Origin: Staphylococcus phage S6
Sequence record: LC680885.1
Strand: one strand, 5' to 3'
DNA length: 64,000 bases
Shown here: piece after piece, positions 1 to 64,000 of the stretch
How positions within the stretch are numbered: the first letter of the stretch is position 1
Layout: each line of letters opens with the position of its first letter
Made by a program: the position numbers and the translations under genes
Notes under the pieces: model-generated
The model's input: only the letters and a program-made list of their open reading frames with translations
The model's database searches: none
Told to the model about the DNA's origin: nothing

Positions 1-96
1 TTTTTTATGAGAAGTAAGAGAGAATGTAGTACCATTGAAGCTATGATAATAAGTAGTGGAGGGAAAGTTCTTAGTCATAAAAAGCTCTAATCCTTT

Positions 97-1446
97 ATGA
101 ACATTTCTTTATTCTTAGATAAAGGGATGATAACAATGAATAAAGGAAGAACAATACCAAAAGAAGTTTTTGTTGAAAGGTTAAATAATTTAGATGACAT
201 TGATAAGTATGAATTCCTTATAGAAGATTATAAAGGAGTTACTAAGAAATATACTTTTAAACATACAGAATGTGATCATGAATTTCAAATGACCGGAAAA
301 AACTTTTTAAATGGACAAAGATGTCCAAAATGTGCTCAAAATAAAAGAAACCAATCAAATGTCTTGGAAGATGAAAAAATAATCAATAGGGTTAAAGATT
401 TAAATTTTGATATTATTAAATATAATGGTAAGACTCTTAAAAATGATTTTATGTGTAAAAAATGTAATTATGAATTTAATTGCACCTTTAAATTCCTTTT
501 CTCACAAAAAGAGTGTCCTTACTGTGGACTAAAAAAGGTTGATAAAATCAATAAGAATATCGATAGCTTACAAAGAAAGCTAGATGAAAAAGGATATACT
601 TTAGATATTATACCAGAGTATTTTAATTATACTAAAAAATCTAAATTCAAATGTAGAAATTGTAATGAGTACCTATTAGAATATTATAATAATATTAAAA
701 ATTTAAATAAACCTCAGAATTGTAAATGTTTCGTAAAGAAACGATTAAACATGCTTCCAAGTTATAAGAAGAAATTAGAAAAATATGATAGTGATTACAA
801 AATCTTTGATGAGACTTATATAAACTCTAAAACGCCATGTAAATTTAAACATTTAACTTGTGGTACTGAATTCCAAAAAAGACCGGCTGACTTCTTTTCA
901 AATAGTCAAAAATGTCCTAAATGCGTTATGATTAATAAGAATAAGTATACAGATAAACAAGTTGAGAATATATTGTCTGATACTATGTTTGAAATTACCG
1001 GAGAATATTTTGGAAGTAAAGAAAAAACTGAGTTTAAATGTATGAATTGTGGACATGATTTCACATCAACTCTGATGTCTATATTAAATGGGAAAAAATG
1101 CGGTAAATGTGATTCTAGAGAAAGTTTAGGAGAATCTAGAATCAACAAATTCCTAGTTGACAACAATATAGATTTTGAAAGAGAAAAGTCATTTGATGGT
1201 TTAGAGTATAAATCTAAATTGAGATTTGATTTCTATGTAAAAGACAAAAACCTTCTTATAGAATTTGATGGAGCACAACATTTTGGTCCTATTGAAATAT
1301 TTGGTGGGGAAGATAGATTTAACGAAGATCAAATAAGAGACAATTTAAAAAATAAATACTGCCAAGATAATAACATTGATCTCCTTAGAATCCCTTATAC
1401 AGATATAAGAAATATTGATAAAATATTAGAGCAGAAATTTTTATGA
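97..1446 (+). CDS. Homing-endonuclease-like protein: five tandem zinc ribbons (H/C-x2-C...CPKC) plus a C-terminal Vsr/DUF559-like PD-(D/E)xK nuclease (RFDFYV...LIEFDGAQH)
   Basis: Five repeated CxxC...CxxC modules are visible in the translation. The C-terminal R.DF..IEFDG.QH pattern is typical of the DUF559/Vsr-like fold. The ORF is free-standing and has no SD. Confidence 0.6.
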   Translation: MNISLFLDKGMITMNKGRTIPKEVFVERLNNLDDIDKYEFLIEDYKGVTKKYTFKHTECDHEFQMTGKNFLNGQRCPKCAQNKRNQSNVLEDEKIINRVKDLNFDIIKYNGKTLKNDFMCKKCNYEFNCTFKFLFSQKECPYCGLKKVDKINKNIDSLQRKLDEKGYTLDIIPEYFNYTKKSKFKCRNCNEYLLEYYNNIKNLNKPQNCKCFVKKRLNMLPSYKKKLEKYDSDYKIFDETYINSKTPCKFKHLTCGTEFQKRPADFFSNSQKCPKCVMINKNKYTDKQVENILSDTMFEITGEYFGSKEKTEFKCMNCGHDFTSTLMSILNGKKCGKCDSRESLGESRINKFLVDNNIDFEREKSFDGLEYKSKLRFDFYVKDKNLLIEFDGAQHFGPIEIFGGEDRFNEDQIRDNLKNKYCQDNNIDLLRIPYTDIRNIDKILEQKFL

Positions 1447-1585
1447 TGGAAAGCCGTATGAGGCGAAAGTCTCACGTACGGTTTGGTGCAGGGGAAAAGA
1501 GGTACGTTTAGTATACTCTTACCTATTGCAATAACAATTACTTTCGAAGAAGAATGCATACAGTTTAGATGCTTCAACTAGATCA
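1447..1585 (+). ncRNA. GC-rich structured RNA segment, candidate 3' core (P7-P9-like) of a group I intron
   Basis: Hairpin ccgtatgag-gcgaaagt-ctca(cg)tacgg with a GNRA-type loop, followed by ggtgcaggggaaaagaggtacg. Local GC is well above the window average. Confidence 0.4.
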
Positions 1586-1894
1586 ATGAAGACAGGTCAA
1601 TTAACTTCATCTGACAAAGTGGCAAGTGTATCAAATATGGAAGCTTCTGCATTGAAAGCTATTGGAGCTCAAGATATCTTAAGAGAATTGATGGGTCCAC
1701 GTTCAGACTCTATGAATGCTAAGCAAGAATTAAATAAAAACATCTCTATGTATGGATATTCTCGTTTAGAGGATTTACCAGATGATCTTTCTGATAAGAC
1801 TACATTAAATACTACTTTCTATTATTTACTTGGTGCTGGTATAGAATCTGATTTACTTAAAGACACTAGACCTGATTATGATCAAGAAGAATAA
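1535..1894 (+). CDS. Exon-like ORF (open from 1535, first ATG at 1586) with no ribosome-binding site; putative downstream exon of an intron-split gene
   Basis: No AGGAG within 20 nt of ATG 1586, unlike almost every other gene here. The reading frame stays open upstream to 1535, into the structured segment. Confidence 0.35.
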   Translation, partial: QLLSKKNAYSLDASTRSMKTGQLTSSDKVASVSNMEASALKAIGAQDILRELMGPRSDSMNAKQELNKNISMYGYSRLEDLPDDLSDKTTLNTTFYYLLGAGIESDLLKDTRPDYDQEE

Positions 1895-1900
1895 TAAATA

Positions 1901-1910
1901 TATATTATAA
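1901..1910 (+). promoter_or_regulatory. TATATTATAA motif (candidate phage-RNAP promoter core)
   Basis: Exact 10-mer in an intergenic region, followed by a hairpin and then SD+ATG. Confidence 0.35.
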
Positions 1911-1914
1911 AAAT

Positions 1915-1951
1915 GAGGTAATGACATTAGCTTGTCATTACCTCTAATATA
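1915..1951 (+). repeat. Conserved hairpin element, copy 1 (gaggtaatgaca-ttagct-tgtcattacctc-taatata)
   Basis: 12 bp perfect stem with a conserved 3' flank. Confidence 0.7.
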
Positions 1952-1978
1952 TTTAAATAATAGGAGAGTGTTTTGGAT

Positions 1979-2407
1979 ATGGAAAAAGTTATAGAAAATA
2001 CGGTAAAAGAATTAAGAGAATTGGCAGTAAAAGAAATAGAGTTTTTTGGTGAACCTGAAATAAACGTATTTCATATTAATGGATATACACTTATAAGCTT
2101 AAGTAGAGATTTTTATCTTTTCACATCAGTTAAAGATGATAATAAAGAGATTTTAAACGCATTATTAAAAGATGATTTATTTAATTATTTTGATGAATAT
2201 GATAATAAATTTGGATTTTTCGTATATTATGAAACTGTTGTAGATAAAAAGACAAATAAAAAAGGAGAATGGAAGAATCTCAAACACTTAATAGATACTT
2301 TTGAATGGGAAAATGGAGACCTTTTAGAATTTGTAAAGGAAGAAAATTTATCAGTGAATGAGTCGTTAAAGAAAAAAGAATTAAGAGAATCTACAGAAGA
2401 ATTATAA
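1979..2407 (+). CDS. Hypothetical acidic protein
   Basis: SD taggagagtg 9 nt upstream of ATG 1979. The ORF track starts at TTG 1973. Confidence 0.6.
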   Translation: MEKVIENTVKELRELAVKEIEFFGEPEINVFHINGYTLISLSRDFYLFTSVKDDNKEILNALLKDDLFNYFDEYDNKFGFFVYYETVVDKKTNKKGEWKNLKHLIDTFEWENGDLLEFVKEENLSVNESLKKKELRESTEEL

Positions 2408-2475
2408 AATTGAGTAGAACATATAAGTATCCTTAAGTTCATACAATTTATATGAATTTAGAAAGGAGTAACTAT

Positions 2476-2625
2476 ATGATTACTTGGTTAATAGCTATAC
2501 TAGTAGTTTTATTAATACTAGGTATTATATTCCGTGGACTGTTAGCAGTAATACCACCTATGGGATGGTCTGGAATTGTAGTTGCAATCTTAGTTATATT
2601 AGTAGTATTTTACCTATTCAGGTAG
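2476..2625 (+). CDS. Small hydrophobic peptide (49 aa, 2 TM), not in the ORF track
   Basis: SD gaaaggag 7 nt upstream of ATG 2476. Translation MITWLIAILVVLLILGIIFRGLLAVIPPMGWSGIVVAILVILVVFYLFR. It ends right at a conserved hairpin. Confidence 0.5.
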   Translation: MITWLIAILVVLLILGIIFRGLLAVIPPMGWSGIVVAILVILVVFYLFR

Positions 2626-2630
2626 ATAAA

Positions 2631-2668
2631 GAGGTAATGGCATATTATATGTCATTACCTCTAATATA
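2631..2668 (+). repeat. Conserved hairpin element, copy 2 (stem with a G·U-compatible substitution)
   Basis: gaggtaatggcat-attat-atgtcattacctc-taatata. Confidence 0.7.
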
Positions 2669-2761
2669 TCGCAATTAAAGTATTTTCAAGCATATATTAT
2701 TTAAATGAGATAATGATTATACCAATCATTATCTTTTAATAAAAAACGGGAGGTATAAGGT

Positions 2762-3052
2762 ATGAAAGAATTAACAAGTTCAGTAGAAAAAGCAGCAGGT
2801 ACAAGTTGGAGTGCGTTAGTAACACATCAAGTTTTTATAGGGTTAGGTTTAGTTTTATTAAGTTTAATCGTATTTGCTATTTTGTATTATGCATTTAAAA
2901 AATTAAATGTCATGAATAACTTATCACCTATCATTGTATTGGTAGTTATTTTAGTTATTGGAATTGATTTGGCTTTATTCGGATACGGTTTAATGCATAT
3001 ATTTAATCCAGGATATTATGCATTACAAGAAATTAAAGAAGTCATTAAATAA
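2762..3052 (+). CDS. Small membrane protein (2-3 TM)
   Basis: SD gggagg upstream. Hydrophobic segments are present. A terminator follows at 3075. Confidence 0.6.
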   Translation: MKELTSSVEKAAGTSWSALVTHQVFIGLGLVLLSLIVFAILYYAFKKLNVMNNLSPIIVLVVILVIGIDLALFGYGLMHIFNPGYYALQEIKEVIK

Positions 3053-3074
3053 ATGATTTCAATGAATCAATACA

Positions 3075-3120
3075 ATAATAGATAATAATTAAAAAAGTTA
3101 TTATCTATTATTATTTTTAA
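3075..3120 (+). terminator. Rho-independent terminator
   Basis: 15 bp stem aataatagataataa/ttattatctattatt followed by attttt. Confidence 0.6.
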
Positions 3121-3140
3121 ACTAGGAGAGTGAAATTGAT

Positions 3141-3488
3141 ATGAATAAAGATTATGAAAAAGTAAAGCTAAATTCTATAAATGAAATATTGGGAGGAGTG
3201 GATATTGAATCTTCTTTATATAGATTTTGGGAAATATATAGCAAGAAATATGATGAATATGTTTATTTAGTTTTTGAAGACATAGATTATGAAAATAATT
3301 ATAACAATACAGTTAATATTAAAGGGATATTTAGAATTGACACTTCTGATAAATCTTTATTATTTGAAGATGAATTTACATTCAATAATGTATTGGTAAC
3401 GGATTCAGCTGAGGATTTTGGTATTAGAGTAGATAACTATGCATATGATGATCTAATAAAACATCTAGAGGAAAATAAAATTATTTAA
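3141..3488 (+). CDS. Hypothetical protein
   Basis: SD ggagagtg followed by ATG. Confidence 0.6.
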   Translation: MNKDYEKVKLNSINEILGGVDIESSLYRFWEIYSKKYDEYVYLVFEDIDYENNYNNTVNIKGIFRIDTSDKSLLFEDEFTFNNVLVTDSAEDFGIRVDNYAYDDLIKHLEENKII

Positions 3489-3509
3489 AATTATAGGAGA
3501 TGAATAGAT

Positions 3510-3797
3510 ATGAGAAAAGAATTAAGTGATTATATTAATAAGGAAAAATTGGATGCATTAAGTATATCTTTACAAGGAGATGATTTTGATTCTTTAGAAC
3601 CAAAAGCTAAAGAAGAAGTATTTGAAAAATACTTAAAATTAGAAAAATTACATGTAGAATTTAGATATGAAGAATCATTAAGTAAAATTGCAGAATCTTT
3701 GAAAGATATTTCACGTAAAGAAAATAATTCAGATTCAAGTAATGTAGATAAAGACGCTATTTTATCAGCTTTAAAGAATTTTGCACGTAAAATTTAA
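3510..3797 (+). CDS. Hypothetical protein, paralog of 3817..4074
   Basis: SD ggagatg. Shares a D-x-L-x-A-I/L-S-x-x-L motif with the next ORF. Confidence 0.55.
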   Translation: MRKELSDYINKEKLDALSISLQGDDFDSLEPKAKEEVFEKYLKLEKLHVEFRYEESLSKIAESLKDISRKENNSDSSNVDKDAILSALKNFARKI

Positions 3798-3816
3798 ATA
3801 GAGAGTAGGTAAAACA

Positions 3817-4074
3817 TTGGATGAAATAAGACAAATAGAAAAATATGTAGATGTAGAAAAATTAAATGCAATAAGTAATTATCTCTTTAGAAGCGATTTT
3901 GAAAGTTCTAGATTAGGAGAAGTTCAAAGAAAAGAAGTTTTAGAAGTTTATATGGTAATGGATAAAAATGACATTCAACATTATTTAGCTAAGAAAATTG
4001 AAGAAAATGGAGATAAACTTTGTAATTCTCTAAGTGAATTTGAAGAATTAATAAAAAGGATAAAGGGGATGTAA
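3817..4074 (+). CDS. Hypothetical protein, paralog of 3510..3797
   Basis: TTG start in the track. Similar N-terminal motif (EKLNAISNYLFRSDFES vs EKLDALSISLQGDDFDS). Confidence 0.45.
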   Translation: MDEIRQIEKYVDVEKLNAISNYLFRSDFESSRLGEVQRKEVLEVYMVMDKNDIQHYLAKKIEENGDKLCNSLSEFEELIKRIKGM

Positions 4075-4080
4075 ATTAAA

Positions 4081-4455
4081 ATGAAAAAATTAATGATTTT
4101 AGGTCTAACAATATTTTTAACAGTTATTTTAGCAGCATGTAGTGGTGAAGAAAAGAACCCTAGTGAAGAAACAGCAAAAGGAGATAGTTATAAATTAATA
4201 TATTACGAAATTTTAAATAATGGAGATAGTGATTATCCTAGAGTGGAAATTGCTTATGAAAATAGAATTAAAGAAGTTCAATCCGAATCTATTGATATCG
4301 ATAATTTAATTGAGCATGTCTCAAAAGATCCAAAAGAAAAACCTAAATTAGTTATTGACGGTGATGAGTATCATGTATATAGACAACCTTACATGACTTA
4401 TAATCAAGAAGATATTGAAGGTGAAGTAGAAAGTAAAGAGGAAGTGAAAAAATAA
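4081..4455 (+). CDS. Lipoprotein
   Basis: Signal peptide ending in the lipobox LAAC|SG. Confidence 0.65.
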   Translation: MKKLMILGLTIFLTVILAACSGEEKNPSEETAKGDSYKLIYYEILNNGDSDYPRVEIAYENRIKEVQSESIDIDNLIEHVSKDPKEKPKLVIDGDEYHVYRQPYMTYNQEDIEGEVESKEEVKK

Positions 4456-5051
4456 TGAAAAAGTTTTCTATGATCCTAGTATCAATAATTACATTATTAG
4501 CATTCGTTAGTCAAGATGCATTAGCTATTGGAAGTTCAACTTCCAGTAGTTCTTCATCTTCTTCATCAGTCAGCTCATCTGCATCGAGATCATCAACTTC
4601 ATCAAGTATGAGTTCTTCATCATCAGCAAGTAGATCAGCTATGCAAAGTAGTATGAATGCTCAAAATAATGCTAACAGTGCAAGTAGAAATAGTTCATTG
4701 AACAGTAGTATGAGTAGAAATAATTCATCATTTTCATTAACTAACCCAAATAGTATGTATAATAGAAATAATCAAATGAATTCATATAATTCACAGCTTA
4801 GACAAAGTAATTATATGAATAATATGTTGATGTACTATTTATTATTTAATGGTATTAATAATCAAAATAACTTAAAGAAACAGAAATCAATTTTAATGAA
4901 TCAAATGAATAAAGATCAAAAGTTATATACAGTGACAATTAAAACTAAAGATAATAAAAAGCAATTGTTAACTGTCACTAAAAAGGATTATGATAAAATT
5001 AAAGAAGGAGATACTGTTAAATATTCTAATAATAAATTAGAAATAAAATAA
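4455..5051 (+). CDS. Secreted low-complexity Ser/Asn/Met-rich protein
   Basis: Signal peptide MKKFSMILVSIITLLAFVSQDALA, followed by a poly-Ser stretch and an N/Q/M-rich region. Start overlaps the upstream stop (ATAATGA). Confidence 0.6.
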   Translation: MKKFSMILVSIITLLAFVSQDALAIGSSTSSSSSSSSSVSSSASRSSTSSSMSSSSSASRSAMQSSMNAQNNANSASRNSSLNSSMSRNNSSFSLTNPNSMYNRNNQMNSYNSQLRQSNYMNNMLMYYLLFNGINNQNNLKKQKSILMNQMNKDQKLYTVTIKTKDNKKQLLTVTKKDYDKIKEGDTVKYSNNKLEIK

Positions 5052-5069
5052 TAAAAGGGAGATTATATT

Positions 5070-5441
5070 ATGAAAAAATTTGGAGAAGTATTTAGCAAAA
5101 AAGAAGCAGCAAAATTATTAATTGAATTAAATAAAAATGCATGGTATCCATCAGAGCCAGGTAGTGCGTTTAGTAGTCTTCTTGTTGATGGGAAAACACT
5201 ATCAAGATACAATTTAGATTTTGAAAAAGAATTCCATGATATGTTCTATTATGATACAGAATCTAATGCTATGGAAGAGGATGAAGACTATATCACTATC
5301 CCTGAAGTTAGTGATGATGTTATTGATTTTAATGCGGTATATGACATCTTGAAAGATCAGGATTTAATAAGCGGAGTAATTAATTTAAATTCGATTATTG
5401 GCAAAAGAATTAATGAATCATTTTGGAGAGTACATGGATAG
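5070..5441 (+). CDS. Hypothetical protein
   Basis: SD aagggag followed by ATG. Confidence 0.6.
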   Translation: MKKFGEVFSKKEAAKLLIELNKNAWYPSEPGSAFSSLLVDGKTLSRYNLDFEKEFHDMFYYDTESNAMEEDEDYITIPEVSDDVIDFNAVYDILKDQDLISGVINLNSIIGKRINESFWRVHG

Positions 5442-5473
5442 AAATAAAAATAATAATAGGAGATGAATTGGAA

Positions 5474-6250
5474 ATGGCAGAAAAAATTCTAAATTTAAAA
5501 ATAGTAGTAAGTAATGATTTAAAAGATGTATATGATACAAAATTATCTGGAGGAGGTTATAAAAATAATGAAATAATGGTATCAGAAAATGATATTTTAA
5601 AAATAAAATTAGATATTAAAGATGAACAAGGCAAAGAATTAAAATTAGAAGACATAAATCACTTAATAAGAGTTGGATCTAATGTTAAAAATATTAAAAG
5701 ACTTTTTGATAGAGTTTATAAAATAGATGAATTTTTTGAAAAAGATGGGAAATACTATTTATATAAAATAAAAGAAAATATGGACACTCAATGTTTAATG
5801 TTTAGCGTATACAATTTGGATTCAGAAATTGATGAAGACGTTTTAATGGACATCTTTATTTATAATGATAGTTTTCATAAGTCAGTATTAGGTGTAGTTA
5901 ACAGATATATTGAAAATAAAAAAGATGAAGATATAGTTAAAAAATTTGTATCTGATATCAGAAGTGATTTTGATGAAAAAGAAATTGAATATACAATAGA
6001 AAATATTGACGATTTACTTTTTAGTAGCAATGTTTTTGATTTATTAAATTACGTACATGAAAATAGTCATACTGACGAAGTTATTGATTGTTTTTCAAGC
6101 GAAATTCAAAAATCTTTAAGTGAATCAGTAAATGCTGAAAGTCGTGATGAAGATTATACTTTTGCTGAAGGCATAAATAATATTTTTGGAATTGCAGGGT
6201 TTTCTCTAACAAATGGTAAAGTTTTTAAATTTAATTACTTAAGTGTATAA
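5474..6250 (+). CDS. Hypothetical acidic protein
   Basis: SD taggagatgaattggaaATG. The track's 5423 TTG start lies inside the upstream gene and is probably wrong. Confidence 0.55.
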   Translation: MAEKILNLKIVVSNDLKDVYDTKLSGGGYKNNEIMVSENDILKIKLDIKDEQGKELKLEDINHLIRVGSNVKNIKRLFDRVYKIDEFFEKDGKYYLYKIKENMDTQCLMFSVYNLDSEIDEDVLMDIFIYNDSFHKSVLGVVNRYIENKKDEDIVKKFVSDIRSDFDEKEIEYTIENIDDLLFSSNVFDLLNYVHENSHTDEVIDCFSSEIQKSLSESVNAESRDEDYTFAEGINNIFGIAGFSLTNGKVFKFNYLSV

Positions 6251-6276
6251 TATTAATATTAGGAGATGAATTAGAT

Positions 6277-7371
6277 ATGGAAAATAACAAAAATGAATTA
6301 ATTAGCAGAGAGAATATTTCACCAGAAGTTTTTAAAAAGGTTGATGAAATTAATATACTTGATAAGAAATCTATTATTGAGTATGGACATGAAGTACAAG
6401 ATAAGTTATCTAAAGAATCAGATAAAGTATTAAAGAATATTAAAGAAAATGATTCTAATGAAAAGATTAATAAAGTATTAGATGATATGTTAGATGTATT
6501 TAACTCATATGATCCACAAAAGATTGATGAAAATATGAAACAAGAAGAAAAAGGTTTCATGGATAAAATTAAATCTATGTTTAATAAAGGTAAAGAAAAC
6601 TTAATCGGTAAAGAATTATCTAAAGTTGATTCAGCTTCAAATAATATGACTTTCATTGAAAGACAATTAAAAGAAAGTAGTTCTTCAGTTGATACTGCAA
6701 ATAAAAATTTAGATAATTTAATTCAATCTAATAAAGATTATTATGAGAACTTAAGTGAATATATTGAAGCAGCTAAATATAAGAAATTAGAGTTAACAGA
6801 TGAAATTCAAAAAGATACTGATGAAGTTAGAAATATTGAAGATGTTGGTGAAAAACAAAATCAAATTCAATTAGTATCTGATAAAGAACAAGGTTTAGAT
6901 AATCTTGATAAACGTATTTATGACTTAAGTACATCATTAGCTTTAGCAGAACAAAATGTATTTGAATTAGAAATGATTAAGAATATCAATTATAGTCTTA
7001 AAGAAAATATTAATAACTCTTTAGTAAATAGTATCCCTATCTGGAAATCTCAATTAACTAAAGCAGTAGTATTGATTCAACAACAACAATCAATTAAAAC
7101 TAATAAAGCTATTAGAGAAGCAACTTCTGATATTTTATTAAGTAACTCTAATATTCTTAAAGATAACGCAGTTCAGATGTATAATGAATCTAATAAATCA
7201 TTTATTGATATTGATGTTCTTAAACAAACTCAAAGTAATATGATTGAAATGACAGAAGATTTAAAACGTATGTCTGAAGAAGCTTATAATGAAAGATTAC
7301 GTGGATATGAAGAACTTAAAGAAATTAAGGAAGATAAAAAAGAATTAGAAAACAAGAAAATAGAAATGTAA
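6277..7371 (+). CDS. Coiled-coil protein, possibly TelA-like (low confidence)
   Basis: SD aggagatgaattagatATG. Long helical and coiled-coil composition. Confidence 0.5.
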   Translation: MENNKNELISRENISPEVFKKVDEINILDKKSIIEYGHEVQDKLSKESDKVLKNIKENDSNEKINKVLDDMLDVFNSYDPQKIDENMKQEEKGFMDKIKSMFNKGKENLIGKELSKVDSASNNMTFIERQLKESSSSVDTANKNLDNLIQSNKDYYENLSEYIEAAKYKKLELTDEIQKDTDEVRNIEDVGEKQNQIQLVSDKEQGLDNLDKRIYDLSTSLALAEQNVFELEMIKNINYSLKENINNSLVNSIPIWKSQLTKAVVLIQQQQSIKTNKAIREATSDILLSNSNILKDNAVQMYNESNKSFIDIDVLKQTQSNMIEMTEDLKRMSEEAYNERLRGYEELKEIKEDKKELENKKIEM

Positions 7372-7387
7372 GAAGGTGTATTATTAC

Positions 7388-8551
7388 ATGTTAGATATTT
7401 TAATCTATTCATTTTCTGGTTTCGCCATTGTAGGGGGCTCTGCAATGGCGATTTATAATGGAAATAAGTTAGTTAAAAAGAAAAAAAGAGTCTCACAAAA
7501 TGAATTAAAACTTAAAGATACAGAAGAATTAATTGATCTCAATGAAACTAAAATAATGGAAAAATTAAATGATTCTTATAAATTAGAAAATGCTTTTGAC
7601 TGTAAGGAAAGATACTACGCTTTACATTATCTATTGAGTCATCCAGAAATGGAATTCTATAAAGAAATAGCCACTCATGTTTATTCAGCTGTTTTAAATG
7701 AAAAAACTAATATTGGAGCTGAATATACTAAAGATTTATTTATTGAAGGGAAATCCTATGATAAAAGATTAGACTTATTGACATTCTCTTTAGTATACAA
7801 AAAAGATAGTAAATTTGAAATTAACAAAGAAAATGGAATTATGGAAGAGTTTAAAGATTTACTTGACACTAATATAGAAGATTTAGAGATGCTAGAAAGA
7901 GAAGGTTTTATATATACGAAAGATGACTCAGGCATATTTTATAAATATTTATTTTTCGGGACTAAAATACTAATCGGTTTAGTTAATTTACATGGTGATT
8001 ATTATATAACTATTATAGATGAAAAAGAAAACGTTTATATTAAAGATATGAAACTTGGTGAAGAGTTGGATGCTTTACAATATTTTGACGGAAGAAGGTT
8101 TTTGTATCATCCATTAGATTTCTTTATATTAGAAGATGGCGAATTACAACTATTAGATCCATATTCATATAATTTAGAACATGTTAACAATAAAAAAATA
8201 ATATTTGATCCTAAGTCTTATGATTCAGAACCTATAGGGAATAAGCGTATAAACTTATATCATGAAGACATAGAATTTAAAAAAGTTCCTTTTAACACTG
8301 AAGGATTATTAAATTATTTAAATAATGATGTTAAAATAGAAAATGATGATTTTATTTATCTTAAAGGAAACAAAGTGGAAAGAAATATAGATAAGAATCA
8401 TTGGTCGAATTTAATAGAAACTAATTATATGATGAATTATAGAGATAAAAAGAAATTCATGAAAAATATTCATAATAAATTAGTAGAAGAAAAAAGAATG
8501 AAAGATATTGAAGAATATAAAAGTTACTCTGAAATAGGGAGAAAGGAGTGA
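7388..8551 (+). CDS. Hypothetical protein
   Basis: SD gaaggtg. The track starts at GTG 7376; ATG 7388 is more likely. Confidence 0.5.
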   Translation: MLDILIYSFSGFAIVGGSAMAIYNGNKLVKKKKRVSQNELKLKDTEELIDLNETKIMEKLNDSYKLENAFDCKERYYALHYLLSHPEMEFYKEIATHVYSAVLNEKTNIGAEYTKDLFIEGKSYDKRLDLLTFSLVYKKDSKFEINKENGIMEEFKDLLDTNIEDLEMLEREGFIYTKDDSGIFYKYLFFGTKILIGLVNLHGDYYITIIDEKENVYIKDMKLGEELDALQYFDGRRFLYHPLDFFILEDGELQLLDPYSYNLEHVNNKKIIFDPKSYDSEPIGNKRINLYHEDIEFKKVPFNTEGLLNYLNNDVKIENDDFIYLKGNKVERNIDKNHWSNLIETNYMMNYRDKKKFMKNIHNKLVEEKRMKDIEEYKSYSEIGRKE

Positions 8552-8558
8552 AGATTCT

Positions 8559-9395
8559 TTGAGTAAAGATTTTTTCTCTCATAATAATGTAAATTATAAA
8601 AAAGATTTAGATAAACAACTTGATGATGATTTAGATAAAATTTACGGTCAACAATCTATGGATACCAATCCTTATGGTCATGTAGGGTTTGTTGATAAGG
8701 ATGTTAGGGAAGCTAAAGAGAAACTTGATAAGCTTAATGATGATTTGAGGCTTAAAGGAAACAGTGCAATGATTGATAGTGATTTAATTCTAAAGGGAAT
8801 TGATAAACGTAAAACTTTAGAAAGGGAAAAATTGAATAGTGTTTATGACAGTATATATGATCTTGGTTCCATAGTTCCTGTAAGTCATAGTTACTATAGA
8901 CAGCTGGATGAGATTAATAAACGTAATACTAATATAAAAAATAACTCTCGTAATTATATTAAAAAAGATTTAGATGAAGAAGCATTGAATAGAAGACAAT
9001 ATAGAAATATGTGGAATAAACCTGTAATGACTTATGAACAAAAATTAATGAATAGATTAGATGAAATAAGAAGTAAGAAAATAACTAATAAAAATAAAGA
9101 AAGATATACTGTTGAAGTTTCAGCTATAATGTATATAACAAGTTGTAAATTTATTCCTGAATTCACTAAAGATGATATAATGAATGCTTATTTTGATGTA
9201 AAAGAAATGATGAACAAAAAAGATAAAATCTTAGGAAATGGTGAAAGTGTAAAAAATTTCACTTTAATATTTGCTAAAGCTATATGGTTTTTAAGAGGAA
9301 ATATTAAAGAAAAGAGTATAATAACAAATCATTCAGCACATGCAATTAATACTAATTTTTTAATAAAAGATTTATATGATCTTAGAGTATTTTAA
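8559..9395 (+). CDS. Hypothetical protein (TTG start)
   Basis: SD gaaaggag 10 nt upstream of TTG 8559. There is no nearby in-frame ATG. Confidence 0.5.
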   Translation: MSKDFFSHNNVNYKKDLDKQLDDDLDKIYGQQSMDTNPYGHVGFVDKDVREAKEKLDKLNDDLRLKGNSAMIDSDLILKGIDKRKTLEREKLNSVYDSIYDLGSIVPVSHSYYRQLDEINKRNTNIKNNSRNYIKKDLDEEALNRRQYRNMWNKPVMTYEQKLMNRLDEIRSKKITNKNKERYTVEVSAIMYITSCKFIPEFTKDDIMNAYFDVKEMMNKKDKILGNGESVKNFTLIFAKAIWFLRGNIKEKSIITNHSAHAINTNFLIKDLYDLRVF

Positions 9396-9414
9396 TTAGG
9401 AGAGTGAAAAAGAT

Positions 9415-9804
9415 ATGGGAAGTTTAATAGGTTTAATTGTGCTAATAGTAAATTCACTATTAGCATCAATTTTTATTTTTAGTAACTTAGGAAAAATGGG
9501 TAAATTTAAAAACAGTTCATGGGTTCCAATTGAAAGAGAGATAAAAAATAGAATGAAATTCTTAATGGCTATTAATTTTATTCTATTTCTATCATCATTA
9601 ATATTATTATTTAAAAATATTATATCGGCTCAAGTATCATTATTATCAATAATTATATTTGGAGGGGTATTTATATTCTTTTTATTTAAATTGATGAGAG
9701 ACAATCAGTATTTTAGTAAGAGTAATAAATTTTATAATACAGTTTATATGATGAGTTTATTTTTATTAACAATAGATGTTTTATTATCATTTTATAATCT
9801 ATAA
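9415..9804 (+). CDS. Membrane protein (4 TM)
   Basis: SD ttaggagagtg. Hydrophobic throughout. Confidence 0.6.
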   Translation: MGSLIGLIVLIVNSLLASIFIFSNLGKMGKFKNSSWVPIEREIKNRMKFLMAINFILFLSSLILLFKNIISAQVSLLSIIIFGGVFIFFLFKLMRDNQYFSKSNKFYNTVYMMSLFLLTIDVLLSFYNL

Positions 9805-9837
9805 AAGATTAAAGAAATATATAAGTTAAATAAAGAT

Positions 9838-9875
9838 GAGGTAATGACAAATTATATGTCATTACCTCTAATATA
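9838..9875 (+). repeat. Conserved hairpin element, copy 3
   Basis: gaggtaatgaca-aattata-tgtcattacctc-taatata. Confidence 0.7.
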
Positions 9876-9893
9876 CTATAAGGAGAGTTTAAA

Positions 9894-10985
9894 ATGAAAA
9901 AATCATTAATAACAGCATCATTATTAAGTACGGTACTACTGTTGGGAGCATGCGGAAACGAAGGATCATCATCAGAGAATAAAGGGTCAAACTTAAAACC
10001 AGAAAAGCAAGAAGAAATTTATTCTAAAGAAGCAAAATTATTAGGTAAAGCAATAAGTAATGAAGATGCTATGGATGATTCTACAAATAAAGTTTCAGAT
10101 GATTTTAAGAAATCTTTAGACAGATATGAAGATAAAACTAAAAATTTAGATAGCGTAGATACTCAAGTTGGTGATTTAACTTTAAGAGTTGGAAAATCTA
10201 TTGAAATCATGAGTGAACGCATGTATGAATTAGATAAGTTCAATAAAGATAATCCAGATAAAGAAATGGAATACAATCTAGCTCTTGTTGATGTTGGAAT
10301 TAATACCGCTCAATCTCTAGAAAGTATAAATGAAGATTATGAATCAATCGATGTATCATATAAAAATGAAATTATCGGTAAGAAAGCTAATGAAGAAGTA
10401 ACTGATGTTTTATCAACTTTCCCAGCATATGAACTTGATGAATTGATAGATGATTATGGAACTGGTATTGTTGGAAATGATGAAACAGATCTAACACAAG
10501 AACAACAAAAAGTATTATCAGACACTAAATATCGAGATGAACTTAAAAAAGAAGTAATGACTCAAGAAGAACCAGACGCTTCTAAAAATGAATATAATGA
10601 ATCTGTGAATATGTTTAATAAATTTGCACCAGAATTCCTTCATTATAAAGAAGTAGATGAAATGGTATCTTCAACAGAAAATAACAATATGATGGATATC
10701 AGAAATGCTGTTGTAAGTGCTAATACAGATGCCGGAGTAGATAGTTATGAAGATATGGAAGAAGATGCTGAATCATTAGAAGATGATACTGAGAGTATCG
10801 AAGATGAAGAAAGATCAGATGACGAAGGATATGATATTGATGGCTGGTCTGCAGAATCTTATAATGAATTAGTAGATGAATATAACACTCTTACTGATGG
10901 TGAAAAAATGGATCACGTAGATGAAGATGTATCTAATATTGAATATGAACAATTAGAAGAGAGAGTTGCAAAATTAGAAGAATAA
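9894..10985 (+). CDS. Acidic lipoprotein
   Basis: Lipobox LLGAC|GN. Very acidic C-terminal half. SD aaggagag. Confidence 0.65.
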   Translation: MKKSLITASLLSTVLLLGACGNEGSSSENKGSNLKPEKQEEIYSKEAKLLGKAISNEDAMDDSTNKVSDDFKKSLDRYEDKTKNLDSVDTQVGDLTLRVGKSIEIMSERMYELDKFNKDNPDKEMEYNLALVDVGINTAQSLESINEDYESIDVSYKNEIIGKKANEEVTDVLSTFPAYELDELIDDYGTGIVGNDETDLTQEQQKVLSDTKYRDELKKEVMTQEEPDASKNEYNESVNMFNKFAPEFLHYKEVDEMVSSTENNNMMDIRNAVVSANTDAGVDSYEDMEEDAESLEDDTESIEDEERSDDEGYDIDGWSAESYNELVDEYNTLTDGEKMDHVDEDVSNIEYEQLEERVAKLEE

Positions 10986-10998
10986 CGGAGGAAATTAA

Positions 10999-12405
10999 AT
11001 GAAGAGAATCTTTAAAAGTTTAACTCTTTATATATTTTTATTTATTTTAGCTTCTTTAACCTTATTTTTAGGATTTAAAGAAGCTATTAATTATATCATA
11101 TTGGGATTATTAACTTTCTTATTAATCCTTTCTTTTTACTTTTTATTAAGTTATGCATATAATTTAATTATATCATTATTTGGATATAAGAAATTAAAAA
11201 GAGATTATGATATTATAGCACCTAAAACTAGATTTTTAATAATGGTAGCTGCTCATAATGAAGAGACTGTTATTAGAGAAACTATTAAAAATCTTAAAAA
11301 GATTAATTATGACAAAAGCATGTTTGATATCTGTATAGTTTCAGATAATTCTACAGATAATACAACAAATATTGCTTTAGAAGAAAATGTTACTGTTGTG
11401 GATACGATTAAAGGAAGATTTAAAAGAGAAGGCGTTGGAAAACCAGCAGGATTACAATATGCATTAAGAGAATTAGGATTTGAAAGTATAAAAAATAAAT
11501 ACGATTTAGTAATGGTATTGGATGCAGATAATTTTGTTAGCCCTAATATATTAAGAGAAGTAAATTCTCAATATATCGCTAAAAATAAACCTGAAGCAAT
11601 TCAAGTCTATTTAGATAGTAAAAATTATGATAGTATGATGTCTTTAGCATATAGTGCAGTATTTTGGACTAATAATAAATTTATTCAAGCGGCTAAATAT
11701 AGATTAGGTTTACCGAATTCAATCGGAGGAACAGGTTTCTCAGTTAGATCAGATTATCTTATTGATAGTGGAGGATTTAACTATGAATCATTAACAGAGG
11801 ATTTAGAAATGGAAGTTGAAATAGTTAGCAATGGTGGAAGAGTTTTATGGAATGATTTTGCGTCTATTTATGATGAAAAACCAGAAGGATTGAAAGTTTC
11901 TATGGTCCAACGTTTGAGATGGGCTAAGGGTCATTTTTACGTAGGATATAAAAATTTCTTTCCATTATTAAAATTATTCGCAAAGACATTTAATATTAAA
12001 TATATAGATAAAATAGTTTTCCTTATGACAATGGGAAGAAGTTTACATTTAGCATTAATGTTATTAGTTATATCATTGCAAGGGTTATATTTATATTTAA
12101 ATAATAAAACAGAAATTATCATAAATAATTTCCATTATCCAACTGTATTACAATTATTAAATGATAATTTCTTATTTTTAGGAATTTTTAATGCTATTCT
12201 ATTAAGTTACAGTTTCTTATTTTTACCATTATATTCTATATATAATAAAATAAAGAGTAAAAATATAATTAAGAATGCAATATCATTTTTATATTATGTG
12301 GTAACTGATTTTATAGTTCAAACTCAAGCAATATTTGTTTGGAAAGAACAAAAGAACTGGGTAAGAACTCCTCATGATAAAAATAAAATAAAAACAGACA
12401 AATAA
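10999..12405 (+). CDS. Processive family-2 glycosyltransferase (polysaccharide-synthase-like), membrane-integrated
   Basis: N-terminal TM segments, VAAHNEE, the DxD motif VLDADN, the Q(R/Q)xRW motif VQRLRWAKG, and 4-5 C-terminal TM segments. Confidence 0.7.
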   Translation: MKRIFKSLTLYIFLFILASLTLFLGFKEAINYIILGLLTFLLILSFYFLLSYAYNLIISLFGYKKLKRDYDIIAPKTRFLIMVAAHNEETVIRETIKNLKKINYDKSMFDICIVSDNSTDNTTNIALEENVTVVDTIKGRFKREGVGKPAGLQYALRELGFESIKNKYDLVMVLDADNFVSPNILREVNSQYIAKNKPEAIQVYLDSKNYDSMMSLAYSAVFWTNNKFIQAAKYRLGLPNSIGGTGFSVRSDYLIDSGGFNYESLTEDLEMEVEIVSNGGRVLWNDFASIYDEKPEGLKVSMVQRLRWAKGHFYVGYKNFFPLLKLFAKTFNIKYIDKIVFLMTMGRSLHLALMLLVISLQGLYLYLNNKTEIIINNFHYPTVLQLLNDNFLFLGIFNAILLSYSFLFLPLYSIYNKIKSKNIIKNAISFLYYVVTDFIVQTQAIFVWKEQKNWVRTPHDKNKIKTDK

Positions 12406-12444
12406 TATTGAATGTGAATAAATAAATTAAAGGAGATATCTATT

Positions 12445-13053
12445 ATGCATATTAAAAAATTTAATGATTCACAATTACATTTTATATCTAAAATGATTGA
12501 CAAGGGTTACAATAATAAAACTATTCTTACACTATTCAAAAAAGAGTTCAATGTAGAAACAATATCTGCATATGTAACACAAGTTCGTAGAGGTCAACAA
12601 GGAAAGAATATTAGCCAAAACTATAAATTTGCTATTGATGGCAACTATCCAACTTATTATGAATGGGTAGAATATTTAATTGATAATGATATCTATTATG
12701 GAACTAAATTTGAAGAATTTGGAAATTATATTAAAACTAAAATTGAAGAAGACGATTTATTCTTAATTACTAAAAGTAATACATTTAAATTGATTGCGTA
12801 TTTACAAGAAACTGATAACGGATTTAAAATAGTAAAATCAATAGATGATAAAGTAATTGATGAAAAATTTACACATGATGTTGAAATTAAAGTTAATAAT
12901 ATGTATAAAGTAAATCTAGAAAATAAAAATTCTTATATACTTTTAAATATTGACATTTCAGATAAATATATGGTACTAATGTATATACTTTTATATTCAA
13001 TTAAAGGCATGGATTCTATAATAAATTATCATTTATATAACGACAAAAATTAA
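12445..13053 (+). CDS. Putative DNA-binding protein; N-terminal HTH-like domain paralogous to 35436..36068
   Basis: QLHFISKMIDKGYNNKTILTLFKKEF...VTQVRRGQQ parallels QVHYIAELIDKGHGNTYILKELKAKF...ITHIRRGEH. Confidence 0.5.
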   Translation: MHIKKFNDSQLHFISKMIDKGYNNKTILTLFKKEFNVETISAYVTQVRRGQQGKNISQNYKFAIDGNYPTYYEWVEYLIDNDIYYGTKFEEFGNYIKTKIEEDDLFLITKSNTFKLIAYLQETDNGFKIVKSIDDKVIDEKFTHDVEIKVNNMYKVNLENKNSYILLNIDISDKYMVLMYILLYSIKGMDSIINYHLYNDKN

Positions 13054-13068
13054 TTAAGGAGAGATTGA

Positions 13069-13386
13069 ATGTTTTCAATAACTATAATATTAATGATAGC
13101 ACTATTAGTAGTGCTATCATGTTATACTCATAAATTAAATAAAGAGAATAAAGATGTAGATTTAACCGAAAATATGCCTAGATATGCTATGGCAAACAGA
13201 AATGCTAAATTAATCTATATTAAAGCAGATTCTAAAAGTTATTTAAACTATCAGATTAACGAATTCAAAAATAATAAAAGATTCAAAGATTATGGTTACG
13301 AAATTGATAAAGTTGATTGGAATGGAAATATTGTTCATGAGAGTAGAGATAGTGACCTCAAATTGATTAAAGATCGGAGAAGATGA
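13069..13386 (+). CDS. Small protein with an N-terminal TM segment
   Basis: SD aaggagag. N-terminal hydrophobic helix. Confidence 0.55.
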   Translation: MFSITIILMIALLVVLSCYTHKLNKENKDVDLTENMPRYAMANRNAKLIYIKADSKSYLNYQINEFKNNKRFKDYGYEIDKVDWNGNIVHESRDSDLKLIKDRRR

Positions 13387-13931
13387 TTATGGCCTTAATG
13401 GTAATCACATTGACGCTCATTATAATTGTGCTTATTGCAATTATTCTTTTTCAAGCTAGTCAAATAAAAAATATTAATAAAAATAATGATAGATATTTTG
13501 ACGAAAACGAGTTTTATAATAGTCAAGATATTTTTGGATTTAACAAAAAAGGAATTATGGGTTTTTTAAATATGTCTTTTGCATTGGTTTCAGAATATGA
13601 TAAAGAAGAAAGATTGTATGCGGGTCATTACTTGTTAAAAAATATGAATGCGAAATTCTTGATATTTGATTCTAATCATGTAATATATAAAGAAGTAACT
13701 TCAAAAGAACTACTGTTAGAAAAAGATAAAAGAGAATATCTTTTTTCAAAACAAATAGAAAGACCTAAATTTTATGATCATTGGTCTAATTTAATTCAAA
13801 CTAATAAAAAACTTAACGCTAAGAACTTGAAAAAATTAACGAATGAATACGACAATATTCTAAAACAAAAATTTGACCTAGAACAAATTAATGAATTTAA
13901 AGATTATATGGAAGGAAGAATTACTTTATGA
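13383..13931 (+). CDS. Membrane-anchored protein
   Basis: Leader aaagatcggagaag. N-terminal TM segment. Start overlaps the upstream gene. Confidence 0.55.
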   Translation: MIMALMVITLTLIIIVLIAIILFQASQIKNINKNNDRYFDENEFYNSQDIFGFNKKGIMGFLNMSFALVSEYDKEERLYAGHYLLKNMNAKFLIFDSNHVIYKEVTSKELLLEKDKREYLFSKQIERPKFYDHWSNLIQTNKKLNAKNLKKLTNEYDNILKQKFDLEQINEFKDYMEGRITL

Positions 13932-14068
13932 CAGTATTAATAATATTATCCATAATGACTTTTTTAGTTGTAGCATTTGGCATTATTGAGAAAGATGTTG
14001 ATATCCTTGCAACTGGAGCTTTAATTGCATGTTTGGCATTGTTTTACGTAGCTTTTGGGATAATCTAA
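13928..14068 (+). CDS. Small hydrophobic peptide (46 aa, 2 TM), not in the track
   Basis: ATGA overlap with the upstream stop. Translation MTVLIILSIMTFLVVAFGIIEKDVDILATGALIACLALFYVAFGII. Confidence 0.4.
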   Translation: MTVLIILSIMTFLVVAFGIIEKDVDILATGALIACLALFYVAFGII

Positions 14069-14098
14069 AAAGAAAATAAAAAGATCGGAGAAATAATT

Positions 14099-14272
14099 AT
14101 GATTATAGCACCTATTTTATTGATAATATCTGTTTTTTTAATAATAGCTTCATTAATATCTTTTGTTATAACAGTTATAAATTTTAATGAAGGAATAGTC
14201 TCTTTAATAATTGCAGTTGCAGGAGGCATATTTTTCTTATTATCTTGTGCATTTGGAATAATGGGTTTATAA
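14099..14272 (+). CDS. Small hydrophobic peptide (57 aa, 2 TM), not in the track
   Basis: Conserved leader aaagatcggagaaataattATG. Confidence 0.45.
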   Translation: MIIAPILLIISVFLIIASLISFVITVINFNEGIVSLIIAVAGGIFFLLSCAFGIMGL

Positions 14273-14296
14273 AATTAAAGATCGGAGAAAATAATT

Positions 14297-14488
14297 ATGG
14301 GTACATTTTTGGGAATATCACTCTTAGTGGCTTTTGGATTAACTTTAATCTTCTTTTTATTAACAGCTATATTTGATGATGTTGAAACATTATTAATGAT
14401 AGATATTATCTTAGGTATAATAACTGTAGTACTATTTATAGCCTTAGGTATATTTGCTATACTTGACCAAAGTCAATTTTACTATTAA
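14297..14488 (+). CDS. Small hydrophobic peptide (63 aa, 2 TM)
   Basis: Conserved leader aaagatcggagaaaataattATG. Confidence 0.55.
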   Translation: MGTFLGISLLVAFGLTLIFFLLTAIFDDVETLLMIDIILGIITVVLFIALGIFAILDQSQFYY

Positions 14489-14517
14489 GAATAAATATTA
14501 AGAGAGGATGATTAGAT

Positions 14518-14787
14518 GTGAATTTATTTAATTTATTTAAAAAAGAAGATAAAAGATTAGCATTAATAAGAAATAAATTTGATGAAGAAAAAATTACTGC
14601 AGTAATCAGAAAAGAAGGTAATAAAATTGAAGTGGAATATTTATTATTTAATGATGAAAATTGCATGATGAGACCTTCTTATTATTCTGAAGAAGATCGT
14701 TTAGAAGTAGAAAACAAAATAAAAGCTGTTATGGCATATTATGGTTATTTAGACAATGACTTTATTATGTATGCAGATGTAATTTAA
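14518..14787 (+). CDS. Hypothetical protein (GTG start)
   Basis: SD agagaggatg followed by GTG 14518. Confidence 0.45.
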   Translation: MNLFNLFKKEDKRLALIRNKFDEEKITAVIRKEGNKIEVEYLLFNDENCMMRPSYYSEEDRLEVENKIKAVMAYYGYLDNDFIMYADVI

Positions 14788-14812
14788 TTATATTAAAAGA
14801 GGTGTTTAAGTA

Positions 14813-14896
14813 ATGATAACGACATACATTATATTTTCAATTTTAGTACTAGGATTAGTTAATATTATTTCATACAAAAAATCAAAAGCAAAATAA
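14813..14896 (+). CDS. Tiny hydrophobic peptide (27 aa)
   Basis: SD aaagaggtg followed by ATG 14813. One TM segment. Confidence 0.3.
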   Translation: MITTYIIFSILVLGLVNIISYKKSKAK

Positions 14897-14906
14897 ATTA
14901 AAAATT

Positions 14907-14958
14907 GGAACTAACCTTTCTATATGAGAGGTTAGTTCCTCATATTTGATTTTTTTTA
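14907..14958 (+). terminator. Rho-independent terminator
   Basis: Stem ggaactaacct/aggttagttcc followed by catatttgatttttttt. Confidence 0.7.
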
Positions 14959-15017
14959 GAAATAATTGCGTTATTTATTATTTCAATTAATTTATTTAGA
15001 AGGAGAGATACATTATA

Positions 15018-15191
15018 TTGATAATTAAAATACTGTTTTTGATATTTTTAGTATTGGGCAATATTTTATTTTTAAATTCATTATTTACAATTATCTTTAA
15101 TGAGTTTGATACATATAAGAGAGAATTAATAATGAATCTTATATCACTGCTATCAATTTTTACTGCATTATGGTTATACTCATTAATTTAA
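15018..15191 (+). CDS. Small hydrophobic peptide (TTG start)
   Basis: SD aggagag 10 nt upstream of TTG 15018. Two TM segments. Confidence 0.3.
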   Translation: MIIKILFLIFLVLGNILFLNSLFTIIFNEFDTYKRELIMNLISLLSIFTALWLYSLI

Positions 15192-15250
15192 ATCAACTAG
15201 AAAAATTTTAATGTTTTTAAGGAAAATTTCTAGCTTTTTTATAAAAAATT

Positions 15251-15259
15251 TGTTATAAT
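15251..15259 (+). promoter_or_regulatory. Extended -10-like element TGtTATAAT upstream of the recombinase gene
   Basis: tgttataat lies 45 nt upstream of ATG 15305. The TATATTATAA motif is absent here. Confidence 0.3.
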
Positions 15260-15304
15260 AAATAACGTTATAGTATTAAATAATTTTTGGAGAGTGAATG
15301 TTAA

Positions 15305-16606
15305 ATGTCAAAATTAACTAGCAAAATTAATGATTTGATTAAATCAAACCCATCAGTGTACGGTAAAGAAGATAATTACACGCCTATGTATGAATCAGGA
15401 GTTGACTTATTGGACTATAGAAATGGTTTCTTAAATACTGTTACAGATGATGAACGTATTGGATTAATGGGCGGTAAAGTAACTACATTTATTGGTGGAT
15501 CAGGTTCAGGTAAAACAACACTTGCTATTCAAGCAGCAGCAAAAATTGTTGAAAAATATGAGAACTCAAGTGTTATTCATTATGACTTTGAAGATGCAAC
15601 TACTGATGAACGTATTTATCAAGTAACAGGTTGGTCTAAAGAAATGAAACAAGAAAAATACACTAAATTAAATAAAAAGATTAGTTTAGATTCAGTAGAT
15701 CAATTAATTCGTGGTATCCGTGATACTAAATTAGAAAATGAAGAAGAATTCACTATCCATACAGACAAAATTGATCCAGAAACTGGAGAAAAAGTTTCAT
15801 TCATGGCTCCAACAGTAGTTATCATTGACTCTGTTGCTACAATGGCTTCTAAAGAAATTGATGATAAAGATGGTGAAGGTGGACAAATGAATGCCACTAA
15901 ACAAGCTAAAGATAATACAACATTCATTAAACGTATTATTGGTTCATCTACATTAAATTCAGCTAATATTATGCTTATTTTAATTAATCATATTACAACT
16001 AAAATTGATATCAATCCATATGCAGCTACACCTAAAGAATTAAACTATCTTAAACAAGGTGAAGCATTACCAGGTGGTAAAGCAATCAACTATATGGCGA
16101 ATAACATGTTTAAGATTAGTCCATCACAGGCTTTAGATCCAGAAGGAAATTCTAATCAAGCTAAATATGGAATTAAAGGTTTTATCAATACAGTTGAAGT
16201 TATTAAATCACGTTCAAATGCAGCTGGTGCTAAATTTGATTTAATCTTTGAACAAAAGAATGGCTTTAATAATGCTTTATCAAATCTATTGTTCTTACAA
16301 AGTGAAAAAATGCTTAAAGGTAATCCAAGAGCTTATCGTATTGATGGTTATGATGATGTTAGCTTTACACTTAAAACATTTATGGATAAATATGAGAGTA
16401 ATAAAGATTTTAAAGAATACTTTGATAACTATGTTAAAGGTATCTATAAAGAAAAATTCTTAGCTAATATTGAACATGAATCTAGTTTAGATAATGAAGA
16501 ATTAGAATTAGTTGAATTAGTTAATAAAGATGAAGATATTTGGTTAGGTTCAGACGGTAATTATTATGATTCTGATAAAAATGCTATAGAAGTATCTAAA
16601 GATTAA
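15305..16606 (+). CDS. RecA-family recombinase (RecA/UvsX-like)
   Basis: Walker A GGSGSGKTTLAIQAAAK. IIDSVATMASKEIDDKDGE resembles RecA VVDSVAAL...EGEMGD. LILINHIT resembles RecA IFINQIR. Confidence 0.8.
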   Translation: MSKLTSKINDLIKSNPSVYGKEDNYTPMYESGVDLLDYRNGFLNTVTDDERIGLMGGKVTTFIGGSGSGKTTLAIQAAAKIVEKYENSSVIHYDFEDATTDERIYQVTGWSKEMKQEKYTKLNKKISLDSVDQLIRGIRDTKLENEEEFTIHTDKIDPETGEKVSFMAPTVVIIDSVATMASKEIDDKDGEGGQMNATKQAKDNTTFIKRIIGSSTLNSANIMLILINHITTKIDINPYAATPKELNYLKQGEALPGGKAINYMANNMFKISPSQALDPEGNSNQAKYGIKGFINTVEVIKSRSNAAGAKFDLIFEQKNGFNNALSNLLFLQSEKMLKGNPRAYRIDGYDDVSFTLKTFMDKYESNKDFKEYFDNYVKGIYKEKFLANIEHESSLDNEELELVELVNKDEDIWLGSDGNYYDSDKNAIEVSKD

Positions 16607-16612
16607 TTTTTA

Positions 16613-16670
16613 AAAGGGATAATTCCAATGAAGATAATATACTTCATTGGAACCCTTTAATTCAAATTTT
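16613..16670 (+). terminator. Hairpin after the recombinase gene
   Basis: aaagggataattccaatgaag...cttcattggaaccctttaa. The T-run is weak. Confidence 0.4.
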
Positions 16671-16680
16671 GGTTCAAATA

Positions 16681-16690
16681 TATATTATAA
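16681..16690 (+). promoter_or_regulatory. TATATTATAA motif upstream of the RNAP beta-C gene
   Basis: Exact 10-mer, then hairpin tgtagaatat...atattctaca, then SD. Confidence 0.35.
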
Positions 16691-16758
16691 GATTGTAGAA
16701 TATTAAGAGCATGATATTCTACAAATATATTCATTATTATAGGAGAGTGTATTAAGAT

Positions 16759-18900
16759 ATGACAAAAGACAAAACACAAAGAATGGTAGAAATTGAAGAT
16801 AAGCGAAGTCATGAGTTTTTATCAGAACCTCTATTAATGCCTAACGTTAATAGAACTAATGGTAACAGATCACAAATGTTTACATCTCACATTGGTCAAT
16901 GTATTCAATTAACTGGAGCTGAACCACCTTTAATTCAAACTGGTTTTGAAAATCAAGTAGGTAAATATTCAACTGGATACAAGAAAGCTAATAGAGATTT
17001 TGAAGTTATTTATAAATTTGAAAAGAATAAGTACGTTAATTACTATTTAATTAAGTACAAAGATAATGATGAATATGATGTAATTATTAGAGAAGAAGCT
17101 AATCACTTAGCTGAGAAGTTCGGAAATAAATATAATAATGATGAAATTGATAAACTAAAAGTTGGAGATACTGTTAGTAAAGAAACTGTATTATTTAAAG
17201 ATCAAAACTATGATGAAGATAATAATTTCCAATATGGTGCTAATGCAACTTCTGTATTCTTACCATTCAAAGGTATGACGAATGAGGACGGAATTGTAGT
17301 ATCAGAATCATTAGCAGAGAAAATGTCAAGTTATTTTGTAAATGTAATCAATATCACTATCAATACAAACGATATTCCTTTAAATTTATATGGAAATGAA
17401 GATGAGTATAAATCATTTCCAGATGTAGGTGAAGAAGTTCAAAATGGAGTATTGTGTGCAACTCGTAGATTGAATTACGATGAGATTATTCATAAATTTA
17501 AAAATGAAATGCTTACTAAAACATTAGAAGATGATAATGCTTATAAAGTTCACGGTAAAGTTATTGATATTGATGTACTTAATAATGAAGATATTGAAAA
17601 ATTAGAAAATCAAAAATATTCAGAGCAATTTGTCAAGTATATTAAAGAATTAAGACACTTTTATAAAACATTTGTAACTGTTACAGATGATATTGTACGT
17701 AAAAAGAAATTTAGTAATGACTTAATTAGAATTCATAATAAATTTAAAGGTTATATTGATGATAACGCTAAATTAGTTTATGACAATAATCAATTTGATA
17801 AAATTATCTTTAGAGTTAAAGTTTTAGAAAAGAAACCTTTAGTTCATGGATCGAAAATCACCACACGCTATGGGGGTAAAGGAGTCGTAGCTGAAATTGT
17901 ACCTGATGATCAAATGCCAATGATCACAGAGTTCGATGGAGAAGACTTCACTAAAGATTCTACTAAAACACCAATTAGTAAACGAGTAGATTTAATCCAT
18001 AATAATATGGGTATCATTAACCGTGGAAATCCATCAGCTTTAATTGAGTTAGAATTAAATCATGTATCAAATGTAATAAGACATCGTATAAGTAAATTAG
18101 ATGATGTTAATCAACAGAAAGAATATCTATTAGGATATATTAAAGATGTAGATAAAATTTCATACGATAATTATGTTAAATTATTTAATCAATTAGATTT
18201 ATCTGAAACTAAAGAAGCTATTAATGAAATTATTAAAGAAGGTATTGTATTACATCAAGCACCATTCTTTGGCAATATTGATTCAGAACAATTAAGATAC
18301 GTATTTAATAAATATAATATTAAGAAAAATAGATTAAATATAAGTAATAGAACATTCATGGTTGGAGATTTATATCACTTAAAACTTAAACATGAACCGT
18401 CTGGTAAATTAAGTGCAAAATCTCTTGACTTTAACAATTACAGTGGAATTCCTACTAGAACTCCAGATAGTAAAAAGTATCTATCAAGAATTAATAATAA
18501 TCCACTTAGAATTGGCGAGATGGAAACATCTAATATGATGATCGGTGGATCTATTAAAGCAATCAATCAATTAACGAATATGTATTCAAATAACCCAGAT
18601 ATGCGTAAACGTTTATTAGTTGAATTGTATACAGGTAATCCATTTAAGATCAATACAGAGAGTATACAAAAACGAACTCAAAATAATAATACTAAAGTAC
18701 TTAATGCTTACTTTAGTCCATTGAATGTTAGTATGACATTTGATGAACCTGAAGAAGATGAATTACTAGATATCATGGATTTAAATGAAGACCAATTAGA
18801 ATTCTTAATGGAAAAATACGAAAATTTAGATGATATCAATGATTTAACACCTCAAGAAATAAATGGTTTAGTTAAAGAAATTATTGAAGAAAGTAAATAA
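16759..18900 (+). CDS. Multisubunit RNA polymerase beta subunit, C-terminal fragment (split beta)
   Basis: NRTNGNRSQMFTSHIGQ resembles NRALMGANMQRQ. TRYGGKGVVAEIVPDDQMP resembles GRHGNKGVxSxIxPxEDMP. LRIGEMETSNMMIGGS resembles GQRFGEMEVWALEAYGA. Confidence 0.8.
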   Translation: MTKDKTQRMVEIEDKRSHEFLSEPLLMPNVNRTNGNRSQMFTSHIGQCIQLTGAEPPLIQTGFENQVGKYSTGYKKANRDFEVIYKFEKNKYVNYYLIKYKDNDEYDVIIREEANHLAEKFGNKYNNDEIDKLKVGDTVSKETVLFKDQNYDEDNNFQYGANATSVFLPFKGMTNEDGIVVSESLAEKMSSYFVNVINITINTNDIPLNLYGNEDEYKSFPDVGEEVQNGVLCATRRLNYDEIIHKFKNEMLTKTLEDDNAYKVHGKVIDIDVLNNEDIEKLENQKYSEQFVKYIKELRHFYKTFVTVTDDIVRKKKFSNDLIRIHNKFKGYIDDNAKLVYDNNQFDKIIFRVKVLEKKPLVHGSKITTRYGGKGVVAEIVPDDQMPMITEFDGEDFTKDSTKTPISKRVDLIHNNMGIINRGNPSALIELELNHVSNVIRHRISKLDDVNQQKEYLLGYIKDVDKISYDNYVKLFNQLDLSETKEAINEIIKEGIVLHQAPFFGNIDSEQLRYVFNKYNIKKNRLNISNRTFMVGDLYHLKLKHEPSGKLSAKSLDFNNYSGIPTRTPDSKKYLSRINNNPLRIGEMETSNMMIGGSIKAINQLTNMYSNNPDMRKRLLVELYTGNPFKINTESIQKRTQNNNTKVLNAYFSPLNVSMTFDEPEEDELLDIMDLNEDQLEFLMEKYENLDDINDLTPQEINGLVKEIIEESK

Positions 18901-18907
18901 ATAAATG

Positions 18908-18947
18908 GGAGTAATGATCATTATTTTGATCATTACTCCTATATTTA
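18908..18947 (+). terminator. Terminator hairpin
   Basis: Stem ggagtaatgatca/tgatcattactcc followed by tatattt. Confidence 0.5.
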
Positions 18948-18953
18948 AAGGAT

Positions 18954-19508
18954 GTGTTTAAAATTTATCCTGATTACGATGAATTTTTAAAGAAAGAGTT
19001 AGATCGCTTTGGAATTGATACAGATAGCATAGCTTATCATTCTGATCTTAATTACAATTATTGTAAAGAGAAATTAGAATCAATTGAAAAGGAAGATAAA
19101 GAAATGGAATTTAATTATTTGAATTTAGAAGATATATCTTTAAATAAAGAAGAGACAAGTGGAGTTATGACTATAAGAGAATTAGTAAATACTATTGATC
19201 ACTTGATATATACAGAAAATGAAGTTACACCTCTATACTACTTCTTTATGGATAAAATCGATTCACTTCCTATGATTAATATGATTACTTATAAAAAGGC
19301 AGCTAACACATTCTATGAAGAGTATAAAAGATATAACACTGGAAATCATTCAGCTTATATAAATATTAAAGGAGAATGGAAACAGTTATCATTTAATCAA
19401 TTTAAAGAATCTTTAAAAGAAGTTTTATTATCTTCACATAAAGAAAGCAATGTTGATAAATTATTTAAAGAGTTAAATAATTTAACTGTAAAAGATAATT
19501 TTTCATAA
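18954..19508 (+). CDS. Hypothetical protein (GTG start)
   Basis: aaagga followed by GTG 18954. Confidence 0.45.
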   Translation: MFKIYPDYDEFLKKELDRFGIDTDSIAYHSDLNYNYCKEKLESIEKEDKEMEFNYLNLEDISLNKEETSGVMTIRELVNTIDHLIYTENEVTPLYYFFMDKIDSLPMINMITYKKAANTFYEEYKRYNTGNHSAYINIKGEWKQLSFNQFKESLKEVLLSSHKESNVDKLFKELNNLTVKDNFS

Positions 19509-19538
19509 TTATTCTTAGATCAAAATTAGTAATAAGTA

Positions 19539-19548
19539 TATATTATAA
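19539..19548 (+). promoter_or_regulatory. TATATTATAA motif
   Basis: Exact 10-mer, then hairpin. Confidence 0.35.
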
Positions 19549-19551
19549 ATA

Positions 19552-19600
19552 TGAGACAATGTTCATTAACTTGATCATTGTCTCATATATTGTTTTATTT
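19552..19600 (+). terminator. Hairpin plus T-run (terminator-like) immediately downstream of a TATATTATAA motif
   Basis: Stem tgagacaatg/cattgtctca followed by tatattgttttattttttat. Confidence 0.5.
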
Positions 19601-19629
19601 TTTATAAAAATAAGGAGATGAATTGGATA

Positions 19630-21507
19630 ATGGAAAATAATACATTAAATTCGTATATAAAGGATAATTTTAAATATTTTAAAGATGATAAATTAGAAAT
19701 TGATAAAATATTTAAATTTAAAGATGATAAGACTAAAGAAAAATTTGAAATGTTTTTTAATGGAGTTATATATACATTGAAAAATTTAAGTTATAGTGAA
19801 GTATCTAAAATGTATAATGAAACAATTAAAGAGAAAAGTAATGTTCAAGGTAAAGCTGAAAGTTATATAAATTATTTAAATAATGAATTGAAAAATAGAG
19901 GACTAGATGAAGAAACTAAAAAACTTTATAAAGATTTATTAATGACTTTAAAAGCTGATTTGAAAAGATATAATGCTAATTTAGATGACAGCATTATAAA
20001 TAAATTATTCAAAAATAAGAATATATCAATATCTTATTATAGTTTAATAGTACCTTATAATATTGCTAACGAAATTGAATTTAATAAAAACTATTATAGT
20101 TTTCTTGGATTAGATGATTTCACTAAATTCATAATCTTTCCATATTATCAACTTCTATATTTATCTAAAGGTAATCTAAAAAATATTCATATAAAGAATA
20201 CAGACATAAATCTTCATAGTTACTTTATTGATATAATAAAGAAGTATATTAGAAATTTAATAGATAATAAAGATTTAGATACATTAAAAGAATTATTAGA
20301 CGTATTAACAAATGAGCACGAATATTTAAGATCTCTAAGACATACCGACTATAGAAAAGGTAATGGAAAAAATTTATTAGAGTTACTAATAGAAATGAAT
20401 TTTAATGAATTTAAGGAAATATTATATGAAATGATATATATTATAATGAATAATAACTTGAAAAAAGAATTAAAATCAGAAATGAATTATGATATATACA
20501 AGCATAGTATACTTTTAGTAAGTTTAATGAATAATGAGGTAGAAGAACATAGACAAACTAAATTTAATAGTAAATTTTTAATAGAGAGTAATAATACAAT
20601 TAGAGCAACTGCTATTTCAGATTCATACGGTAAAAATGAGTACTACCAAAATAACTTATTAGGTCACTATATTAATGATCTATATGTAGATAAAAATAAA
20701 ATAAATAAATTTAAAAGAGTTAATAAAGTTAGAAGTTTTAAATCTTTTATTTATTTAACTAACCAAAGATGTATTATCGGTGGTGAGAAATATTATAAAT
20801 ACTTGTATAAATATTTATTTGATCCAAGTAATTTAACTAGAGAAGAGTTTGAAGTATCTACATTATTAATTAAATTAATAACTTGTAAATCTAGTAATCA
20901 ATTAAAGAAAGTTATGGAAAATGCTAAAACTGACTCTGTATTAAATAATATTTTATTTGAAAATGAAATTAGTGATATAATTAAAATTGGTATACAGATG
21001 AATATTAATACTATATTCAATAAAAAAGGTTTAAGTAAAATTAATACAGTTGATTTAACTGTAGGAAATATTGTAAATCCTTTGTTATATAATAAAGCAA
21101 ATGATTATGAAGAACAAACAGAAATCATTGATTCAGTATTTAAAAATTTTACTTATGATATAGATATCAATTTTGATAAATATTATTATAAAGATTTAAA
21201 TGAATATTTTGAAAATAAATTAAATTTAGGTCTTCTAAAAGAATCAAATATAGATATTAGTATTAATATTAATTATAATAAAATTGCAAAAACTATTGTA
21301 AATAATATTAAAGATAAGCTTAGAGGAAAATATCATTTTGAAAGGAATGAATTTATTATTACTTACGATAAGATGAATATTACTCGTTTAACCACTACAG
21401 AATTTTGTAATGGTTTATGTGAATATTTAAGTAAATACTTCCCAGAAGAAGCTAAAAAGTTAAATAAGAGTTTTAGAGCTGAAATTGTAAATACAATGTT
21501 TAGATAA
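19630..21507 (+). CDS. Hypothetical large protein (~625 aa)
   Basis: SD ggagatgaattggataATG. The track start 19618 uses the ATG inside the SD motif. Confidence 0.55.
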   Translation: MENNTLNSYIKDNFKYFKDDKLEIDKIFKFKDDKTKEKFEMFFNGVIYTLKNLSYSEVSKMYNETIKEKSNVQGKAESYINYLNNELKNRGLDEETKKLYKDLLMTLKADLKRYNANLDDSIINKLFKNKNISISYYSLIVPYNIANEIEFNKNYYSFLGLDDFTKFIIFPYYQLLYLSKGNLKNIHIKNTDINLHSYFIDIIKKYIRNLIDNKDLDTLKELLDVLTNEHEYLRSLRHTDYRKGNGKNLLELLIEMNFNEFKEILYEMIYIIMNNNLKKELKSEMNYDIYKHSILLVSLMNNEVEEHRQTKFNSKFLIESNNTIRATAISDSYGKNEYYQNNLLGHYINDLYVDKNKINKFKRVNKVRSFKSFIYLTNQRCIIGGEKYYKYLYKYLFDPSNLTREEFEVSTLLIKLITCKSSNQLKKVMENAKTDSVLNNILFENEISDIIKIGIQMNINTIFNKKGLSKINTVDLTVGNIVNPLLYNKANDYEEQTEIIDSVFKNFTYDIDINFDKYYYKDLNEYFENKLNLGLLKESNIDISININYNKIAKTIVNNIKDKLRGKYHFERNEFIITYDKMNITRLTTTEFCNGLCEYLSKYFPEEAKKLNKSFRAEIVNTMFR

Positions 21508-21523
21508 AAAGGAGAAATTAAAG

Positions 21524-22078
21524 ATGGATGTTAAAAAAACGTTTAATGCAGATATTATGGAGACAGATAGAAGAATTTTCTATAACATTATTAACGTAGA
21601 AATGTCTCTTAGTGATAAAAGAAAAATGTATAATAAAGTCAATGATGAAAATGAGGTTTTAACATATGTATTTGATAGTTACACAGATTACGTATTGATG
21701 GAAAATGAAGGTATAATGACTATGGCAAAAGATTTAAATGATTTCATTAAACATTCTATTTTCGATTACCATTTTTCCTCTTTAATAAAACAATTTTTAC
21801 CTTCGACCAACTTCCGGAATTTTGGAGATTTTGTCCTTATGTTAGAAAGAGAATTATTTGCACCTAATCAAGAAACTTTAAGTCAATTCTCTTCAAAAGA
21901 TGATATAATTTATGTGTACTATAATACTACTCTAAATAAAATAATTATTGTTGATCACATTATGTACTTAAAAGCACTAATGGAGTACGTTAAAGAAGAA
22001 AAAGATTTCTATGAAGATTTATATATAGAATTTGAAAAAGAAGTTAAAAAATATTTAGTTGAAAATAACTTTAAATAG
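21524..22078 (+). CDS. Hypothetical protein
   Basis: SD aaaggagaaattaaagATG. Confidence 0.6.
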   Translation: MDVKKTFNADIMETDRRIFYNIINVEMSLSDKRKMYNKVNDENEVLTYVFDSYTDYVLMENEGIMTMAKDLNDFIKHSIFDYHFSSLIKQFLPSTNFRNFGDFVLMLERELFAPNQETLSQFSSKDDIIYVYYNTTLNKIIIVDHIMYLKALMEYVKEEKDFYEDLYIEFEKEVKKYLVENNFK

Positions 22079-22095
22079 AGGAGAGATAATATTTA

Positions 22096-22836
22096 ATGAA
22101 TGAATATGGTAAAATTAATAAAAAAGTTTTTAATATAGATCGTAGCAACTTTGAAGTAGTTTTAATGGACTACATGGATACTAAACAGATGAAAAATAAT
22201 TACAATAGAAATATAACCGATCAAGAAAAAATTGATCGGTTAATACCTTTAATTAAACAACAAGAAAATGAACAAGATGAGGGTAGAATATTTGAAAATG
22301 CTAGAAGATATGAACTTCTTTTAGCTAAAACATTTGAATACTCTCTTAATGGAAAATTAGAATTATACAAATTAAAAGAAGTATTAAATTATTACGAAGA
22401 AAAAAATCTTTTTAATATAGTATATCCAAATTTTAAATACACTTTTAATGTAGTTTCACCCAGTAAAGAGTATTCCTTATTGTCTTTAAAAACTAAAATA
22501 TTTTTAATTATAGAAACTATTATAGACTTTATTAAAAATGATTATGTAGAAGATAATCTTTCTATTAAGTTAATTTTAAATTCAGAAGAAATAATGATTG
22601 ATACACTTGATTTAAACGAAAAATCATTGTATAATATCTTTAATCTATCAAGTAAATATACAAATGAATTATTATCTTATAATGGAGATTATTTGTTCTC
22701 ACATGATCAAATAAAACGTATAGAAAATATAAATAATATTTTATTTAACGATATATACAAAGATAAAGATAAAGAAATTTTAGAATTTTTATCTAAGAAA
22801 GTAAAAAATAAATACATTTCAAAATATTTTAAATAA
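22096..22836 (+). CDS. Hypothetical protein
   Basis: SD gaggagag. Confidence 0.6.
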   Translation: MNEYGKINKKVFNIDRSNFEVVLMDYMDTKQMKNNYNRNITDQEKIDRLIPLIKQQENEQDEGRIFENARRYELLLAKTFEYSLNGKLELYKLKEVLNYYEEKNLFNIVYPNFKYTFNVVSPSKEYSLLSLKTKIFLIIETIIDFIKNDYVEDNLSIKLILNSEEIMIDTLDLNEKSLYNIFNLSSKYTNELLSYNGDYLFSHDQIKRIENINNILFNDIYKDKDKEILEFLSKKVKNKYISKYFK

Positions 22837-22853
22837 ACAGGAGTGAATAGGAT

Positions 22854-24023
22854 ATGTCAAATTTAACTATGCAAGAAAAAGACTTAATTATGATTGAAAA
22901 TAAGTATAATAGATTTTTAGATAAAAAGGAAAAGATAATGAATAAAGAAACAGACTTTATTAAAATTGCATTTGAAGAATTAATGGACTTCATTGTACAT
23001 TTTGGTCATAATAAATTCTTTAAATCAGACACAATATTTTATAGATATTATGATGGAATGTTAGAGAATTATAAAATAGAATTAAATAAAATATCTAAAG
23101 TGGAAGATGATTTAGTACTAACGTATTTAAATAAAATTATTAATGATACTGATAAAGTTGAATTCTATAATAACATGAAGAAAATTTCAGAAAGTTATAG
23201 TAAAGAAAAATTAATCGTATCTATATCATATATAAAAGCTTTGGACTTCTATATACACATGATGCGAAATGAAGAATTAATGAGTGATATGGGATCTCTT
23301 ACAGTTCATCCTTACGATTTTAATAAACGATTAATAAGTGAATATAAAAAAGATAATATATTTTGGAAAAAACTAAGTGATGAAGAAAAGTCAAATGCAA
23401 TTCAAATGTCTAATATATATTTTGAAGGTATTGAAAATAAAGAAATTGGTAGATTTACCACTGAACATATAAACAGTGAAAAAGAAGGAACTGCATTTAA
23501 TTTTAATATAAATACATTTCATAAATTCTTTGATCAATTTGTATCTTTGGATATAGCTTATACGGATGGTTTAATATTTAATTTAATGATGAATAGTAAT
23601 ATCAATAAATATTATGAGAGATACTATAAAGAAATAGATCATGATATCTTCAATGCTAGTTATATTTCTGATAAATATGAATATGAAAACTTAGAAAAAG
23701 ATAAATTTTTAAAAACTTTAAATCGTATAGATATGTTTTATGATATAAATGTACCTTTATATATTTATAATAGTGAAGAACCATCAAATAAAAAATACTA
23801 TAATTATCTAACTGCTATGAAGTCTTTTGCTTTAAATGATTTGGTTAATCGTTATTATGATTCTTATGAATATATAGAATATTTTAGCGAAGTTAATGTC
23901 AATGATTCTTTCACGTTAGATATGTTAAGTGACGATGATGAAAGTGAATCAAATTATTTTGAAGAATTGTTTAAAAAAATAAAGAAAGAAAATGAAGAAA
24001 GACAATGGTTACAAGCTTTTTAA
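22854..24023 (+). CDS. Hypothetical protein
   Basis: SD acaggagtgaataggatATG. Confidence 0.6.
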   Translation: MSNLTMQEKDLIMIENKYNRFLDKKEKIMNKETDFIKIAFEELMDFIVHFGHNKFFKSDTIFYRYYDGMLENYKIELNKISKVEDDLVLTYLNKIINDTDKVEFYNNMKKISESYSKEKLIVSISYIKALDFYIHMMRNEELMSDMGSLTVHPYDFNKRLISEYKKDNIFWKKLSDEEKSNAIQMSNIYFEGIENKEIGRFTTEHINSEKEGTAFNFNINTFHKFFDQFVSLDIAYTDGLIFNLMMNSNINKYYERYYKEIDHDIFNASYISDKYEYENLEKDKFLKTLNRIDMFYDINVPLYIYNSEEPSNKKYYNYLTAMKSFALNDLVNRYYDSYEYIEYFSEVNVNDSFTLDMLSDDDESESNYFEELFKKIKKENEERQWLQAF

Positions 24024-24056
24024 AAATGAATTAAAAAGATAGAGAGGAGAAAATTT

Positions 24057-24242
24057 ATGACATTTTTAATTGGTATCTTAACTATTATTTTAATTTGTTT
24101 AGTGATAATAGGAGTGTTTTTATTTGTATCAGGTCTGATAAGTTTGTTACTTTCAACAAGTAATTTTGAAGAAGATATAATAACAACGAGTATATCAGGT
24201 TTATTTGCCATCATATTCTTTCTTATACTGTCATCGTTCTAA
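24057..24242 (+). CDS. Small membrane peptide, paralog of 24277..24504
   Basis: SD gagaggag. MTFLIGILTIILICLVIIGVFLFVSG parallels MFALLGILAIIFLLLIFIGLPLFVMG. Confidence 0.5.
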   Translation: MTFLIGILTIILICLVIIGVFLFVSGLISLLLSTSNFEEDIITTSISGLFAIIFFLILSSF

Positions 24243-24276
24243 CAAAAATATTTTTTAATAAAAAGGAGAGAAAATT

Positions 24277-24504
24277 ATGTTTGCTTTATTAGGAATATTA
24301 GCAATAATATTTTTATTATTAATATTTATAGGTTTACCTTTATTTGTCATGGGAGTAGCTTGCATATTTATGTCACTTTATGAAATCTTTGTGGAAAAAG
24401 AAAAAGATATTGATATGCTACTGACATCAACTTATATAACTCTCGGTTCATCAATGGCATTAGGTTTAGCTATCTTTATATCATTTTGTGTTGAAAACAT
24501 GTAA
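24277..24504 (+). CDS. Small membrane peptide, paralog of 24057..24242
   Basis: SD aaaaggagag. Confidence 0.5.
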   Translation: MFALLGILAIIFLLLIFIGLPLFVMGVACIFMSLYEIFVEKEKDIDMLLTSTYITLGSSMALGLAIFISFCVENM

Positions 24505-24531
24505 TCATTTAAAATAAAAAGGAGAAATATT

Positions 24532-26523
24532 ATGTTAAAATTTAATGAAATTAATGAAAGTAATTTAGATGACGTACAAAAATATTTAGAGGAGCAATCT
24601 TATGTATATTATAATACATCAGATCAACCAGAATTAACTGATGAAGAATTTGACAAACTATTAAGAGAATACGAAAAGTTCCGTCCATTTAATGGCGGAG
24701 CTTTACCTTCTAAAGGTAAAAAATTAGTAGATGTTTCACATGAATATCCTGAATTAGTAGGAACAGTTTCTAAGGTTAATTCAGTTGAAGAATTAGCTGA
24801 ATGGATTGAAGAAAAAGGACTAATTAATAGAGAATTATTAATTACACAGAAATATGATGGTAATTCAGTATTAGTTATTTTAACTACTAAAGGAGATTAT
24901 TTAGTAACTAAATCAGCATTAACTAGAGGTAAAGATGGTAAAGGTGCTGACTTAACTGACTTCTTCAGTCATATTAAAATTAAAAAATCAGATGTCGATA
25001 TTAATGCAGTTGATTTATCTGAAGACGATATTGATATCGCTATTAAGTGTGAAGCAGTAATGAGTTATAGTAACTTTAATAAGATTGATGAAGAGTATGC
25101 TAACCCTAGATCAATCGTTGCAGGATTATTAAACTCAGATGATGGATATAAGAAACGTAAGTTAATTAATTTATTACCATTGAGAATTAATATTAGTAAT
25201 AAAGAATTAACTCGACAAGAAGAATTAAATTTAATTTCAGCAATTACTAGTCATAGTACTGTATTTGATCAGCTTGATCCACAGTATAATTTTGTTATGG
25301 AAGATGAACACGATTATAAAGACTTTAATGAATTATATCATCAGATAGCTGATGAAAGAGAGTATTATGAATACATGATTGATGGATTAGTTATTGAAGC
25401 TCTTGATGAAGATGATAGAAATCGTTTAGGTAGATTAAATGATCGTAATAAGTTTGATGTAGCATTGAAATTCCCATATATGACTAAAAAGACTAATGTT
25501 ATTGATATTGAATTTGATGTATCTGAAAATGGTACAGGTAGATATACACCTGTAGTTAGATTTGAACCTATTTATTTTAATGGTGCTAAATGTGAAAGAG
25601 TTTCTATTTCTAACTATAAACGTTTTAAAGAACTTCAATTAGTTAAAGGACAAGAAGTTATTATTGAATATCGTAATGATGTTTTGAGTTATTTAACTCC
25701 ATCTCCTACTAACGAAATTACTGGAGAACCTATACCGTTCATTAAAGAGTGTGTATACTGTGGTGAAGAACTTGAAGTTAATGAAAATGAAACATTTGTA
25801 TCATGTATTAATAACGATTGTGAATGTAGAGTATTAGGTATTATTAACAACTATGTAGATAAAATGAGTATTAAAGGAATTGAATATTCTACTATTAATA
25901 AGCTTTATAAAGGTAACAAACTACCTAACGGAATCCAAAGTTTATATGAAATTGATAAAAACGATATTATGCAAGTAGATACTTTTAAAGAAAAATCAGC
26001 TCAGAATATTATTAATACAATTCATAAAAATAAAGAATATTATGACTATGATGTATTAGGTTCATTAGGATTAAATGGAGTTGGAAGAACTACATTTAAA
26101 TTAGTTACTAAAGTCTATGATCCACAAGAAATAGATTATACAGATTTAAGTATTAAAGATTTAACTTCTATTAAAGGAATCGCTGATATTACTGCTGAGA
26201 TTATTATTAATGGTTATAAACAGAATAAAGATTTAATTGAATTCTTATTTAATGAATTGGATGTTAAATCACTTAAAAAAGAAATGGAAGCTAATAAAGA
26301 TGATTCAGTTGAGCCAATGAATATTGTATTTAGTGGATTTAGAGATGCTGAATTTAAAGAACAGTTAGAACTTAAAGGTCATAAAGTAACTTCATCAGTT
26401 TCAGGTAAGACTGATTTATTAGTTACTCCAGATCCAAATTCAGGTTCATCTAAGATTAATAAAGCTAAAGAAAAAGGTATCAAGATCATTGATATTGAAA
26501 GTTCTAAAGGTGAGTTGTTATAA
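24532..26523 (+). CDS. ligA: NAD-dependent DNA ligase (LigA type)
   Basis: Adenylation motif KYDG (ITQKYDGNSV). Cys4 zinc finger CVYCGEEL...CINNDCEC. C-terminal BRCT (IVFSGFRD...KTDLLV). Confidence 0.85.
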   Translation: MLKFNEINESNLDDVQKYLEEQSYVYYNTSDQPELTDEEFDKLLREYEKFRPFNGGALPSKGKKLVDVSHEYPELVGTVSKVNSVEELAEWIEEKGLINRELLITQKYDGNSVLVILTTKGDYLVTKSALTRGKDGKGADLTDFFSHIKIKKSDVDINAVDLSEDDIDIAIKCEAVMSYSNFNKIDEEYANPRSIVAGLLNSDDGYKKRKLINLLPLRINISNKELTRQEELNLISAITSHSTVFDQLDPQYNFVMEDEHDYKDFNELYHQIADEREYYEYMIDGLVIEALDEDDRNRLGRLNDRNKFDVALKFPYMTKKTNVIDIEFDVSENGTGRYTPVVRFEPIYFNGAKCERVSISNYKRFKELQLVKGQEVIIEYRNDVLSYLTPSPTNEITGEPIPFIKECVYCGEELEVNENETFVSCINNDCECRVLGIINNYVDKMSIKGIEYSTINKLYKGNKLPNGIQSLYEIDKNDIMQVDTFKEKSAQNIINTIHKNKEYYDYDVLGSLGLNGVGRTTFKLVTKVYDPQEIDYTDLSIKDLTSIKGIADITAEIIINGYKQNKDLIEFLFNELDVKSLKKEMEANKDDSVEPMNIVFSGFRDAEFKEQLELKGHKVTSSVSGKTDLLVTPDPNSGSSKINKAKEKGIKIIDIESSKGELL

Positions 26524-26970
26524 ATGAAATATTATAAGGTTAATTATAATGGTATATTGAAAATATTGAATCTAGATGATTTTGAAGATGATAGAATTAT
26601 TGAAACACTTAGTAATATTGAGTTATATTTAAAAGAAGATGAAGAAATTAGATTATTGGATTTATTTAAAAAGCCAACTATAGCAATGGACACTCGAATT
26701 ACAAAAGAAAGAGATAACCTTTATATGAATGGTCATCTCTTTTTAGAAGTTGAGAATGCATCATGTAAACTATGGAGTTACCATATTAATTTAAATGGTG
26801 ACGAAACATTAAATGAAATATATGAAAGGATATATAACGGATACGATAAAATTTTCTCTTTTAATAAAATGAGAGAAGATGGTCTATTATTTTTATATGA
26901 ATATGAACATTATACAGAAATATCTGAAAAAGAATATAAAGAAAATAAGGTTAAAGAAAATTTTAAATAA
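26524..26970 (+). CDS. YK-tail family member A1 (MKYY... ...SEKEYKENKVKENFK)
   Basis: Conserved N-terminus MKYYK.N..GI and C-terminal tail shared with 13 other ORFs. Confidence 0.6.
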   Translation: MKYYKVNYNGILKILNLDDFEDDRIIETLSNIELYLKEDEEIRLLDLFKKPTIAMDTRITKERDNLYMNGHLFLEVENASCKLWSYHINLNGDETLNEIYERIYNGYDKIFSFNKMREDGLLFLYEYEHYTEISEKEYKENKVKENFK

Positions 26971-26988
26971 AAAAGGAGATTTTAAATT

Positions 26989-27441
26989 ATGAAATATTAT
27001 ATTTTAACACAACAGGGGATTGCTGAAGTTTTAGGTATTGATAGTGAATCGGTTTATTGCTATAGAAATTTATTTAGAGATGATGAATTATATTTAAAAG
27101 AAGATGAAGAAATTAAATTTTCAGAAATTATTACTAATCAAACACCGGATATAGAATACAAAGTTGTTGGAACAAATAAAGATACCGTAACAGTGATAGC
27201 TTATATGGAAATAGATTTAGGTGAAGGAGATTATCATCAAATTGGATCTTGCAGAATGAAATTAGATAAAGATAGAACTCTAGAAGAAGTATACAATATT
27301 GTATATGAGAAAATGTCCAATAGAACTTTTTCATTCAATAAAGCTAAAGAAATGGGTATATCTTTATATGAAGAGAGTGATTATGAAGAAGTATCTAAAA
27401 AAGAATATAAAAAATACAAAGTAGAGAATAATTTTAAATAA
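26989..27441 (+). CDS. YK-tail family member A2
   Basis: SD aaaaggagattttaaattATG. C-terminal tail SKKEYKKYKVENNFK. Confidence 0.6.
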   Translation: MKYYILTQQGIAEVLGIDSESVYCYRNLFRDDELYLKEDEEIKFSEIITNQTPDIEYKVVGTNKDTVTVIAYMEIDLGEGDYHQIGSCRMKLDKDRTLEEVYNIVYEKMSNRTFSFNKAKEMGISLYEESDYEEVSKKEYKKYKVENNFK

Positions 27442-27461
27442 TGGAATGAGTTGTTATTGTT

Positions 27462-27941
27462 ATGGAAAAATATTATAGATTAACTTTAGAGGGTGTTAGT
27501 TTTATTTTAAATGATTGTGAAGAAAACGATATAGTTAAATCAACTTATAATGAAGATGAAAATTATGTACATTTAGAATCTTTATTAAATGTAGGAATGC
27601 CTTATGAAACTATATATTTTAAAGATAGACATAAAATAGTATTTAAAGAAAATGAAAATATATTCAAGACATTGATAAATTCAATTAAAAATAAATATTA
27701 TGACTTTGATGATAAAAATATGGAATTTCAAGTAGGCATTGGTGATGATGAAATAAAGGTCAAATCACCGATGCCAGTATTTTCTAAAGTGAATATATTT
27801 AATTTTAAAGTTAATAAAGAAATGGACATTATTGATTTTATGGACAATTATAAAATTAATGTATTAATTAAAGATAAGCATTACATTGAAATTACTGAAA
27901 AAGAATATAAAAATATTATAATTAAAAATACATTTAAATAA
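27462..27941 (+). CDS. YK-tail family member A3
   Basis: Tail TEKEYKNIIIKNTFK. Confidence 0.55.
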   Translation: MEKYYRLTLEGVSFILNDCEENDIVKSTYNEDENYVHLESLLNVGMPYETIYFKDRHKIVFKENENIFKTLINSIKNKYYDFDDKNMEFQVGIGDDEIKVKSPMPVFSKVNIFNFKVNKEMDIIDFMDNYKINVLIKDKHYIEITEKEYKNIIIKNTFK

Positions 27942-27957
27942 TAAGGAGATTTTATAA

Positions 27958-28416
27958 TTGAAATATTATGAATTTAATAAAAAAGGAATTATTAAAATAT
28001 TAGGATTAGATACAGCTTATTTAAGAGAAGATGAAGATATTTTTAGAGAAGGAAATCTTTATTTAAAAGAAAATGAATCAATAAAAATAAAAGATATTAT
28101 AACAAATAAAAAAGATATGAAATTTAATTGCAGTCTTTATGAAGGATCTGAAGATAGCTCATTAATGAAAGCTAATTTAACTTTCAGACATGGGTCAGGG
28201 CAACTTTTATTGAATATTGAATATATTGATTTAAAAGAAATAAAAGATCACACTGTTGAAGAAGTTTACAAATACGCTAAAGATTTAGTTTTAAATAAAA
28301 CATTTTCTTTTAATAAAGCTGAAGAGCTTGGTATATGTTTATATGAAGGAAAAGAATATGAAGAAATTACTGAGGAAGAATATAAAAAATACAAAGTAGA
28401 AAATACTTTTAAATAA
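27958..28416 (+). CDS. YK-tail family member A4 (TTG start)
   Basis: aaggagattttataaTTG. Tail TEEEYKKYKVENTFK. Confidence 0.55.
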   Translation: MKYYEFNKKGIIKILGLDTAYLREDEDIFREGNLYLKENESIKIKDIITNKKDMKFNCSLYEGSEDSSLMKANLTFRHGSGQLLLNIEYIDLKEIKDHTVEEVYKYAKDLVLNKTFSFNKAEELGICLYEGKEYEEITEEEYKKYKVENTFK

Positions 28417-28436
28417 TGAAATGAGGTGTTATTGTT

Positions 28437-28886
28437 ATGGACAAATATTATAAATTAACAGCGGAAGGTATATTTGATGTTTTCAAATTAGATAAAAAAC
28501 ACATTATATTCCCAGAAGATAAAAATACAATAATAGATTTCAGATCAAAGGAAGAACGTATAGAGAAAATTAATGAACTTATATACTTTAAAGATAATCA
28601 AGAAATAACAATAAACTCATTATCTAATTTAACAGACAATATCGTAATAGATAAATCAGGTTCTAAATATACATTTAACCATTTAATAGAAATATCATTC
28701 ACTACTTTTAGTCATAAAAAAAGATATAACAAAACAATCAATGTACCGAATGTATTTAAAGGAACTGTAAGAGAAAATAGTAGTAGAAGTGCCTTAGATA
28801 TACCGATAGATATCAACAATATTGATAAAATAGAATTAACATTTAAAGAATATAAAGATCTAGTAATAAAAGAAACTTTTAAATAA
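28437..28886 (+). CDS. YK-tail family member A5
   Basis: Tail TFKEYKDLVIKETFK. Confidence 0.55.
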   Translation: MDKYYKLTAEGIFDVFKLDKKHIIFPEDKNTIIDFRSKEERIEKINELIYFKDNQEITINSLSNLTDNIVIDKSGSKYTFNHLIEISFTTFSHKKRYNKTINVPNVFKGTVRENSSRSALDIPIDINNIDKIELTFKEYKDLVIKETFK

Positions 28887-28902
28887 TAAGGAGATTTTAT
28901 AA

Positions 28903-29352
28903 TTGAAATATTATAAATTAAATAAGGATGGTTATATTAAATTTTTAGGGTTAGATGTTTTGCCTGGACTTAAAACCTCAATTGTTGAAAAAGAAATAAA
29001 AAATAAAAACTTCATTGTCAAATATTGCAATGGAGCAGATTTTTGTTTTACATTAGATGAAATTAATAAAATGAAAAACAAAGATATTTACCCTAAACTT
29101 GGATTTGAAAGTCTAACTGAAAAAGTTAATCATGAAATAGAAAATAATCCAATAGTATTTGTTAATAGAAAATATGAAGATGCTAAAGCTTTAATTCATG
29201 TAGATTTAATTATTAATAATGAAGAAACTACATTAATGACTATGCCAAGATTTAATATTAATTTTTTAAATCATAATTTGTATATGGAACACTTTGATGA
29301 AATAACAGAGAAACAGTATAAAAATATTATGGTAAAAGATTCATTTAAGTAA
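28903..29352 (+). CDS. YK-tail family member A6 (TTG start)
   Basis: Tail TEKQYKNIMVKDSFK. Confidence 0.55.
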   Translation: MKYYKLNKDGYIKFLGLDVLPGLKTSIVEKEIKNKNFIVKYCNGADFCFTLDEINKMKNKDIYPKLGFESLTEKVNHEIENNPIVFVNRKYEDAKALIHVDLIINNEETTLMTMPRFNINFLNHNLYMEHFDEITEKQYKNIMVKDSFK

Positions 29353-29367
29353 AACTCAATTTAAATA

Positions 29368-29377
29368 TATATTATAA
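29368..29377 (+). promoter_or_regulatory. TATATTATAA motif
   Basis: Exact 10-mer, then hairpin gaaagatgtat...atacatctttc. Confidence 0.35.
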
Positions 29378-29446
29378 AATTGTGAAAGATGTATGATACT
29401 TATACATCTTTCTAAAATATTTATTTAAAGAGAGGTGAAAAAGATA

Positions 29447-29863
29447 ATGAGTTCTAATTTTGATTATTATATATTGCAATCGAGTATTTCAGAAGCTAGA
29501 AAAAGGATTAAGAATAATCTAGATGTAAATGGATATATGGTTATAAGACAAATATTTTTCAGTCATTTAGATTATAAAGATTATTATAATATGTATCATA
29601 AAGTAAATAATGTAGAAGATTATTACAATGATATTATATTAGAAAGTATTAAGGATATTATATTTGATGAAGAAGGTAAACTTAATGAAGAAGTAGCATT
29701 TAGTTTAATTAGAGGTTCTAATTCGAATATATGTGCTTTAATTAAAGATAATAAAGGCAATTACAAAATTTATAAAAAAGATAAATATGTAATTAAAGCT
29801 ATAGAAGATTTATTATCTGAGAAAGATTATAAAAGAATATTGGTTAAAAATACTTTTAAATAA
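29447..29863 (+). CDS. YK-tail family member A7 (divergent N-terminus)
   Basis: SD agaggtga followed by ATG 29447. Tail SEKDYKRILVKNTFK. The track starts at GTG 29435. Confidence 0.5.
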   Translation: MSSNFDYYILQSSISEARKRIKNNLDVNGYMVIRQIFFSHLDYKDYYNMYHKVNNVEDYYNDIILESIKDIIFDEEGKLNEEVAFSLIRGSNSNICALIKDNKGNYKIYKKDKYVIKAIEDLLSEKDYKRILVKNTFK

Positions 29864-29929
29864 TTTGAAAGTGAATGCAACTTACTTTTATTATATTACA
29901 AGTGAGAGTTGGTGATTTTATTGATAAAA

Positions 29930-30574
29930 ATGCATTTAATAAACTTTCAAAAAAGGTCTATGAATAGTTATAAGAAGAATTTAAACACAATTGTACTTTT
30001 CATAGATTATGATAAAAATATTTTCAACCAAATTAATAATCAATTAGTTATAGATGTATTAGGTAATGATACTATAAGATTAAATAATGCTAATTATTCA
30101 TTAATGTTAGATGAGAAGATTTTTAGTTCTGAAAGGACAACAATTGATTTCTATAATAAAATAGTAAATAATGATATATTAAATATTATTAAAGAAAATA
30201 TATCTAATGTAGATAATTATTCTAAATTAAAAGAAATCAATAATATGACTGATAGTGAATTTAATGATATTATTAATAAAGATAATTTATTTAAATGTCA
30301 AAATAAATACTTCAGTATGAATAAAATACCTTATATAGAAAAAGAAATACCTGAAAGTTTTTATCTAGATCATTTTAAAGAGATTAATTTAGATTTTATA
30401 TTTGAGAAGCTTTTTGAAGAGAATAGAGAAGATGAAGAAAAATTAAAGTACGTTTATACTTTAGCTGAATTATTTCTAACACTCAAACAAGGTAAGAATA
30501 TATTTTATAATTATAATAAAGAGGTAGATAAGAAATATTATAGATCTATATTTATAAATTCTTTATTTAATTAA
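29930..30574 (+). CDS. Hypothetical protein
   Basis: The start is uncertain. The track uses 29909; ATG 29930 is also possible. SD is weak. Confidence 0.4.
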   Translation: MHLINFQKRSMNSYKKNLNTIVLFIDYDKNIFNQINNQLVIDVLGNDTIRLNNANYSLMLDEKIFSSERTTIDFYNKIVNNDILNIIKENISNVDNYSKLKEINNMTDSEFNDIINKDNLFKCQNKYFSMNKIPYIEKEIPESFYLDHFKEINLDFIFEKLFEENREDEEKLKYVYTLAELFLTLKQGKNIFYNYNKEVDKKYYRSIFINSLFN

Positions 30575-30599
30575 TATGATAAGAAAGGAGAGAAATAAT

Positions 30600-30893
30600 A
30601 TGAAGAAAATATACGGATTTAAAATAAAATATAATAAAAAAGTGGTAGATACTTTCACTTTTGAAAGTTTTGAAGAAGCTATGAATAAACTAGAATTATC
30701 ATTATTAGAAATTTATGACTCAGAAGATTTTACAACTATGCAATTAATTTTAAACACATATGACATTGAAGAAATTAATGAAGATAGTTTTAAAGATAAA
30801 TTAAGACTAAATCATCTTAATCACATTAAGAATTTTAGTATTGAATTGTTTTCTAAATATATTAACAATAATAAGGAAGAAGGAATTGCGTAA
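30600..30893 (+). CDS. Hypothetical protein
   Basis: SD aaaggagag followed by ATG 30600. The track start 30576 lies upstream of the SD. Confidence 0.5.
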   Translation: MKKIYGFKIKYNKKVVDTFTFESFEEAMNKLELSLLEIYDSEDFTTMQLILNTYDIEEINEDSFKDKLRLNHLNHIKNFSIELFSKYINNNKEEGIA

Positions 30894-31108
30894 TGTTCGA
30901 GGAAAGTAAAGTACCATTTTCATTTATTTATAAAGAAACTAAATACTTCTTACACAGAAGAAATATTAAGAATTTCCCTAATGGAGATTCTGAATTCTTA
31001 TTGTATGGAGATGAAAATGGGAAGTCATTCATAATAGAAGAAAGTAAATTAGAAAACTTAATTGAACAACATGAAGTTGAAGTATCTTACGAAGAAGATA
31101 TTATTTAA
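30893..31108 (+). CDS. Hypothetical small protein
   Basis: ATG overlaps the upstream stop (gcgtaATG). Confidence 0.45.
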   Translation: MFEESKVPFSFIYKETKYFLHRRNIKNFPNGDSEFLLYGDENGKSFIIEESKLENLIEQHEVEVSYEEDII

Positions 31109-31112
31109 ATAT

Positions 31113-31123
31113 ATATTATTAAA
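31113..31123 (+). promoter_or_regulatory. TATATTATtAA variant motif
   Basis: Precedes conserved hairpin copy 4. Confidence 0.3.
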
Positions 31124-31125
31124 TT

Positions 31126-31163
31126 GAGGTAATGACATACAATTTGTCATTACCTCTAATATA
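31126..31163 (+). repeat. Conserved hairpin element, copy 4
   Basis: gaggtaatgaca-tacaatt-tgtcattacctc-taatata. Confidence 0.7.
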
Positions 31164-31189
31164 TTAAACAATCAAAGGAGAAAACGATC

Positions 31190-31573
31190 ATGAAGAAATT
31201 TTTAGTATTACCATTATTATTCGTTTTATTATTAACAGGGTGCTCTCAAGCTGATAAAGTTAGTCAGAATATGTCTGAAGAGTCAGATAATTTTAATGTA
31301 GTTAGAAAAGTAACTGTCATTAATGCAATTAAAAATGACATAATATTCCAAATGTCTGGACGTATGTCTATTAAAGCAGATAATGAGGATAACCAATTAG
31401 AAATAGTTGTAGAAAATGAAGATGGCAAATATCAGAAACATATCATTGGTTTATCTGATAATGTTTCATATACTGTTGAAGATGTTACAACTAAAAATGT
31501 AAGTAAATATCAATATGAAATTAATTATAATCCTAAAATGTGGATCCCTGCAAAACCAGATTATAAAGATTAA
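31190..31573 (+). CDS. Lipoprotein
   Basis: Lipobox LLLTGC|SQ. SD aaaggagaaaacgatcATG. Confidence 0.65.
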   Translation: MKKFLVLPLLFVLLLTGCSQADKVSQNMSEESDNFNVVRKVTVINAIKNDIIFQMSGRMSIKADNEDNQLEIVVENEDGKYQKHIIGLSDNVSYTVEDVTTKNVSKYQYEINYNPKMWIPAKPDYKD

Positions 31574-31598
31574 TATAATAGAATGGAGAGTATGATTT

Positions 31599-31895
31599 AT
31601 GTCTAAGAAAAAGAAATTAGAAAAAAGACTTAATGTAAGAATTAATCAAGAACAAAAGAAAGCTATTTTAAAACGTGAAGATATCGATAGAATGGATTTT
31701 GAGTTCATTACATTAGATAAAGAGAAACATGATGAAGAAGAAAAATTTGATATCAAAGTAAAATCTAACGATAAGTTTTCTCTAATTATCATTATTAAAT
31801 TCTTTTCTAAATTGTTGAATTTTAGTATTAAAAGAGATAAGAAAAAAGAAGATATAAAAGACGGTAATGAAGATTCTAATTTAGATAAAGAATAA
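31599..31895 (+). CDS. Small basic/acidic Lys/Glu-rich protein
   Basis: SD aatggagag. Confidence 0.5.
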   Translation: MSKKKKLEKRLNVRINQEQKKAILKREDIDRMDFEFITLDKEKHDEEEKFDIKVKSNDKFSLIIIIKFFSKLLNFSIKRDKKKEDIKDGNEDSNLDKE

Positions 31896-31902
31896 TAAAA
31901 AT

Positions 31903-31948
31903 GCCATAATACACTTAAATTGTGTATTATGGCAAATTATTTATTTTT
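31903..31948. terminator. Bidirectional terminator between convergent genes
   Basis: Stem gccataatacac/gtgtattatggc, flanked by a T-run on the plus strand (aaattatttattttt) and an A/T-run on the minus strand. Confidence 0.65.
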
Positions 31949-32243
31949 CAGGTTTAAAACGGTCTTTAAGTCTAGGATATAGACGTAGATGCGCTTTACG
32001 AGTAGGATCTGTAACAACAATTTGATTTGTTCTAGGATTTCTACGTTTACGCATATCTTCAGGTTTAACTTCAAGGACACCAATTTCAGGGATAATAGTT
32101 TTAGTTTGATCAGCATCATTTGCAGATTCAACAATTATTTCTATCATCTCATTATAAGCATCAACTAGTTCTCTTTGTGTTAATCCAGTACGTCTAGACC
32201 ATTCTCTAAAGAAGTGTTTTTGATCTTGAATTTGATTTAGCAT
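31941..32243 (-). CDS. HU/IHF-family DNA-binding protein (histone-like; TF1-like)
   Basis: GLTQRELVDAYNEMIEII...IPEIGVLEVKPEDMRKRRNPRTNQIVVTDPTRKAHLRLYPRLKD matches the HU beta-arm region (R-x-G-R-N-P-x-T). This is the only minus-strand gene within the plus-strand block. Confidence 0.75.
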   Translation of the reverse strand: MLNQIQDQKHFFREWSRRTGLTQRELVDAYNEMIEIIVESANDADQTKTIIPEIGVLEVKPEDMRKRRNPRTNQIVVTDPTRKAHLRLYPRLKDRFKPEK

Positions 32244-32325
32244 TTTATTAGTTCCTTTCCATATAATATATTTTTAATTTTTTTAGAAAATTGTTAATAT
32301 TTTACTAGCTTTTTTCTAAATTTTA

Positions 32326-32334
32326 TGATATAAT
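32326..32334 (+). promoter_or_regulatory. Extended -10-like element TGaTATAAT upstream of the RNAP beta-N/beta'-N operon
   Basis: tatgatataat lies ~100 nt upstream of TTG 32435, in a divergent intergenic region. No TATATTATAA motif on the plus strand here. Confidence 0.3.
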
Positions 32335-32434
32335 ATTGTTATGGAATTTCATAGTTGTAAAAAAATAATTTTTTGCAATAACTTAAATTTTTATATGGTT
32401 TCGAATTTTTAATTATAAGGAGAGTCAGATATCG

Positions 32435-34057
32435 TTGGGTAATTATTTAAGAAAAATTACGAAGAATATACAAGATGAGGTCAGTACAAAAGAGTCATTT
32501 AATGAGGATGTAATATACTTTAGGGAGAATGAAAACCTAGAAGATATTATATCTGATATTTACAAATCAGTAGAATTTATTAAAGGCGTAAAATTCATTG
32601 ATTGTAAAGTTGTTCCTCCAAGTGAAGTTTATGAGTACAATCAAATGACAGACAAACAATTTAAAGCAAGAGATTTTAGAAAAATCAACGTAGAAGAATC
32701 AAAACTATTAGAAGTTCAAATTACTGTAGAATTTGAATCAGCTGAAGGGGAAAAAGAATTATACACACATAAATTAGATTTCCCTGAACTTATAGAAGGT
32801 CAGTATTATTATATTAATGATAATAAGTTCTTCCCTATCTTACAATTAGCTGATACTGAATTCTATAAACCTAAAGCAAGTACAGTAGTAATGAAAAACT
32901 TATTACAACCATTATCAGTAAATGGTTCTAAAAAAGATGAACTTATTGATGATGATAAGAAAATGCCTAAGAAGTTAAGAGGTAGAACATTATACTTAGA
33001 AGTATTTAATAAAAATAAACCTGTTCCAGCATTTTTATTCTTTATTGCTAAAATGGGTCTAGATGAAACATTTGAATTCTTAGATATTAAAGAATATTGT
33101 GAATTAGTAGATACCAACGATGAAAAAGATGATGAACACTACTATTTTAGAATTAATAATAAAATAACTATTCAAGTTGATAAAGAATGGTTAGATCAAG
33201 ACGATAGATATAGAACTTCTATGGTCTTATGTATTAAAGATTTATTTAAAGGTATGAGAGCAGGATTAGATAAAGTATATGATAAAGAATTCTGGCTTAA
33301 GAATTTAGGATCTGTATTTAGTGGTTCTACTAACGTTGACACTAAAATTGAAAAATCTAATTCTATGATTTTATCATTTGATAGAATTTTAGATAGTCGT
33401 ACTAAAAATATTTCTAGATTAGATCCAGAAGATAAAGAATCAACTTATCATGTAGTTAAATACATGTTTAAAAACTTTGATAATCTTAATTTATTAGATA
33501 ATACAGATTTAGCTAATAAACGTTTAAGAGTATTAGAATACTTAACTTATCCACTGAATAGAAAGAACTCTGATACATCTTATCGTATGATTAATTTCAC
33601 AGATAAGAAACGTACAATTAAAAATCTTAAAGGATTATTCTCAGGTGTACCTCGTGATTTCTTATTAAAAACTATAGGAACATCTGAAGGAATTAGATAT
33701 TCCAATGCAGTTAATACAATTGACTTATTTACTAGAATTCTTAAAATGACTAAAGCAGGTCCACAAACTGCTGTTGATACTAGTAAACCATCTATTAGAA
33801 CTATTAATATCAATAATACTTATTTCGGTAGAATTGATTTAATAGCAACATCTTCAAACAATCCAGGTATTACACGTACATTAACACCATTCTGTGAGGT
33901 TAAAGATCCTGGTGAGAATGGTTCATTCTATTTTGAAAATAAACCTAACATCAGAGAAAATATTGACACAGATAATTTAGATAAACTAGAGAAAGAATCT
34001 GAAGACAATGAAGTTGTATTAGATATTAAAGAAATTGTAGAAGAGGATGACGAATAA
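32435..34057 (+). CDS. Multisubunit RNA polymerase beta subunit, N-terminal fragment (split beta)
   Basis: [25 protein letters not shown] resembles beta [46 protein letters not shown] resembles [31 protein letters not shown] resembles [20 protein letters not shown]. TTG start with SD aaggagag. Confidence 0.7.
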   Translation: [540 protein letters not shown]

Positions 34058-35367
34058 TGGCTAGATTTTTACTTAAGAATAAAGACTTATCAAAATTACC
34101 AGTAGTAACAAATCATGAATCAATTGATAAGAAAGGTGATTTCACTGAAGACGGTATCTTCAGTGAGAAAATCTTTGGACCTGATTCAGATGTAGATAAT
34201 ATTACAAATGAAGCTATAGTTTATTTAGGTAATAACTATATTATTACACCTTTAGGATATGACAGAATTAAAAAATTAATAGGTAGAAAAAGATTTGCTG
34301 AAATTATTAGTTCTGAAAAACCTATTGATGAAAATGGTAATGTAATTGAACCAGAAGATGACCATAATTCATATATTGGTTTAGTTGAATTTAGAAAGAA
34401 CTTCTTAAAGATTCTTAAAGAAGAAGTTAAACGTGATAAACGTAAAACTAAAGATTACAATAGAGTTGTTCAATGGTATTTAAATGGAACATTATTCCAA
34501 AATTATGTAACTGTATTTAGTCCTAAATTAAGACCGGCTACAGTTAATAAAGCAACTAAGACATTTAGACATTCAGAAATTAATAAAGAATTTAATTTAT
34601 TAATTGCTCATAGTAATAGTCTTAAAGAATTAGATGAACATTATACAGATGATTCAGTTGAACTACAAAAGTTAAACCTACTTAATAAAATTCAAGATGA
34701 CAACATGAATATCTATGATCGTATTATCAATGAAAACATTAAAGGTAAAATGGGTACTATTCGTAAATTAATTATGGGTAGTCGTGTAGGATATTCAGCT
34801 CGTTCAGTAATTGTTCCAGCTCCTGATTTAAAATTAAATGAAATTAGAATGAATTATACAATCTTCTTAGAAATATACAAACCACTATTAGCTAATTTAA
34901 TGTATGTAACGGAAAATATTCCATTACCTAAAGCAGAAGAAATATTAGGTAGAGCTTTAGATAACTTTAATCCTAAAGTATATAAATATATGAAAGAATT
35001 AGTTAACAAAACTGAAGGTGGAATGAGAGTAATTTTGAACCGAAATCCATCTATCTCAGAATCATCAGTTCAAATATTAAAAATTAAAGATATCATTAGT
35101 GATATTGACTCAGCTGTAGTAGGTATTAGTAATAATATACTTGCAGGTATGGGTGCTGACTATGATGGAGACACATTGAATATTATAGCTCTCTTCTCAG
35201 AAGAGCAATATGATATGTTAAAAGTACAAGATCCAGTCAATCAATTAATATCATATAATGATGGTCTATTTAATAGAACTTATTCACTTAATAAAGACTC
35301 ACAGATTGCAGTTTATTTATTAAATAATCCTAAATCAAAAGATGTAAGTATAAAAGCTAGTAAATAG
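34057..35367 (+). CDS. Multisubunit RNA polymerase beta' subunit, N-terminal fragment (up to ~70 aa past the catalytic DFDGD)
   Basis: DGIFSEKIFGP resembles beta' DGLFCARIFGP. GSRVGYSARSVI resembles GKRVDYSGRSVI. GADYDGDTLNI resembles NADFDGDQM. ATG overlaps the upstream stop (translational coupling). Confidence 0.8.
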   Translation: MARFLLKNKDLSKLPVVTNHESIDKKGDFTEDGIFSEKIFGPDSDVDNITNEAIVYLGNNYIITPLGYDRIKKLIGRKRFAEIISSEKPIDENGNVIEPEDDHNSYIGLVEFRKNFLKILKEEVKRDKRKTKDYNRVVQWYLNGTLFQNYVTVFSPKLRPATVNKATKTFRHSEINKEFNLLIAHSNSLKELDEHYTDDSVELQKLNLLNKIQDDNMNIYDRIINENIKGKMGTIRKLIMGSRVGYSARSVIVPAPDLKLNEIRMNYTIFLEIYKPLLANLMYVTENIPLPKAEEILGRALDNFNPKVYKYMKELVNKTEGGMRVILNRNPSISESSVQILKIKDIISDIDSAVVGISNNILAGMGADYDGDTLNIIALFSEEQYDMLKVQDPVNQLISYNDGLFNRTYSLNKDSQIAVYLLNNPKSKDVSIKASK

Positions 35368-35374
35368 ATTTTTT

Positions 35375-35410
35375 AGAATAACGGTCTTATCAGATCGTTA
35401 TTCTTATTAA
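35375..35410 (+). terminator. Terminator hairpin after beta'-N
   Basis: gaataacggtc...gatcgttattc followed by ttattaaat. Confidence 0.45.
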
Positions 35411-35435
35411 ATAAATATGACTGGAGACATTGACC

Positions 35436-36068
35436 ATGAACAAAAGACAAAGAAAGAAATTAGAGAAGAAAAAATTAGAAGAACAAAGTAACGAAAAAAT
35501 TATAGATTTGCCAAAATTAAAAGAAGAAAAGGATGAAGTTAAAATGAATAAAGAAGTTAAAAGAGAAGGATCTTACAAGAAATTAACTAAGGAACAAGTA
35601 CATTATATTGCAGAATTAATTGACAAAGGACACGGAAACACTTATATTTTAAAAGAACTTAAAGCTAAGTTTGGTATTGACCGTAAATCACATTCAATCA
35701 CACATATTAGACGTGGTGAACATCCTACATTTAAAGCACTTACAGATGACAATTATCACTTTGCTGAAGTGGGATATCCTACATTTAATGAATACAAAAA
35801 GATTTTACGTGGAGAAGTTAAACCTAAAAGTAAAACACGTGTAAAAGCTGAAGAAAAGGTTAATAAAGTAAAAGAATCACCAGTAGTAGAAAAAGTATCT
35901 AATGTTACAGAAGAAAAAGTAGAACAAGTAAAAGAAAAAATGAGTAATATTCAAAAAGATAAAGAAACTGGTAAAGAATATCGTGATAAAGAAAGTATTC
36001 ATAAAGCAGGTAAACCTCAAGAAACTATCTTTGATAAGATTATCAAACGTGTTTTAAATATTTTATAA
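35436..36068 (+). CDS. Basic DNA-binding-like protein; HTH-like domain paralogous to 12445..13053
   Basis: Lys-rich N- and C-termini around a shared central domain. The track start is TTG 35430. Confidence 0.5.
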   Translation: MNKRQRKKLEKKKLEEQSNEKIIDLPKLKEEKDEVKMNKEVKREGSYKKLTKEQVHYIAELIDKGHGNTYILKELKAKFGIDRKSHSITHIRRGEHPTFKALTDDNYHFAEVGYPTFNEYKKILRGEVKPKSKTRVKAEEKVNKVKESPVVEKVSNVTEEKVEQVKEKMSNIQKDKETGKEYRDKESIHKAGKPQETIFDKIIKRVLNIL

Positions 36069-36086
36069 TAGAAAAGATGATAAGAA

Positions 36087-37139
36087 ATGTCCAAATATGA
36101 TTTAACTTTATATCATCATTTAAAACAAGAAGTAAAACCATGTAGATTAACAACTTCACAGGATGAGACAATGATACGTTGTCCTTTCTGTGGAGATTCT
36201 AAAAAGTCTAAAAGTTCAACACATTTATATATACAAAATAGAACTCCATTTAAATATTTCTGTCAAAGATGTAATGCTTCTGGAGTTATGAGTAATAAAG
36301 TTTTAGCTATGTTAAATAGTGGTAATGTAGAAATAAATAGTTATATTAACAATCAATATAATGAATATATTTCTAATATGAATAAAAAATATGGCAAATC
36401 TTTTATCAATAGAAATACAAAAGAATTAAAATACTACCCAAATAAATATACCGATTTAGAAATAAGCAAGATTAATTATATTAATGAAAGATTGGGTATT
36501 AACATAGATGAGAAGGATATTGAATTATATAAGATTATTTTAAATATAGAAGATTTTTATAAGAATAATGAATTTGATATAGATAATCAATATCAAATAA
36601 ATAATCTTAATAATAATTATTTTAGTTATATGTTGAACGATAAGAACACTATTAATTGTAGATTAATGAATAGTGACACATTTGGGGCTAATGGGAAGAA
36701 ACATTTTAAACAAAAAATATTTAAGAATTTAGCTGATGAAAGTACTAGATTTTATTCAATTAAGAATGAATTAAGATTGGATAGAAGAGTATATAATATT
36801 CATATAGCTGAAGGATTCTTTGATATATTGGGGATATTTAATCATGTGTATAATAAAGAAATAAATGACAATGATATATTTATAGCTAATAACGGAAAAG
36901 GTTATAAATTTGTATTAAATTATCTAAATAGTTTAGGTATACTTAATATGAATATAAATATTTATTCCGATAGAGATGTTAAAATTACTGATTATCGCAG
37001 TAAGAGAATGCTCGGTAATTCGCTACCAGTAATTTTAAATGATGCTAATATATATTATAATGAATTTGAAGATGAGAAAGATTTTGGGGTAACAAAAGAT
37101 AAAATAAAATTATCAGAACCAATTAAGTTTAATCAATAA
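36087..37139 (+). CDS. DnaG-like DNA primase (zinc ribbon + TOPRIM)
   Basis: Zinc ribbon CPFCGDS...CQRC. TOPRIM-like EGFFD (HIAEGFFDILG) and DxD (YSDRDVKITD). Confidence 0.5.
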   Translation: MSKYDLTLYHHLKQEVKPCRLTTSQDETMIRCPFCGDSKKSKSSTHLYIQNRTPFKYFCQRCNASGVMSNKVLAMLNSGNVEINSYINNQYNEYISNMNKKYGKSFINRNTKELKYYPNKYTDLEISKINYINERLGINIDEKDIELYKIILNIEDFYKNNEFDIDNQYQINNLNNNYFSYMLNDKNTINCRLMNSDTFGANGKKHFKQKIFKNLADESTRFYSIKNELRLDRRVYNIHIAEGFFDILGIFNHVYNKEINDNDIFIANNGKGYKFVLNYLNSLGILNMNINIYSDRDVKITDYRSKRMLGNSLPVILNDANIYYNEFEDEKDFGVTKDKIKLSEPIKFNQ

Positions 37140-37146
37140 ATAAATT

Positions 37147-37156
37147 TATATTATAA
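37147..37156 (+). promoter_or_regulatory. TATATTATAA motif
   Basis: Precedes conserved hairpin copy 5. Confidence 0.35.
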
Positions 37157-37160
37157 AAGT

Positions 37161-37196
37161 GAGGTAATGGATATTATATTCATTACCTCTAATATT
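37161..37196 (+). repeat. Conserved hairpin element, copy 5 (G·U-compatible substitution)
   Basis: gaggtaatgga-tattata-ttcattacctc-taatatt. Confidence 0.7.
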
Positions 37197-37222
37197 ATTT
37201 ACACTAGGAGAGTGAATTGGAT

Positions 37223-37723
37223 ATGGCAAAAGAAATTTTTAGTTCAGAAGATATTTTTAAGGATTTAACAGATTTTCACACAGAAAGTAGATTAGAGGAA
37301 TTTAGTCACAAGAATATTTTAACATCTTTATTAGAAAATGCAGATAGTAAAAATAATTTAGAAAAAATAATATTGATTCTATCTATAAATATTAATTCAT
37401 CTTTAAAAAATTTAAATTCTATTGAAGATGAAATGATAGATGTTTTTAGTAAAGAAATAGATATTAAGAAAGATAAAGATAATATTGATTTGCTATTAAA
37501 AAATCTTAGAAATGTTAAAGATAATTCAAGTATGGAAGACATTAAAGAATATTTAGTATTAGAAGTATCTTTAGATGAGGTTATTGATAAAATTAATGAA
37601 GATGATTTTTATAATGAAGAAGTAAAAGATTTATATCTTAAATTCTATAATAATCTTTCTATTTTAATTATATCTTTTAAATTGTTAACATTCTATAATG
37701 GTTTTAATAATGTAGTATCTTAA
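37223..37723 (+). CDS. Hypothetical protein
   Basis: SD taggagagtgaattggatATG. The track start is TTG 37217. Confidence 0.55.
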   Translation: MAKEIFSSEDIFKDLTDFHTESRLEEFSHKNILTSLLENADSKNNLEKIILILSININSSLKNLNSIEDEMIDVFSKEIDIKKDKDNIDLLLKNLRNVKDNSSMEDIKEYLVLEVSLDEVIDKINEDDFYNEEVKDLYLKFYNNLSILIISFKLLTFYNGFNNVVS

Positions 37724-37752
37724 TTAAATTTAATATAAGGAGAATGATTAGA

Positions 37753-38373
37753 ATGAGAGATAAATTTTTATTATTTGAAAATGATGATAATAGCATATAT
37801 ATGCTATTATCAAATTTTAAATTCAATAAAGAAATTAAAATAGATTATACACATGATATAAAAAATATCGATGATGTTCCTAAGTATTTTAATAAAGGAA
37901 TAAAGAGATTTAAAATGAGATATGACTTTCATTCAGGCCATATTATTAGACAAGATGAATTTTACAACTACATGGATAATTTAGATGCTGATTTTAAAAA
38001 TTCAAATGCTAAAGCTTTAGAGAAAATAACTTTCTCTAATCTTATTAGTGATGATAAAATCAATATAGTATATACAGGTAAGAAAGATGATAATAATAAA
38101 ATTGTAAAAACTAATATTTACTTTATTGTCCCTGTTAGTATTGCTTCTGAAGAAATAAATTCAAATCTAATATCTTTAGATATTACAGCTATGAATAAAA
38201 GATTAAATGATGTTTATAAATCTGAAACAACTAATCAGAAACTATTAGGAATAAAACCTAGTGTTACAAATATCAATATTATTGATAGACAAAATAAAAT
38301 TATTAATGAATACTTTAGAGATATAGGAGTAGATTATAACTTTATTAATGATTTTAGTAAATCAGAAGAATAA
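37753..38373 (+). CDS. Hypothetical protein
   Basis: SD aaggagaatgattagaATG. The track start 37744 uses an ATG inside the SD region. Confidence 0.5.
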   Translation: MRDKFLLFENDDNSIYMLLSNFKFNKEIKIDYTHDIKNIDDVPKYFNKGIKRFKMRYDFHSGHIIRQDEFYNYMDNLDADFKNSNAKALEKITFSNLISDDKINIVYTGKKDDNNKIVKTNIYFIVPVSIASEEINSNLISLDITAMNKRLNDVYKSETTNQKLLGIKPSVTNINIIDRQNKIINEYFRDIGVDYNFINDFSKSEE

Positions 38374-38387
38374 AGGAGGATATATTT

Positions 38388-39119
38388 ATGATTGAAGAAG
38401 CTTTTAAATTGAATTTCATAAGTCTAATATTAAATATACCTTACTTTTTAATATCAATTTACTTATTTTATTATTTTTATACTTACAAGAAAATTAAAAA
38501 TAATAAAGATGATATATACGATGTAGCACCAGTAGCTTTTACAAGTTATTTGAGTATAATAATTATAATTATACTCAAATTATCTACTAATAGTTTATCT
38601 CAATATGGTAATTTGATATATCATCCTTTTAAAATATTTACTTTAATTATAGTAGGTTTGATGATGTATGTTGTACTGGATGCTTCATTATTTATATTTG
38701 ATAAGATGAAAAGCTCATTAAAGATATTCATTGTATTGAATATCTTTTTAATTGCATTATTAATATCTGATTCATTATTGTTTAATATGATTATTATGAT
38801 AGTTATATCAATTCTATTAATTTTGACTTCATTATACTTTACAGTTGATCATTTAGATAGTAAAGATAAATATGTAAAAATAACTTTTTGCACATTCTTT
38901 ACTTTATTCCCTCTATTTTTATCACTGTTAGTTATAAATATGGATGTAATTAAATTTAACTTAATAGATGTTAATACTAATAATAAAATTGATAATATGC
39001 ATTTAGTTATAATTGTGCAAATAATTTTACTAATATGGAACTTAGTAGTAATGATATTCAAAATATTTAATATCAATATATACACCGTTATATCAGAAGT
39101 ATTTAAAAGAAATAAATGA
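38388..39119 (+). CDS. Polytopic membrane protein (~6 TM)
   Basis: SD aaaggagg. Hydrophobic throughout. Confidence 0.6.
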   Translation: MIEEAFKLNFISLILNIPYFLISIYLFYYFYTYKKIKNNKDDIYDVAPVAFTSYLSIIIIIILKLSTNSLSQYGNLIYHPFKIFTLIIVGLMMYVVLDASLFIFDKMKSSLKIFIVLNIFLIALLISDSLLFNMIIMIVISILLILTSLYFTVDHLDSKDKYVKITFCTFFTLFPLFLSLLVINMDVIKFNLIDVNTNNKIDNMHLVIIVQIILLIWNLVVMIFKIFNINIYTVISEVFKRNK

Positions 39120-39123
39120 ATAT

Positions 39124-39176
39124 TAGGATAATGATCAAATTAATGGTCATTATCCTAATATTATTTTCTTTTTTTT
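39124..39176 (+). terminator. Rho-independent terminator
   Basis: Stem taggataatgatca/tggtcattatccta (one G·U) followed by atattattttcttttttttg. Confidence 0.7.
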
Positions 39177-39198
39177 GTAACTACTATTATTTTAGATA

Positions 39199-39208
39199 TA
39201 TATTATAA
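39199..39208 (+). promoter_or_regulatory. TATATTATAA motif
   Basis: Followed by ttATGAAGggagg; no intervening hairpin. Confidence 0.35.
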
Positions 39209-39230
39209 TTATGAAGGGAGGAATATAATA

Positions 39231-39476
39231 ATGATATTTAATATTCTAATAGCAATTGCATATGAGATGCTTGTTTCTTTAGGTTTAGGTGTTTCAGCTT
39301 TTTATATATCTTTATTTTTATTAAGATATATAAAAAATAATATTATCAAGAAAGAAATTAAAAATGAAAATAGAAAGTTATTTTATTTTTCATTATTAAT
39401 AGTTATAATATTTATGTCAATAAAATCATACGTTGATATAAAATTAAGTATTATAGAACAAATATTGAAAATGTAA
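39231..39476 (+). CDS. Small membrane protein
   Basis: SD gaagggagg. Two TM segments. Confidence 0.55.
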   Translation: MIFNILIAIAYEMLVSLGLGVSAFYISLFLLRYIKNNIIKKEIKNENRKLFYFSLLIVIIFMSIKSYVDIKLSIIEQILKM

Positions 39477-39503
39477 AAAGCGTAACATAAGATATTTTAA
39501 TTA

Positions 39504-39513
39504 TATATTATAA
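39504..39513 (+). promoter_or_regulatory. TATATTATAA motif inside the repeated AAAGCGTAAC module
   Basis: aaaagcgtaacataagatattttaattatatattataattatgaag. Confidence 0.35.
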
Positions 39514-39570
39514 TTATGAAGATATAATAATATTAATTATATCTTTAATAAAAATAAAGGAGAAATTAAA

Positions 39571-39849
39571 ATGACAGAATTTGAAAATGAAATTAAAGTA
39601 TCAAAAGAGGAGAAGAAGATTAAAAGATTTATTGATCAAGGTATTGATAATTTATCTGATACTGTGGGAGAGAATATTGAAGGTATTCCATTATCTTTAA
39701 CTGATTATTTTCCTAAAATAAAGAAATTAATTATTAAATTAATTGATCGAGAAGAAAGTGATGAAATTAAAATGACAAATGAATTAGGTGAAGTATTTAA
39801 ATTTAATAGAACTTCACACGATATTTATTTAACATCAACTAAATTTTAA
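39571..39849 (+). CDS. Hypothetical small protein
   Basis: SD aaaggagaaattaaaATG. Confidence 0.55.
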   Translation: MTEFENEIKVSKEEKKIKRFIDQGIDNLSDTVGENIEGIPLSLTDYFPKIKKLIIKLIDREESDEIKMTNELGEVFKFNRTSHDIYLTSTKF

Positions 39850-39895
39850 TGAAAACTTTCTATGATCCAACAATAAAATTAAAGGTGTGGTATGT

Positions 39896-40519
39896 ATGAT
39901 TAAAGTCAATGAGCTATTAACAGAAGTTAAGGAAATAAAAACAAATGACAGTTATACGAAATTAATAAATGAGTATAGGGATATTATTAATGAAGAATAT
40001 ATATCTTATAAACCGTTAAAAGATTATTACAATTTTATTATATATTATCTAGAGAAATCTAGAAATCAAGCATTGGAATCTAACAACTTTAATGAATCCA
40101 ATTTAAATATCAAATTATTAATAGAAGATCTAATGATATTAAAAGATATTGTTAAATCTAATATTTTTGATACTAAAGAAGTAATCAGATCTACTGGGTT
40201 TAAATTAACAAATGGTAGTACATTTGATAGAGTTATCAAATACATTAAAGATAAACTAGATGAATTAATTATAGAAATAAATTCAAATAATTATAAATAT
40301 CAAAATATCTATTTCTATCTACCTGAACTAAATAATCTATTGCATAATACAATTCATATAGAACGTGTTTTAGATAAATATAAGAATAATGTAGATATTA
40401 TTAATATAAATAAATATAATTTATTTGAAATGATGCCTTGTAATGATATTATGGATAAAGATGAATTTTATATAATGGTTAATCATTTATATGATTTAGG
40501 TGTTTTAGAAAAAGCGTAA
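39896..40519 (+). CDS. Hypothetical protein
   Basis: The track starts at GTG 39887; ATG 39896 is also possible. SD-like aaaggtgtgg. Confidence 0.5.
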   Translation: MIKVNELLTEVKEIKTNDSYTKLINEYRDIINEEYISYKPLKDYYNFIIYYLEKSRNQALESNNFNESNLNIKLLIEDLMILKDIVKSNIFDTKEVIRSTGFKLTNGSTFDRVIKYIKDKLDELIIEINSNNYKYQNIYFYLPELNNLLHNTIHIERVLDKYKNNVDIININKYNLFEMMPCNDIMDKDEFYIMVNHLYDLGVLEKA

Positions 40520-40537
40520 CATGTAATAAAATAAGTA

Positions 40538-40547
40538 TATATTATAA
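40538..40547 (+). promoter_or_regulatory. TATATTATAA motif inside the repeated AAAGCGTAAC module
   Basis: Same module as at 39.5 kb. Confidence 0.35.
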
Positions 40548-40606
40548 TTATGAAGAAAGATAAAGTATTAATATCTTTCTAAATAAATCAAATGGAGGAA
40601 TTTAAA

Positions 40607-40777
40607 ATGAAAAAGAATTTATTATTAAAATCAGCAGTGGGATTTGGGTTAGGTATTGTATTAGGTGTAGTAAGTAATAAAATTGATGAAATGGTTATGC
40701 AAAAGGAAATGGAAAAGCAAATCTTTAAAAGAGCTTCAGAAATAACTTTTGAACATCCATTCAATAATCTAAAATAA
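40607..40777 (+). CDS. Small membrane peptide, paralog of 41305..41409 and 42033..42227
   Basis: aaATGGAGGaatttaaaATG: the track start 40592 is the ATG inside the SD. KSAVGFGLGIVLGVV. Confidence 0.5.
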   Translation: MKKNLLLKSAVGFGLGIVLGVVSNKIDEMVMQKEMEKQIFKRASEITFEHPFNNLK

Positions 40778-40858
40778 AGGAGGAAAGAGGATAATTGTTT
40801 TAAAGACCTAATGGACAAGGATCAAGTTCATTAGGTCTATAATTTTCTATGATCCAAA
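40770..40858 (+). repeat. ~88 bp direct repeat, copy 1 (identical to 41402..41489)
   Basis: ctaaaataaaggaggaaagaggataattgttttaaagacctaatggacaaggatcaagttcattaggtctataattttctatgatccaa. Confidence 0.8.
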
Positions 40859-40880
40859 AAATAAAAAGGAGCTAAAATCA

Positions 40881-41195
40881 ATGAATAACAAAACTAAATT
40901 AGCAGAATTAAGAAAAGAATTAAAAATCGTATATTCGGATATACAATTGAGCAAAACAAGTACTATAGAAGAAAGACTTCACAAGAAAAAGGAAAGACTA
41001 ATTAAAGAAATTAATGAAATATTAGAAAAAGATCAAAATGTTTTCGATAGAGAAAAACATATAGCAAGAGTTAAAGATCAGAATAACGATAACATTCACA
41101 AGGGATCAGATGAATTTTCTAAGGCAGGTAGACTCCATAGAAAATATCAGAAGCAAGATAAACACAACATTTTCAATAATCCAGTACAAGATTAA
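40881..41195 (+). CDS. Small basic protein, paralog of 41704..42009 (shared ...KAGRLH...)
   Basis: SD aaaaggagc. Conserved FSKAGRLHRKYQ vs YAKAGRLHQSFQ. Confidence 0.55.
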   Translation: MNNKTKLAELRKELKIVYSDIQLSKTSTIEERLHKKKERLIKEINEILEKDQNVFDREKHIARVKDQNNDNIHKGSDEFSKAGRLHRKYQKQDKHNIFNNPVQD

Positions 41196-41237
41196 AAAGT
41201 TGAATTTGAAAAAGCGTAACGTAAGATATTTTAATTA

Positions 41238-41247
41238 TATATTATAA
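41238..41247 (+). promoter_or_regulatory. TATATTATAA motif inside the repeated AAAGCGTAAC module
   Basis: Same module. Confidence 0.35.
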
Positions 41248-41304
41248 TAATGAAGAAAGAGATTATCATTAACTCTTTCTAATAAATTAAAAGGAGAAAT
41301 TATT

Positions 41305-41409
41305 ATGAAAAACTTAGTATTGAAATTAGTAGCAGGATTTGGATTAGGAATTGTGATGGCAGTTGTTTTAGACAAGATTGAAGAAATGACGTTCTCTAAT
41401 TTAAAATAA
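41305..41409 (+). CDS. Tiny membrane peptide (34 aa), not in the track
   Basis: SD aaaaggagaaattattATG. LVAGFGLGIVMAVV. It ends ...SNLK, inside the 88-bp direct repeat. Confidence 0.4.
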   Translation: MKNLVLKLVAGFGLGIVMAVVLDKIEEMTFSNLK

Positions 41410-41489
41410 AGGAGGAAAGAGGATAATTGTTTTAAAGACCTAATGGACAAGGATCAAGTTCATTAGGTCTATAATTTTCTATGATCCAA
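41402..41489 (+). repeat. ~88 bp direct repeat, copy 2
   Basis: Identical to copy 1. Includes the last codons (...NLK*) of a small TM-peptide gene, a strong SD, a 10 bp-stem hairpin and the TTTCTATGATCCA motif. Confidence 0.8.
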
Positions 41490-41521
41490 ACTAAAACTAA
41501 AAATAAAAAGGAGAAATTAAA

Positions 41522-41698
41522 ATGTTAGAATTAAATGGAATTGAATTTGTAAATGAAAAGGAAATTAAAGAAGAGGAATTATTATTTAATTATTCAGATG
41601 AAGCAAGATATCCATCTGAACAGGCTTATAGAGAAGTAGATTTAATCATTGAGAGCTTCGACAATACAGCTTTCGGATTAAGAAAATGGGGAGTGTAA
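41522..41698 (+). CDS. Small acidic protein (58 aa), not in the track
   Basis: SD aaaaaggagaaattaaaATG. Confidence 0.4.
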   Translation: MLELNGIEFVNEKEIKEEELLFNYSDEARYPSEQAYREVDLIIESFDNTAFGLRKWGV

Positions 41699-41703
41699 TT
41701 AAA

Positions 41704-42009
41704 ATGGTCAGAGAAGAAAAAATCAAACAAATGAAACAAGAATTACAAGCAATTTTAGACAAAGAAATTAGGTTTAATGGTAAACCAATTTCAAATAAAC
41801 AATTTGAGAGAAAATTAGAACTAATGAAACAAATAGAAAAGTTAAAATTTGACATTAGATCAGAAAGATATCTGAGAAATGTCAAAAAGAATAAAATCAC
41901 TGAGTTTAAGGGTAAAAGTGATTATGCGAAAGCAGGAAGACTACATCAATCTTTCCAAAGTAAAGAAGAGCATAAAATATGGAAAGAAGATTTATTAGTA
42001 ATTCAATAA
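41704..42009 (+). CDS. Small basic protein, paralog of 40881..41195
   Basis: The track start 41686 lies inside the upstream ORF. ATG 41704 follows aaaatggggagtg. Confidence 0.5.
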   Translation: MVREEKIKQMKQELQAILDKEIRFNGKPISNKQFERKLELMKQIEKLKFDIRSERYLRNVKKNKITEFKGKSDYAKAGRLHQSFQSKEEHKIWKEDLLVIQ

Positions 42010-42032
42010 TATATTAAATGGAGGAATTTAAA

Positions 42033-42227
42033 ATGAAAAAGATTATTAAATTAAAAACTGAGTATGCATTAATTTTAGGAATGTTAGTTGGGCTATTATT
42101 AGGATTATTAACTATGAATTTCTTTTTAGCGTTAGATATTATGTTCATGACAACTTTAGCATTTGTAGGTATGAATCATTATATCGGTGAAAAAAGAATG
42201 AATAATAGAAAAGGGGAAGTAAATTAA
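42033..42227 (+). CDS. Small membrane peptide (paralog family)
   Basis: aaATGGAGGaatttaaaATG. The track start 42018 is the ATG in the SD. Confidence 0.5.
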   Translation: MKKIIKLKTEYALILGMLVGLLLGLLTMNFFLALDIMFMTTLAFVGMNHYIGEKRMNNRKGEVN

Positions 42228-42228
42228 T

Positions 42229-42423
42229 ATGCAGAATAAAATTAAGATAAAACCATGGATAGTATTTTGGACCGTATTTATTATTGGATTTATAGTTGGA
42301 GAAATTCTAGGTTATGTAGAAGGTAAATCATTGTTTGTAGGTATCGTATCAGCATTTATTTGTTTAGGAATTAATTATATGGTTGGAGAAATTAGAAGAG
42401 ATATTATTAGAAATAGAAAATAA
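42229..42423 (+). CDS. Small membrane peptide
   Basis: taatATG overlaps the upstream stop. Two TM segments. Confidence 0.5.
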   Translation: MQNKIKIKPWIVFWTVFIIGFIVGEILGYVEGKSLFVGIVSAFICLGINYMVGEIRRDIIRNRK

Positions 42424-42456
42424 AAATTAATTAAATTATAAGGAGTTGAATTGGAT

Positions 42457-42564
42457 ATGTTATTAGAAAACTTCATTACAATTATCGTGTTACTTGGCTT
42501 AATGAAATTTACAGGTTGTTTCAAATTTATGAAAGAAATCTGGTCTAACAAAGGTAACAAATAG
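42457..42564 (+). CDS. Tiny hydrophobic peptide (35 aa), not in the track
   Basis: SD aaggagttgaattggatATG. Confidence 0.35.
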   Translation: MLLENFITIIVLLGLMKFTGCFKFMKEIWSNKGNK

Positions 42565-42641
42565 CAATAAAAGAGTGGATTATTTTCTATGATCCACTCT
42601 ACATATTTAAATTAAAAAAAAAACGAAAAGAGGAAATTAAA

Positions 42642-43148
42642 ATGAAAAAATTATTAATGACATTAGCATCAATCGCTTTAATCGCAGTTATCGGAGCAGC
42701 AGGGATATTTGGTTATAGTAGTTTTAAAAGCTTAACAGTCAATAAAGAAGATAGTAAGACTGAAGAAGTATCTAAAAAGAAAGAAGACAAAAAAGAAAAG
42801 AAAGAACAAGAAGAATCAGATAATGTAGAAGTAAATCAACAACAAGATCAAACTCAAGAAGTAAATAATAATGAACGACAAAATCAAACTACAGAAGATA
42901 ATAATACAAATGTACAACAAAATCAACAACAAGAACCAGTAGTTGAAGAGAAAACTCAAGTAACAGATAATGAAGGTAATAATATAGATGATATGGATTC
43001 AGAAGAATTTATTTCTAAATATACGGAAGGAATGGATGAAGAAGAAGCTCAAACAGTAAAAGACATGGCTGAAGAAGATTCAGGATATGAAGATTTCTTA
43101 CGTGGACAAGTAGAAGCTAGACAAAACGGACAAGGCGGAAATTACTAA
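42642..43148 (+). CDS. Membrane-anchored Q/N/E-rich protein, paralog 1 of 3
   Basis: MKKLLMTLASIALIAVIGAAGIFGYSSFK signal anchor, then a low-complexity acidic/Q-rich region. Confidence 0.6.
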   Translation: MKKLLMTLASIALIAVIGAAGIFGYSSFKSLTVNKEDSKTEEVSKKKEDKKEKKEQEESDNVEVNQQQDQTQEVNNNERQNQTTEDNNTNVQQNQQQEPVVEEKTQVTDNEGNNIDDMDSEEFISKYTEGMDEEEAQTVKDMAEEDSGYEDFLRGQVEARQNGQGGNY

Positions 43149-43171
43149 TAAGAAGAAAAGAGTGAAATGAA

Positions 43172-43639
43172 ATGAAAAAAATCTTAAGTATTTTAACAGC
43201 GATAGCTTTAATCACAGTTATCGGAGCAGCAGGAGTATTCGGCTATAGTAGTTTTAAAGAATTAAATAATAGTAAAGATAGTCATAAAGTTGAAACAAGT
43301 AAAAAACAAAAAGAATCAGATGATAAAAATAACACTCAACAACAAGAACAAAATACATCAAAAGAAAACAACAATATCCAACAACAATCAAATGAAGATA
43401 GCCTAACAGAAAATATGGATGAAGAATATAAAAAACAACAGGAAATGTATGAAAGGCAATCAAAAGATGAAGCTCCAGAACCGGATTCTATAATTGGCAA
43501 CCCACCAAAAAATTATGAAACTCCAGAAAAAGATAAAATAACTATAAGTGAGTTAAGAGAAGTTTTAGGCGATGATATTGATGAAAGTAAAATTGATGAA
43601 GCAAAAGCGTCTGGCGAATATATTAATGATGAAGAATAA
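43172..43639 (+). CDS. Membrane-anchored Q/N/E-rich protein, paralog 2 of 3
   Basis: MKKILSILTAIALITVIGAAGVFGYSSFK. Confidence 0.6.
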   Translation: MKKILSILTAIALITVIGAAGVFGYSSFKELNNSKDSHKVETSKKQKESDDKNNTQQQEQNTSKENNNIQQQSNEDSLTENMDEEYKKQQEMYERQSKDEAPEPDSIIGNPPKNYETPEKDKITISELREVLGDDIDESKIDEAKASGEYINDEE

Positions 43640-43670
43640 AAAATAAATAAAAAGAATAGAGGAAAATAAA

Positions 43671-44147
43671 ATGAAAAAATTATTAGTATCATTATCAATC
43701 TTAGCAGTAATTGTAGTATTAGTAGCGGCAGGTGTGTTTGGATATTCAAAATATAAAGAAGTAGAAATGAAACAACAGAATTTAGAAACACAATTAGAAG
43801 AAAAAAATTCCAATGAGCAAACTAATGAAAACGATCAACAACAAGAACAAGCAAATACAAATGAATCTCAAAATCAAGAAAATAGTTCAACAAAAAACAA
43901 TAACGACAATAAACAAAAAGTATCTAGAGACAATGTATTTGACTATGCTTTAGCTGCAGTAAATGAAGTAGGTGACGCTGATTTAATGAAATTCCAAGAA
44001 CCTTCTTACAGTGATGGTGTATGGACAATTGACACTAATAATAAATCTGGTTCAGGATCTAATACTATAAAAGTATACGATGATGGCTGGGTACAGATAT
44101 ATGATGGATCTGGTGAAATAGCTCATGAAACAAAAATAGAACTATAA
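43671..44147 (+). CDS. Membrane-anchored Q/N/E-rich protein, paralog 3 of 3
   Basis: MKKLLVSLSILAVIVVLVAAGVFGYSKYK. Confidence 0.6.
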   Translation: MKKLLVSLSILAVIVVLVAAGVFGYSKYKEVEMKQQNLETQLEEKNSNEQTNENDQQQEQANTNESQNQENSSTKNNNDNKQKVSRDNVFDYALAAVNEVGDADLMKFQEPSYSDGVWTIDTNNKSGSGSNTIKVYDDGWVQIYDGSGEIAHETKIEL

Positions 44148-44167
44148 TTATTAAGGAGTGTTGATGA

Positions 44168-44413
44168 ATGATTAAAACAGAAACAAAAAATGAACATTTA
44201 TTTTTCAAATTTATTTCAGAATTAGGACTAACTAACGTGTATGATAACTTTATTGTAAGTGTTCCTTCAGGTCCTAAATTCATCAGATTAAATGAATTTG
44301 ATGAGGTAGAAGTGTATGAAAAATGCAATGAAAACCTAATCAAAGTAGTCAATATAGATACTAAATTTGATGATGTATTTTCGTTATTTTTCAAAATAAC
44401 GAAAGGAATTTAA
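44168..44413 (+). CDS. Hypothetical small protein
   Basis: SD taaggagtg. Confidence 0.55.
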   Translation: MIKTETKNEHLFFKFISELGLTNVYDNFIVSVPSGPKFIRLNEFDEVEVYEKCNENLIKVVNIDTKFDDVFSLFFKITKGI

Positions 44414-44421
44414 AATATTAT

Positions 44422-44472
44422 AGTCATGAATCTATTCAAGTAGATTCATGACTATTAATTATATATTTTTTT
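44422..44472 (+). terminator. Rho-independent terminator
   Basis: Stem agtcatgaatcta/tagattcatgact followed by attaattatatattttttt. Confidence 0.6.
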
Positions 44473-44491
44473 ATAAATATAAGAAAGAGAG

Positions 44492-45193
44492 ATGACATTA
44501 ATTGTGTATGAAATTTCAGTAGCTCTAATGTTTTTAATCATAATATATTTTTCATTCAATACAATATATAAAACATTAGTAAGTGCGTATAACGAAAAAT
44601 TAAAAGGAAAATTCTTTTCCACAACGTTTTTGATATCTAGTTTATTATTTCCAATAATGATTATTGTATTTTACAATATAGATGGAATAGATATTGAAAT
44701 AGAATATGTTTTATTTTATTTTATACTATTAATAATTAACTTTGTATTAAATAAATTTCTTAAAGTTCATGATATTATAGTATATACGTCATTATTCTAT
44801 TCTTTATTTATAATGAATTATCATTATGAAATAGCTAACGACTTATATTTTGCTATATTTATTATAATAATAAATTTAACAATTCCATTAATTAAAATTT
44901 ATTTTCAATTAATGGAAATTGTAATTCAAACTGATGGAGAATATAAAGATATAGATATTAAAAAGAATATATTAAGACAGAATTTAAAAATAGTTAATTT
45001 AAATGATAACAATGCAAAATTTTCATTAGATGATTTTCTTGAAAGTAAATTTAATAATGATGAAGAATCAATAAGTGAATTCTTAGATAAAATGATTGAA
45101 AAAATATATTCTGAAAAAATAAATATAAAGTTGTATTGTTATCATATATTAATGGCATTATTAACTATATACTTTTTATTATCTCAAATTTAA
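44492..45193 (+). CDS. Membrane protein
   Basis: SD aagaaagagag followed by ATG. Multiple TM segments in the N-terminal two thirds. Confidence 0.55.
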   Translation: MTLIVYEISVALMFLIIIYFSFNTIYKTLVSAYNEKLKGKFFSTTFLISSLLFPIMIIVFYNIDGIDIEIEYVLFYFILLIINFVLNKFLKVHDIIVYTSLFYSLFIMNYHYEIANDLYFAIFIIIINLTIPLIKIYFQLMEIVIQTDGEYKDIDIKKNILRQNLKIVNLNDNNAKFSLDDFLESKFNNDEESISEFLDKMIEKIYSEKINIKLYCYHILMALLTIYFLLSQI

Positions 45194-45196
45194 ATA

Positions 45197-45206
45197 TATA
45201 TTATAA
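45197..45206 (+). promoter_or_regulatory. TATATTATAA motif
   Basis: Then hairpin gagattaataa...ttattaatctc. Confidence 0.35.
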
Positions 45207-45263
45207 AAATGAGATTAATAATTTATTATTAATCTCAAATAAAAATTAAAGGTGGAAATAATT

Positions 45264-45782
45264 ATGACACAAGAATTTTATGCAATCGTACAGTTTCAAA
45301 CTAATAGAAAATTTCAAGGAAAAGAGTATATTTATAAAGTACCTAAAAGACTTATTAAAAATGAAGATGAATTAGGATTAGAAAAATTTGCAATTGTATC
45401 TAATTTCAATCATAAAGATAGTAATTCAGTTCTAAGTCTTGCAGAAGATATTGCTAACGCTATTAGACCGGTAAAAATTAATAAAATCATGAATGAAGAT
45501 GAATTTATTGAATCAGAATATGTTGAAGATGCAGATGATTTAAATTATAGAAAAACCGATCAAGATGAAAGAGTTGAGTACAAATACTTATTATCTTTTA
45601 TCAAAGATGATGTTTATGATTATATTGAAGATATTGAGAAAGAAAAGGAAAAAGAAAAAATTGAAAAATTAATGAGACTAAGATTACAGAAGTTAGAAAA
45701 GAAAAAATCGTTTGACAATATTGTTGCGAGTTATGATGATAAAGAATTAAATGAATTATTTAATCGTTTTAAAGAATTATAA
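45264..45782 (+). CDS. Hypothetical protein
   Basis: aaaGGTGGAaataattATG. The track's GTG 45252 lies inside the SD. Confidence 0.5.
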   Translation: MTQEFYAIVQFQTNRKFQGKEYIYKVPKRLIKNEDELGLEKFAIVSNFNHKDSNSVLSLAEDIANAIRPVKINKIMNEDEFIESEYVEDADDLNYRKTDQDERVEYKYLLSFIKDDVYDYIEDIEKEKEKEKIEKLMRLRLQKLEKKKSFDNIVASYDDKELNELFNRFKEL

Positions 45783-45854
45783 ATATAATATCCCAATGAG
45801 ATGAATTATTCTCATTGGGATTATTTAATTACTTAATTAGGAGATGAAAAGGAT

Positions 45855-46685
45855 ATGTATAACAATAAAAATTTTATGTCAAGTTTAAATTTAAACGAAA
45901 CAAAGTTGAGTGAATTTATAGATAAAGAAGATATAAATTCTGATGTGTCTAAGAAAGTGTATTATGAGAAAGTTATTGATTTGTACATGGATCAAATATT
46001 TAATGTAGATAATGAATTCTTAAAAAGTCTAATTGACTTTGATGATTTAAAATATACTAAAGATGAATTAGATTATATAATATATGAAGAAATGGGAGTA
46101 AATAGAAATAATAAAAAAGACTTATCTTTAATTCTTAATAGAGTATATGAATCTTATAAAGAATCTAAATCAGATAAAAATTATTATTTAATGAAATATT
46201 TATTACCGTTTACTCTATATAATGATAGAATTTTTAATAAAAACTTTTATTTACATTTTGGAGCTAATAGATTTTTTAAAAATGAATTTATAGATGCAAT
46301 TACTGATACTTTTATGTATATTAGAGATAATAATATAGAATGTGAAGTTATAGAATTATTATTTAACGATATACTCACTAAATTATATGTGCACAGTAAT
46401 GAAGTAGTATCTAGAATTTTAGTTAGAATAGCTAAAAAAGACGCTAGTTTATTATTTACCGATGATACTATATTTAATATACTATATTCTTTATATTCAC
46501 ATCAAACTATTAAGAAAATAAAAAGAAATATAAGTATAGAAAGTATCGAAAAAATTATTAAAATGAATAGATATACTTATATTGAAAGAATTGAAAAAGC
46601 TATAGGAAGACAATTATCTTTTTATGATAATCCAAACGGTAAAGAAATAAAGAATATGATAAAAGAATTTAAAAATAATAAATAG
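45855..46685 (+). CDS. Hypothetical protein
   Basis: SD aggagatgaaaaggatATG. Confidence 0.6.
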   Translation: MYNNKNFMSSLNLNETKLSEFIDKEDINSDVSKKVYYEKVIDLYMDQIFNVDNEFLKSLIDFDDLKYTKDELDYIIYEEMGVNRNNKKDLSLILNRVYESYKESKSDKNYYLMKYLLPFTLYNDRIFNKNFYLHFGANRFFKNEFIDAITDTFMYIRDNNIECEVIELLFNDILTKLYVHSNEVVSRILVRIAKKDASLLFTDDTIFNILYSLYSHQTIKKIKRNISIESIEKIIKMNRYTYIERIEKAIGRQLSFYDNPNGKEIKNMIKEFKNNK

Positions 46686-46700
46686 GGAGTTGAAACGGAT

Positions 46701-47201
46701 ATGTTAAAAAATAAAAATATTGAAATTAACCAAGATATTATTAATCAAGAATTAATGAAAACAAAATATATGGAAGAGGCGATGTTAAAAGTGTTAAATC
46801 AAGACCTAGTAATCAATTTAAGATTTTTAAAAGATAATCTACTAACTGGATGGGAATTTGAAAATAATACAGCTGAATTTAAAGAAATAGAAAAATTCTA
46901 TGATCCGTCACTAAAAATAAGATTAATTTTTAAAGTTAATAATGAAAAAGAAATCAAGTATACAATTAATGAAGATGTTCAAGATATTTTAGAAAACTTT
47001 ATGATTAAAAAATCAAATGACGAAAGAGCTTGTGAAATTATTAAATCTGTTATTGAGTATGAATTCTTTAAGAAAGAAAATAAAAAGGGTCATGAACTTG
47101 ATATGAATACAATAGATTTATTAATGGGTAAAGTTAATGAATTAAAAATTAAGTACAATATCAGTAATAAACAAGCTAAGAAATTATATATAGCATTTTA
47201 A
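46701..47201 (+). CDS. Hypothetical protein
   Basis: SD gggagttgaaacggatATG. Confidence 0.6.
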   Translation: MLKNKNIEINQDIINQELMKTKYMEEAMLKVLNQDLVINLRFLKDNLLTGWEFENNTAEFKEIEKFYDPSLKIRLIFKVNNEKEIKYTINEDVQDILENFMIKKSNDERACEIIKSVIEYEFFKKENKKGHELDMNTIDLLMGKVNELKIKYNISNKQAKKLYIAF

Positions 47202-47226
47202 AATATAACTAAAGAGAGGTAATTTC

Positions 47227-47853
47227 ATGAGAAAAACAGTAAATCTATTTGATTGGTATATCTATAAAAATGGAGAATATACATTGATTCCTTACTTCTT
47301 CAGATTAGCTTCAGGATTATTAATATTAATTGTATTCTCATCTTTAACTGTAATTAATATTAAATTATCTTTTATATCATTAATGGTAACAATTCCAACA
47401 TTTTTGATAATTAATCTATTAATTTATTTATATTTTAATAAAAATTGTCTTAGAGAATATGGAGAAATAAATAAATCTTTTAAAGTGAAAGATAAATATT
47501 ATTCTTTTTGGTATATTGAATTAAATGAAGATAATGAGGTTTTTAAAGAAGCTTTTAATAATTTTAAAAATGAACACGAATGGATTATAGAAGAAGAAAA
47601 TATAAAAAATCTATCAGAAATACTGTCACAAAAATTTTTTATAAAAGACACTAAAATAGTAGAGACTGTAGCGAGAGAAAAAAGAAAACATTGGAAGAAC
47701 AATATTGACACTAATAGACTGATAACTTATAGAGAGTTTCTTAAATATAGAAAGAATAAAAAGAAATTTGAAGAGTCTAAGAAGTTAGAAAAGGAAATAA
47801 AAGAGTTTCAAGATTATTACAATTTAAACACTAAAGGAGAAATTAAAAAATGA
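47227..47853 (+). CDS. Membrane-anchored protein
   Basis: SD aaagagaggtaatttcATG. TM segments in the N-terminal half. Confidence 0.55.
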   Translation: MRKTVNLFDWYIYKNGEYTLIPYFFRLASGLLILIVFSSLTVINIKLSFISLMVTIPTFLIINLLIYLYFNKNCLREYGEINKSFKVKDKYYSFWYIELNEDNEVFKEAFNNFKNEHEWIIEEENIKNLSEILSQKFFIKDTKIVETVAREKRKHWKNNIDTNRLITYREFLKYRKNKKKFEESKKLEKEIKEFQDYYNLNTKGEIKK

Positions 47854-48314
47854 ATACTAAAATAATCGCAGCATTTCCGGGTACAGGTAAATCTTACATC
47901 AAAAATAATATCTCATTCTTAAAAACATCTGATTCAGATTCAACTAGTTTTTCATGGATAATTAAAGATGGAGAAAAAGTTAGAAATCCTAAATTTCCAA
48001 CGAATTATATTAGTTATATTAAGGATCTCTATTATAAAAATGTAATGGATTATATTTTCGTATCAACTCATAAAGAAGTTATCCAAGAGTTGATTGATAA
48101 TAATTTAGAATTTGTAGTAGCTTATCCAAAACGTTCAGATAAAGAATTATATTTAAAGAGATACAAAGAAAGAGGTTCAGATAGTAAATTTATTGAGCTT
48201 CTTGATAATATGTTTGATAGTTTTATAGATGATATAGAGAATAGAGTTCCTGAAGAAAACAGAATTGAACTTAATCATAATGAATATTTAGCTAACGTAT
48301 TAGATAAAATTTAA
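47850..48314 (+). CDS. P-loop NTPase/kinase-like protein
   Basis: Walker A IIAAFPGTGKSY near the N-terminus. ATGA overlap with the upstream gene. Confidence 0.4.
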   Translation: MNTKIIAAFPGTGKSYIKNNISFLKTSDSDSTSFSWIIKDGEKVRNPKFPTNYISYIKDLYYKNVMDYIFVSTHKEVIQELIDNNLEFVVAYPKRSDKELYLKRYKERGSDSKFIELLDNMFDSFIDDIENRVPEENRIELNHNEYLANVLDKI

Positions 48315-48331
48315 ATAAGGAGAAATTAAAA

Positions 48332-48790
48332 ATGAGATACTTTAAAGGTATAGTAGCAGGAAAAGACTTTTTCTTAAAAGCAGATAATGAAGAAAATGCC
48401 ATTAAGGAATTAGCATCAAAAGAAATTAATTCTATAGGATCTTTTACAATGTTAAGTAATGAAAAACAGAAATACCTAATAATTTTCTTTAATGAAGATG
48501 AAGATAAATTTGTTGTTGGAAATGGATTAGAATCATATATATCATTAGACAGTCTTAAATCTGAATTAGAATCTAAAGATTTAGAATGTTATTATTTAGA
48601 TTTAGGTAATACAGATAATATCGAGATAAACGGTATTATAAAAAATCAAGAATACACATTAACAGAAATAATAATGGAAAGTATTAAATTAACTATGAAT
48701 GATTTTTATCAACAAGTTATAAATTCTGTATTAACTGAATTAACTGAAAAAGAATACAAAAATTCAATAGTTGTTAAAAATTTTAAATAA
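48332..48790 (+). CDS. YK-tail family member B1
   Basis: Tail TEKEYKNSIVVKNFK. Confidence 0.55.
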   Translation: MRYFKGIVAGKDFFLKADNEENAIKELASKEINSIGSFTMLSNEKQKYLIIFFNEDEDKFVVGNGLESYISLDSLKSELESKDLECYYLDLGNTDNIEINGIIKNQEYTLTEIIMESIKLTMNDFYQQVINSVLTELTEKEYKNSIVVKNFK

Positions 48791-48809
48791 CTAGGAAGGA
48801 ATAAAAATA

Positions 48810-49280
48810 GTGAGAAATAAAAAAAGAAGCATAGATAGTTTGATAAATAATAATCTAGAATTACCAATTGAGATTACTGAAAATTATATAAATAATTTTA
48901 TATACAAATCATTAACTGCTATAAATAAGAAAAAAGAAATAAAACCAAATCAAACTTATATAATTAATCATAAGAATGAATTATTTAATAAAGCAGATAA
49001 TTTCATAAATTGTATTTTAGAATTATTAAAAGGTGATGTGGGTACTTTAATAGATAAAAAAGATTTAAAGTTAAAAAGAAATGTAAAGAAAGACAATATA
49101 AGTAATTGTCTTACAATATATACTATTGTAGAAACTTTAACTTACAATAATTCTATAACAATGATGATGGTAAAAAATGTAAATAATACCAATAAGGAAG
49201 TAACTGGTGAACTAATATTTGATATTAATATAAGTGATAAATTAGGTAAAGATAATTACAATGAAAATATTTATATTTAA
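48810..49280 (+). CDS. Hypothetical protein (GTG start)
   Basis: ggaaggaataaaaataGTG. Confidence 0.4.
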   Translation: MRNKKRSIDSLINNNLELPIEITENYINNFIYKSLTAINKKKEIKPNQTYIINHKNELFNKADNFINCILELLKGDVGTLIDKKDLKLKRNVKKDNISNCLTIYTIVETLTYNNSITMMMVKNVNNTNKEVTGELIFDINISDKLGKDNYNENIYI

Positions 49281-49294
49281 TTACTATTTAAATA

Positions 49295-49306
49295 TATATT
49301 ATATAA
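49295..49306 (+). promoter_or_regulatory. TATATTATaTAA variant motif
   Basis: Intergenic; ~25 nt upstream of the SD. Confidence 0.3.
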
Positions 49307-49341
49307 ATGAAGTTAATTAAAATACAGGAGATGAATTGGAT

Positions 49342-49683
49342 ATGTTAAACGATACTAAAAAGATTTTAGACAGAATATACGACAAAATAAATGGTGATTT
49401 AATTGTTATTTCAGAGTGTAAAGATCTATTTGATAAGGAATTAAATTACACTTTAACTGAAGGTAATGAAGAAACAACAAATCTTGATTATTTGGCAGAT
49501 TCTTTAATTGTAGTTGCTTCAGATATATTTACTTTAAAAGAAGTACTTAATATTGACGAAGAAACTATTAATAATGAACTATTAGCAGAATTTAAACTAA
49601 GCTATAGAATGATACAAAATTTTCATATGAAATTAGAATTAAATAGTTATAAATTAAAAAAGATTAAAACCTCGGTTGAATAA
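49342..49683 (+). CDS. Hypothetical protein
   Basis: SD ggagatgaattggatATG. The track start is TTG 49336. Confidence 0.55.
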   Translation: MLNDTKKILDRIYDKINGDLIVISECKDLFDKELNYTLTEGNEETTNLDYLADSLIVVASDIFTLKEVLNIDEETINNELLAEFKLSYRMIQNFHMKLELNSYKLKKIKTSVE

Positions 49684-49702
49684 ATATAGGAGATGATTAG
49701 GA

Positions 49703-50188
49703 ATGAATTATTTAAAGAATGAAAAAGGGGAGGTCTTTCCAGTCAATGAAGAAGGAATGGAGAATATTATATTCTTTCTTCTAGACTACTCACAGAAAAA
49801 TGATTATAACACAATGAATTTGATTAAAGAGATAAATGATCACGTGATGAAAGGCGAAAATATAAGTAATAAATTTATTAATGAAAAGACAAAAGAAACG
49901 ATATTAACATTAGGTAAAGTAAAAGGTAATTTAACTAATGAATTAGCTAGAAGTGGTTATATAGTTAATTTCTCTAGAAATAAAATATCACTATCGATAT
50001 ATGTAAAAAATAATAGTTTTAAATTAGTAAGAATTTCAGATCATAATATTAATAAAAAAATAAATAAAAAAGGTGTAATCAGTAATAGATTTGACGGACA
50101 ATTAGTATGTAAAAATAATCTAGTTAAATCTTCTGATTTGAAAAAGCATGGAATTGATATTAATGAAGGAATATATTATTTAGAATAG
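49703..50188 (+). CDS. Hypothetical protein
   Basis: SD taggagatgattaggaATG. Confidence 0.55.
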   Translation: MNYLKNEKGEVFPVNEEGMENIIFFLLDYSQKNDYNTMNLIKEINDHVMKGENISNKFINEKTKETILTLGKVKGNLTNELARSGYIVNFSRNKISLSIYVKNNSFKLVRISDHNINKKINKKGVISNRFDGQLVCKNNLVKSSDLKKHGIDINEGIYYLE

Positions 50189-50201
50189 GATGAAACTATA
50201 T

Positions 50202-50483
50202 ATGAAAAAGATAATAATGTTTTTAGGTATTTTGTTACTAACAACGGTATTGGTCGGTTGTGGAGAAAGTGTTGATTCAAAAGATAAAAAAGATTCAATC
50301 AAAACAGTAACTATTTATAGTAAAGACGGTAAAGTATTACATCAATATGAAGGAAAAGTTAGTGCTGAGAGAGTAACGGATAACAAATTTACTAAAATTG
50401 ATATAGACGGTAAGAAATTAAGAGTTGTAAATGCAGATGTAGTTATTGAAGAGAAAGGTATTGAGAAATTTGAAACAAAATAA
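50202..50483 (+). CDS. Lipoprotein
   Basis: Lipobox VLVGC|GES. The track start 50190 lies in the SD region (aggATGaaactatatATG). Confidence 0.6.
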   Translation: MKKIIMFLGILLLTTVLVGCGESVDSKDKKDSIKTVTIYSKDGKVLHQYEGKVSAERVTDNKFTKIDIDGKKLRVVNADVVIEEKGIEKFETK

Positions 50484-50494
50484 AGATTAAGTAT

Positions 50495-50504
50495 ATATTA
50501 TAAT
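50495..50504 (+). promoter_or_regulatory. TATATTATAA motif
   Basis: tatattataattatgaagaaagatatt..atatctttc hairpin. Confidence 0.35.
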
Positions 50505-50560
50505 TATGAAGAAAGATATTATCATATATCTTTCTAATAAAATTAATGGAGGAATTTGTT

Positions 50561-50857
50561 ATGGCAAAATTAAATGAAGAAGTATTAAGAGACTTTCAAG
50601 TAAAAACTGAAATTGATGGAGAATTTGAAGTAATGGAATCTGATGAGCTTGGTGTTGATGAAGCTTATGAAATTGAATTAATTAAAGAATTGGGATTAGA
50701 TGTCGATTCAAGTGTATTCTCTTATGCAATATCAGAAAAAGATGATGAAGAAAATACGTATACTTTAGAATATAGTCATGAAGGCGTTCTATTAACTATT
50801 CATGATATCGATTTTGAAAATGGTATTCATGATACTATTTATAAAAATGTAATTTAA
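50561..50857 (+). CDS. Small acidic protein
   Basis: aATGGAGGaatttgttATG. The track start 50546 is the ATG in the SD. Confidence 0.5.
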   Translation: MAKLNEEVLRDFQVKTEIDGEFEVMESDELGVDEAYEIELIKELGLDVDSSVFSYAISEKDDEENTYTLEYSHEGVLLTIHDIDFENGIHDTIYKNVI

Positions 50858-50867
50858 TGATTTAAGT

Positions 50868-50917
50868 ATAGCTGATATCTTTAACGGATATCAGCTATAT
50901 TATTTTTATTTTTTTAC
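50868..50917 (+). terminator. Rho-independent terminator
   Basis: Stem atagctgatatc/gatatcagctat followed by attatttttatttttttac. Confidence 0.75.
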
Positions 50918-50940
50918 TTAAAGGAGATGAAAAGGATAAT

Positions 50941-51552
50941 ATGAATTATTTTGAATTGGAATATACAGGTTTAATTAATAATAATAAATTAGATAATCTA
51001 GTTCTACACAAACAAGAAAATGAAGAAATTGAATCGGGTGTTTTAAATATGGTTTTATTTAAATTGTATCTAAAAGAATTCTATAATGATAATATGGATG
51101 ATAATGATTTATGTAAGAAACTAAAAATGGAAATAAGAAGTATTCATAGTTATAATAATTCAGAAATTTATATTAATGAAGACTTTGCTGAAATATATGA
51201 TGGTATTAATCCGAATAATAATATTAAATCAGGAAAAATAAATAAAGATTATGAATATTTATTTAAATTTATTAAAGATAATATAAATGAAAAAGATTTA
51301 AATAATATACATGTGATTAAATTTACAACATTTGAAATAGAGAAATATAAACCTGTTGTGATTTTTATAAACTCAGATAAACTTAGAATTAAGACCAATA
51401 AATCAATTAGTAGATATACATCAACAAATGAATTTGTATTCTATAATATTTCAAGCGAAAGTTTATATACATTAATGAAAAATACAAATAGAATAAGAAA
51501 TATAACGGAAAAAGAATATAAAAAAGAATTAGTTAAAAGGAGTTTTTTATAA
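50941..51552 (+). CDS. YK-tail family member B2
   Basis: Tail TEKEYKKELVKRSFL. Confidence 0.55.
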   Translation: MNYFELEYTGLINNNKLDNLVLHKQENEEIESGVLNMVLFKLYLKEFYNDNMDDNDLCKKLKMEIRSIHSYNNSEIYINEDFAEIYDGINPNNNIKSGKINKDYEYLFKFIKDNINEKDLNNIHVIKFTTFEIEKYKPVVIFINSDKLRIKTNKSISRYTSTNEFVFYNISSESLYTLMKNTNRIRNITEKEYKKELVKRSFL

Positions 51553-52100
51553 TGTATGAAGTTAATAAAAAATTTAAATATGCTAAAAGAGATAAAGAAT
51601 TCACATTATTCCACCATAAATCAAAAGAAAAAATAACTGATTCATTTATAATTAATAATTATATTTCATATGTATTATATCAATGCTACGAAAGAACACC
51701 AGGAAATGCAGAAGTTTGGTTGGAAATTAATGATATAAATAATATAAAAGGTGATTTCTTATTTAAATTTATGTTTGACAACAGACCTTCTTTTGGTTCT
51801 AATTATTTTCCTAAGTGTAAATTAAATATACAAGATAACAGTGATAATAATATTGTAACTATTGAATTTAGTGATAAATATAAAAGACATAATTTTATTC
51901 TAGAAGAAATATCTAAATTTAATAATGTTCATATTAATTTTTATGAAGAAGTATTATTTACTAATGAAGATGAAGAATTCAAGTTATTAAAGAATGTATT
52001 TAAAACTGATAACATTAAATATTACCAAAATAAAGATTTAATTAGTTATATTTCAGACAAAGAAGCTAGAAAAATTTTAGTAAAAGAAAACTTTAAATAG
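51552..52100 (+). CDS. YK-tail family member B3
   Basis: Tail SDKEARKILVKENFK. ATG overlaps the upstream stop. Confidence 0.55.
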   Translation: MYEVNKKFKYAKRDKEFTLFHHKSKEKITDSFIINNYISYVLYQCYERTPGNAEVWLEINDINNIKGDFLFKFMFDNRPSFGSNYFPKCKLNIQDNSDNNIVTIEFSDKYKRHNFILEEISKFNNVHINFYEEVLFTNEDEEFKLLKNVFKTDNIKYYQNKDLISYISDKEARKILVKENFK

Positions 52101-52116
52101 AATAGGGGCAAATAAA

Positions 52117-52650
52117 TTGAATAAATATTTTAAATTTAAATTAAATAATAAAAGTGATTACGATGTATTTAAATTTTCAGGAAATGAAGAAGAAATAAGC
52201 GATTCTAAAATTATAGAGTCTTATTTTGATTATATGTTTAATTATTATATAAATGAAGCAATACCTGACTCCAGTATGATTAATATTGCTGTATTTACTG
52301 AAGGTAAAAGAAAAAGATTATTGAGATTTACTATAGATAAACCACCAATTTATATAAAAGAGCCAGTTAGTACTTTATTTATGAATGAAAATGATGAAGA
52401 TAAACAAATTAATTTTAAAGAATTTAACGAAATTAAAAAATTTATACACGAAAAGATTATGGAATTGAATAAAGGTGAATTTTATATTTATATTGATTAT
52501 AATTTTGATTATTCTTATAGAATAGATTACGATGATGTATTTGATAAAATATTATTTAATAAAAATAATCTAAATCTTTATTCATCATTTATTAAAGAAA
52601 CAGATGAAAATGAATATAAAAATTATCTAGTAAGAGAGAATTTTAAATAA
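52117..52650 (+). CDS. YK-tail family member B4 (TTG start)
   Basis: Tail DENEYKNYLVRENFK. Confidence 0.5.
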   Translation: MNKYFKFKLNNKSDYDVFKFSGNEEEISDSKIIESYFDYMFNYYINEAIPDSSMINIAVFTEGKRKRLLRFTIDKPPIYIKEPVSTLFMNENDEDKQINFKEFNEIKKFIHEKIMELNKGEFYIYIDYNFDYSYRIDYDDVFDKILFNKNNLNLYSSFIKETDENEYKNYLVRENFK

Positions 52651-52667
52651 GGAAGTGAGACAGATAA

Positions 52668-53444
52668 ATGGAATATGTTATGATAAATAAATTATTAACA
52701 AAAAATGATTCATCTGAATTAAAAATAAACATGGTTAAACTATATAAAGAGGAAGAAGACTTTTTCAATTTCTTTTTAAACTTTATTATAGAATATAATT
52801 CATATTATATAGGAAATTATAAATACTTTTATAGTATAGATTCATTATCAGATTATAATTCAGATTATCAAATAAATGGAAATCCTTATGTGCCATTTGA
52901 GGAAGGGATAAAGGTAAATGAAGTCATTCATATTTATAAAAATAAATTATTTAGGAATATAAGTAAAGATATTGAAAATAGAATAACCGTACTTTATGTA
53001 GAAGACAAAGAAGACGATATTTCCTATTATATATTAATATCTAATTACTTTAATAAAAAATTTAAAAAAGAATATAAAGAAGAACTTCCCGATAAAGAAA
53101 AATTGTTAGCTAGACTTATAGTAAGATCCTTTCTAAATGAAAAAATTTTATTAGATTCACATTCAGAATTTTTAGTTATTAAAGATAAAGAAAAATTGAA
53201 TAATTTAATTAATAATTTAATGAAAAATCAAAAATACAAAATTTTAAATTTTGATTTCTTAAGTAATAGGGAATTAAAATATAATGGAGTAATATTTAAT
53301 ACAAATTTATATGATAATAAACTAATCCTGAAGTATTTAAAAGGAATAGACTACAAAGATATTATTAATAAAGATAAAGAAAAAATTACGTTTATAAATG
53401 AAAAAGGATATAAAAAACTAGCATTGAAAGAATCATTTAAATAA
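52668..53444 (+). CDS. YK-tail family member B5
   Basis: Tail NEKGYKKLALKESFK. Confidence 0.5.
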   Translation: MEYVMINKLLTKNDSSELKINMVKLYKEEEDFFNFFLNFIIEYNSYYIGNYKYFYSIDSLSDYNSDYQINGNPYVPFEEGIKVNEVIHIYKNKLFRNISKDIENRITVLYVEDKEDDISYYILISNYFNKKFKKEYKEELPDKEKLLARLIVRSFLNEKILLDSHSEFLVIKDKEKLNNLINNLMKNQKYKILNFDFLSNRELKYNGVIFNTNLYDNKLILKYLKGIDYKDIINKDKEKITFINEKGYKKLALKESFK

Positions 53445-53522
53445 ATAATAAATATTCTCATCCATTCATTATATAATAACTTTTAATTATATAATAATTT
53501 TTAGAATGGATGAGATGCTTTT

Positions 53523-54182
53523 ATGAGTAATTATTTATATCGTTTTAACAAAGAGAATGTAAATATCTTCTATCATAAAAGGACTAATAATGGTCATAAA
53601 ATGTTATTTAATAATAGTAATGATAAAGATAGATCTATATACTTAATAAATACTGATGAAGAAATCAATAATATGGAACTAGTATCTAAATATATTGCTG
53701 GAAAAGTATTTGAAATACTAAACCAAGAAAATATGAAAATAGTACATATGGATTTCTTTAATAGTAAATTAGAATTCTTTATAAGTAGATCATCCAAGAA
53801 TAAATATATAATGAATATGTATTTTAGTTTAAAAAGTTATAATGATCTAATAGAAAATGAAAAAGAATTTATAGATAGTGTTAATGAGCTTAATTTAGAC
53901 TTTTTAAAATCAGTTTCTTTAGATCAAGACAATAATCATGTATTAGATATGACATTAATATTTTTAATAGATAAAAATAAAATAGATGAATTTATTAAAA
54001 ATCTATTTTACATTAATTATGTAAAGATAATAGAATTTATAATAGATACTATATCAGTATATGCAGATGATTACAAGAAATTTAATGAAGAAATAAATAT
54101 TCTTTTGGATCATAGAAATTTTGTAGAGGAAATAACATATAAAGAATATAAAAAGATAATGACAAAAGAGATGTTTATTTAA
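53523..54182 (+). CDS. YK-tail family member B6
   Basis: Tail TYKEYKKIMTKEMFI. Confidence 0.5.
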   Translation: MSNYLYRFNKENVNIFYHKRTNNGHKMLFNNSNDKDRSIYLINTDEEINNMELVSKYIAGKVFEILNQENMKIVHMDFFNSKLEFFISRSSKNKYIMNMYFSLKSYNDLIENEKEFIDSVNELNLDFLKSVSLDQDNNHVLDMTLIFLIDKNKIDEFIKNLFYINYVKIIEFIIDTISVYADDYKKFNEEINILLDHRNFVEEITYKEYKKIMTKEMFI

Positions 54183-54195
54183 GGAGTAATTAACT

Positions 54196-54906
54196 ATGAA
54201 GATTTCAGCCAATAAAGAATTATTAGGAAAGAAAGTTATACCTTTAGGTTTTAAACAACTTAATAACTTATATAAAGATCATGATTATGTATATTTAAGA
54301 ATTCCTGAAATATTTAATGTATTTGATAAGTATCAATTTAAAGATGATAAATTTGTATATCTTAAAACAGAAATAAAACCCAGTACTATTGTAGATTTAA
54401 TAGATTCTTTATCAAGTGGTTTTAATTGGTTAATAAATGAATATATTTCTAATGATATACTAAATATACATTATATAAAGAAAAATTTATTAGACATTTC
54501 CAATAGTGAATATAAAACTCTAGAAGAAACAAGATCTCAGTTAGATTTAGAATTAGAATTCATAAGTAGTAATGAAAAACAAAGAAAGCAATCTAATATT
54601 TTAATAAAGGATATTCATAAAGAAATAAATTATATAAGGAATGAATACACAAAAGTATTCACTCTTAAGAAAAGTAAAACCAGAAATAATAAACCAATAA
54701 AAATAAAAATTAGAAATTTATATGATGAAGATCCAATATCTATATTAAAAATAATATTAGACTTAGGAGAAGAATATTGTATGAATAGTACTATATTTAA
54801 CGCATTTACTTATTCATTAATGTTAACAAATAATTTAGATTTCATAGACGAAAAAGAATTTCAGGATATAGTTAAGAAAGAGAAAGTGAAAAATACTTTC
54901 ATTTAA
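54196..54906 (+). CDS. YK-tail family member B7
   Basis: Tail EKEFQDIVKKEKVKNTFI. Confidence 0.5.
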   Translation: MKISANKELLGKKVIPLGFKQLNNLYKDHDYVYLRIPEIFNVFDKYQFKDDKFVYLKTEIKPSTIVDLIDSLSSGFNWLINEYISNDILNIHYIKKNLLDISNSEYKTLEETRSQLDLELEFISSNEKQRKQSNILIKDIHKEINYIRNEYTKVFTLKKSKTRNNKPIKIKIRNLYDEDPISILKIILDLGEEYCMNSTIFNAFTYSLMLTNNLDFIDEKEFQDIVKKEKVKNTFI

Positions 54907-54915
54907 AACATTATT

Positions 54916-54972
54916 CATATAGTTTGAGGAAATTTTCCTCAAACTATATGAATTATTTTATTTTTTTTTCTA
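54916..54972 (+). terminator. Rho-independent terminator
   Basis: Stem catatagtttgagga/tcctcaaactatatg followed by aattattttatttttttttc. Confidence 0.75.
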
Positions 54973-55103
54973 AAAATATAAACTAATTTATATTAATAAT
55001 TTTTATAATGTATCATTCACTTAGTCGCAAATATTTATTTATTTTAAGAACATAAATTTTATATCAAATAATATAGAATTTTTAAAAAGGAGAATTTAAT
55101 TTT

Positions 55104-55667
55104 ATGGAAAAATATGATAAATTAACTGAAGAATTAGAAGCTTTATATGAGCAATCTCAAGAAGAAGCTCTAGAAGAACAGTTCGAAAGCATTATCGAAT
55201 CAACTGATGAAGATAAAGCAGAAGAAGTTGAAGATAAAGATTCTAAAGAAGATTCAGACGAAGAAGAAACATCTGTTGAAGAACAATTTAACAGTATCTT
55301 AGAATCAGAAGATGAAGAATCTGATGAGGAAGAAGATGACGAAGATTCAGAAGAAGAACCGGTTGAAGAATCTGATGAGGAAGATTCAGAAGACGATTCA
55401 GAAGATGATGAAGATTCTTTAGAAGAAGAATTAAATCGTTTATTTGAAGAAAATGAAGACCCAGAAATGGATGTCGAAAAGCAAACTACAAAAGCTAATG
55501 ACATGAACTCAAAAAAATCATCTGACTCTACTGAACATCCTGAAGAAGATGTGAAAAAAATCACTTCAGAAGATGAAGACGAAGAAGAAGATGCTGAAGA
55601 TGACGAAGAAGAATCTACTAATGAAGATGAATCATTAGAAGAATCATTAGATCGTATCTTTGGTTAA
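55104..55667 (+). CDS. Extremely acidic Asp/Glu/Ser-rich protein with internal repeats
   Basis: SD aaaaggagaa. Repeats EEQF(E/N)SI(I/L)ES(T/E)DE... and runs of D/E. Confidence 0.6.
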   Translation: MEKYDKLTEELEALYEQSQEEALEEQFESIIESTDEDKAEEVEDKDSKEDSDEEETSVEEQFNSILESEDEESDEEEDDEDSEEEPVEESDEEDSEDDSEDDEDSLEEELNRLFEENEDPEMDVEKQTTKANDMNSKKSSDSTEHPEEDVKKITSEDEDEEEDAEDDEEESTNEDESLEESLDRIFG

Positions 55668-55688
55668 TTATTAATTAATCTTTAAAAT

Positions 55689-55737
55689 ATCCCCTAACCT
55701 TATTAATTTAAGGTTAGGGGATTAATATTGTATTTTT
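55689..55737. terminator. Bidirectional terminator at the strand-switch point
   Basis: GC-rich stem atcccctaacct/aggttaggggat followed by taatattgtatttttt. It lies between convergent genes. Confidence 0.75.
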
Positions 55738-56195
55738 TATCTGAAATAATTAGTATTATCAGTCATTTTTCTTCCAAAAGCATCTAGTCCATCTAATGGA
55801 TTAACTTTATCTCCAGTTGTTTTAAAATCATCTCCACCATAAGTGCCGCTAAAATTTGTATCTACGCCTTTAGATAATTCTTCACTCATTTTATTTAAGT
55901 GTCTTACTCTTTCAACTTTTCTCTGATAATAGTCTTCTGCTTCTTGTTGAGATTTTAATCTATTTTCATCAATAGTTTCGTTATCTTTTAATTTAGTTAC
56001 TGGAGTAAAACCATCCATAACTACATAAAATTTATCAATTTGATCCTGATAAATAAAAGGTATTTTAGTTTTTAAATGTAAAGTAGTTGGTTCATCTTCA
56101 TACTGTAATGTCTCATATTCAAGTATATTACCTTCTTTATCGACAGTGACAGATATATCCATCATAATTTCTTCTTTTTTCTTTTCTTCTGACAA
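55737..56195 (-). CDS. Hypothetical protein (start uncertain)
   Basis: Minus-strand ORF. Alternative start at the internal MMD. Confidence 0.45.
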   Translation of the reverse strand: MSEEKKKEEIMMDISVTVDKEGNILEYETLQYEDEPTTLHLKTKIPFIYQDQIDKFYVVMDGFTPVTKLKDNETIDENRLKSQQEAEDYYQRKVERVRHLNKMSEELSKGVDTNFSGTYGGDDFKTTGDKVNPLDGLDAFGRKMTDNTNYFR

Positions 56196-56219
56196 GTCTT
56201 TTCATCTCTCTTTCATATT

Positions 56220-59216
56220 TTAGTTTCTTCCATAAATATAAGAGTTTAGGAACCAAGCATTTCCTTTTTGACCTGGTTTAACACGAGCTCGTATAGCTAC
56301 TGAAGCTATAGATTGTTGTGGTATTCCTAAATCAACAATAATCTCTTTAAATTTAGTTTTAGTAACACTAGTAGAAGTGTCTTTAGGTATTGATACAGTT
56401 TTATCAAAAATTACACCATTCTGTTCGTTAAAAGAGTCTACTTTAATATCTATACCACATTGTGGAGTAGCATACCATATACCAATGTGTAACCATCTAG
56501 TTTCATGTTGACCGTATAATGTCATAGCACGTCTAAAGTAGCTACCTGTAGTCTTATCACTAAACATAAATGCATTACCGACATTTTTAAATCTAGGAGT
56601 ACCATTAGACATTAAATCTTGCACACCAGGTTCTGAACGTACATAAGCTGTAGTGAATCGTGGCATACCATTGTATACTAAATAACCACCATCAGGGCGT
56701 TTGATAGTGATACCGCCTTTAACTTCTCCCATAGCGTCTAACATAGTTTGAACAACTATATTTTTAGACATTAAATTAGTAATAGCAGCTTCTTTAATAG
56801 TAGCTCTACCATTAGAAATTATTACATCACCATCATTAATATCAACCATCTTAGATTTTAATTTAATACTATTAGGATCAATATCAAAAGAAGACAATTT
56901 ATCATTAGAAGAAGATGACATAGTAATACCATCAGCTAATAAAGATAATGCAGAACCCATTTTTTCTATTTTAGTTTTATCAGCATTGTAAGTTTCTTTA
57001 GTAACACTTAAAGCGATATTATTTTCTGTTTGACTAATTCTACTTTCCATATTAGTAATTCTAGCATTACTATCTTTAATAGATGGTTGCCAAGCAGTAG
57101 ATTTATTACCTTCTTCAACTTTTAATCCTTCAATATCAACAGACATTGGGAAAGTTCCATTTTTATTAATAATCATATTAATTAATGTGTCAACTGTAAA
57201 TGAATCATTAGGAATAAATACTACTTCTATTAATGTTAAAGCAGAAGTATCATCAAACGTAATATTACGTGAATCTTGACCTTTAGCAACACCATTAACA
57301 AAAGTATTAGTTATAGTTGAATTAGGTATACTAATATCAACATTAGTTAATGTACCAGTTTTCTTTTCTAAGTTAAAGCTTAATATGTGTTCACGTCTAT
57401 TTCTAACTTTATCTAATTTAAATTTAATACCTTGACCGTTAGCAGTTAAAGCTGCATTAAGTTCTCCGTATTCTAAATAATTAGTTTTAGTTAAAGTTAC
57501 AGAACCAATTGGTGTAATATTAGCAATGCTAATTAAGTTCATACCGCCAACTGTAATTTTACCGGCTTCTGTAACAGCATAACCATTAGAAATACTGTCA
57601 ATAGCTTTTTGAATAGCATCTTTAATATTCGATTGAGCTTCATTATATCTCAAGTAGTTAGTATTAAATTGAGCTATTTCTTCTTGAGTAGCTACACCGT
57701 CACTAATAGTATTAGTGATATCTTGTATTAGTATATTATATTTCTCATTAAATAAATCATATTTATTTTTTAAATCTGTTTTTACTGAATTAGCCATCAT
57801 TTTATTAGGATAAAGTGTATTAAAGATTTTATCTATTTCAGCTTTATCTTTATCAATAACATTTTTCTGTTTATCAATAGCAATTCTTTCAGCATTAGAT
57901 ATAATACCATCTTTGAAAGCTTCAGTAACTGTATCACCTAAACCTACAGCATTCTTTTCGATATTAGTTATTTTACCATTAATGGTTTTATTATAGTTTT
58001 CTAACATATTATCATAATCTTCAGGTGCAGATGTCCAGTCAGAAGACACACTACCTCGTTCAACTTTAACTCTAGCAATATCAAATGTACCACTTAATCC
58101 ATTAAGATCAGTGTCTACTCCAAGAAGTAATTTAGTATTATTTCTTCCAGTTAGTGTTTGTTTATATACGAATGAATATCTATGCCATTCTTCATCAATA
58201 TCTAAATACTTTTCAGCGATTGGTGTAGAATAATTACCAGAAGGATCAATGAAGTAACAATAATCAAGTCTATTAAATGTATCTGATCTAAAATCAAATG
58301 AAATAGTATAAGTCTCATTGTATTCTAGTTTAAAACCATTATAACTTTGAGCACCTACTTGACCTTCAATACCTTCAGTATTAATTGTAAAATAACTTTT
58401 ACCGTCACTATCTTGTCCAAAAGTTAAAGCATTTGGGTTTGATGAATTTAAAGCATCCGGTTTTAACAACCAATTACCTGAAACAGCTAAAGAATTTTCT
58501 AATAAGTTTTTACCACCAATAACAATACCGTCAATTTCAGATTTAGAAACTGTTTGTTCTATTAAGTCTGCAAATTGAGATATCTGACTTTCAAATTCAG
58601 TTACTTTATTATTAACCGTATCTATATCAGCTCTAGTAACTGTATCTTGTAGAACTCTAGCTGTTTGTTCTCTAAATGATTCTAATTTAGTAATACTATC
58701 ATTAATTTCATTAAGAGTATAATCAGTAGCTATACTCTTAATGGACTCTGCAGTTTGTTCTACTTTAGTACTTAAATATTGTATAGATGATTCATATTTA
58801 TTAACTTTAGACATTGCTATTGATAGGGACTCTTCATTAGATGAAACTCTTCCATTTAAAGAATCTAGATTACCTTTAATATCAGAATCCCATCCACCTT
58901 CAGCAACGCTATCAATATAGTCAATACTTAGTTTTTGGTATTTTCTTAATTCAGTTTTTAATGTATCAAGTGTAACATAGTTAGATAAATCTAAATCAAT
59001 ATCGTGACTACCATCTAAATTTCTTAATTTTTCTATTAAATTATCATTTTCTTTATCTAAAGAATCAATACTTGTATTTAAGACATTAATTCTATTTTTA
59101 TTATCTTCTGACAGATTTTTAATGCTATCTTGTTCTTGTAATAAAGAATTGAATTTCGATTTAATAGAATTTATTTCTTCATTTATTTGAAGAAGATTTT
59201 TTTCTTTATCTTCCAT
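56220..59216 (-). CDS. Large structural protein, tail-fibre-like (N-terminal coiled coil, 998 aa)
   Basis: SD ggtgaaatttaataATG on the minus strand. The long coiled-coil N-terminus and Gly/Thr/Asn-rich C-terminal part suggest a fibre. No definitive motif. Confidence 0.35.
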   Translation of the reverse strand: MEDKEKNLLQINEEINSIKSKFNSLLQEQDSIKNLSEDNKNRINVLNTSIDSLDKENDNLIEKLRNLDGSHDIDLDLSNYVTLDTLKTELRKYQKLSIDYIDSVAEGGWDSDIKGNLDSLNGRVSSNEESLSIAMSKVNKYESSIQYLSTKVEQTAESIKSIATDYTLNEINDSITKLESFREQTARVLQDTVTRADIDTVNNKVTEFESQISQFADLIEQTVSKSEIDGIVIGGKNLLENSLAVSGNWLLKPDALNSSNPNALTFGQDSDGKSYFTINTEGIEGQVGAQSYNGFKLEYNETYTISFDFRSDTFNRLDYCYFIDPSGNYSTPIAEKYLDIDEEWHRYSFVYKQTLTGRNNTKLLLGVDTDLNGLSGTFDIARVKVERGSVSSDWTSAPEDYDNMLENYNKTINGKITNIEKNAVGLGDTVTEAFKDGIISNAERIAIDKQKNVIDKDKAEIDKIFNTLYPNKMMANSVKTDLKNKYDLFNEKYNILIQDITNTISDGVATQEEIAQFNTNYLRYNEAQSNIKDAIQKAIDSISNGYAVTEAGKITVGGMNLISIANITPIGSVTLTKTNYLEYGELNAALTANGQGIKFKLDKVRNRREHILSFNLEKKTGTLTNVDISIPNSTITNTFVNGVAKGQDSRNITFDDTSALTLIEVVFIPNDSFTVDTLINMIINKNGTFPMSVDIEGLKVEEGNKSTAWQPSIKDSNARITNMESRISQTENNIALSVTKETYNADKTKIEKMGSALSLLADGITMSSSSNDKLSSFDIDPNSIKLKSKMVDINDGDVIISNGRATIKEAAITNLMSKNIVVQTMLDAMGEVKGGITIKRPDGGYLVYNGMPRFTTAYVRSEPGVQDLMSNGTPRFKNVGNAFMFSDKTTGSYFRRAMTLYGQHETRWLHIGIWYATPQCGIDIKVDSFNEQNGVIFDKTVSIPKDTSTSVTKTKFKEIIVDLGIPQQSIASVAIRARVKPGQKGNAWFLNSYIYGRN

Positions 59217-59278
59217 TATTAAATTTCACCAAACTTTCATTTTTATTTAAATAATAAGTTGATGTTTTATGATTTTAA

Positions 59279-59785
59279 TTAAACGAATAATGAAAGATTG
59301 ATTGCATTTGTATAAGGATCTGATAATTTATATACATAAATATTAGTAATCATTAAATCTTTCATTTCAATTTCATTATTTTTCATCAATTCATCTAACT
59401 CTGTATCTTCTTTAATAGAATCAAAAATAGCTGGGCCGATATACTTTAATACTTCTTTGTCTAATTTGTCAGCTACATCTTCTTCATATTCTCTTAAGTA
59501 AGCTTCATACTCATCATTATTTCCCTGAAAACTTTGTTTATTTTTAGCATGCAAATCTTCATCATCTAATTTAATAACAAATGTTGGTTTTTTAACATCA
59601 ATATGTTTTTCTGCCGCTTCAGATCTAAATTTAAAGTTTTCAGATTTATTAATAGTATCACGAATAATATCAACTGTATTCTCTAAATCGATATAGTTCA
59701 TAATGTTATTTCTAATTCTCATTATTAACTGCAAATCTCTAATATCTTTTTCTTCATTAACTAATACATCTTTATTATTTCTCAT
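59279..59785 (-). CDS. Hypothetical late protein
   Basis: SD aatggagaataaataaaaATG on the minus strand. Confidence 0.5.
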   Translation of the reverse strand: MRNNKDVLVNEEKDIRDLQLIMRIRNNIMNYIDLENTVDIIRDTINKSENFKFRSEAAEKHIDVKKPTFVIKLDDEDLHAKNKQSFQGNNDEYEAYLREYEEDVADKLDKEVLKYIGPAIFDSIKEDTELDELMKNNEIEMKDLMITNIYVYKLSDPYTNAINLSLFV

Positions 59786-59787
59786 TT

Positions 59788-60414
59788 TTATTTATTCTCC
59801 ATTCTTTTCTCTTTTATTTTTTCTATTAATGTTTTATACTTGTCTAATAATACTTTATCCATTCTACCTTTAGATTCTTCTAGATCATCTTTTACATATT
59901 TAATATGTATGAATGTTTTATCTTTAAAATCACTAGAATACTTCTTAAGAGAAGTTACTTTAAATATCTGAGCATCATCTTTCCAAAACATTTCATTCAT
60001 AACATCAAATGTAGTTTTTTGGAAATTATCAACATCAGGAGTATTTGTTCTCTTAATTAAACCTAAAAGTTTAAATAATATAAGTTTTATTGAATCAGTA
60101 TTATTACAAGGATTTCTTTCTGTAATTAATTCAAATTCAATAGGTTTTTCAAAATTATTTTTAATGATATCTTTTATAAAATCTTCTTTTAATTCTTCTT
60201 TCATTCTTTTCTTTAGTTCTTTTTTATATGTGTGTAAAGGATCATAAGTTCTCATTCCGCTTTTTCTATGTCTAAGATATTGATAAACTTCATGATCATC
60301 TATAGAAATAATAATTTCATTATCATTTACACTTTTATATTCAATATTACAATTTTTAACTTCTTCAATTTTATCTAATATCTTTTTAGGTACTTCTTTT
60401 TTCTTTTTAGGCAT
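59788..60414 (-). CDS. Hypothetical basic protein
   Basis: Minus-strand ORF with Lys-rich N-terminus MPKKKKEVPKK. Confidence 0.5.
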   Translation of the reverse strand: MPKKKKEVPKKILDKIEEVKNCNIEYKSVNDNEIIISIDDHEVYQYLRHRKSGMRTYDPLHTYKKELKKRMKEELKEDFIKDIIKNNFEKPIEFELITERNPCNNTDSIKLILFKLLGLIKRTNTPDVDNFQKTTFDVMNEMFWKDDAQIFKVTSLKKYSSDFKDKTFIHIKYVKDDLEESKGRMDKVLLDKYKTLIEKIKEKRMENK

Positions 60415-60479
60415 TTTTCATTCAATTCCTTTAGCAAAGTGTATATTTATAATAATAACGTTATATGTATATTAAAATT

Positions 60480-60524
60480 TTTTATAAAATAAACGGTAAC
60501 ATTCAATTTAATGAATGTTACCGT
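60480..60524 (-). terminator. Minus-strand terminator
   Basis: Stem acggtaacattca/tgaatgttaccgt. On the minus strand it is followed by ttattttataaaaaatttt. Confidence 0.6.
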
Positions 60525-60532
60525 AAAATATA

Positions 60533-61072
60533 TTAATTTGATTGATCTCCAGCAGATCCTCCACCTAAGATTTCAGGATTGTAATTAGCATCAGCTCTAA
60601 CATCTGATTCTATTAATTCTTCATCATCTTCAGTAGAAACTTGTTGTTCTAAACCTTCACTCTCAGGGATTTCTGGATCCTTTGACAAGTTTGTAGTTTC
60701 TTGGTTGCTCTCTTGCTCCAAAAAAGGTTTCACTGGAGGAAGAACCGTACCGTCATAGTCCATTGCTTGAAGAGATTTTTCATTATTTGTAGTAGGTCTA
60801 CTTTTAGCTAAGTTACGTTCAGAGTCAGCTATTCCTTCAGTAGTACTATCTACAAAACGACCAACTAAACTAGATATAACCCCTGCTAAAACTTGAACAA
60901 TACTTAAAACATTAGTTTCAGTGTCACCAGAAACTTCTCCGCCAAAAGCACGAATTAAGAAAATAACTACGTTGACTAATTGAACTAATAGGGCTGCTGT
61001 CCATGCTTTATTTTTAAATCTAACTAATACGTTAATCTGTTTATCTTTACCAATTTTTAAATTTTTTCCCAA
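60533..61072 (-). CDS. Holin-like membrane protein (TTG start)
   Basis: SD aaaaggagaaatattaaaTTG on the minus strand. Two TM segments (AWTAALLVQLVNVVIFLI; LSIVQVLAGVISSLVG) followed by a charged C-terminal tail. Confidence 0.35.
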   Translation of the reverse strand: MGKNLKIGKDKQINVLVRFKNKAWTAALLVQLVNVVIFLIRAFGGEVSGDTETNVLSIVQVLAGVISSLVGRFVDSTTEGIADSERNLAKSRPTTNNEKSLQAMDYDGTVLPPVKPFLEQESNQETTNLSKDPEIPESEGLEQQVSTEDDEELIESDVRADANYNPEILGGGSAGDQSN

Positions 61073-61111
61073 TTTAATATTTCTCCTTTTTATTAAAATA
61101 AATATTTAAAA

Positions 61112-61669
61112 CTATCCTCCAAATATTCTTCTAAGTATATCTAAGATTACTGAAGGAGCTAATATCAAAGACACTATATTGACAAATAAATTTCTTTTAA
61201 AAGTTTTATTTTCTTTTTCATCATTAGAACCGTCTTCAATCTTCTTAAACTCAATTTCAAAGTCTTCTATATTAAGTTTACTATCTAAACCCAATCTTAA
61301 ATCTTGTATATCACTAGTTATTTTTCTTTCAACTTGTTCAACATTTTGATTTAATTCTTGTTTAACAGATTGTATTTGTGATTCTAATTCATAATGTCTT
61401 CTTTTTCTTTCTTCTTCTTCAATTTTTCTATTTTCTCTATCTTCTTTCATTTCTTTTCTAATTTCTTCAGTATTTTTACCCATGCTTTCAAGTAATACTT
61501 CTACACGTACTAAAGTGTTACTTGTTTTTTGACTCTCGGATTTAACTTCATCTATTTTCTTATCAAACTTCTCTTCAATTTCTTCTTTAAGTGAATTATT
61601 TGACTTTAGTAATTCTAATTCAGTTATAGATTTACTATTTTCATACAATCTTCTTTTATCTTCTTCCAT
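61112..61669 (-). CDS. Coiled-coil protein with a C-terminal TM anchor
   Basis: A C-terminal TM segment (LFVNIVSLILAPSVILDILRRIFGG) preceded by a long charged coiled-coil region. Confidence 0.5.
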   Translation of the reverse strand: MEEDKRRLYENSKSITELELLKSNNSLKEEIEEKFDKKIDEVKSESQKTSNTLVRVEVLLESMGKNTEEIRKEMKEDRENRKIEEEERKRRHYELESQIQSVKQELNQNVEQVERKITSDIQDLRLGLDSKLNIEDFEIEFKKIEDGSNDEKENKTFKRNLFVNIVSLILAPSVILDILRRIFGG

Positions 61670-62150
61670 TTATAATAGATTCCATTCTCATTTCAAGAAT
61701 TGTAAATACTGCAAAGAAGAGATTTAGGAAAGAGATGATGATTTTTAATATTATAGTAGATTGCATACCAGCACTATCTAAAGATAGAATAGCGTATATT
61801 AAAAATAGAGCGAAGTTAATAAATGCACCTATAGTCATTAAAGGTTTTGTCATGAAATTATCCAAGAATAGGGAAGCGGCTAAAGCCAATCCTCCAATAA
61901 TTAAAAATACTCCATATGTTTTTAAATCCATAAAATGAGAAATAGCCACATAAATATCTGATGTTCTATAAGCTTCTCTTGTTCTAAAAACAAATTGAAA
62001 ACCATAAATTAAAGAATAAACAGCTAAGAAAATAGGAGTTATATAATATTTAAATTGCTTAAGAAAATAATATAATTTGATGACTAAACTATTTGCTTCT
62101 TCAACACTTAGATTATCTTCTCTATCATTATTTTTATTATCGTCCGTCAT
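61656..62150 (-). CDS. Membrane protein (4 TM)
   Basis: SD aggatgtgaaaaataactATG on the minus strand. Confidence 0.55.
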   Translation of the reverse strand: MTDDNKNNDREDNLSVEEANSLVIKLYYFLKQFKYYITPIFLAVYSLIYGFQFVFRTREAYRTSDIYVAISHFMDLKTYGVFLIIGGLALAASLFLDNFMTKPLMTIGAFINFALFLIYAILSLDSAGMQSTIILKIIISFLNLFFAVFTILEMRMESIINGRR

Positions 62151-62251
62151 AGTTATTTTTCACATCCTATTCTTTTATTATAAATCTTTATTATAAACCT
62201 TTGTTCCTTTAATAGTCTTGATGAGTCCTATAAATTTTCGAGCAAAATAAA

Positions 62252-62285
62252 GTCCCTAACACTCAAATAAGAATGTTAGGGACTG
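62252..62285 (-). terminator. Minus-strand terminator hairpin
   Basis: Stem agtccctaaca/tgttagggact. On the minus strand it is followed by ttattttgctcg. Confidence 0.45.
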
Positions 62286-62423
62286 TTTGAAGACTTTGCC
62301 AAAATTAAAAGAAAAAAGAATAAAGATAGACAAGAACAAAGAAATTGTATGAAAGATATTTATGTAAATAACTTTCATATAAATATGTTCTATTTTTCTT
62401 TATTCAATTGATGCTGATAAGAA

Positions 62424-62840
62424 TTACTGGTTAGGTAAAGATCCACCTTGAGCTGTTGAAGGGTTTTCAGGATCTTCTTCTTGAGGATCTACTTCTGTAG
62501 CTCGACCAACGCCTTGAACTTCAGAATCTTCAACTGAATCTTCAACCATATGTTCTTCATCAATAGGATCGATTTCTTCAACTAATTCTTCACTACTATT
62601 GTGGGTTCCGCTTGTATACCATGTTTGAGATCCTCTAAAATCATTAGCTGGATCATATGATGGATCCGTCACCCAATCACCATTATTAGAATTTTCTTCA
62701 TTGAAAGCAATTTCATTTAAAATTTCTTCAACTAATGCTTTTAACCCATTGCCTTCAGAAACTTCTTCTAATTCCAATACTCCTTTAGCAACTAAGGTTG
62801 CATGAAAAGTTACAATAAAAGATTTTTTACTAAATTCCAT
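62424..62840 (-). CDS. Hypothetical protein
   Basis: SD ataggaggaattttatattATG on the minus strand. Confidence 0.55.
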   Translation of the reverse strand: MEFSKKSFIVTFHATLVAKGVLELEEVSEGNGLKALVEEILNEIAFNEENSNNGDWVTDPSYDPANDFRGSQTWYTSGTHNSSEELVEEIDPIDEEHMVEDSVEDSEVQGVGRATEVDPQEEDPENPSTAQGGSLPNQ

Positions 62841-62855
62841 AATATAAAATTCCTC

Positions 62856-63224
62856 CTATTTTCTATTAGCCATTAAAGCAGCTAATCTCTCTTGAAGCTC
62901 ACGAATTTCTTTTTCTTCAGGAGTTTCTTCTGGTTCTTCTTTCTTATTAAAAGTTTCACCTGGTTTTTCAGCTAATCTAGGAGTAGCATTTTCATATTCT
63001 ATTTTTAATTTTTCCATCTGTTCACGAATATTATGGTCTACAATAAATATTACAGATTCTTTAGTTGAATCATTCATATTTCCTATAGAATAACCATAGA
63101 AATATCCTTCTTCATCTATATCTTGCATATTTATGATTAGCCAGAATCGACCATCAATTCTTTTTCCTCTTTCATCATACATATTTTTATGTGTTTCTAC
63201 AAATGCCAATAAGAAAACCTCCAC
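62856..63224 (-). CDS. Hypothetical protein (start uncertain: GTG 63224 or in-frame TTG 63209 after GGAGG)
   Basis: Minus-strand ORF. GGAGG overlaps the first codons. Confidence 0.4.
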   Translation of the reverse strand: MEVFLLAFVETHKNMYDERGKRIDGRFWLIINMQDIDEEGYFYGYSIGNMNDSTKESVIFIVDHNIREQMEKLKIEYENATPRLAEKPGETFNKKEEPEETPEEKEIRELQERLAALMANRK

Positions 63225-63270
63225 TATATTATTTTAATTTATAAATAATAGTTTAAAATAATATAGTTAG

Positions 63271-64000
63271 TTATCTCACATCACTTTCAAAATTACTTAA
63301 TGACATACGCACTATAGATATTTGACCTAATTGTGCACTTCCTGTAGAACCTGTTATAGAAAGCTGTATCAGTAAATATTTATTAAAATTATCAGGAACT
63401 CCTAAATCTATAGTTGCTATTCTTGTTGAAGTATCAACTTTAGAACTTCCTGTTACCCCTATTTCTTTATGCATTTTTATATCACTATTTGTTTTCCAAC
63501 CCATACCATCACTAAATGTAATATAAAGATTATTGCCTTCAGTTACTGTTGCCCTGTAAACAAATTTTAGATATCTTCTATTATGATGATAACTAAATAC
63601 ATTTAGTGTCGCTTTGTCTTTACCTGATGATTCATCTAATTGTGCATTATCGTAACCATATTTATAAATATCTCTATAAATATTATATGTTCCAGCTCTA
63701 GTATCGTCTAATACTATAGGTCTAAAGTTTTTTTCATTGGTAGCATGAGCAGATCCACTAACCCAGTTCCAAGTTCTAACTCCAGGCATAGTAGGCATAA
63801 AGTTAGTTTCAGATAAGAACATACCTTCAACCATTTGGTCAACACCGTTTTTTCTTATATTTAATCCAGTTGAATTTATTTCCACAAAATTATCAGTATC
63901 TAGAGCACTTTTTGATATTCTCAATACATCATTTGTAAATGAAAGATTGCCTTTATTATTATATATTTTAACTTTATCCGTATTTAGATCTATACTACTA
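63271..64000 (-). CDS. Structural protein, possibly tail fibre/receptor-binding C-terminal part; partial, continues past the window end
   Basis: The frame stays open upstream of the track's start at 63924 all the way to 64000. Confidence 0.4.
   Translation of the reverse strand, partial: SSIDLNTDKVKIYNNKGNLSFTNDVLRISKSALDTDNFVEINSTGLNIRKNGVDQMVEGMFLSETNFMPTMPGVRTWNWVSGSAHATNEKNFRPIVLDDTRAGTYNIYRDIYKYGYDNAQLDESSGKDKATLNVFSYHHNRRYLKFVYRATVTEGNNLYITFSDGMGWKTNSDIKMHKEIGVTGSSKVDTSTRIATIDLGVPDNFNKYLLIQLSITGSTGSAQLGQISIVRMSLSNFESDVR

Follow-up and report, generated by a model that had tools for sequence, protein, structure and literature searches.

Two kinds of conserved intergenic joint, one of them an AR9-type early promoter, in a probable hyperplastic early-gene region of a Staphylococcus jumbo phage

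Over ~3 kb of the 64,000-nucleotide stretch of Staphylococcus phage S6 DNA analysed here (the window; LC680885.1), small genes are separated by joints of two kinds: an early promoter followed by a hairpin, and an invariant motif of 12-14 bases, M. The promoter has already been published; motif M is previously undescribed. The window is 99.6% identical to Staphylococcus jumbo phage vB_SauM-UFV_DC4 (DC4), the same architecture is present in eight related genomes, and the products of the region are all ORFans. The region is probably a 'hyperplastic' early-gene region in the uracil-containing DNA of an AR9-like Staphylococcus jumbo phage; in it a run of small ORFan cassettes on one strand would be punctuated by short conserved cis-signals with a dual role, organising expression and supplying homology for cassette duplication, deletion and exchange. 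Comparison of related phages demonstrates that genes have been exchanged or lost at these conserved joints. The features are collected in Table 1, where the first hairpin delimits the multi-promoter early region on the left.

Table 1. Genes and intergenic elements of the region (window positions)
Feature	Position	Strand	Details
Terminator-like hairpin, strong	39119..39162	+	19-bp stem and T-run; closes upstream gene; annotated terminator in MarsHill
Early promoter TATATTAT-(6N)-G+1	39199..39213	+	GTAAC 17 nt upstream; predicted to drive 81-aa membrane ORF 39231-39476; no +1 hairpin
Module (i) copy 1	39464..39558	+	AAAGCGTAAC 39477-39486; TATATTAT 39504-39511; predicted +1 G 39518; 5'-terminal hairpin 39518-39546
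92-aa acidic ORFan	39571..39849	+	missing from AH12, PB50 and Machias
Motif M site (a)	39857..39869	+	stop codon 9 nt before; next start codon 27 nt on; no hairpin
207-aa ORFan (MIKVNELL...)	39896..40519	+	weak paralogue of MarsHill gp013, 27% identity over 157 aa
Module (i) copy 2	40498..40592	+	AAAGCGTAAC 40511-40520, overlapping codons K-A-stop; TATATTAT 40538-40545; predicted +1 G 40552; hairpin 40554-40580
56-aa membrane peptide (VGFGLGIV)	40607..40777	+	
89-bp exact repeat copy 1	40770..40858	+	stop codon, polypurine AAGGAGGAAAGAGGA, 13-bp hairpin 40804-40838, ATAAT, M 40844-40856
104-aa basic protein (KAGRLH)	40881..41195	+	pI 9.6
Module (i) copy 3	41198..41292	+	AAAGCGTAAC 41211-41220; TATATTAT 41238-41245; predicted +1 G 41252; hairpin 41254-41280
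34-aa membrane peptide	41305..41409	+	paralogue of 40607, internally shortened
89-bp exact repeat copy 2	41402..41490	+	hairpin 41436-41470; M 41476-41488
58-aa acidic ORFan	41522-41698	+	
101-aa basic KAGRLH paralogue	41704-42009	+	
Three small membrane ORFans	42033-42227, 42229-42423, 42457-42564	+	
Motif M site (c) and hairpin	42572..42600	+	M 42584-42596 forms loop and 3' arm of AGAGTGGAT/ATCCACTCT
First of three tandem paralogues	42642..43148	+	N-terminal membrane anchor, then acidic Q/N/E-rich tail; downstream of M site (c)

The first kind of joint is the published early promoter of the AR9-type virion RNA polymerase, TATATTAT-(6N)-G+1. This core lies upstream of 29 MarsHill genes as a predicted early promoter (Korn et al., 2020), and the AR9 early promoter, mapped by dRNA-seq and primer extension, is AAATATATATTAT-(6N)-G+1 (Lavysh et al., 2017, PMC5312081). 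Like AR9/PBS1 early promoters, the joints combine the core TATATTAT with a G six nucleotides downstream and AT-rich DNA upstream, and are intergenic and on the gene strand. An earlier note on this DNA, which had recognised neither the published promoter nor that the hairpin starts at the predicted transcription start, described a module in three copies, each beginning inside the last codons of a gene. The three copies are present and 66-73% alike across 95 nt, with AAAGCGTAAC exact at 39477, 40511 and 41211 and nowhere else in the 263-kb genome, but only copy 2 begins within codons (LEKA-stop), copies 1 and 3 starting after the stop. TATATTATAA occurs 14 times in the window, always on the + strand (5.3 expected), and 11 of these copies are intergenic. 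Genome-wide, a hairpin starting at +1 to +4 accompanies 19 of 27 consensus early promoters compared with 9 of 300 controls (3%). This frequency of 70% in Staphylococcus phages contrasts with none of six AR9 promoters, and a further difference from AR9/PBS1 is the extra GTAAC found exactly 17 nt upstream in this region's promoters. At orthologous promoters the hairpin is kept while its stems differ, and between copies 3 and 2 the stem carries a compensatory change (AAAGAT/ATCTTT versus AAAGAG/CTCTTT). Transcripts from these promoters would open with a stem-loop at the predicted +1, which we infer to be a 5'-terminal stabiliser or a mark of early transcripts.

The second kind of joint contains M, the invariant core TTTCTATGATCC (fuller form TTTCTATGATCC(A)) that is common to two repeat classes of the earlier note, a pair of identical intergenic repeats and further copies of TTTCTATGATCCA. 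The pair, given as 88 bp, is exact over 89 bp, and the further copies, placed at 39858 and 42582, are exact at 39857 and 42584; together with 40844 and 41476 these exact sites are all on the + strand. When up to two mismatches are allowed, the window contains 20 matches to TTTCTATGATCCA, compared with 5.6 +/- 2.4 in shuffled sequence. Of the 12 near-exact sites genome-wide (up to one mismatch), 7 fall between genes, where only ~6% of the genome lies. Intergenic M occurs in seven copies in the genome, four of them in this region, and its twelve columns are invariant over 27 distinct intergenic sites from 8 phages, whose flanks vary. Start codons follow 22-47 nt after M. Non-virion polymerases of jumbo phages start with T at -1 and a purine at +1, a pattern with which the TATG of M is compatible. 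The UGAUCC of M is complementary to the 16S rRNA 3' tail, GGAUCA.

In most cases M adjoins a hairpin with compensatory changes or forms part of it. In the 89-bp repeat the stem measures 13 bp, not 10 bp as first described, and is followed by ATAATTTTCT; a simple terminator scan missed it solely because its loop is 9 nt. In the hairpin alignment 98.7% of cells are paired, three base pairs show changes in both partners and G.U pairs are numerous on the sense strand, while the UGAUCC of M, complementary to the conserved loop GGAUCA, is paired in 95.8% of cells. The entire element forms one long imperfect hairpin (z = -4.3). At site (c), at 70806(-) and at the SA1 promoter-M site, the 3' half of M pairs with an upstream GGAU, a complementarity recurring in three different hairpin architectures; SA1 retains the site (c) hairpin with other arms, AGGTGGGTC/GATCCACCT. 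Directly 3' of the stop codon in the repeat lies an orphan polypurine, AAGGAGG, which resembles STAB-SD and SP82 5' stabilisers; the TTG-TTT-TAA mini-ORF proposed in the earlier note is not conserved in relatives.

For M itself, a role as a minor promoter is about as likely as one as an RNA-level signal. As a promoter, a reading we put forward tentatively, the second joint would be a terminator/promoter-type junction: the hairpin and AUAAUUUUCU would end or attenuate a short early transcript, and a minor, non-early transcription class would then recognise M and re-initiate there. M is like the late promoters of jumbo-phage non-virion polymerases (AR9 AACA-(6N)-T-A/G; phiKZ T-A-T-G+1) in having a T before a purine within TATG, a likeness of four bases that is not diagnostic, and in standing at the same distance from the start codon as the AACA-(6N)-TAT sites of DC4 (implied 5' UTRs of 27-52 nt if the G of TATG is +1, and 26-64 nt for AACA-type promoters). 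In contrast to them, it has no AACA at -11 to -8, is present in few intergenic copies and is invariant over 12-14 nt. The AR9-like late promoter AACA-(6N)-TAT lies upstream of 28 DC4 genes; M does not match it and is therefore not the general late class. AR9 has two promoter classes only, and no M-like sequence was found in AR9 TSS tables or in a 50-kb AR9 sample. As the second promoter class suggested earlier, M would be far too rare for a general one, with seven intergenic copies, and it lacks the late-promoter fit; it may be a minor promoter, a site for a regulator or RNA factor, or an attenuator. Against the promoter reading, M has no known polymerase or factor, and two copies are not in obvious promoter positions: a conserved one at record position 89605, in a 3' UTR between a stop codon and a separate canonical terminator, and another that is inverted, antisense to its neighbours and beside a tRNA site varying between phages. 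The recurrent GGAU complementarity, too, fits an RNA-level role at least as well.

It is possible, if somewhat doubtful, that M acts in RNA, displayed beside or inside the hairpin of polycistronic early transcripts and recognised by a nuclease (RNase III or RNase Y type), an RNA-binding regulator or the ribosome, so that promoter-proximal and distal cistrons would be stabilised or translated independently of each other. Processing sites of the RNase III or RNase Y type are known in T7 or SP82 early mRNA. The compensatory changes and sense-strand G.U pairs of the hairpin, both pairings of M, the long imperfect fold, the orphan polypurine and the 3' UTR copy are all consistent with such a role, as is the fact that, of the 8 intergenic M sites in the DC4 and SA1 sequences covered, 7 share a transcription unit with an early-type promoter that precedes them. 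However, site (a) and the site upstream of a RecD-like helicase offer M no pairing partner, the pairings of M have no covariation support because M never varies, the stem at site (c), at 9 bp, is short for RNase III, and no Rfam match was found. T7 and SP82 RNase III processing hairpins are similarly long, imperfect, intercistronic and part of polycistronic early transcripts, and Bacillus STAB-SD/polypurine stabilisers are similarly orphan Shine-Dalgarno-like polypurines unused for initiation. Here, in contrast, the polypurine lies upstream rather than downstream of the hairpin, and site (c) is too short.

We consider it unlikely that hairpin and M are a plain intrinsic terminator or attenuator after the first small gene of each unit, with M as its U-rich tail and downstream context. 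Such a terminator would account for the 13-bp stem with its ATAATTTTCT tail and for the fact that a single small gene separates each early promoter in the region from M; phiKZ-type phage terminators likewise carry conserved sequence motifs. Yet site (a) and the RecD-upstream site have no hairpin, the T-run at site (c) sits in the loop, the copy at 89605 precedes a separate canonical terminator, and the invariance runs 8 nt past the T-run. Furthermore, in SA1 and upstream of the RecD-like helicase, M follows an early-type promoter by 27-35 nt with no intervening gene, so that termination there, ~30 nt after the promoter, would leave the gene behind it, which has no other recognisable promoter, never expressed.

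The region probably originated in an old tandem duplication of a unit comprising a ~210-aa protein, promoter, membrane peptide, hairpin with M, and basic protein. The KAGRLH proteins at 40881 and 41704 are paralogous, as the earlier note had it (37% identity over 41 aa, E = 9e-8). Among its three VGFGLGIV peptides, paralogy holds for those at 40607 and 41305 (67% identity over 27 aa), but 42033 has only the ribosome site and first codons in common with 40607. Paralogy between the two units is weak but significant. The units would have diverged after duplication, recent gene conversion would have produced the 89-bp identity, and repeated homologous recombination between short modules would have reshuffled the cassettes, much as described for the PeSLs of T4-type phages. 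Gene order among the eight phages differs exactly at modules, and breakpoints of cassette gain or loss fall inside M, inside the hairpin and M element, or in shared ribosome-site sequences. One LY01 copy joins the left flank of DC4 site 39857 to the right flank of DC4 site 40844, and the crossover therefore lies inside the 13-mer. MarsHill has an extra two-gene cassette with a hairpin and M element at each boundary, and a deletion in AH12 is bounded by the repeat AAAAGGAGAAATTA. The cassette-wise duplication and recombination at regulatory joints proposed earlier are thus borne out by the paralogous units, the gene-order differences and the LY01 crossover. Module (i) copy 3 starts with the 3'-end remnant of a deleted gp013-like gene; this deletion in DC4 has no bounding module, so not all rearrangements use modules.

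Very improbably, M and its hairpins could be the ends of a small mobile or site-specific recombination element (integron-attC-like or MITE-like) with a dedicated recombinase and no regulatory role. M does bound cassettes in one orientation, contains one crossover and has its inverted copy beside the variable tRNA site, but there is no integrase or transposase in or near the region, whose products are all ORFans, terminal inverted repeats and target-site duplications are absent, and the other joints are promoter modules or ribosome-site repeats, as general short-homology recombination predicts. The invariance of M across phages despite diverged flanks argues, moreover, for a function under selection in every copy. 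Although many short AT-rich matches are expected at 24% G+C, and sigma-70-like matches are no commoner than in shuffles (67 versus 69 expected), there is next to no likelihood of the repeats being chance matches or the assembly artefacts of which the earlier note warned, since shuffle controls, the 89-bp exact repeat, the compensatory changes in the hairpins and the presence of the same modules in 8 other independently sequenced phage genomes refute this.

The closest analogue of duplication and exchange at such joints is provided by the PeSLs of T4-type phages (Arbiol et al., 2010, PMC2839356; Comeau et al., 2014, PMC4122927). Like the joints here, these short composite cassettes of early promoter and stem-loop are concentrated in hyperplastic regions directly upstream of ORFans, span from a stop codon to the next ribosome site, and provide the homology by which close relatives come to differ through insertions, deletions and replacements. 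The PeSL promoter is a sigma-70 promoter, whereas here it is of the AR9 virion-polymerase type; PeSL stem-loops act as terminators, whereas the stem-loops here start at +1 without a U-tract and are therefore probably not terminators; and the promoter-less joint of hairpin and invariant M has no PeSL counterpart.

Over 39400-42700, the sequence is 99.6% identical to that of Staphylococcus jumbo phage vB_SauM-UFV_DC4 (DC4; 263 kb), with a 4-nt length difference over 3.3 kb, so that it represents either a variant isolate of DC4 or a correction of the deposited sequence. The intergenic element is also present, at 80%, in a ninth genome, that of phage SA1 (S. lentus). The phages belong to an AR9/PBS1-like group with uracil in its DNA and two multisubunit RNA polymerases. 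The DNA primase gene is situated a few genes upstream of the locus, whose own genes are all annotated as 'hypothetical'; Pfam gave sub-threshold matches only for their products, and the sole product with PHROGs matches, to weakly annotated families, is the 168-aa membrane protein encoded at 42642. This gene is the first of three tandem paralogues in 42609-44147 (42642, 43172 and 43671), each encoding a membrane anchor followed by an acidic Q/N/E-rich tail; the three genes are 67-76% alike over their first ~140 nt, and their copy number differs among phages. Rfam returned no match at gathering score in 38.5-43.5 kb (best sub-threshold score 28 bits, cut-off 55). Elsewhere in the window, a group II intron match (RF00029; 1449-1532, + strand; 66 bits, cut-off 40) lies near the gene for gyrase A, a gene that has an intein or introns in related phages.

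An earlier note on this DNA had described four repeat classes in the region, all of which we recovered in place, and had asked whether they might be assembly artefacts; the recurrence of these modules in genomes that were sequenced independently excludes this. The picture that emerges is probably that of a hyperplastic early region, in which conserved cis-signals double as recombination joints.

The promoter part of these signals is already known. Judged by its sequence, the module repeated three times is the AR9-type early promoter, served by the virion RNA polymerase, together with a 5'-terminal hairpin. Korn et al. (2020) found TATATTAT upstream of 29 genes of the related phage MarsHill and equated it with the early promoter of jumbo phage AR9, AAATATATATTAT-(6N)-G+1, in which the core sits within an AT-rich 13-mer. 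The virion polymerase reads this promoter, whose mapping in AR9 rests on dRNA-seq and primer extension (PMC5312081). At all four promoters of the region the predicted G+1 falls exactly six nucleotides past the core, as in AR9, and the five bases 5' of TATATTAT are AGATA, AATTA or AAGTA (consensus AAATA). All 14 copies of TATATTATAA in the window lie on the + strand, 11 of them in intergenic DNA, and genome-wide the positions of TATATTAT peak at -80 to -61 relative to start codons. The search for the module motif that the earlier note had proposed found AAAGCGTAAC three times in the whole genome, each time in this region; the claim that the module overlaps the last codons of a gene held for copy 2 and failed for copies 1 and 3. 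Sigma-70-like matches show no enrichment (67 versus 69 in shuffles). The genome has six instances of GTAAC exactly 17 nt 5' of TATATTAT, and four of these belong to the region, a spacing that may reflect common descent or an additional upstream element. The arrangement looks like a -35/-10 pair, so that host RNA polymerase might also read these early promoters. The literature searched yielded no transcriptome for any Staphylococcus jumbo phage.

Positions of promoter and motif features in the region and of further copies (M, invariant motif; window coordinates unless marked)
Feature	Position	Strand	Description
Promoter module, three copies	39464-39558, 40498-40592, 41198-41292
Early promoter core TATATTAT	39199	+	exact match; predicted +1 G 39213
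Early promoter core TATATTAT	39504	+	exact match; predicted +1 G 39518
Early promoter core TATATTAT	40538	+	exact match; predicted +1 G 40552
Early promoter core TATATTAT	41238	+	exact match; predicted +1 G 41252
GTAAC-TATATTAT pairs	39176-39206, 39481-39511, 40515-40545, 41215-41245		sequence match
M, setting (a)	39857		directly 3' of stop codon, without hairpin
M, setting (b)	40844, 41476		five nt past 13-bp hairpin, which is preceded by stop codon, GGAG and purine-rich tract
M, setting (c)	42584		M forms loop and 3' arm of 9-bp hairpin
Intergenic M copies, this region (as listed above)			four
Intergenic M copy	70806 (record)	-	in hairpin
Intergenic M copy			between stop codon and canonical terminator; kept in MarsHill and SA1, not in Machias
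Intergenic M copy			in divergent, AT-rich, very conserved region upstream of RecD-like helicase gene
Early promoters, examples from hairpin survey	1901, 16681, 19539, 29368, 37147, 45197, 50494

In the promoter modules a hairpin starts at the predicted +1 G or two nucleotides later. The hairpins of the region span +1 to +30 (z = -3.7 to -5.9), and between copies 2 and 3 the stem carries a compensatory change (AAAGAT/ATCTTT versus AAAGAG/CTCTTT). Across the DC4 genome, a stable hairpin starting at +1 to +4 was found at 19 of 27 strict-consensus early promoters, as against 9 of 300 random G positions (3%) and none of six annotated AR9 early promoters, and at orthologous promoters of the eight phages compared the hairpin is kept while its stem sequence is altered. 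No U-run was found 3' of these hairpins, and a role as terminators is thus unlikely. In Bacillus and Staphylococcus, mRNA decay involves the 5' exonuclease RNase J, and 5' stem-loops are protective; by analogy, the natural inference is that the +1 hairpin would stabilise the transcript. Within the sources searched the +1 hairpins are new, and they offer a testable candidate for early-mRNA protection in a host with 5'-exonuclease decay.

The second signal is an invariant motif of 12-14 nt, hereafter M. The 13-mer that the earlier note had singled out, TTTCTATGATCCA, occurs exactly at the four M sites of the region, and its near-matches (20, versus 5.6 +/- 2.4) exceed those of every shuffle. Collecting every TCTATGATCC in the homologous region of eight phages gave 30 intergenic M sites (27 distinct) that share twelve invariant columns (TTTCTATGATCC) between variable flanks; all lie on the gene strand, with a start codon 22-47 nt downstream. 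In the DC4 genome, 12 copies have at most one mismatch, and seven of these are intergenic although intergenic DNA makes up only ~6% of the genome.

In setting (b), M follows a hairpin, and this hairpin+M element forms the intergenic repeat whose two copies are, as had been reported, identical, exactly so over 89 bp. Its stem has 13 bp, not the 10 described earlier, and a three-codon mini-ORF that had been noticed in it is not conserved in relatives, which led us to reject a conserved mini-ORF. In an alignment of 14 such elements, 98.7% of stem cells are paired, three pairs are altered on both sides and many sense-strand G.U pairs occur; the structure is therefore under selection in the sense transcript. 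Complementarity also links the conserved loop GGAUCA with UGAUCC of M (95.8% paired), which is compatible with a candidate pseudoknot between loop and motif, a pairing for which the invariance of M precludes any covariation signal.

Two of the M copies outside the region have distinctive surroundings. The minus-strand hairpin at 70.8 kb lies in DC4 (record 70600-70830) within a conserved, ORF-free and G+C-richer stretch of 200 nt. In the relative PALS_2 a tRNA-Asn gene stands 13 nt from this copy on the other strand; DC4 has no tRNA there, and Rfam gave no family match. The stretch could be a small RNA or the leftover of a rearrangement of the tRNA region. The divergent region that separates the RecD-like helicase gene from an early gene (~340 nt) is 85% identical between MarsHill and SA1, above its neighbouring genes. 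It contains M, the palindrome TTACTTACTAATATAAGTAA and one early promoter per strand, and may serve as a replication origin or regulatory hub.

As for the function of M, we tentatively favour a junction of terminator/promoter type, in which M would act as a minor promoter, its TATG supplying T(-1) and G(+1). Recognition of M at the RNA level, itself a doubtful reading, is nearly as likely as the minor promoter. An improbable reading is that the hairpin+M element is a simple terminator or attenuator. The 13-bp stem has a 9-nt loop and a tail, ATAATTTT, but was not called by the terminator scan; site (a) and the RecD site have no stem, and one M copy sits before a separate canonical terminator. 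Moreover, in SA1 and upstream of the RecD-like gene an early-type promoter precedes M by ~30 nt, no gene intervenes, and the gene behind M in these cases has no other recognisable promoter. A dedicated mobile element is unlikely: M is a single direct motif, unlike the paired inverted core sites that form the bulged hairpin of an integron attC or gene cassette, and neither Pfam nor PHROGs identified a recombinase domain in any product of the region.

Several further candidates were rejected. M is not an AR9-type late promoter, as with the G of TATG taken as +1, positions -11 to -8 read TAAT, TTAT or AAAA instead of AACA. DC4 does have sites of the late type: AACA-(6N)-T-purine shows positional enrichment relative to start codons, with 22 of 226 genes having it at -60 to -41 and 0-4 in any other bin, and since all 28 late-type sites read AACA-(6N)-TAT, the late class of DC4 is AR9-like. 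The MarsHill paper reported that MEME could not find a late promoter. A host sigma-A promoter was rejected for want of a -35 element and of any enrichment in the scan. A phage sigma factor reading M was dropped, since Pfam (E <= 0.01) detected no sigma domain in the 'Sigma70 factor' of the DC4 paper (UFVDC4_00065, minus strand). GATC occurs 639 times (573 expected from base composition, 826 from the Markov estimate) and is thus not depleted, which disposes of GATC avoidance or a restriction link, and an upstream ORF from the ATG within M lacks a ribosome site and varies in length and stop position.

An IMG/VR scan for ATTTTCTATGATCCA gave single, apparently random matches and no new relatives, no M-like sequence was present in the AR9 TSS supplement and 50-kb chunk, and in the literature searched the M string occurred in unrelated primer lists only; M is new as far as these sources go. 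More speculatively, and with some doubt, TTTCTATGATCC might represent a third, hitherto unseen regulatory class of AR9-like jumbo phages, either a promoter for a novel polymerase form or specificity factor or a sequence-specific RNA signal on virion-polymerase transcripts, and also a dedicated exchange point for ORFan cassettes. If so, this class and the +1 hairpins would amount to a layer of early-transcript control that evolved within the Staphylococcus clade itself.

That the region grew by duplication and recombination at conserved joints, as had been proposed, is borne out by paralogous units, by cassette maps that differ at the modules and by a crossover inside M. The basic KAGRLH proteins encoded at 40881 and 41704 are paralogues, as claimed (37% over 41 aa, E = 9e-8); among the VGFGLGIV membrane peptides, 40607 and 41305 are paralogous (67% over 27 aa), but the product at 42033, originally counted with them, is not. 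Weak paralogy also connects the 207-aa protein with MarsHill gp013 (27% over 157 aa, E = 7e-4). These paralogies reveal an old tandem duplication of a unit that runs from a ~210-aa protein through the promoter module and the membrane peptide to hairpin+M and the basic protein. Between the units the coding parts have diverged past nucleotide recognition, whereas similarity is still about 77% for the promoter modules and 90-100% for the hairpin+M elements. Because the two orthologous hairpin+M elements of PALS_2 differ, recent gene conversion is the best explanation of the 89-bp identity in DC4.

Differences among the cassette maps of the eight phages fall exactly at these modules. Phage LY01 lacks the 207-aa gene, promoter module, peptide and hairpin and has a single M, whose left flank is that of DC4 site 39857 and whose right flank is that of site 40844, which places a crossover within M. 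MarsHill and SA1 carry an additional two-gene cassette between two hairpin+M elements, and in AH12 the second peptide is missing together with its hairpin+M, the junction falling in AAAAGGAGAAATTA, a repeated ribosome-site sequence. The loss of the gp013-like gene in DC4 has no module at its boundary; joints thus often, but not always, coincide with the modules. Most clear breakpoints lie in M or ribosome-site repeats rather than in the promoter itself. The documented crossovers are likewise new within the sources searched.

Jumbo phages that have RNA polymerases of their own are under study both for host-independent expression and as candidates for therapy against S. aureus, and their middle and late control and their acquisition of ORFans are poorly known. 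The region provides a compact comparative test bed with natural recombinants, whose crossovers fall within the 12-14-nt motif, and this motif lends itself to mutation and to in vitro work with both phage polymerases. Should M prove to be a promoter or RNA signal of a new class, it would add a layer to the two-polymerase scheme of AR9.

The closest described system is that of the promoter-early stem-loops (PeSLs) of T4-type phages, small cassettes of promoter and stem-loop that are concentrated in hyperplastic regions beside ORFans and recombine with one another to give indels, replacements and mini-circles (PMC2839356, PMC4122927). By analogy, the region appears to work alike: it has a stable stem-loop inside a promoter cassette, is variable, lies beside ORFans and shows indel breakpoints between relatives at a motif. 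It is nevertheless not a member of the PeSLs, because its promoter is of the virion-polymerase type and not of the sigma-70 type, its stem-loop stands at +1 without a U-tract, and it has a second joint with an invariant motif, of which PeSLs have no counterpart. If M serves mainly as a recombination joint, modular shuffling of the PeSL type would extend beyond T4-type phages to an unrelated lineage with a different polymerase.

What the first reader, a model, noticed from the sequence alone, without database searches (positions are those of the whole stretch)
48332..54906. Array B: seven more members of the same C-terminal-tail family, larger and more divergent, 20 kb away from array A
ORFs 48332 (TEKEYKNSIVVKNFK), 50941 (TEKEYKKELVKRSFL), 51552 (SDKEARKILVKENFK), 52117 (DENEYKNYLVRENFK), 52668 (NEKGYKKLALKESFK), 53523 (TYKEYKKIMTKEMFI) and 54196 (EKEFQDIVKKEKVKNTFI) carry the same tail on unrelated bodies of 150-260 aa. 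This makes 14 family members in one 64 kb window, about 10% of the coding capacity, on proteins whose bodies differ. This argues the tail itself is the selected unit.
Basis: seen in the sequence. Interest (0 to 1): 0.8.

Follow-up and report, generated by a model that had tools for sequence, protein, structure and literature searches.

The report
Tail-tagged gene family in Staphylococcus jumbo phages
A giant Staphylococcus virus devotes about one gene in eight to an undescribed family of fast-evolving proteins whose only shared sequence is a 16-residue helix at the very end, which probably marks a set of early host-manipulation proteins.

Summary
Six of the seven ORFs (B1-B6) end in the same 16-residue tail as array A. 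B7 fits only if a four-residue insertion is allowed. A scoring matrix trained on array A alone finds B1-B6 and one more ORF (21524-22078), always flush with the stop codon. It finds nothing at 23,658 internal positions or with column-shuffled matrices. Synonymous codons vary, so selection acts on the protein.

The window is a Staphylococcus jumbo phage, 95-99% identical to vB_SauM-UFV_DC4. It has none in the Bacillus relative AR9 and none in any other collection searched. Members sit in same-strand tandem arrays, mostly behind predicted early promoters. None is among the 15 proteins detected in virions.

"Unrelated bodies" is overstated. B3 and B4 are homologous, as are A1, A2 and A4. Most other bodies are beyond sequence recognition.

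AlphaFold2 models of B4 and A4 both show the tail as a confident strand plus terminal helix. Neither model matches a solved fold.

Best reading: a clade-specific, tandemly duplicated family of early proteins with a constant C-terminal helix. Its function is unknown, and a common docking role is plausible but untested.

The parts
48332..48790 (+). B1, 152 aa family member. Tail LTEKEYKNSIVVKNFK at 48740-48787. It sits in an operon behind the early-promoter box at 45197.
   Evidence: 26.7 bits; E 3e-5. The Machias orthologue is 29% identical overall but keeps the tail ITEKEYKNNLIKDNFR.
50941..51552 (+). B2, 203 aa. Tail ITEKEYKKELVKRSFL at 51502-51549. The codons AAA AGG AGT also carry the ribosome-binding site of the overlapping B3.
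   Evidence: 26.4 bits; E 0.056. The Machias orthologue tail is INEKEYKNELIKRGFK.
51552..52100 (+). B3, 182 aa. Tail ISDKEARKILVKENFK at 52050-52097. Body is homologous to B4.
   Evidence: 22.7 bits; E 5e-5; hhalign B3 against B4, 86%, E 5e-6.
52117..52650 (+). B4, 177 aa. Tail TDENEYKNYLVRENFK at 52600-52647. AlphaFold2 model: alpha/beta body, with the tail as strand 159-162 plus helix 164-175.
52668..53444 (+). B5, 258 aa. Tail INEKGYKKLALKESFK at 53394-53441.
   Evidence: 19.0 bits; weak, E 0.5. Orthologue tails are more canonical: INEKEYKKLAVKESFK and VPEDEYKKIAVKESFK.
53523..54182 (+). B6, 219 aa. Tail ITYKEYKKIMTKEMFI at 54132-54179. It is the slowest-evolving member, 76% identical to Machias with dN/dS 0.06.
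   Evidence: 22.2 bits; E 0.053.
54196..54906 (+). B7, 236 aa, a probable divergent member. Tail IDEKEFQDIV-KKEK-VKNTFI at 54844-54903, with a 4-residue insertion of about one helical turn.
   Evidence: 8.2 bits ungapped; E 8.4, not significant; the insertion is conserved in orthologues.
50865..50901 (+). Intrinsic terminator hairpin upstream of B2. Its orthologue is annotated as a terminator in MarsHill.
54913..54953 (.). Bidirectional terminator hairpin directly after B7. It closes the B2-B7 unit.
26524..29863 (+). Array A, seven members of 142-159 aa with the same tail. AlphaFold2 model of the 27958-28416 member: tail as strand 134-137 plus helix 139-150. The left part (26537-27892) is replaced by one fused gene in DC4.
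21524..22078 (+). Tail EFEKEVKKYLVENNFK. It lies in the operon behind the early-promoter box at 19539.
   Evidence: 23.9 bits; E 1.5e-7.
45197..45204 (+). Predicted early (virion RNA polymerase) promoter box TATATTAT heading the operon that contains B1. Similar boxes lie at 49295 and 50494.
   Evidence: The consensus comes from the MarsHill paper.

Best explanation
Array B is part of a clade-specific multigene family of Staphylococcus jumbo phages. There are 14-15 members in this window, 33 in the DC4 genome and 20 in SA1.

The genes most likely arose by repeated tandem duplication. Their bodies then diverged quickly, mostly beyond sequence recognition. The last 16 residues stayed under strong constraint.

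Those residues form a short, self-capped alpha-helix preceded by a beta-strand. The pattern is: hydrophobic, then D/T/S, then E-K-E-(Y/I)-K-x-(Y/I/L)-(L/K/I)-(V/I)-(K/R)-x-(N/G/S/T)-F-K, then stop.

The proteins are non-virion and probably early, made from AR9-type early promoters by the virion-packaged RNA polymerase. By inference they act inside the infected cell in host take-over or counter-defence: the variable body would supply specificity, and the constant terminal helix would supply a shared structural or docking function.

Shown: the motif, its strict C-terminal position, protein-level selection, clade restriction, tandem clustering, fast body divergence, purifying selection, and confident helix models.

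Inferred: common descent of all members, early expression, and any role in host take-over or docking.
For: - Motif specificity and composition controls.
- Synonymous codon variation in the tail.
- Genome-wide census. DC4 has 33 of 260 ORFs, all on the + strand, and every hit of 17 bits or more lies at offset 0 from the stop. SA1 has 20. AR9 has none, with a best C-terminal score of -1.7 bits.
- A consensus-tail tblastn against 50,697 phage records hits only 8 Staphylococcus jumbo phages.
- Nothing real turns up in IMG/VR or in 596 Gb of bacterial and archaeal genomes.
- Profile searches find only orthologues from this clade.
- Tandem clustering: 23 adjacent family pairs against 4.1 expected. 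Detectable paralogy is between neighbouring genes.
- Copy-number turnover between near-identical phages.
- Orthologues of B1, B2, B4 and B5 are 28-33% identical to Machias, while neighbouring genes are 60-93% identical. The tail is better kept than the middle.
- dN/dS is 0.06-0.52, so these are real genes under somewhat relaxed purifying selection.
- AlphaFold2 gives strand plus terminal helix with pLDDT 81-95 in two unrelated-looking members.
- The tail logo shows helix-capping positions. The B7 insertion is one helical turn long.
- TATATTAT boxes head the operons that hold most members.
- None of the 15 proteins detected in DC4 virions is a member.
Against: - Common ancestry of all bodies is not demonstrated. 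Tail-trimmed phmmer and hhalign link only a few pairs.
- BFVD returns only B3/B4 orthologues.
- An N-terminal K-Y-Y hairpin motif shared by array A and the DC4 left-arm members does not separate array B from controls.
- B2-B7 has no early-promoter box of its own. It sits behind a terminator, so its timing is uncertain.
- There are no functional data of any kind. The virion proteome is shallow, at 15 proteins.
Confidence: 0.6

Rival explanations
1. The tail is a portable C-terminal address or docking peptide. Under this reading, unrelated or only partly related proteins carry the same terminal helix because a single phage or host hub reads it. That hub could be a chaperone, protease, polymerase, membrane site or packaging machine. 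The free C-terminus would be part of what is recognised.
For: - The motif is flush with the stop codon in every one of more than 50 members. No member carries even one extra residue, in a scan that did not assume position.
- Charged positions that would be exposed on a helix are among the best conserved: K-13, K-10, E-14, E-12 and K-1.
- Bodies are not alignable and show no shared fold in searches.
- In the DC4 fused gene, the tail that became internal has decayed.
Against: - No partner was identified.
- Tandem arrays and demonstrable paralogy of neighbouring genes point to duplication rather than repeated grafting.
- AlphaFold2 models the tail with high confidence together with a preceding strand, as expected for an integral element.
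- No host protein carries the motif, so mimicry of a host signal is unsupported.
- This rival overlaps with the best explanation. It differs on the origin of the bodies and on the tail acting in trans.
Confidence: 0.25
2. The members are virion-packaged (ejected) proteins, and the tail is a capsid-targeting or processing signal, by analogy with T4 internal proteins.
For: - These phages encode a T4-like prohead scaffold/protease (annotation).
- Some tails contain I-T-E, which resembles the T4 protease site L/I-x-E.
Against: - None of the 15 proteins found by LC-MS in DC4 virions is a member.
- The genes lie in early-promoter operons among replication genes, not in the structural modules on the opposite strand.
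- Most members read I-T-D-E-K, which breaks the L/I-x-E pattern.
- The T4 signal is N-terminal.
Confidence: 0.07
3. The similarity is an artefact. It could be low-complexity K/E composition in a 23% G+C genome, or a nucleotide-level element at gene ends such as a promoter, ribosome-binding site, terminator or gene-conversion tract.
For: - The genome is very A+T-rich, and the tail is rich in K, E and N.
- HMMER's bias correction pushes B5 and B7 below significance.
Against: - Column-permuted matrices give no hits.
- No internal position in the window reaches the scores of the C-terminal hits.
- Codons differ synonymously at V, T, S and L positions.
- Ribosome-binding sites lie after the stop codon, except in B2.
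- AR9 has similar composition (28% G+C) and no hit at all.
Confidence: 0.02

Closest known systems
Lineage-specific gene expansions in jumbo phages, for example the ~35-copy zinc-ribbon family of Bacillus phage G (Iyer et al. 2021, PMC7824862)
   Same: Tens of paralogues in one phage genome, restricted to one lineage, with unknown or regulatory function.
   Different: Here the members are 140-300 aa alpha/beta proteins whose bodies are mostly not alignable. Only a 16-residue C-terminal helix is shared. There is no metal-binding or other known domain.
Poxvirus ankyrin-repeat proteins with a C-terminal PRANC/F-box-like domain, and similar multigene families of large eukaryotic viruses (from my own knowledge)
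   Same: Many paralogues with a variable target-binding body and a constant C-terminal helical element. In poxviruses that element docks onto one host hub. The genes evolve fast and vary in copy number.
   Different: This is an analogy only. No ankyrin or F-box signal was found, the host is bacterial, the tail is much shorter, and no hub is known.
T4 internal proteins with a capsid targeting sequence (from my own knowledge)
   Same: A short terminal peptide shared by otherwise different phage proteins.
   Different: The T4 signal is N-terminal, is cleaved at L/I-x-E, and its carriers are found in virions. Here the motif is C-terminal, and no member was found in the virion proteome.
C-terminal peptide motifs read by hub proteins, such as sliding-clamp-binding tails and SsrA-type ClpXP tags (from my own knowledge)
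   Same: Strict dependence on the C-terminal position. A short conserved peptide sits on diverse proteins.
   Different: The sequence matches neither QL[SD]LF-type clamp motifs nor the non-polar ...LAA tags. The tail is predicted helical and charged, and ends in F-K.

Membership tests
Tail-defined multigene family of Staphylococcus jumbo phages (defined here) | 16-residue motif ending exactly at the C-terminus, with F at position -2 | tested here: met
   B1-B6 score 19-27 bits with a matrix trained on array A only, all at offset 0. B7 fits only with a 4-residue insertion.
Tail-defined multigene family of Staphylococcus jumbo phages (defined here) | Same-strand tandem arrays, with copy number varying between related phages | tested here: met
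   23 adjacent family pairs against 4.1 expected. LY01 and Machias lack one of B3/B4. A1-A3 are replaced in DC4.
Tail-defined multigene family of Staphylococcus jumbo phages (defined here) | Homology of the bodies (common descent of whole genes) | tested here: inconclusive
   B3~B4, A1~A2~A4 and three small DC4 clusters are homologous. All other pairs are indistinguishable from controls. Fold searches give no link.
T4-type capsid-targeted internal proteins | N-terminal targeting peptide cleaved at L/I-x-E, with the protein present in virions | tested here: not met
   The motif is C-terminal. Most tails lack L/I-x-E. No member is among the 15 virion proteins of DC4, although that dataset is shallow.
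SAP / HeH helix-extended-helix DNA-binding motif | About 35 residues forming two helices, matched by the Pfam SAP/HeH models | tested here: not met
   No such Pfam hit even at E up to 1. The protein ends after what would be the first helix.
F-box / PRANC C-terminal domain families | F-box-like domain of about 40 residues, detectable by profile | tested here: not met
   No Pfam, PHROGs, NCBIfam or PADLOC match.
Nucleotide-level repeat or regulatory element at gene ends | Conservation of the DNA sequence itself, including synonymous positions | tested here: not met
   V is encoded by GTT, GTA and GTG. T by ACT, ACA and ACG. S by TCT, TCA and AGT. L by TTA, CTA and TTG.
Known anti-defence or defence protein families | Profile match to a described family | tested here: not met
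Early genes transcribed by the virion RNA polymerase (AR9-type) | TATATTAT promoter upstream, with transcription in the first minutes of infection | tested here: inconclusive
   Promoter boxes head the operons of B1, ORF 21524-22078, A7 and 15 DC4 left-arm members. B2-B7 has only a terminator upstream. No transcript data are available.

The most novel reading that the evidence does not exclude
The 16-residue terminal helix is a phage-specific C-terminal address code. A single reader, either a phage or a staphylococcal hub protein, would recognise the capped helix together with the free carboxyl end. It would thereby gather, localise, time or destroy some 20-33 different early effectors. That would be a sorting or docking system of a kind not described for bacteriophages.
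Probability: 0.22. Interest if true: 0.78.

Novelty: new variant of a known kind. Interest (0 to 1): 0.55.

Why it matters
About 13% of the genes of a whole clade of Staphylococcus aureus jumbo phages belong to one family. These phages are candidates for therapy and for mastitis control. None of the genome papers I could search mentions the family.

The genes are probably early, evolve fast and vary in copy number between near-identical isolates. That is the signature expected of host-range, take-over or counter-defence factors.

The tail gives a one-line rule for finding every member. It also offers a single handle (peptide, antibody or tag position) for studying them together.

If the tail turns out to be read by a common partner, it would be a new type of phage protein-sorting signal. 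If it is only the conserved edge of a diverged fold, the family is still a clear case of how far tandem paralogues can drift while keeping one structural element.

Tried and rejected
1. Tail-only profile against the 5.8-billion-protein collection: no hit at E up to 10. The profile is too short for that database size.
2. Pfam, PHROGs, NCBIfam, PADLOC and PDB sequence searches: nothing meaningful.
3. Degenerate DNA patterns for the tail.
   - IMG/VR: 0 hits with the strict pattern. The loose pattern gave 102 stretches, each with a single match, all chance (matrix score 13 or below, mostly not in ORFs).
   - GTDB genomes: 3 chance hits, none in Staphylococcus.
4. Body homology with tails removed: only B3~B4 among the array-B members in the window, plus three small clusters in DC4.
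5. An N-terminal motif HMM built from array A and the DC4 left-arm members does not lift array B above non-family proteins. I therefore dropped the claim that a shared N-terminal hairpin extends to array B.
8. The prohead-protease cleavage-site idea (I-T-E) was rejected, because most tails read I-T-D-E-K.
9. Gene-wide positive selection: not seen. dN/dS stays below 0.55.
10. The AFDB50 fold library was not available. Model coordinates could not be inspected, so helix-to-body contacts are unverified.
Full report
**What the window is.** The window has about 23% G+C. Positions 48000-56000 are 99.7% identical to Staphylococcus phage vB_SauM-UFV_DC4 and 92-94% identical to PALS_2, Madawaska and MarsHill. 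They are about 79% identical to Machias, PB50 and AH12, over the roughly 40% of the query that aligns. Over its whole length the window is 95-98.5% identical to DC4, except for a replaced block at 26537-27892. These are AR9/PBS1-like jumbo phages with two multisubunit RNA polymerases (papers read).

**Checking the observation.** All seven ORFs and their quoted C-termini are present.

I trained a 16-column scoring matrix (PSSM) on the seven array-A tails only and scanned every stop-to-stop segment of 60 aa or more in all six frames.
- B1-B6 score 19-27 bits, and ORF 21524-22078 scores 23.9 bits.
- All of these hits end exactly at the stop codon.
- The best unrelated position of 23,840 scores 15.6 bits.
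- At a 19-bit threshold, 7 of 175 C-terminal windows pass and 0 of 23,658 internal windows pass.
- 200 column-permuted versions of the matrix give no hit anywhere, so K/E composition is not the cause.

The codons of the conserved V, T, S and L positions vary synonymously. This excludes a DNA-level element and recent gene conversion.

HMMER with bias correction, trained on DC4 members outside array B, is stricter. It gives B4 3.5e-9, B1 3e-5, B3 5e-5, B2 and B6 about 0.05, B5 0.5 and B7 8.4. Orthologues of B2 and B5 in other phages carry more canonical tails. B7 fits only with a four-residue insertion, which its orthologues also have. The insertion is about one helical turn long.

**The family is much larger than the finding.** I fetched the whole DC4 genome and scanned it without assuming any position.
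- Every hit of 17 bits or more lies at offset 0 from a stop codon, on the + strand.
- 33 of 260 ORFs qualify, which is 12.7% of genes and 7.8% of bases.
- These include long arrays at DC4 13.8-15.8 kb and 21.8-33.9 kb, which lie outside this window.
- Phage SA1, from S. lentus and the most distant relative, has 20 members in the same arrays.
- The nearest outgroup, Bacillus phage AR9, has none. Its best C-terminal score is -1.7 bits.

Searches elsewhere confirm the restriction to this clade.
- A 22-residue consensus tail searched by tblastn at E up to 10 against 50,697 phage records hits only eight Staphylococcus jumbo phages.
- Degenerate DNA patterns for the tail find only chance matches in IMG/VR and in 596 Gb of bacterial and archaeal genomes.
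- A profile of array B against 5.8 billion proteins returns 21 proteins, all orthologues from this clade.
- A B3/B4 profile against 1.84 billion cluster representatives returns four clusters of the same kind plus two long repetitive proteins.

None of the phage genome papers I could search mentions the family.

**Are the bodies unrelated?** With the last 20 residues removed, profile-profile comparison of orthologue alignments links only B3 and B4 (86%, E 5e-6, residues 6-124 against 5-118). All other family pairs score like family-versus-neighbour controls.

In DC4, tail-trimmed phmmer links only 5 of 528 family pairs at E below 1e-3, forming three small clusters of neighbouring genes. A1, A2 and A4 are also clear paralogues.

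So most bodies are beyond sequence recognition, but some are demonstrably related, and the related ones are adjacent. Family genes are strongly clustered: 23 adjacent family pairs against 4.1 expected, with a maximum of 11 in 10,000 permutations. Copy number also changes between close relatives. LY01 and Machias have one gene where the window has B3 and B4. A1-A3 are replaced in DC4 by one fused gene whose now-internal tail has decayed. Tandem duplication followed by divergence explains this more simply than repeated grafting of a tail onto unrelated genes.

**Evolutionary rates.** Between the window and Machias, B1, B2, B4 and B5 are 28-33% identical, while the non-family genes between them are 60-93% identical. 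Within those four, the last 16 residues are 50-69% identical and the middle is 25-34% identical.

Against MarsHill and LY01, dN/dS is 0.06-0.52 for family genes. Pooled values are 0.28-0.35 for bodies and 0.19-0.25 for tails, against 0.16-0.24 for neighbouring genes. These are real genes under somewhat relaxed purifying selection, with no gene-wide positive selection.

**Structure.** AlphaFold2 on B4, using orthologues plus B3 as the alignment, gives pLDDT 86 and pTM 0.81. The model is an alpha/beta protein in which the tail is strand 159-162 followed by helix 164-175, with block pLDDT of 95 and 81.

The array-A member 27958-28416 gives pLDDT 78 and pTM 0.70. Its tail has the same arrangement, strand 134-137 plus helix 139-150.

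A logo from 58 distinct tails reads: I/L/T, then D/T/S, E, K, E, Y/I/V/F, K/R, x, Y/I/L, L/K/I, V/I, K/R, x, N/G/S/T, F, K. From textbook helix-capping rules (my own knowledge) this looks like three features in one short helix:
- an N-cap with a capping box;
- a hydrophobic staple;
- a C-terminal N/G-plus-hydrophobic (Schellman-type) stop.

In other words, it is a short, self-capped helix.

**Expression context.** The MarsHill paper reports the AR9-type early promoter core TATATTAT upstream of 29 genes.
- In the window it occurs, in an extended conserved form, at 14 intergenic + strand sites 55-80 nt before start codons. These include the operons containing B1 (45197), ORF 21524-22078 (19539) and A7 (29368).
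- In DC4, three such boxes head operons of 4, 5 and 6 family genes.
- B2-B7 lies between two strong terminator hairpins, 50865-50901 and 54913-54953, which are also annotated in MarsHill. It has no box of its own, so its timing is less certain.
- None of the 15 proteins detected by LC-MS in DC4 virions is a family member, though that dataset is shallow.

**Interpretation.** The best-supported account is a clade-specific, tandemly expanded family of intracellular, probably early proteins. Their bodies diversify rapidly while a terminal capped helix is held constant. The closest known kind is the lineage-specific expansions noted in other jumbo phages, such as the ~35-copy zinc-ribbon family of phage G. 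The analogy with poxvirus families that pair variable bodies with a constant C-terminal docking domain is suggestive only.

- the absolute requirement that the motif end at the C-terminus;
- the conservation of charged helix positions;
- the decay of a tail that became internal.

Nothing here identifies a partner, and the high-confidence strand-helix models are equally compatible with an integral structural element.

The packaging-signal rival is weakly disfavoured. The artefact rival is refuted for B1-B6.

Noticed in passing
window 1901, 2693, 16681, 19539, 29368, 31112, 37147, 39199, 39504, 40538, 41238, 45197, 49295, 50494 (+ strand): The early-promoter core TATATTAT sits in a longer conserved box (roughly AAATATATATTATAAAAATGAGGTAATG), 55-80 nt before start codons. 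The conserved part downstream of the core is not described in the paper text I read.
   Followed up: partly
window 51535-51552: The B2 tail codons AAA AGG AGT contain the ribosome-binding site (AAGGAG) of B3, whose start overlaps the B2 stop. This probably explains why the B2 tail departs from the consensus (..VKRSFL).
   Followed up: partly
window 26537-27892, compared with DC4 171879-172710: The first three array-A genes are replaced in the otherwise 95-98% identical DC4 genome by a single 297-aa gene. It looks like two family units fused, and its internal tail has decayed to VTEEEYKKYKGELIMN.
   Followed up: partly
window 55104-55667: A 187-aa extremely acidic (D/E/S-rich) protein directly follows array B. 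MarsHill annotators noted only a ribosome-assembly HHpred match. It could be a DNA or protein mimic.
   Followed up: no
window 42642-43148, 43172-43639, 43671-44147: Three adjacent ORFs of about 155-168 aa form another tandem paralogue set. Their DC4 counterparts match one another at phmmer E 1e-10 to 1e-15. They lack the tail.
   Followed up: no
window 40881-41195 and 41686-42009: Two small ORFs share a ..KAGRLH.. region near their C-terminus. Each lies downstream of one of two similar early-promoter boxes (40538, 41238), which suggests a duplicated promoter-plus-gene cassette.
   Followed up: no
window 4974-5021 (ORF 4455-5051): This is the best non-family matrix hit (15.6 bits): VTKKDYDKIKEGDTVK, ending 9 residues before the stop. 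It could be chance or a decayed relative of the tail.
   Followed up: no
DC4 13811-15817, 18235-18831, 21815-33880 (L001): Most family members lie outside the window, in left-arm arrays with the variant tail TDEKEIKKYLVKNNFK. Most of them also share an N-terminal K-Y-Y-K..(k)-x-G/D-E-I-F-E-V motif with array A.
   Followed up: partly
window 47850-48314: The ORF just upstream of B1 has a Walker-A-like motif (AAFPGTGKS). It is among the most conserved genes of the region, 93% identical to Machias, in contrast to its family neighbour at 29%.
   Followed up: no
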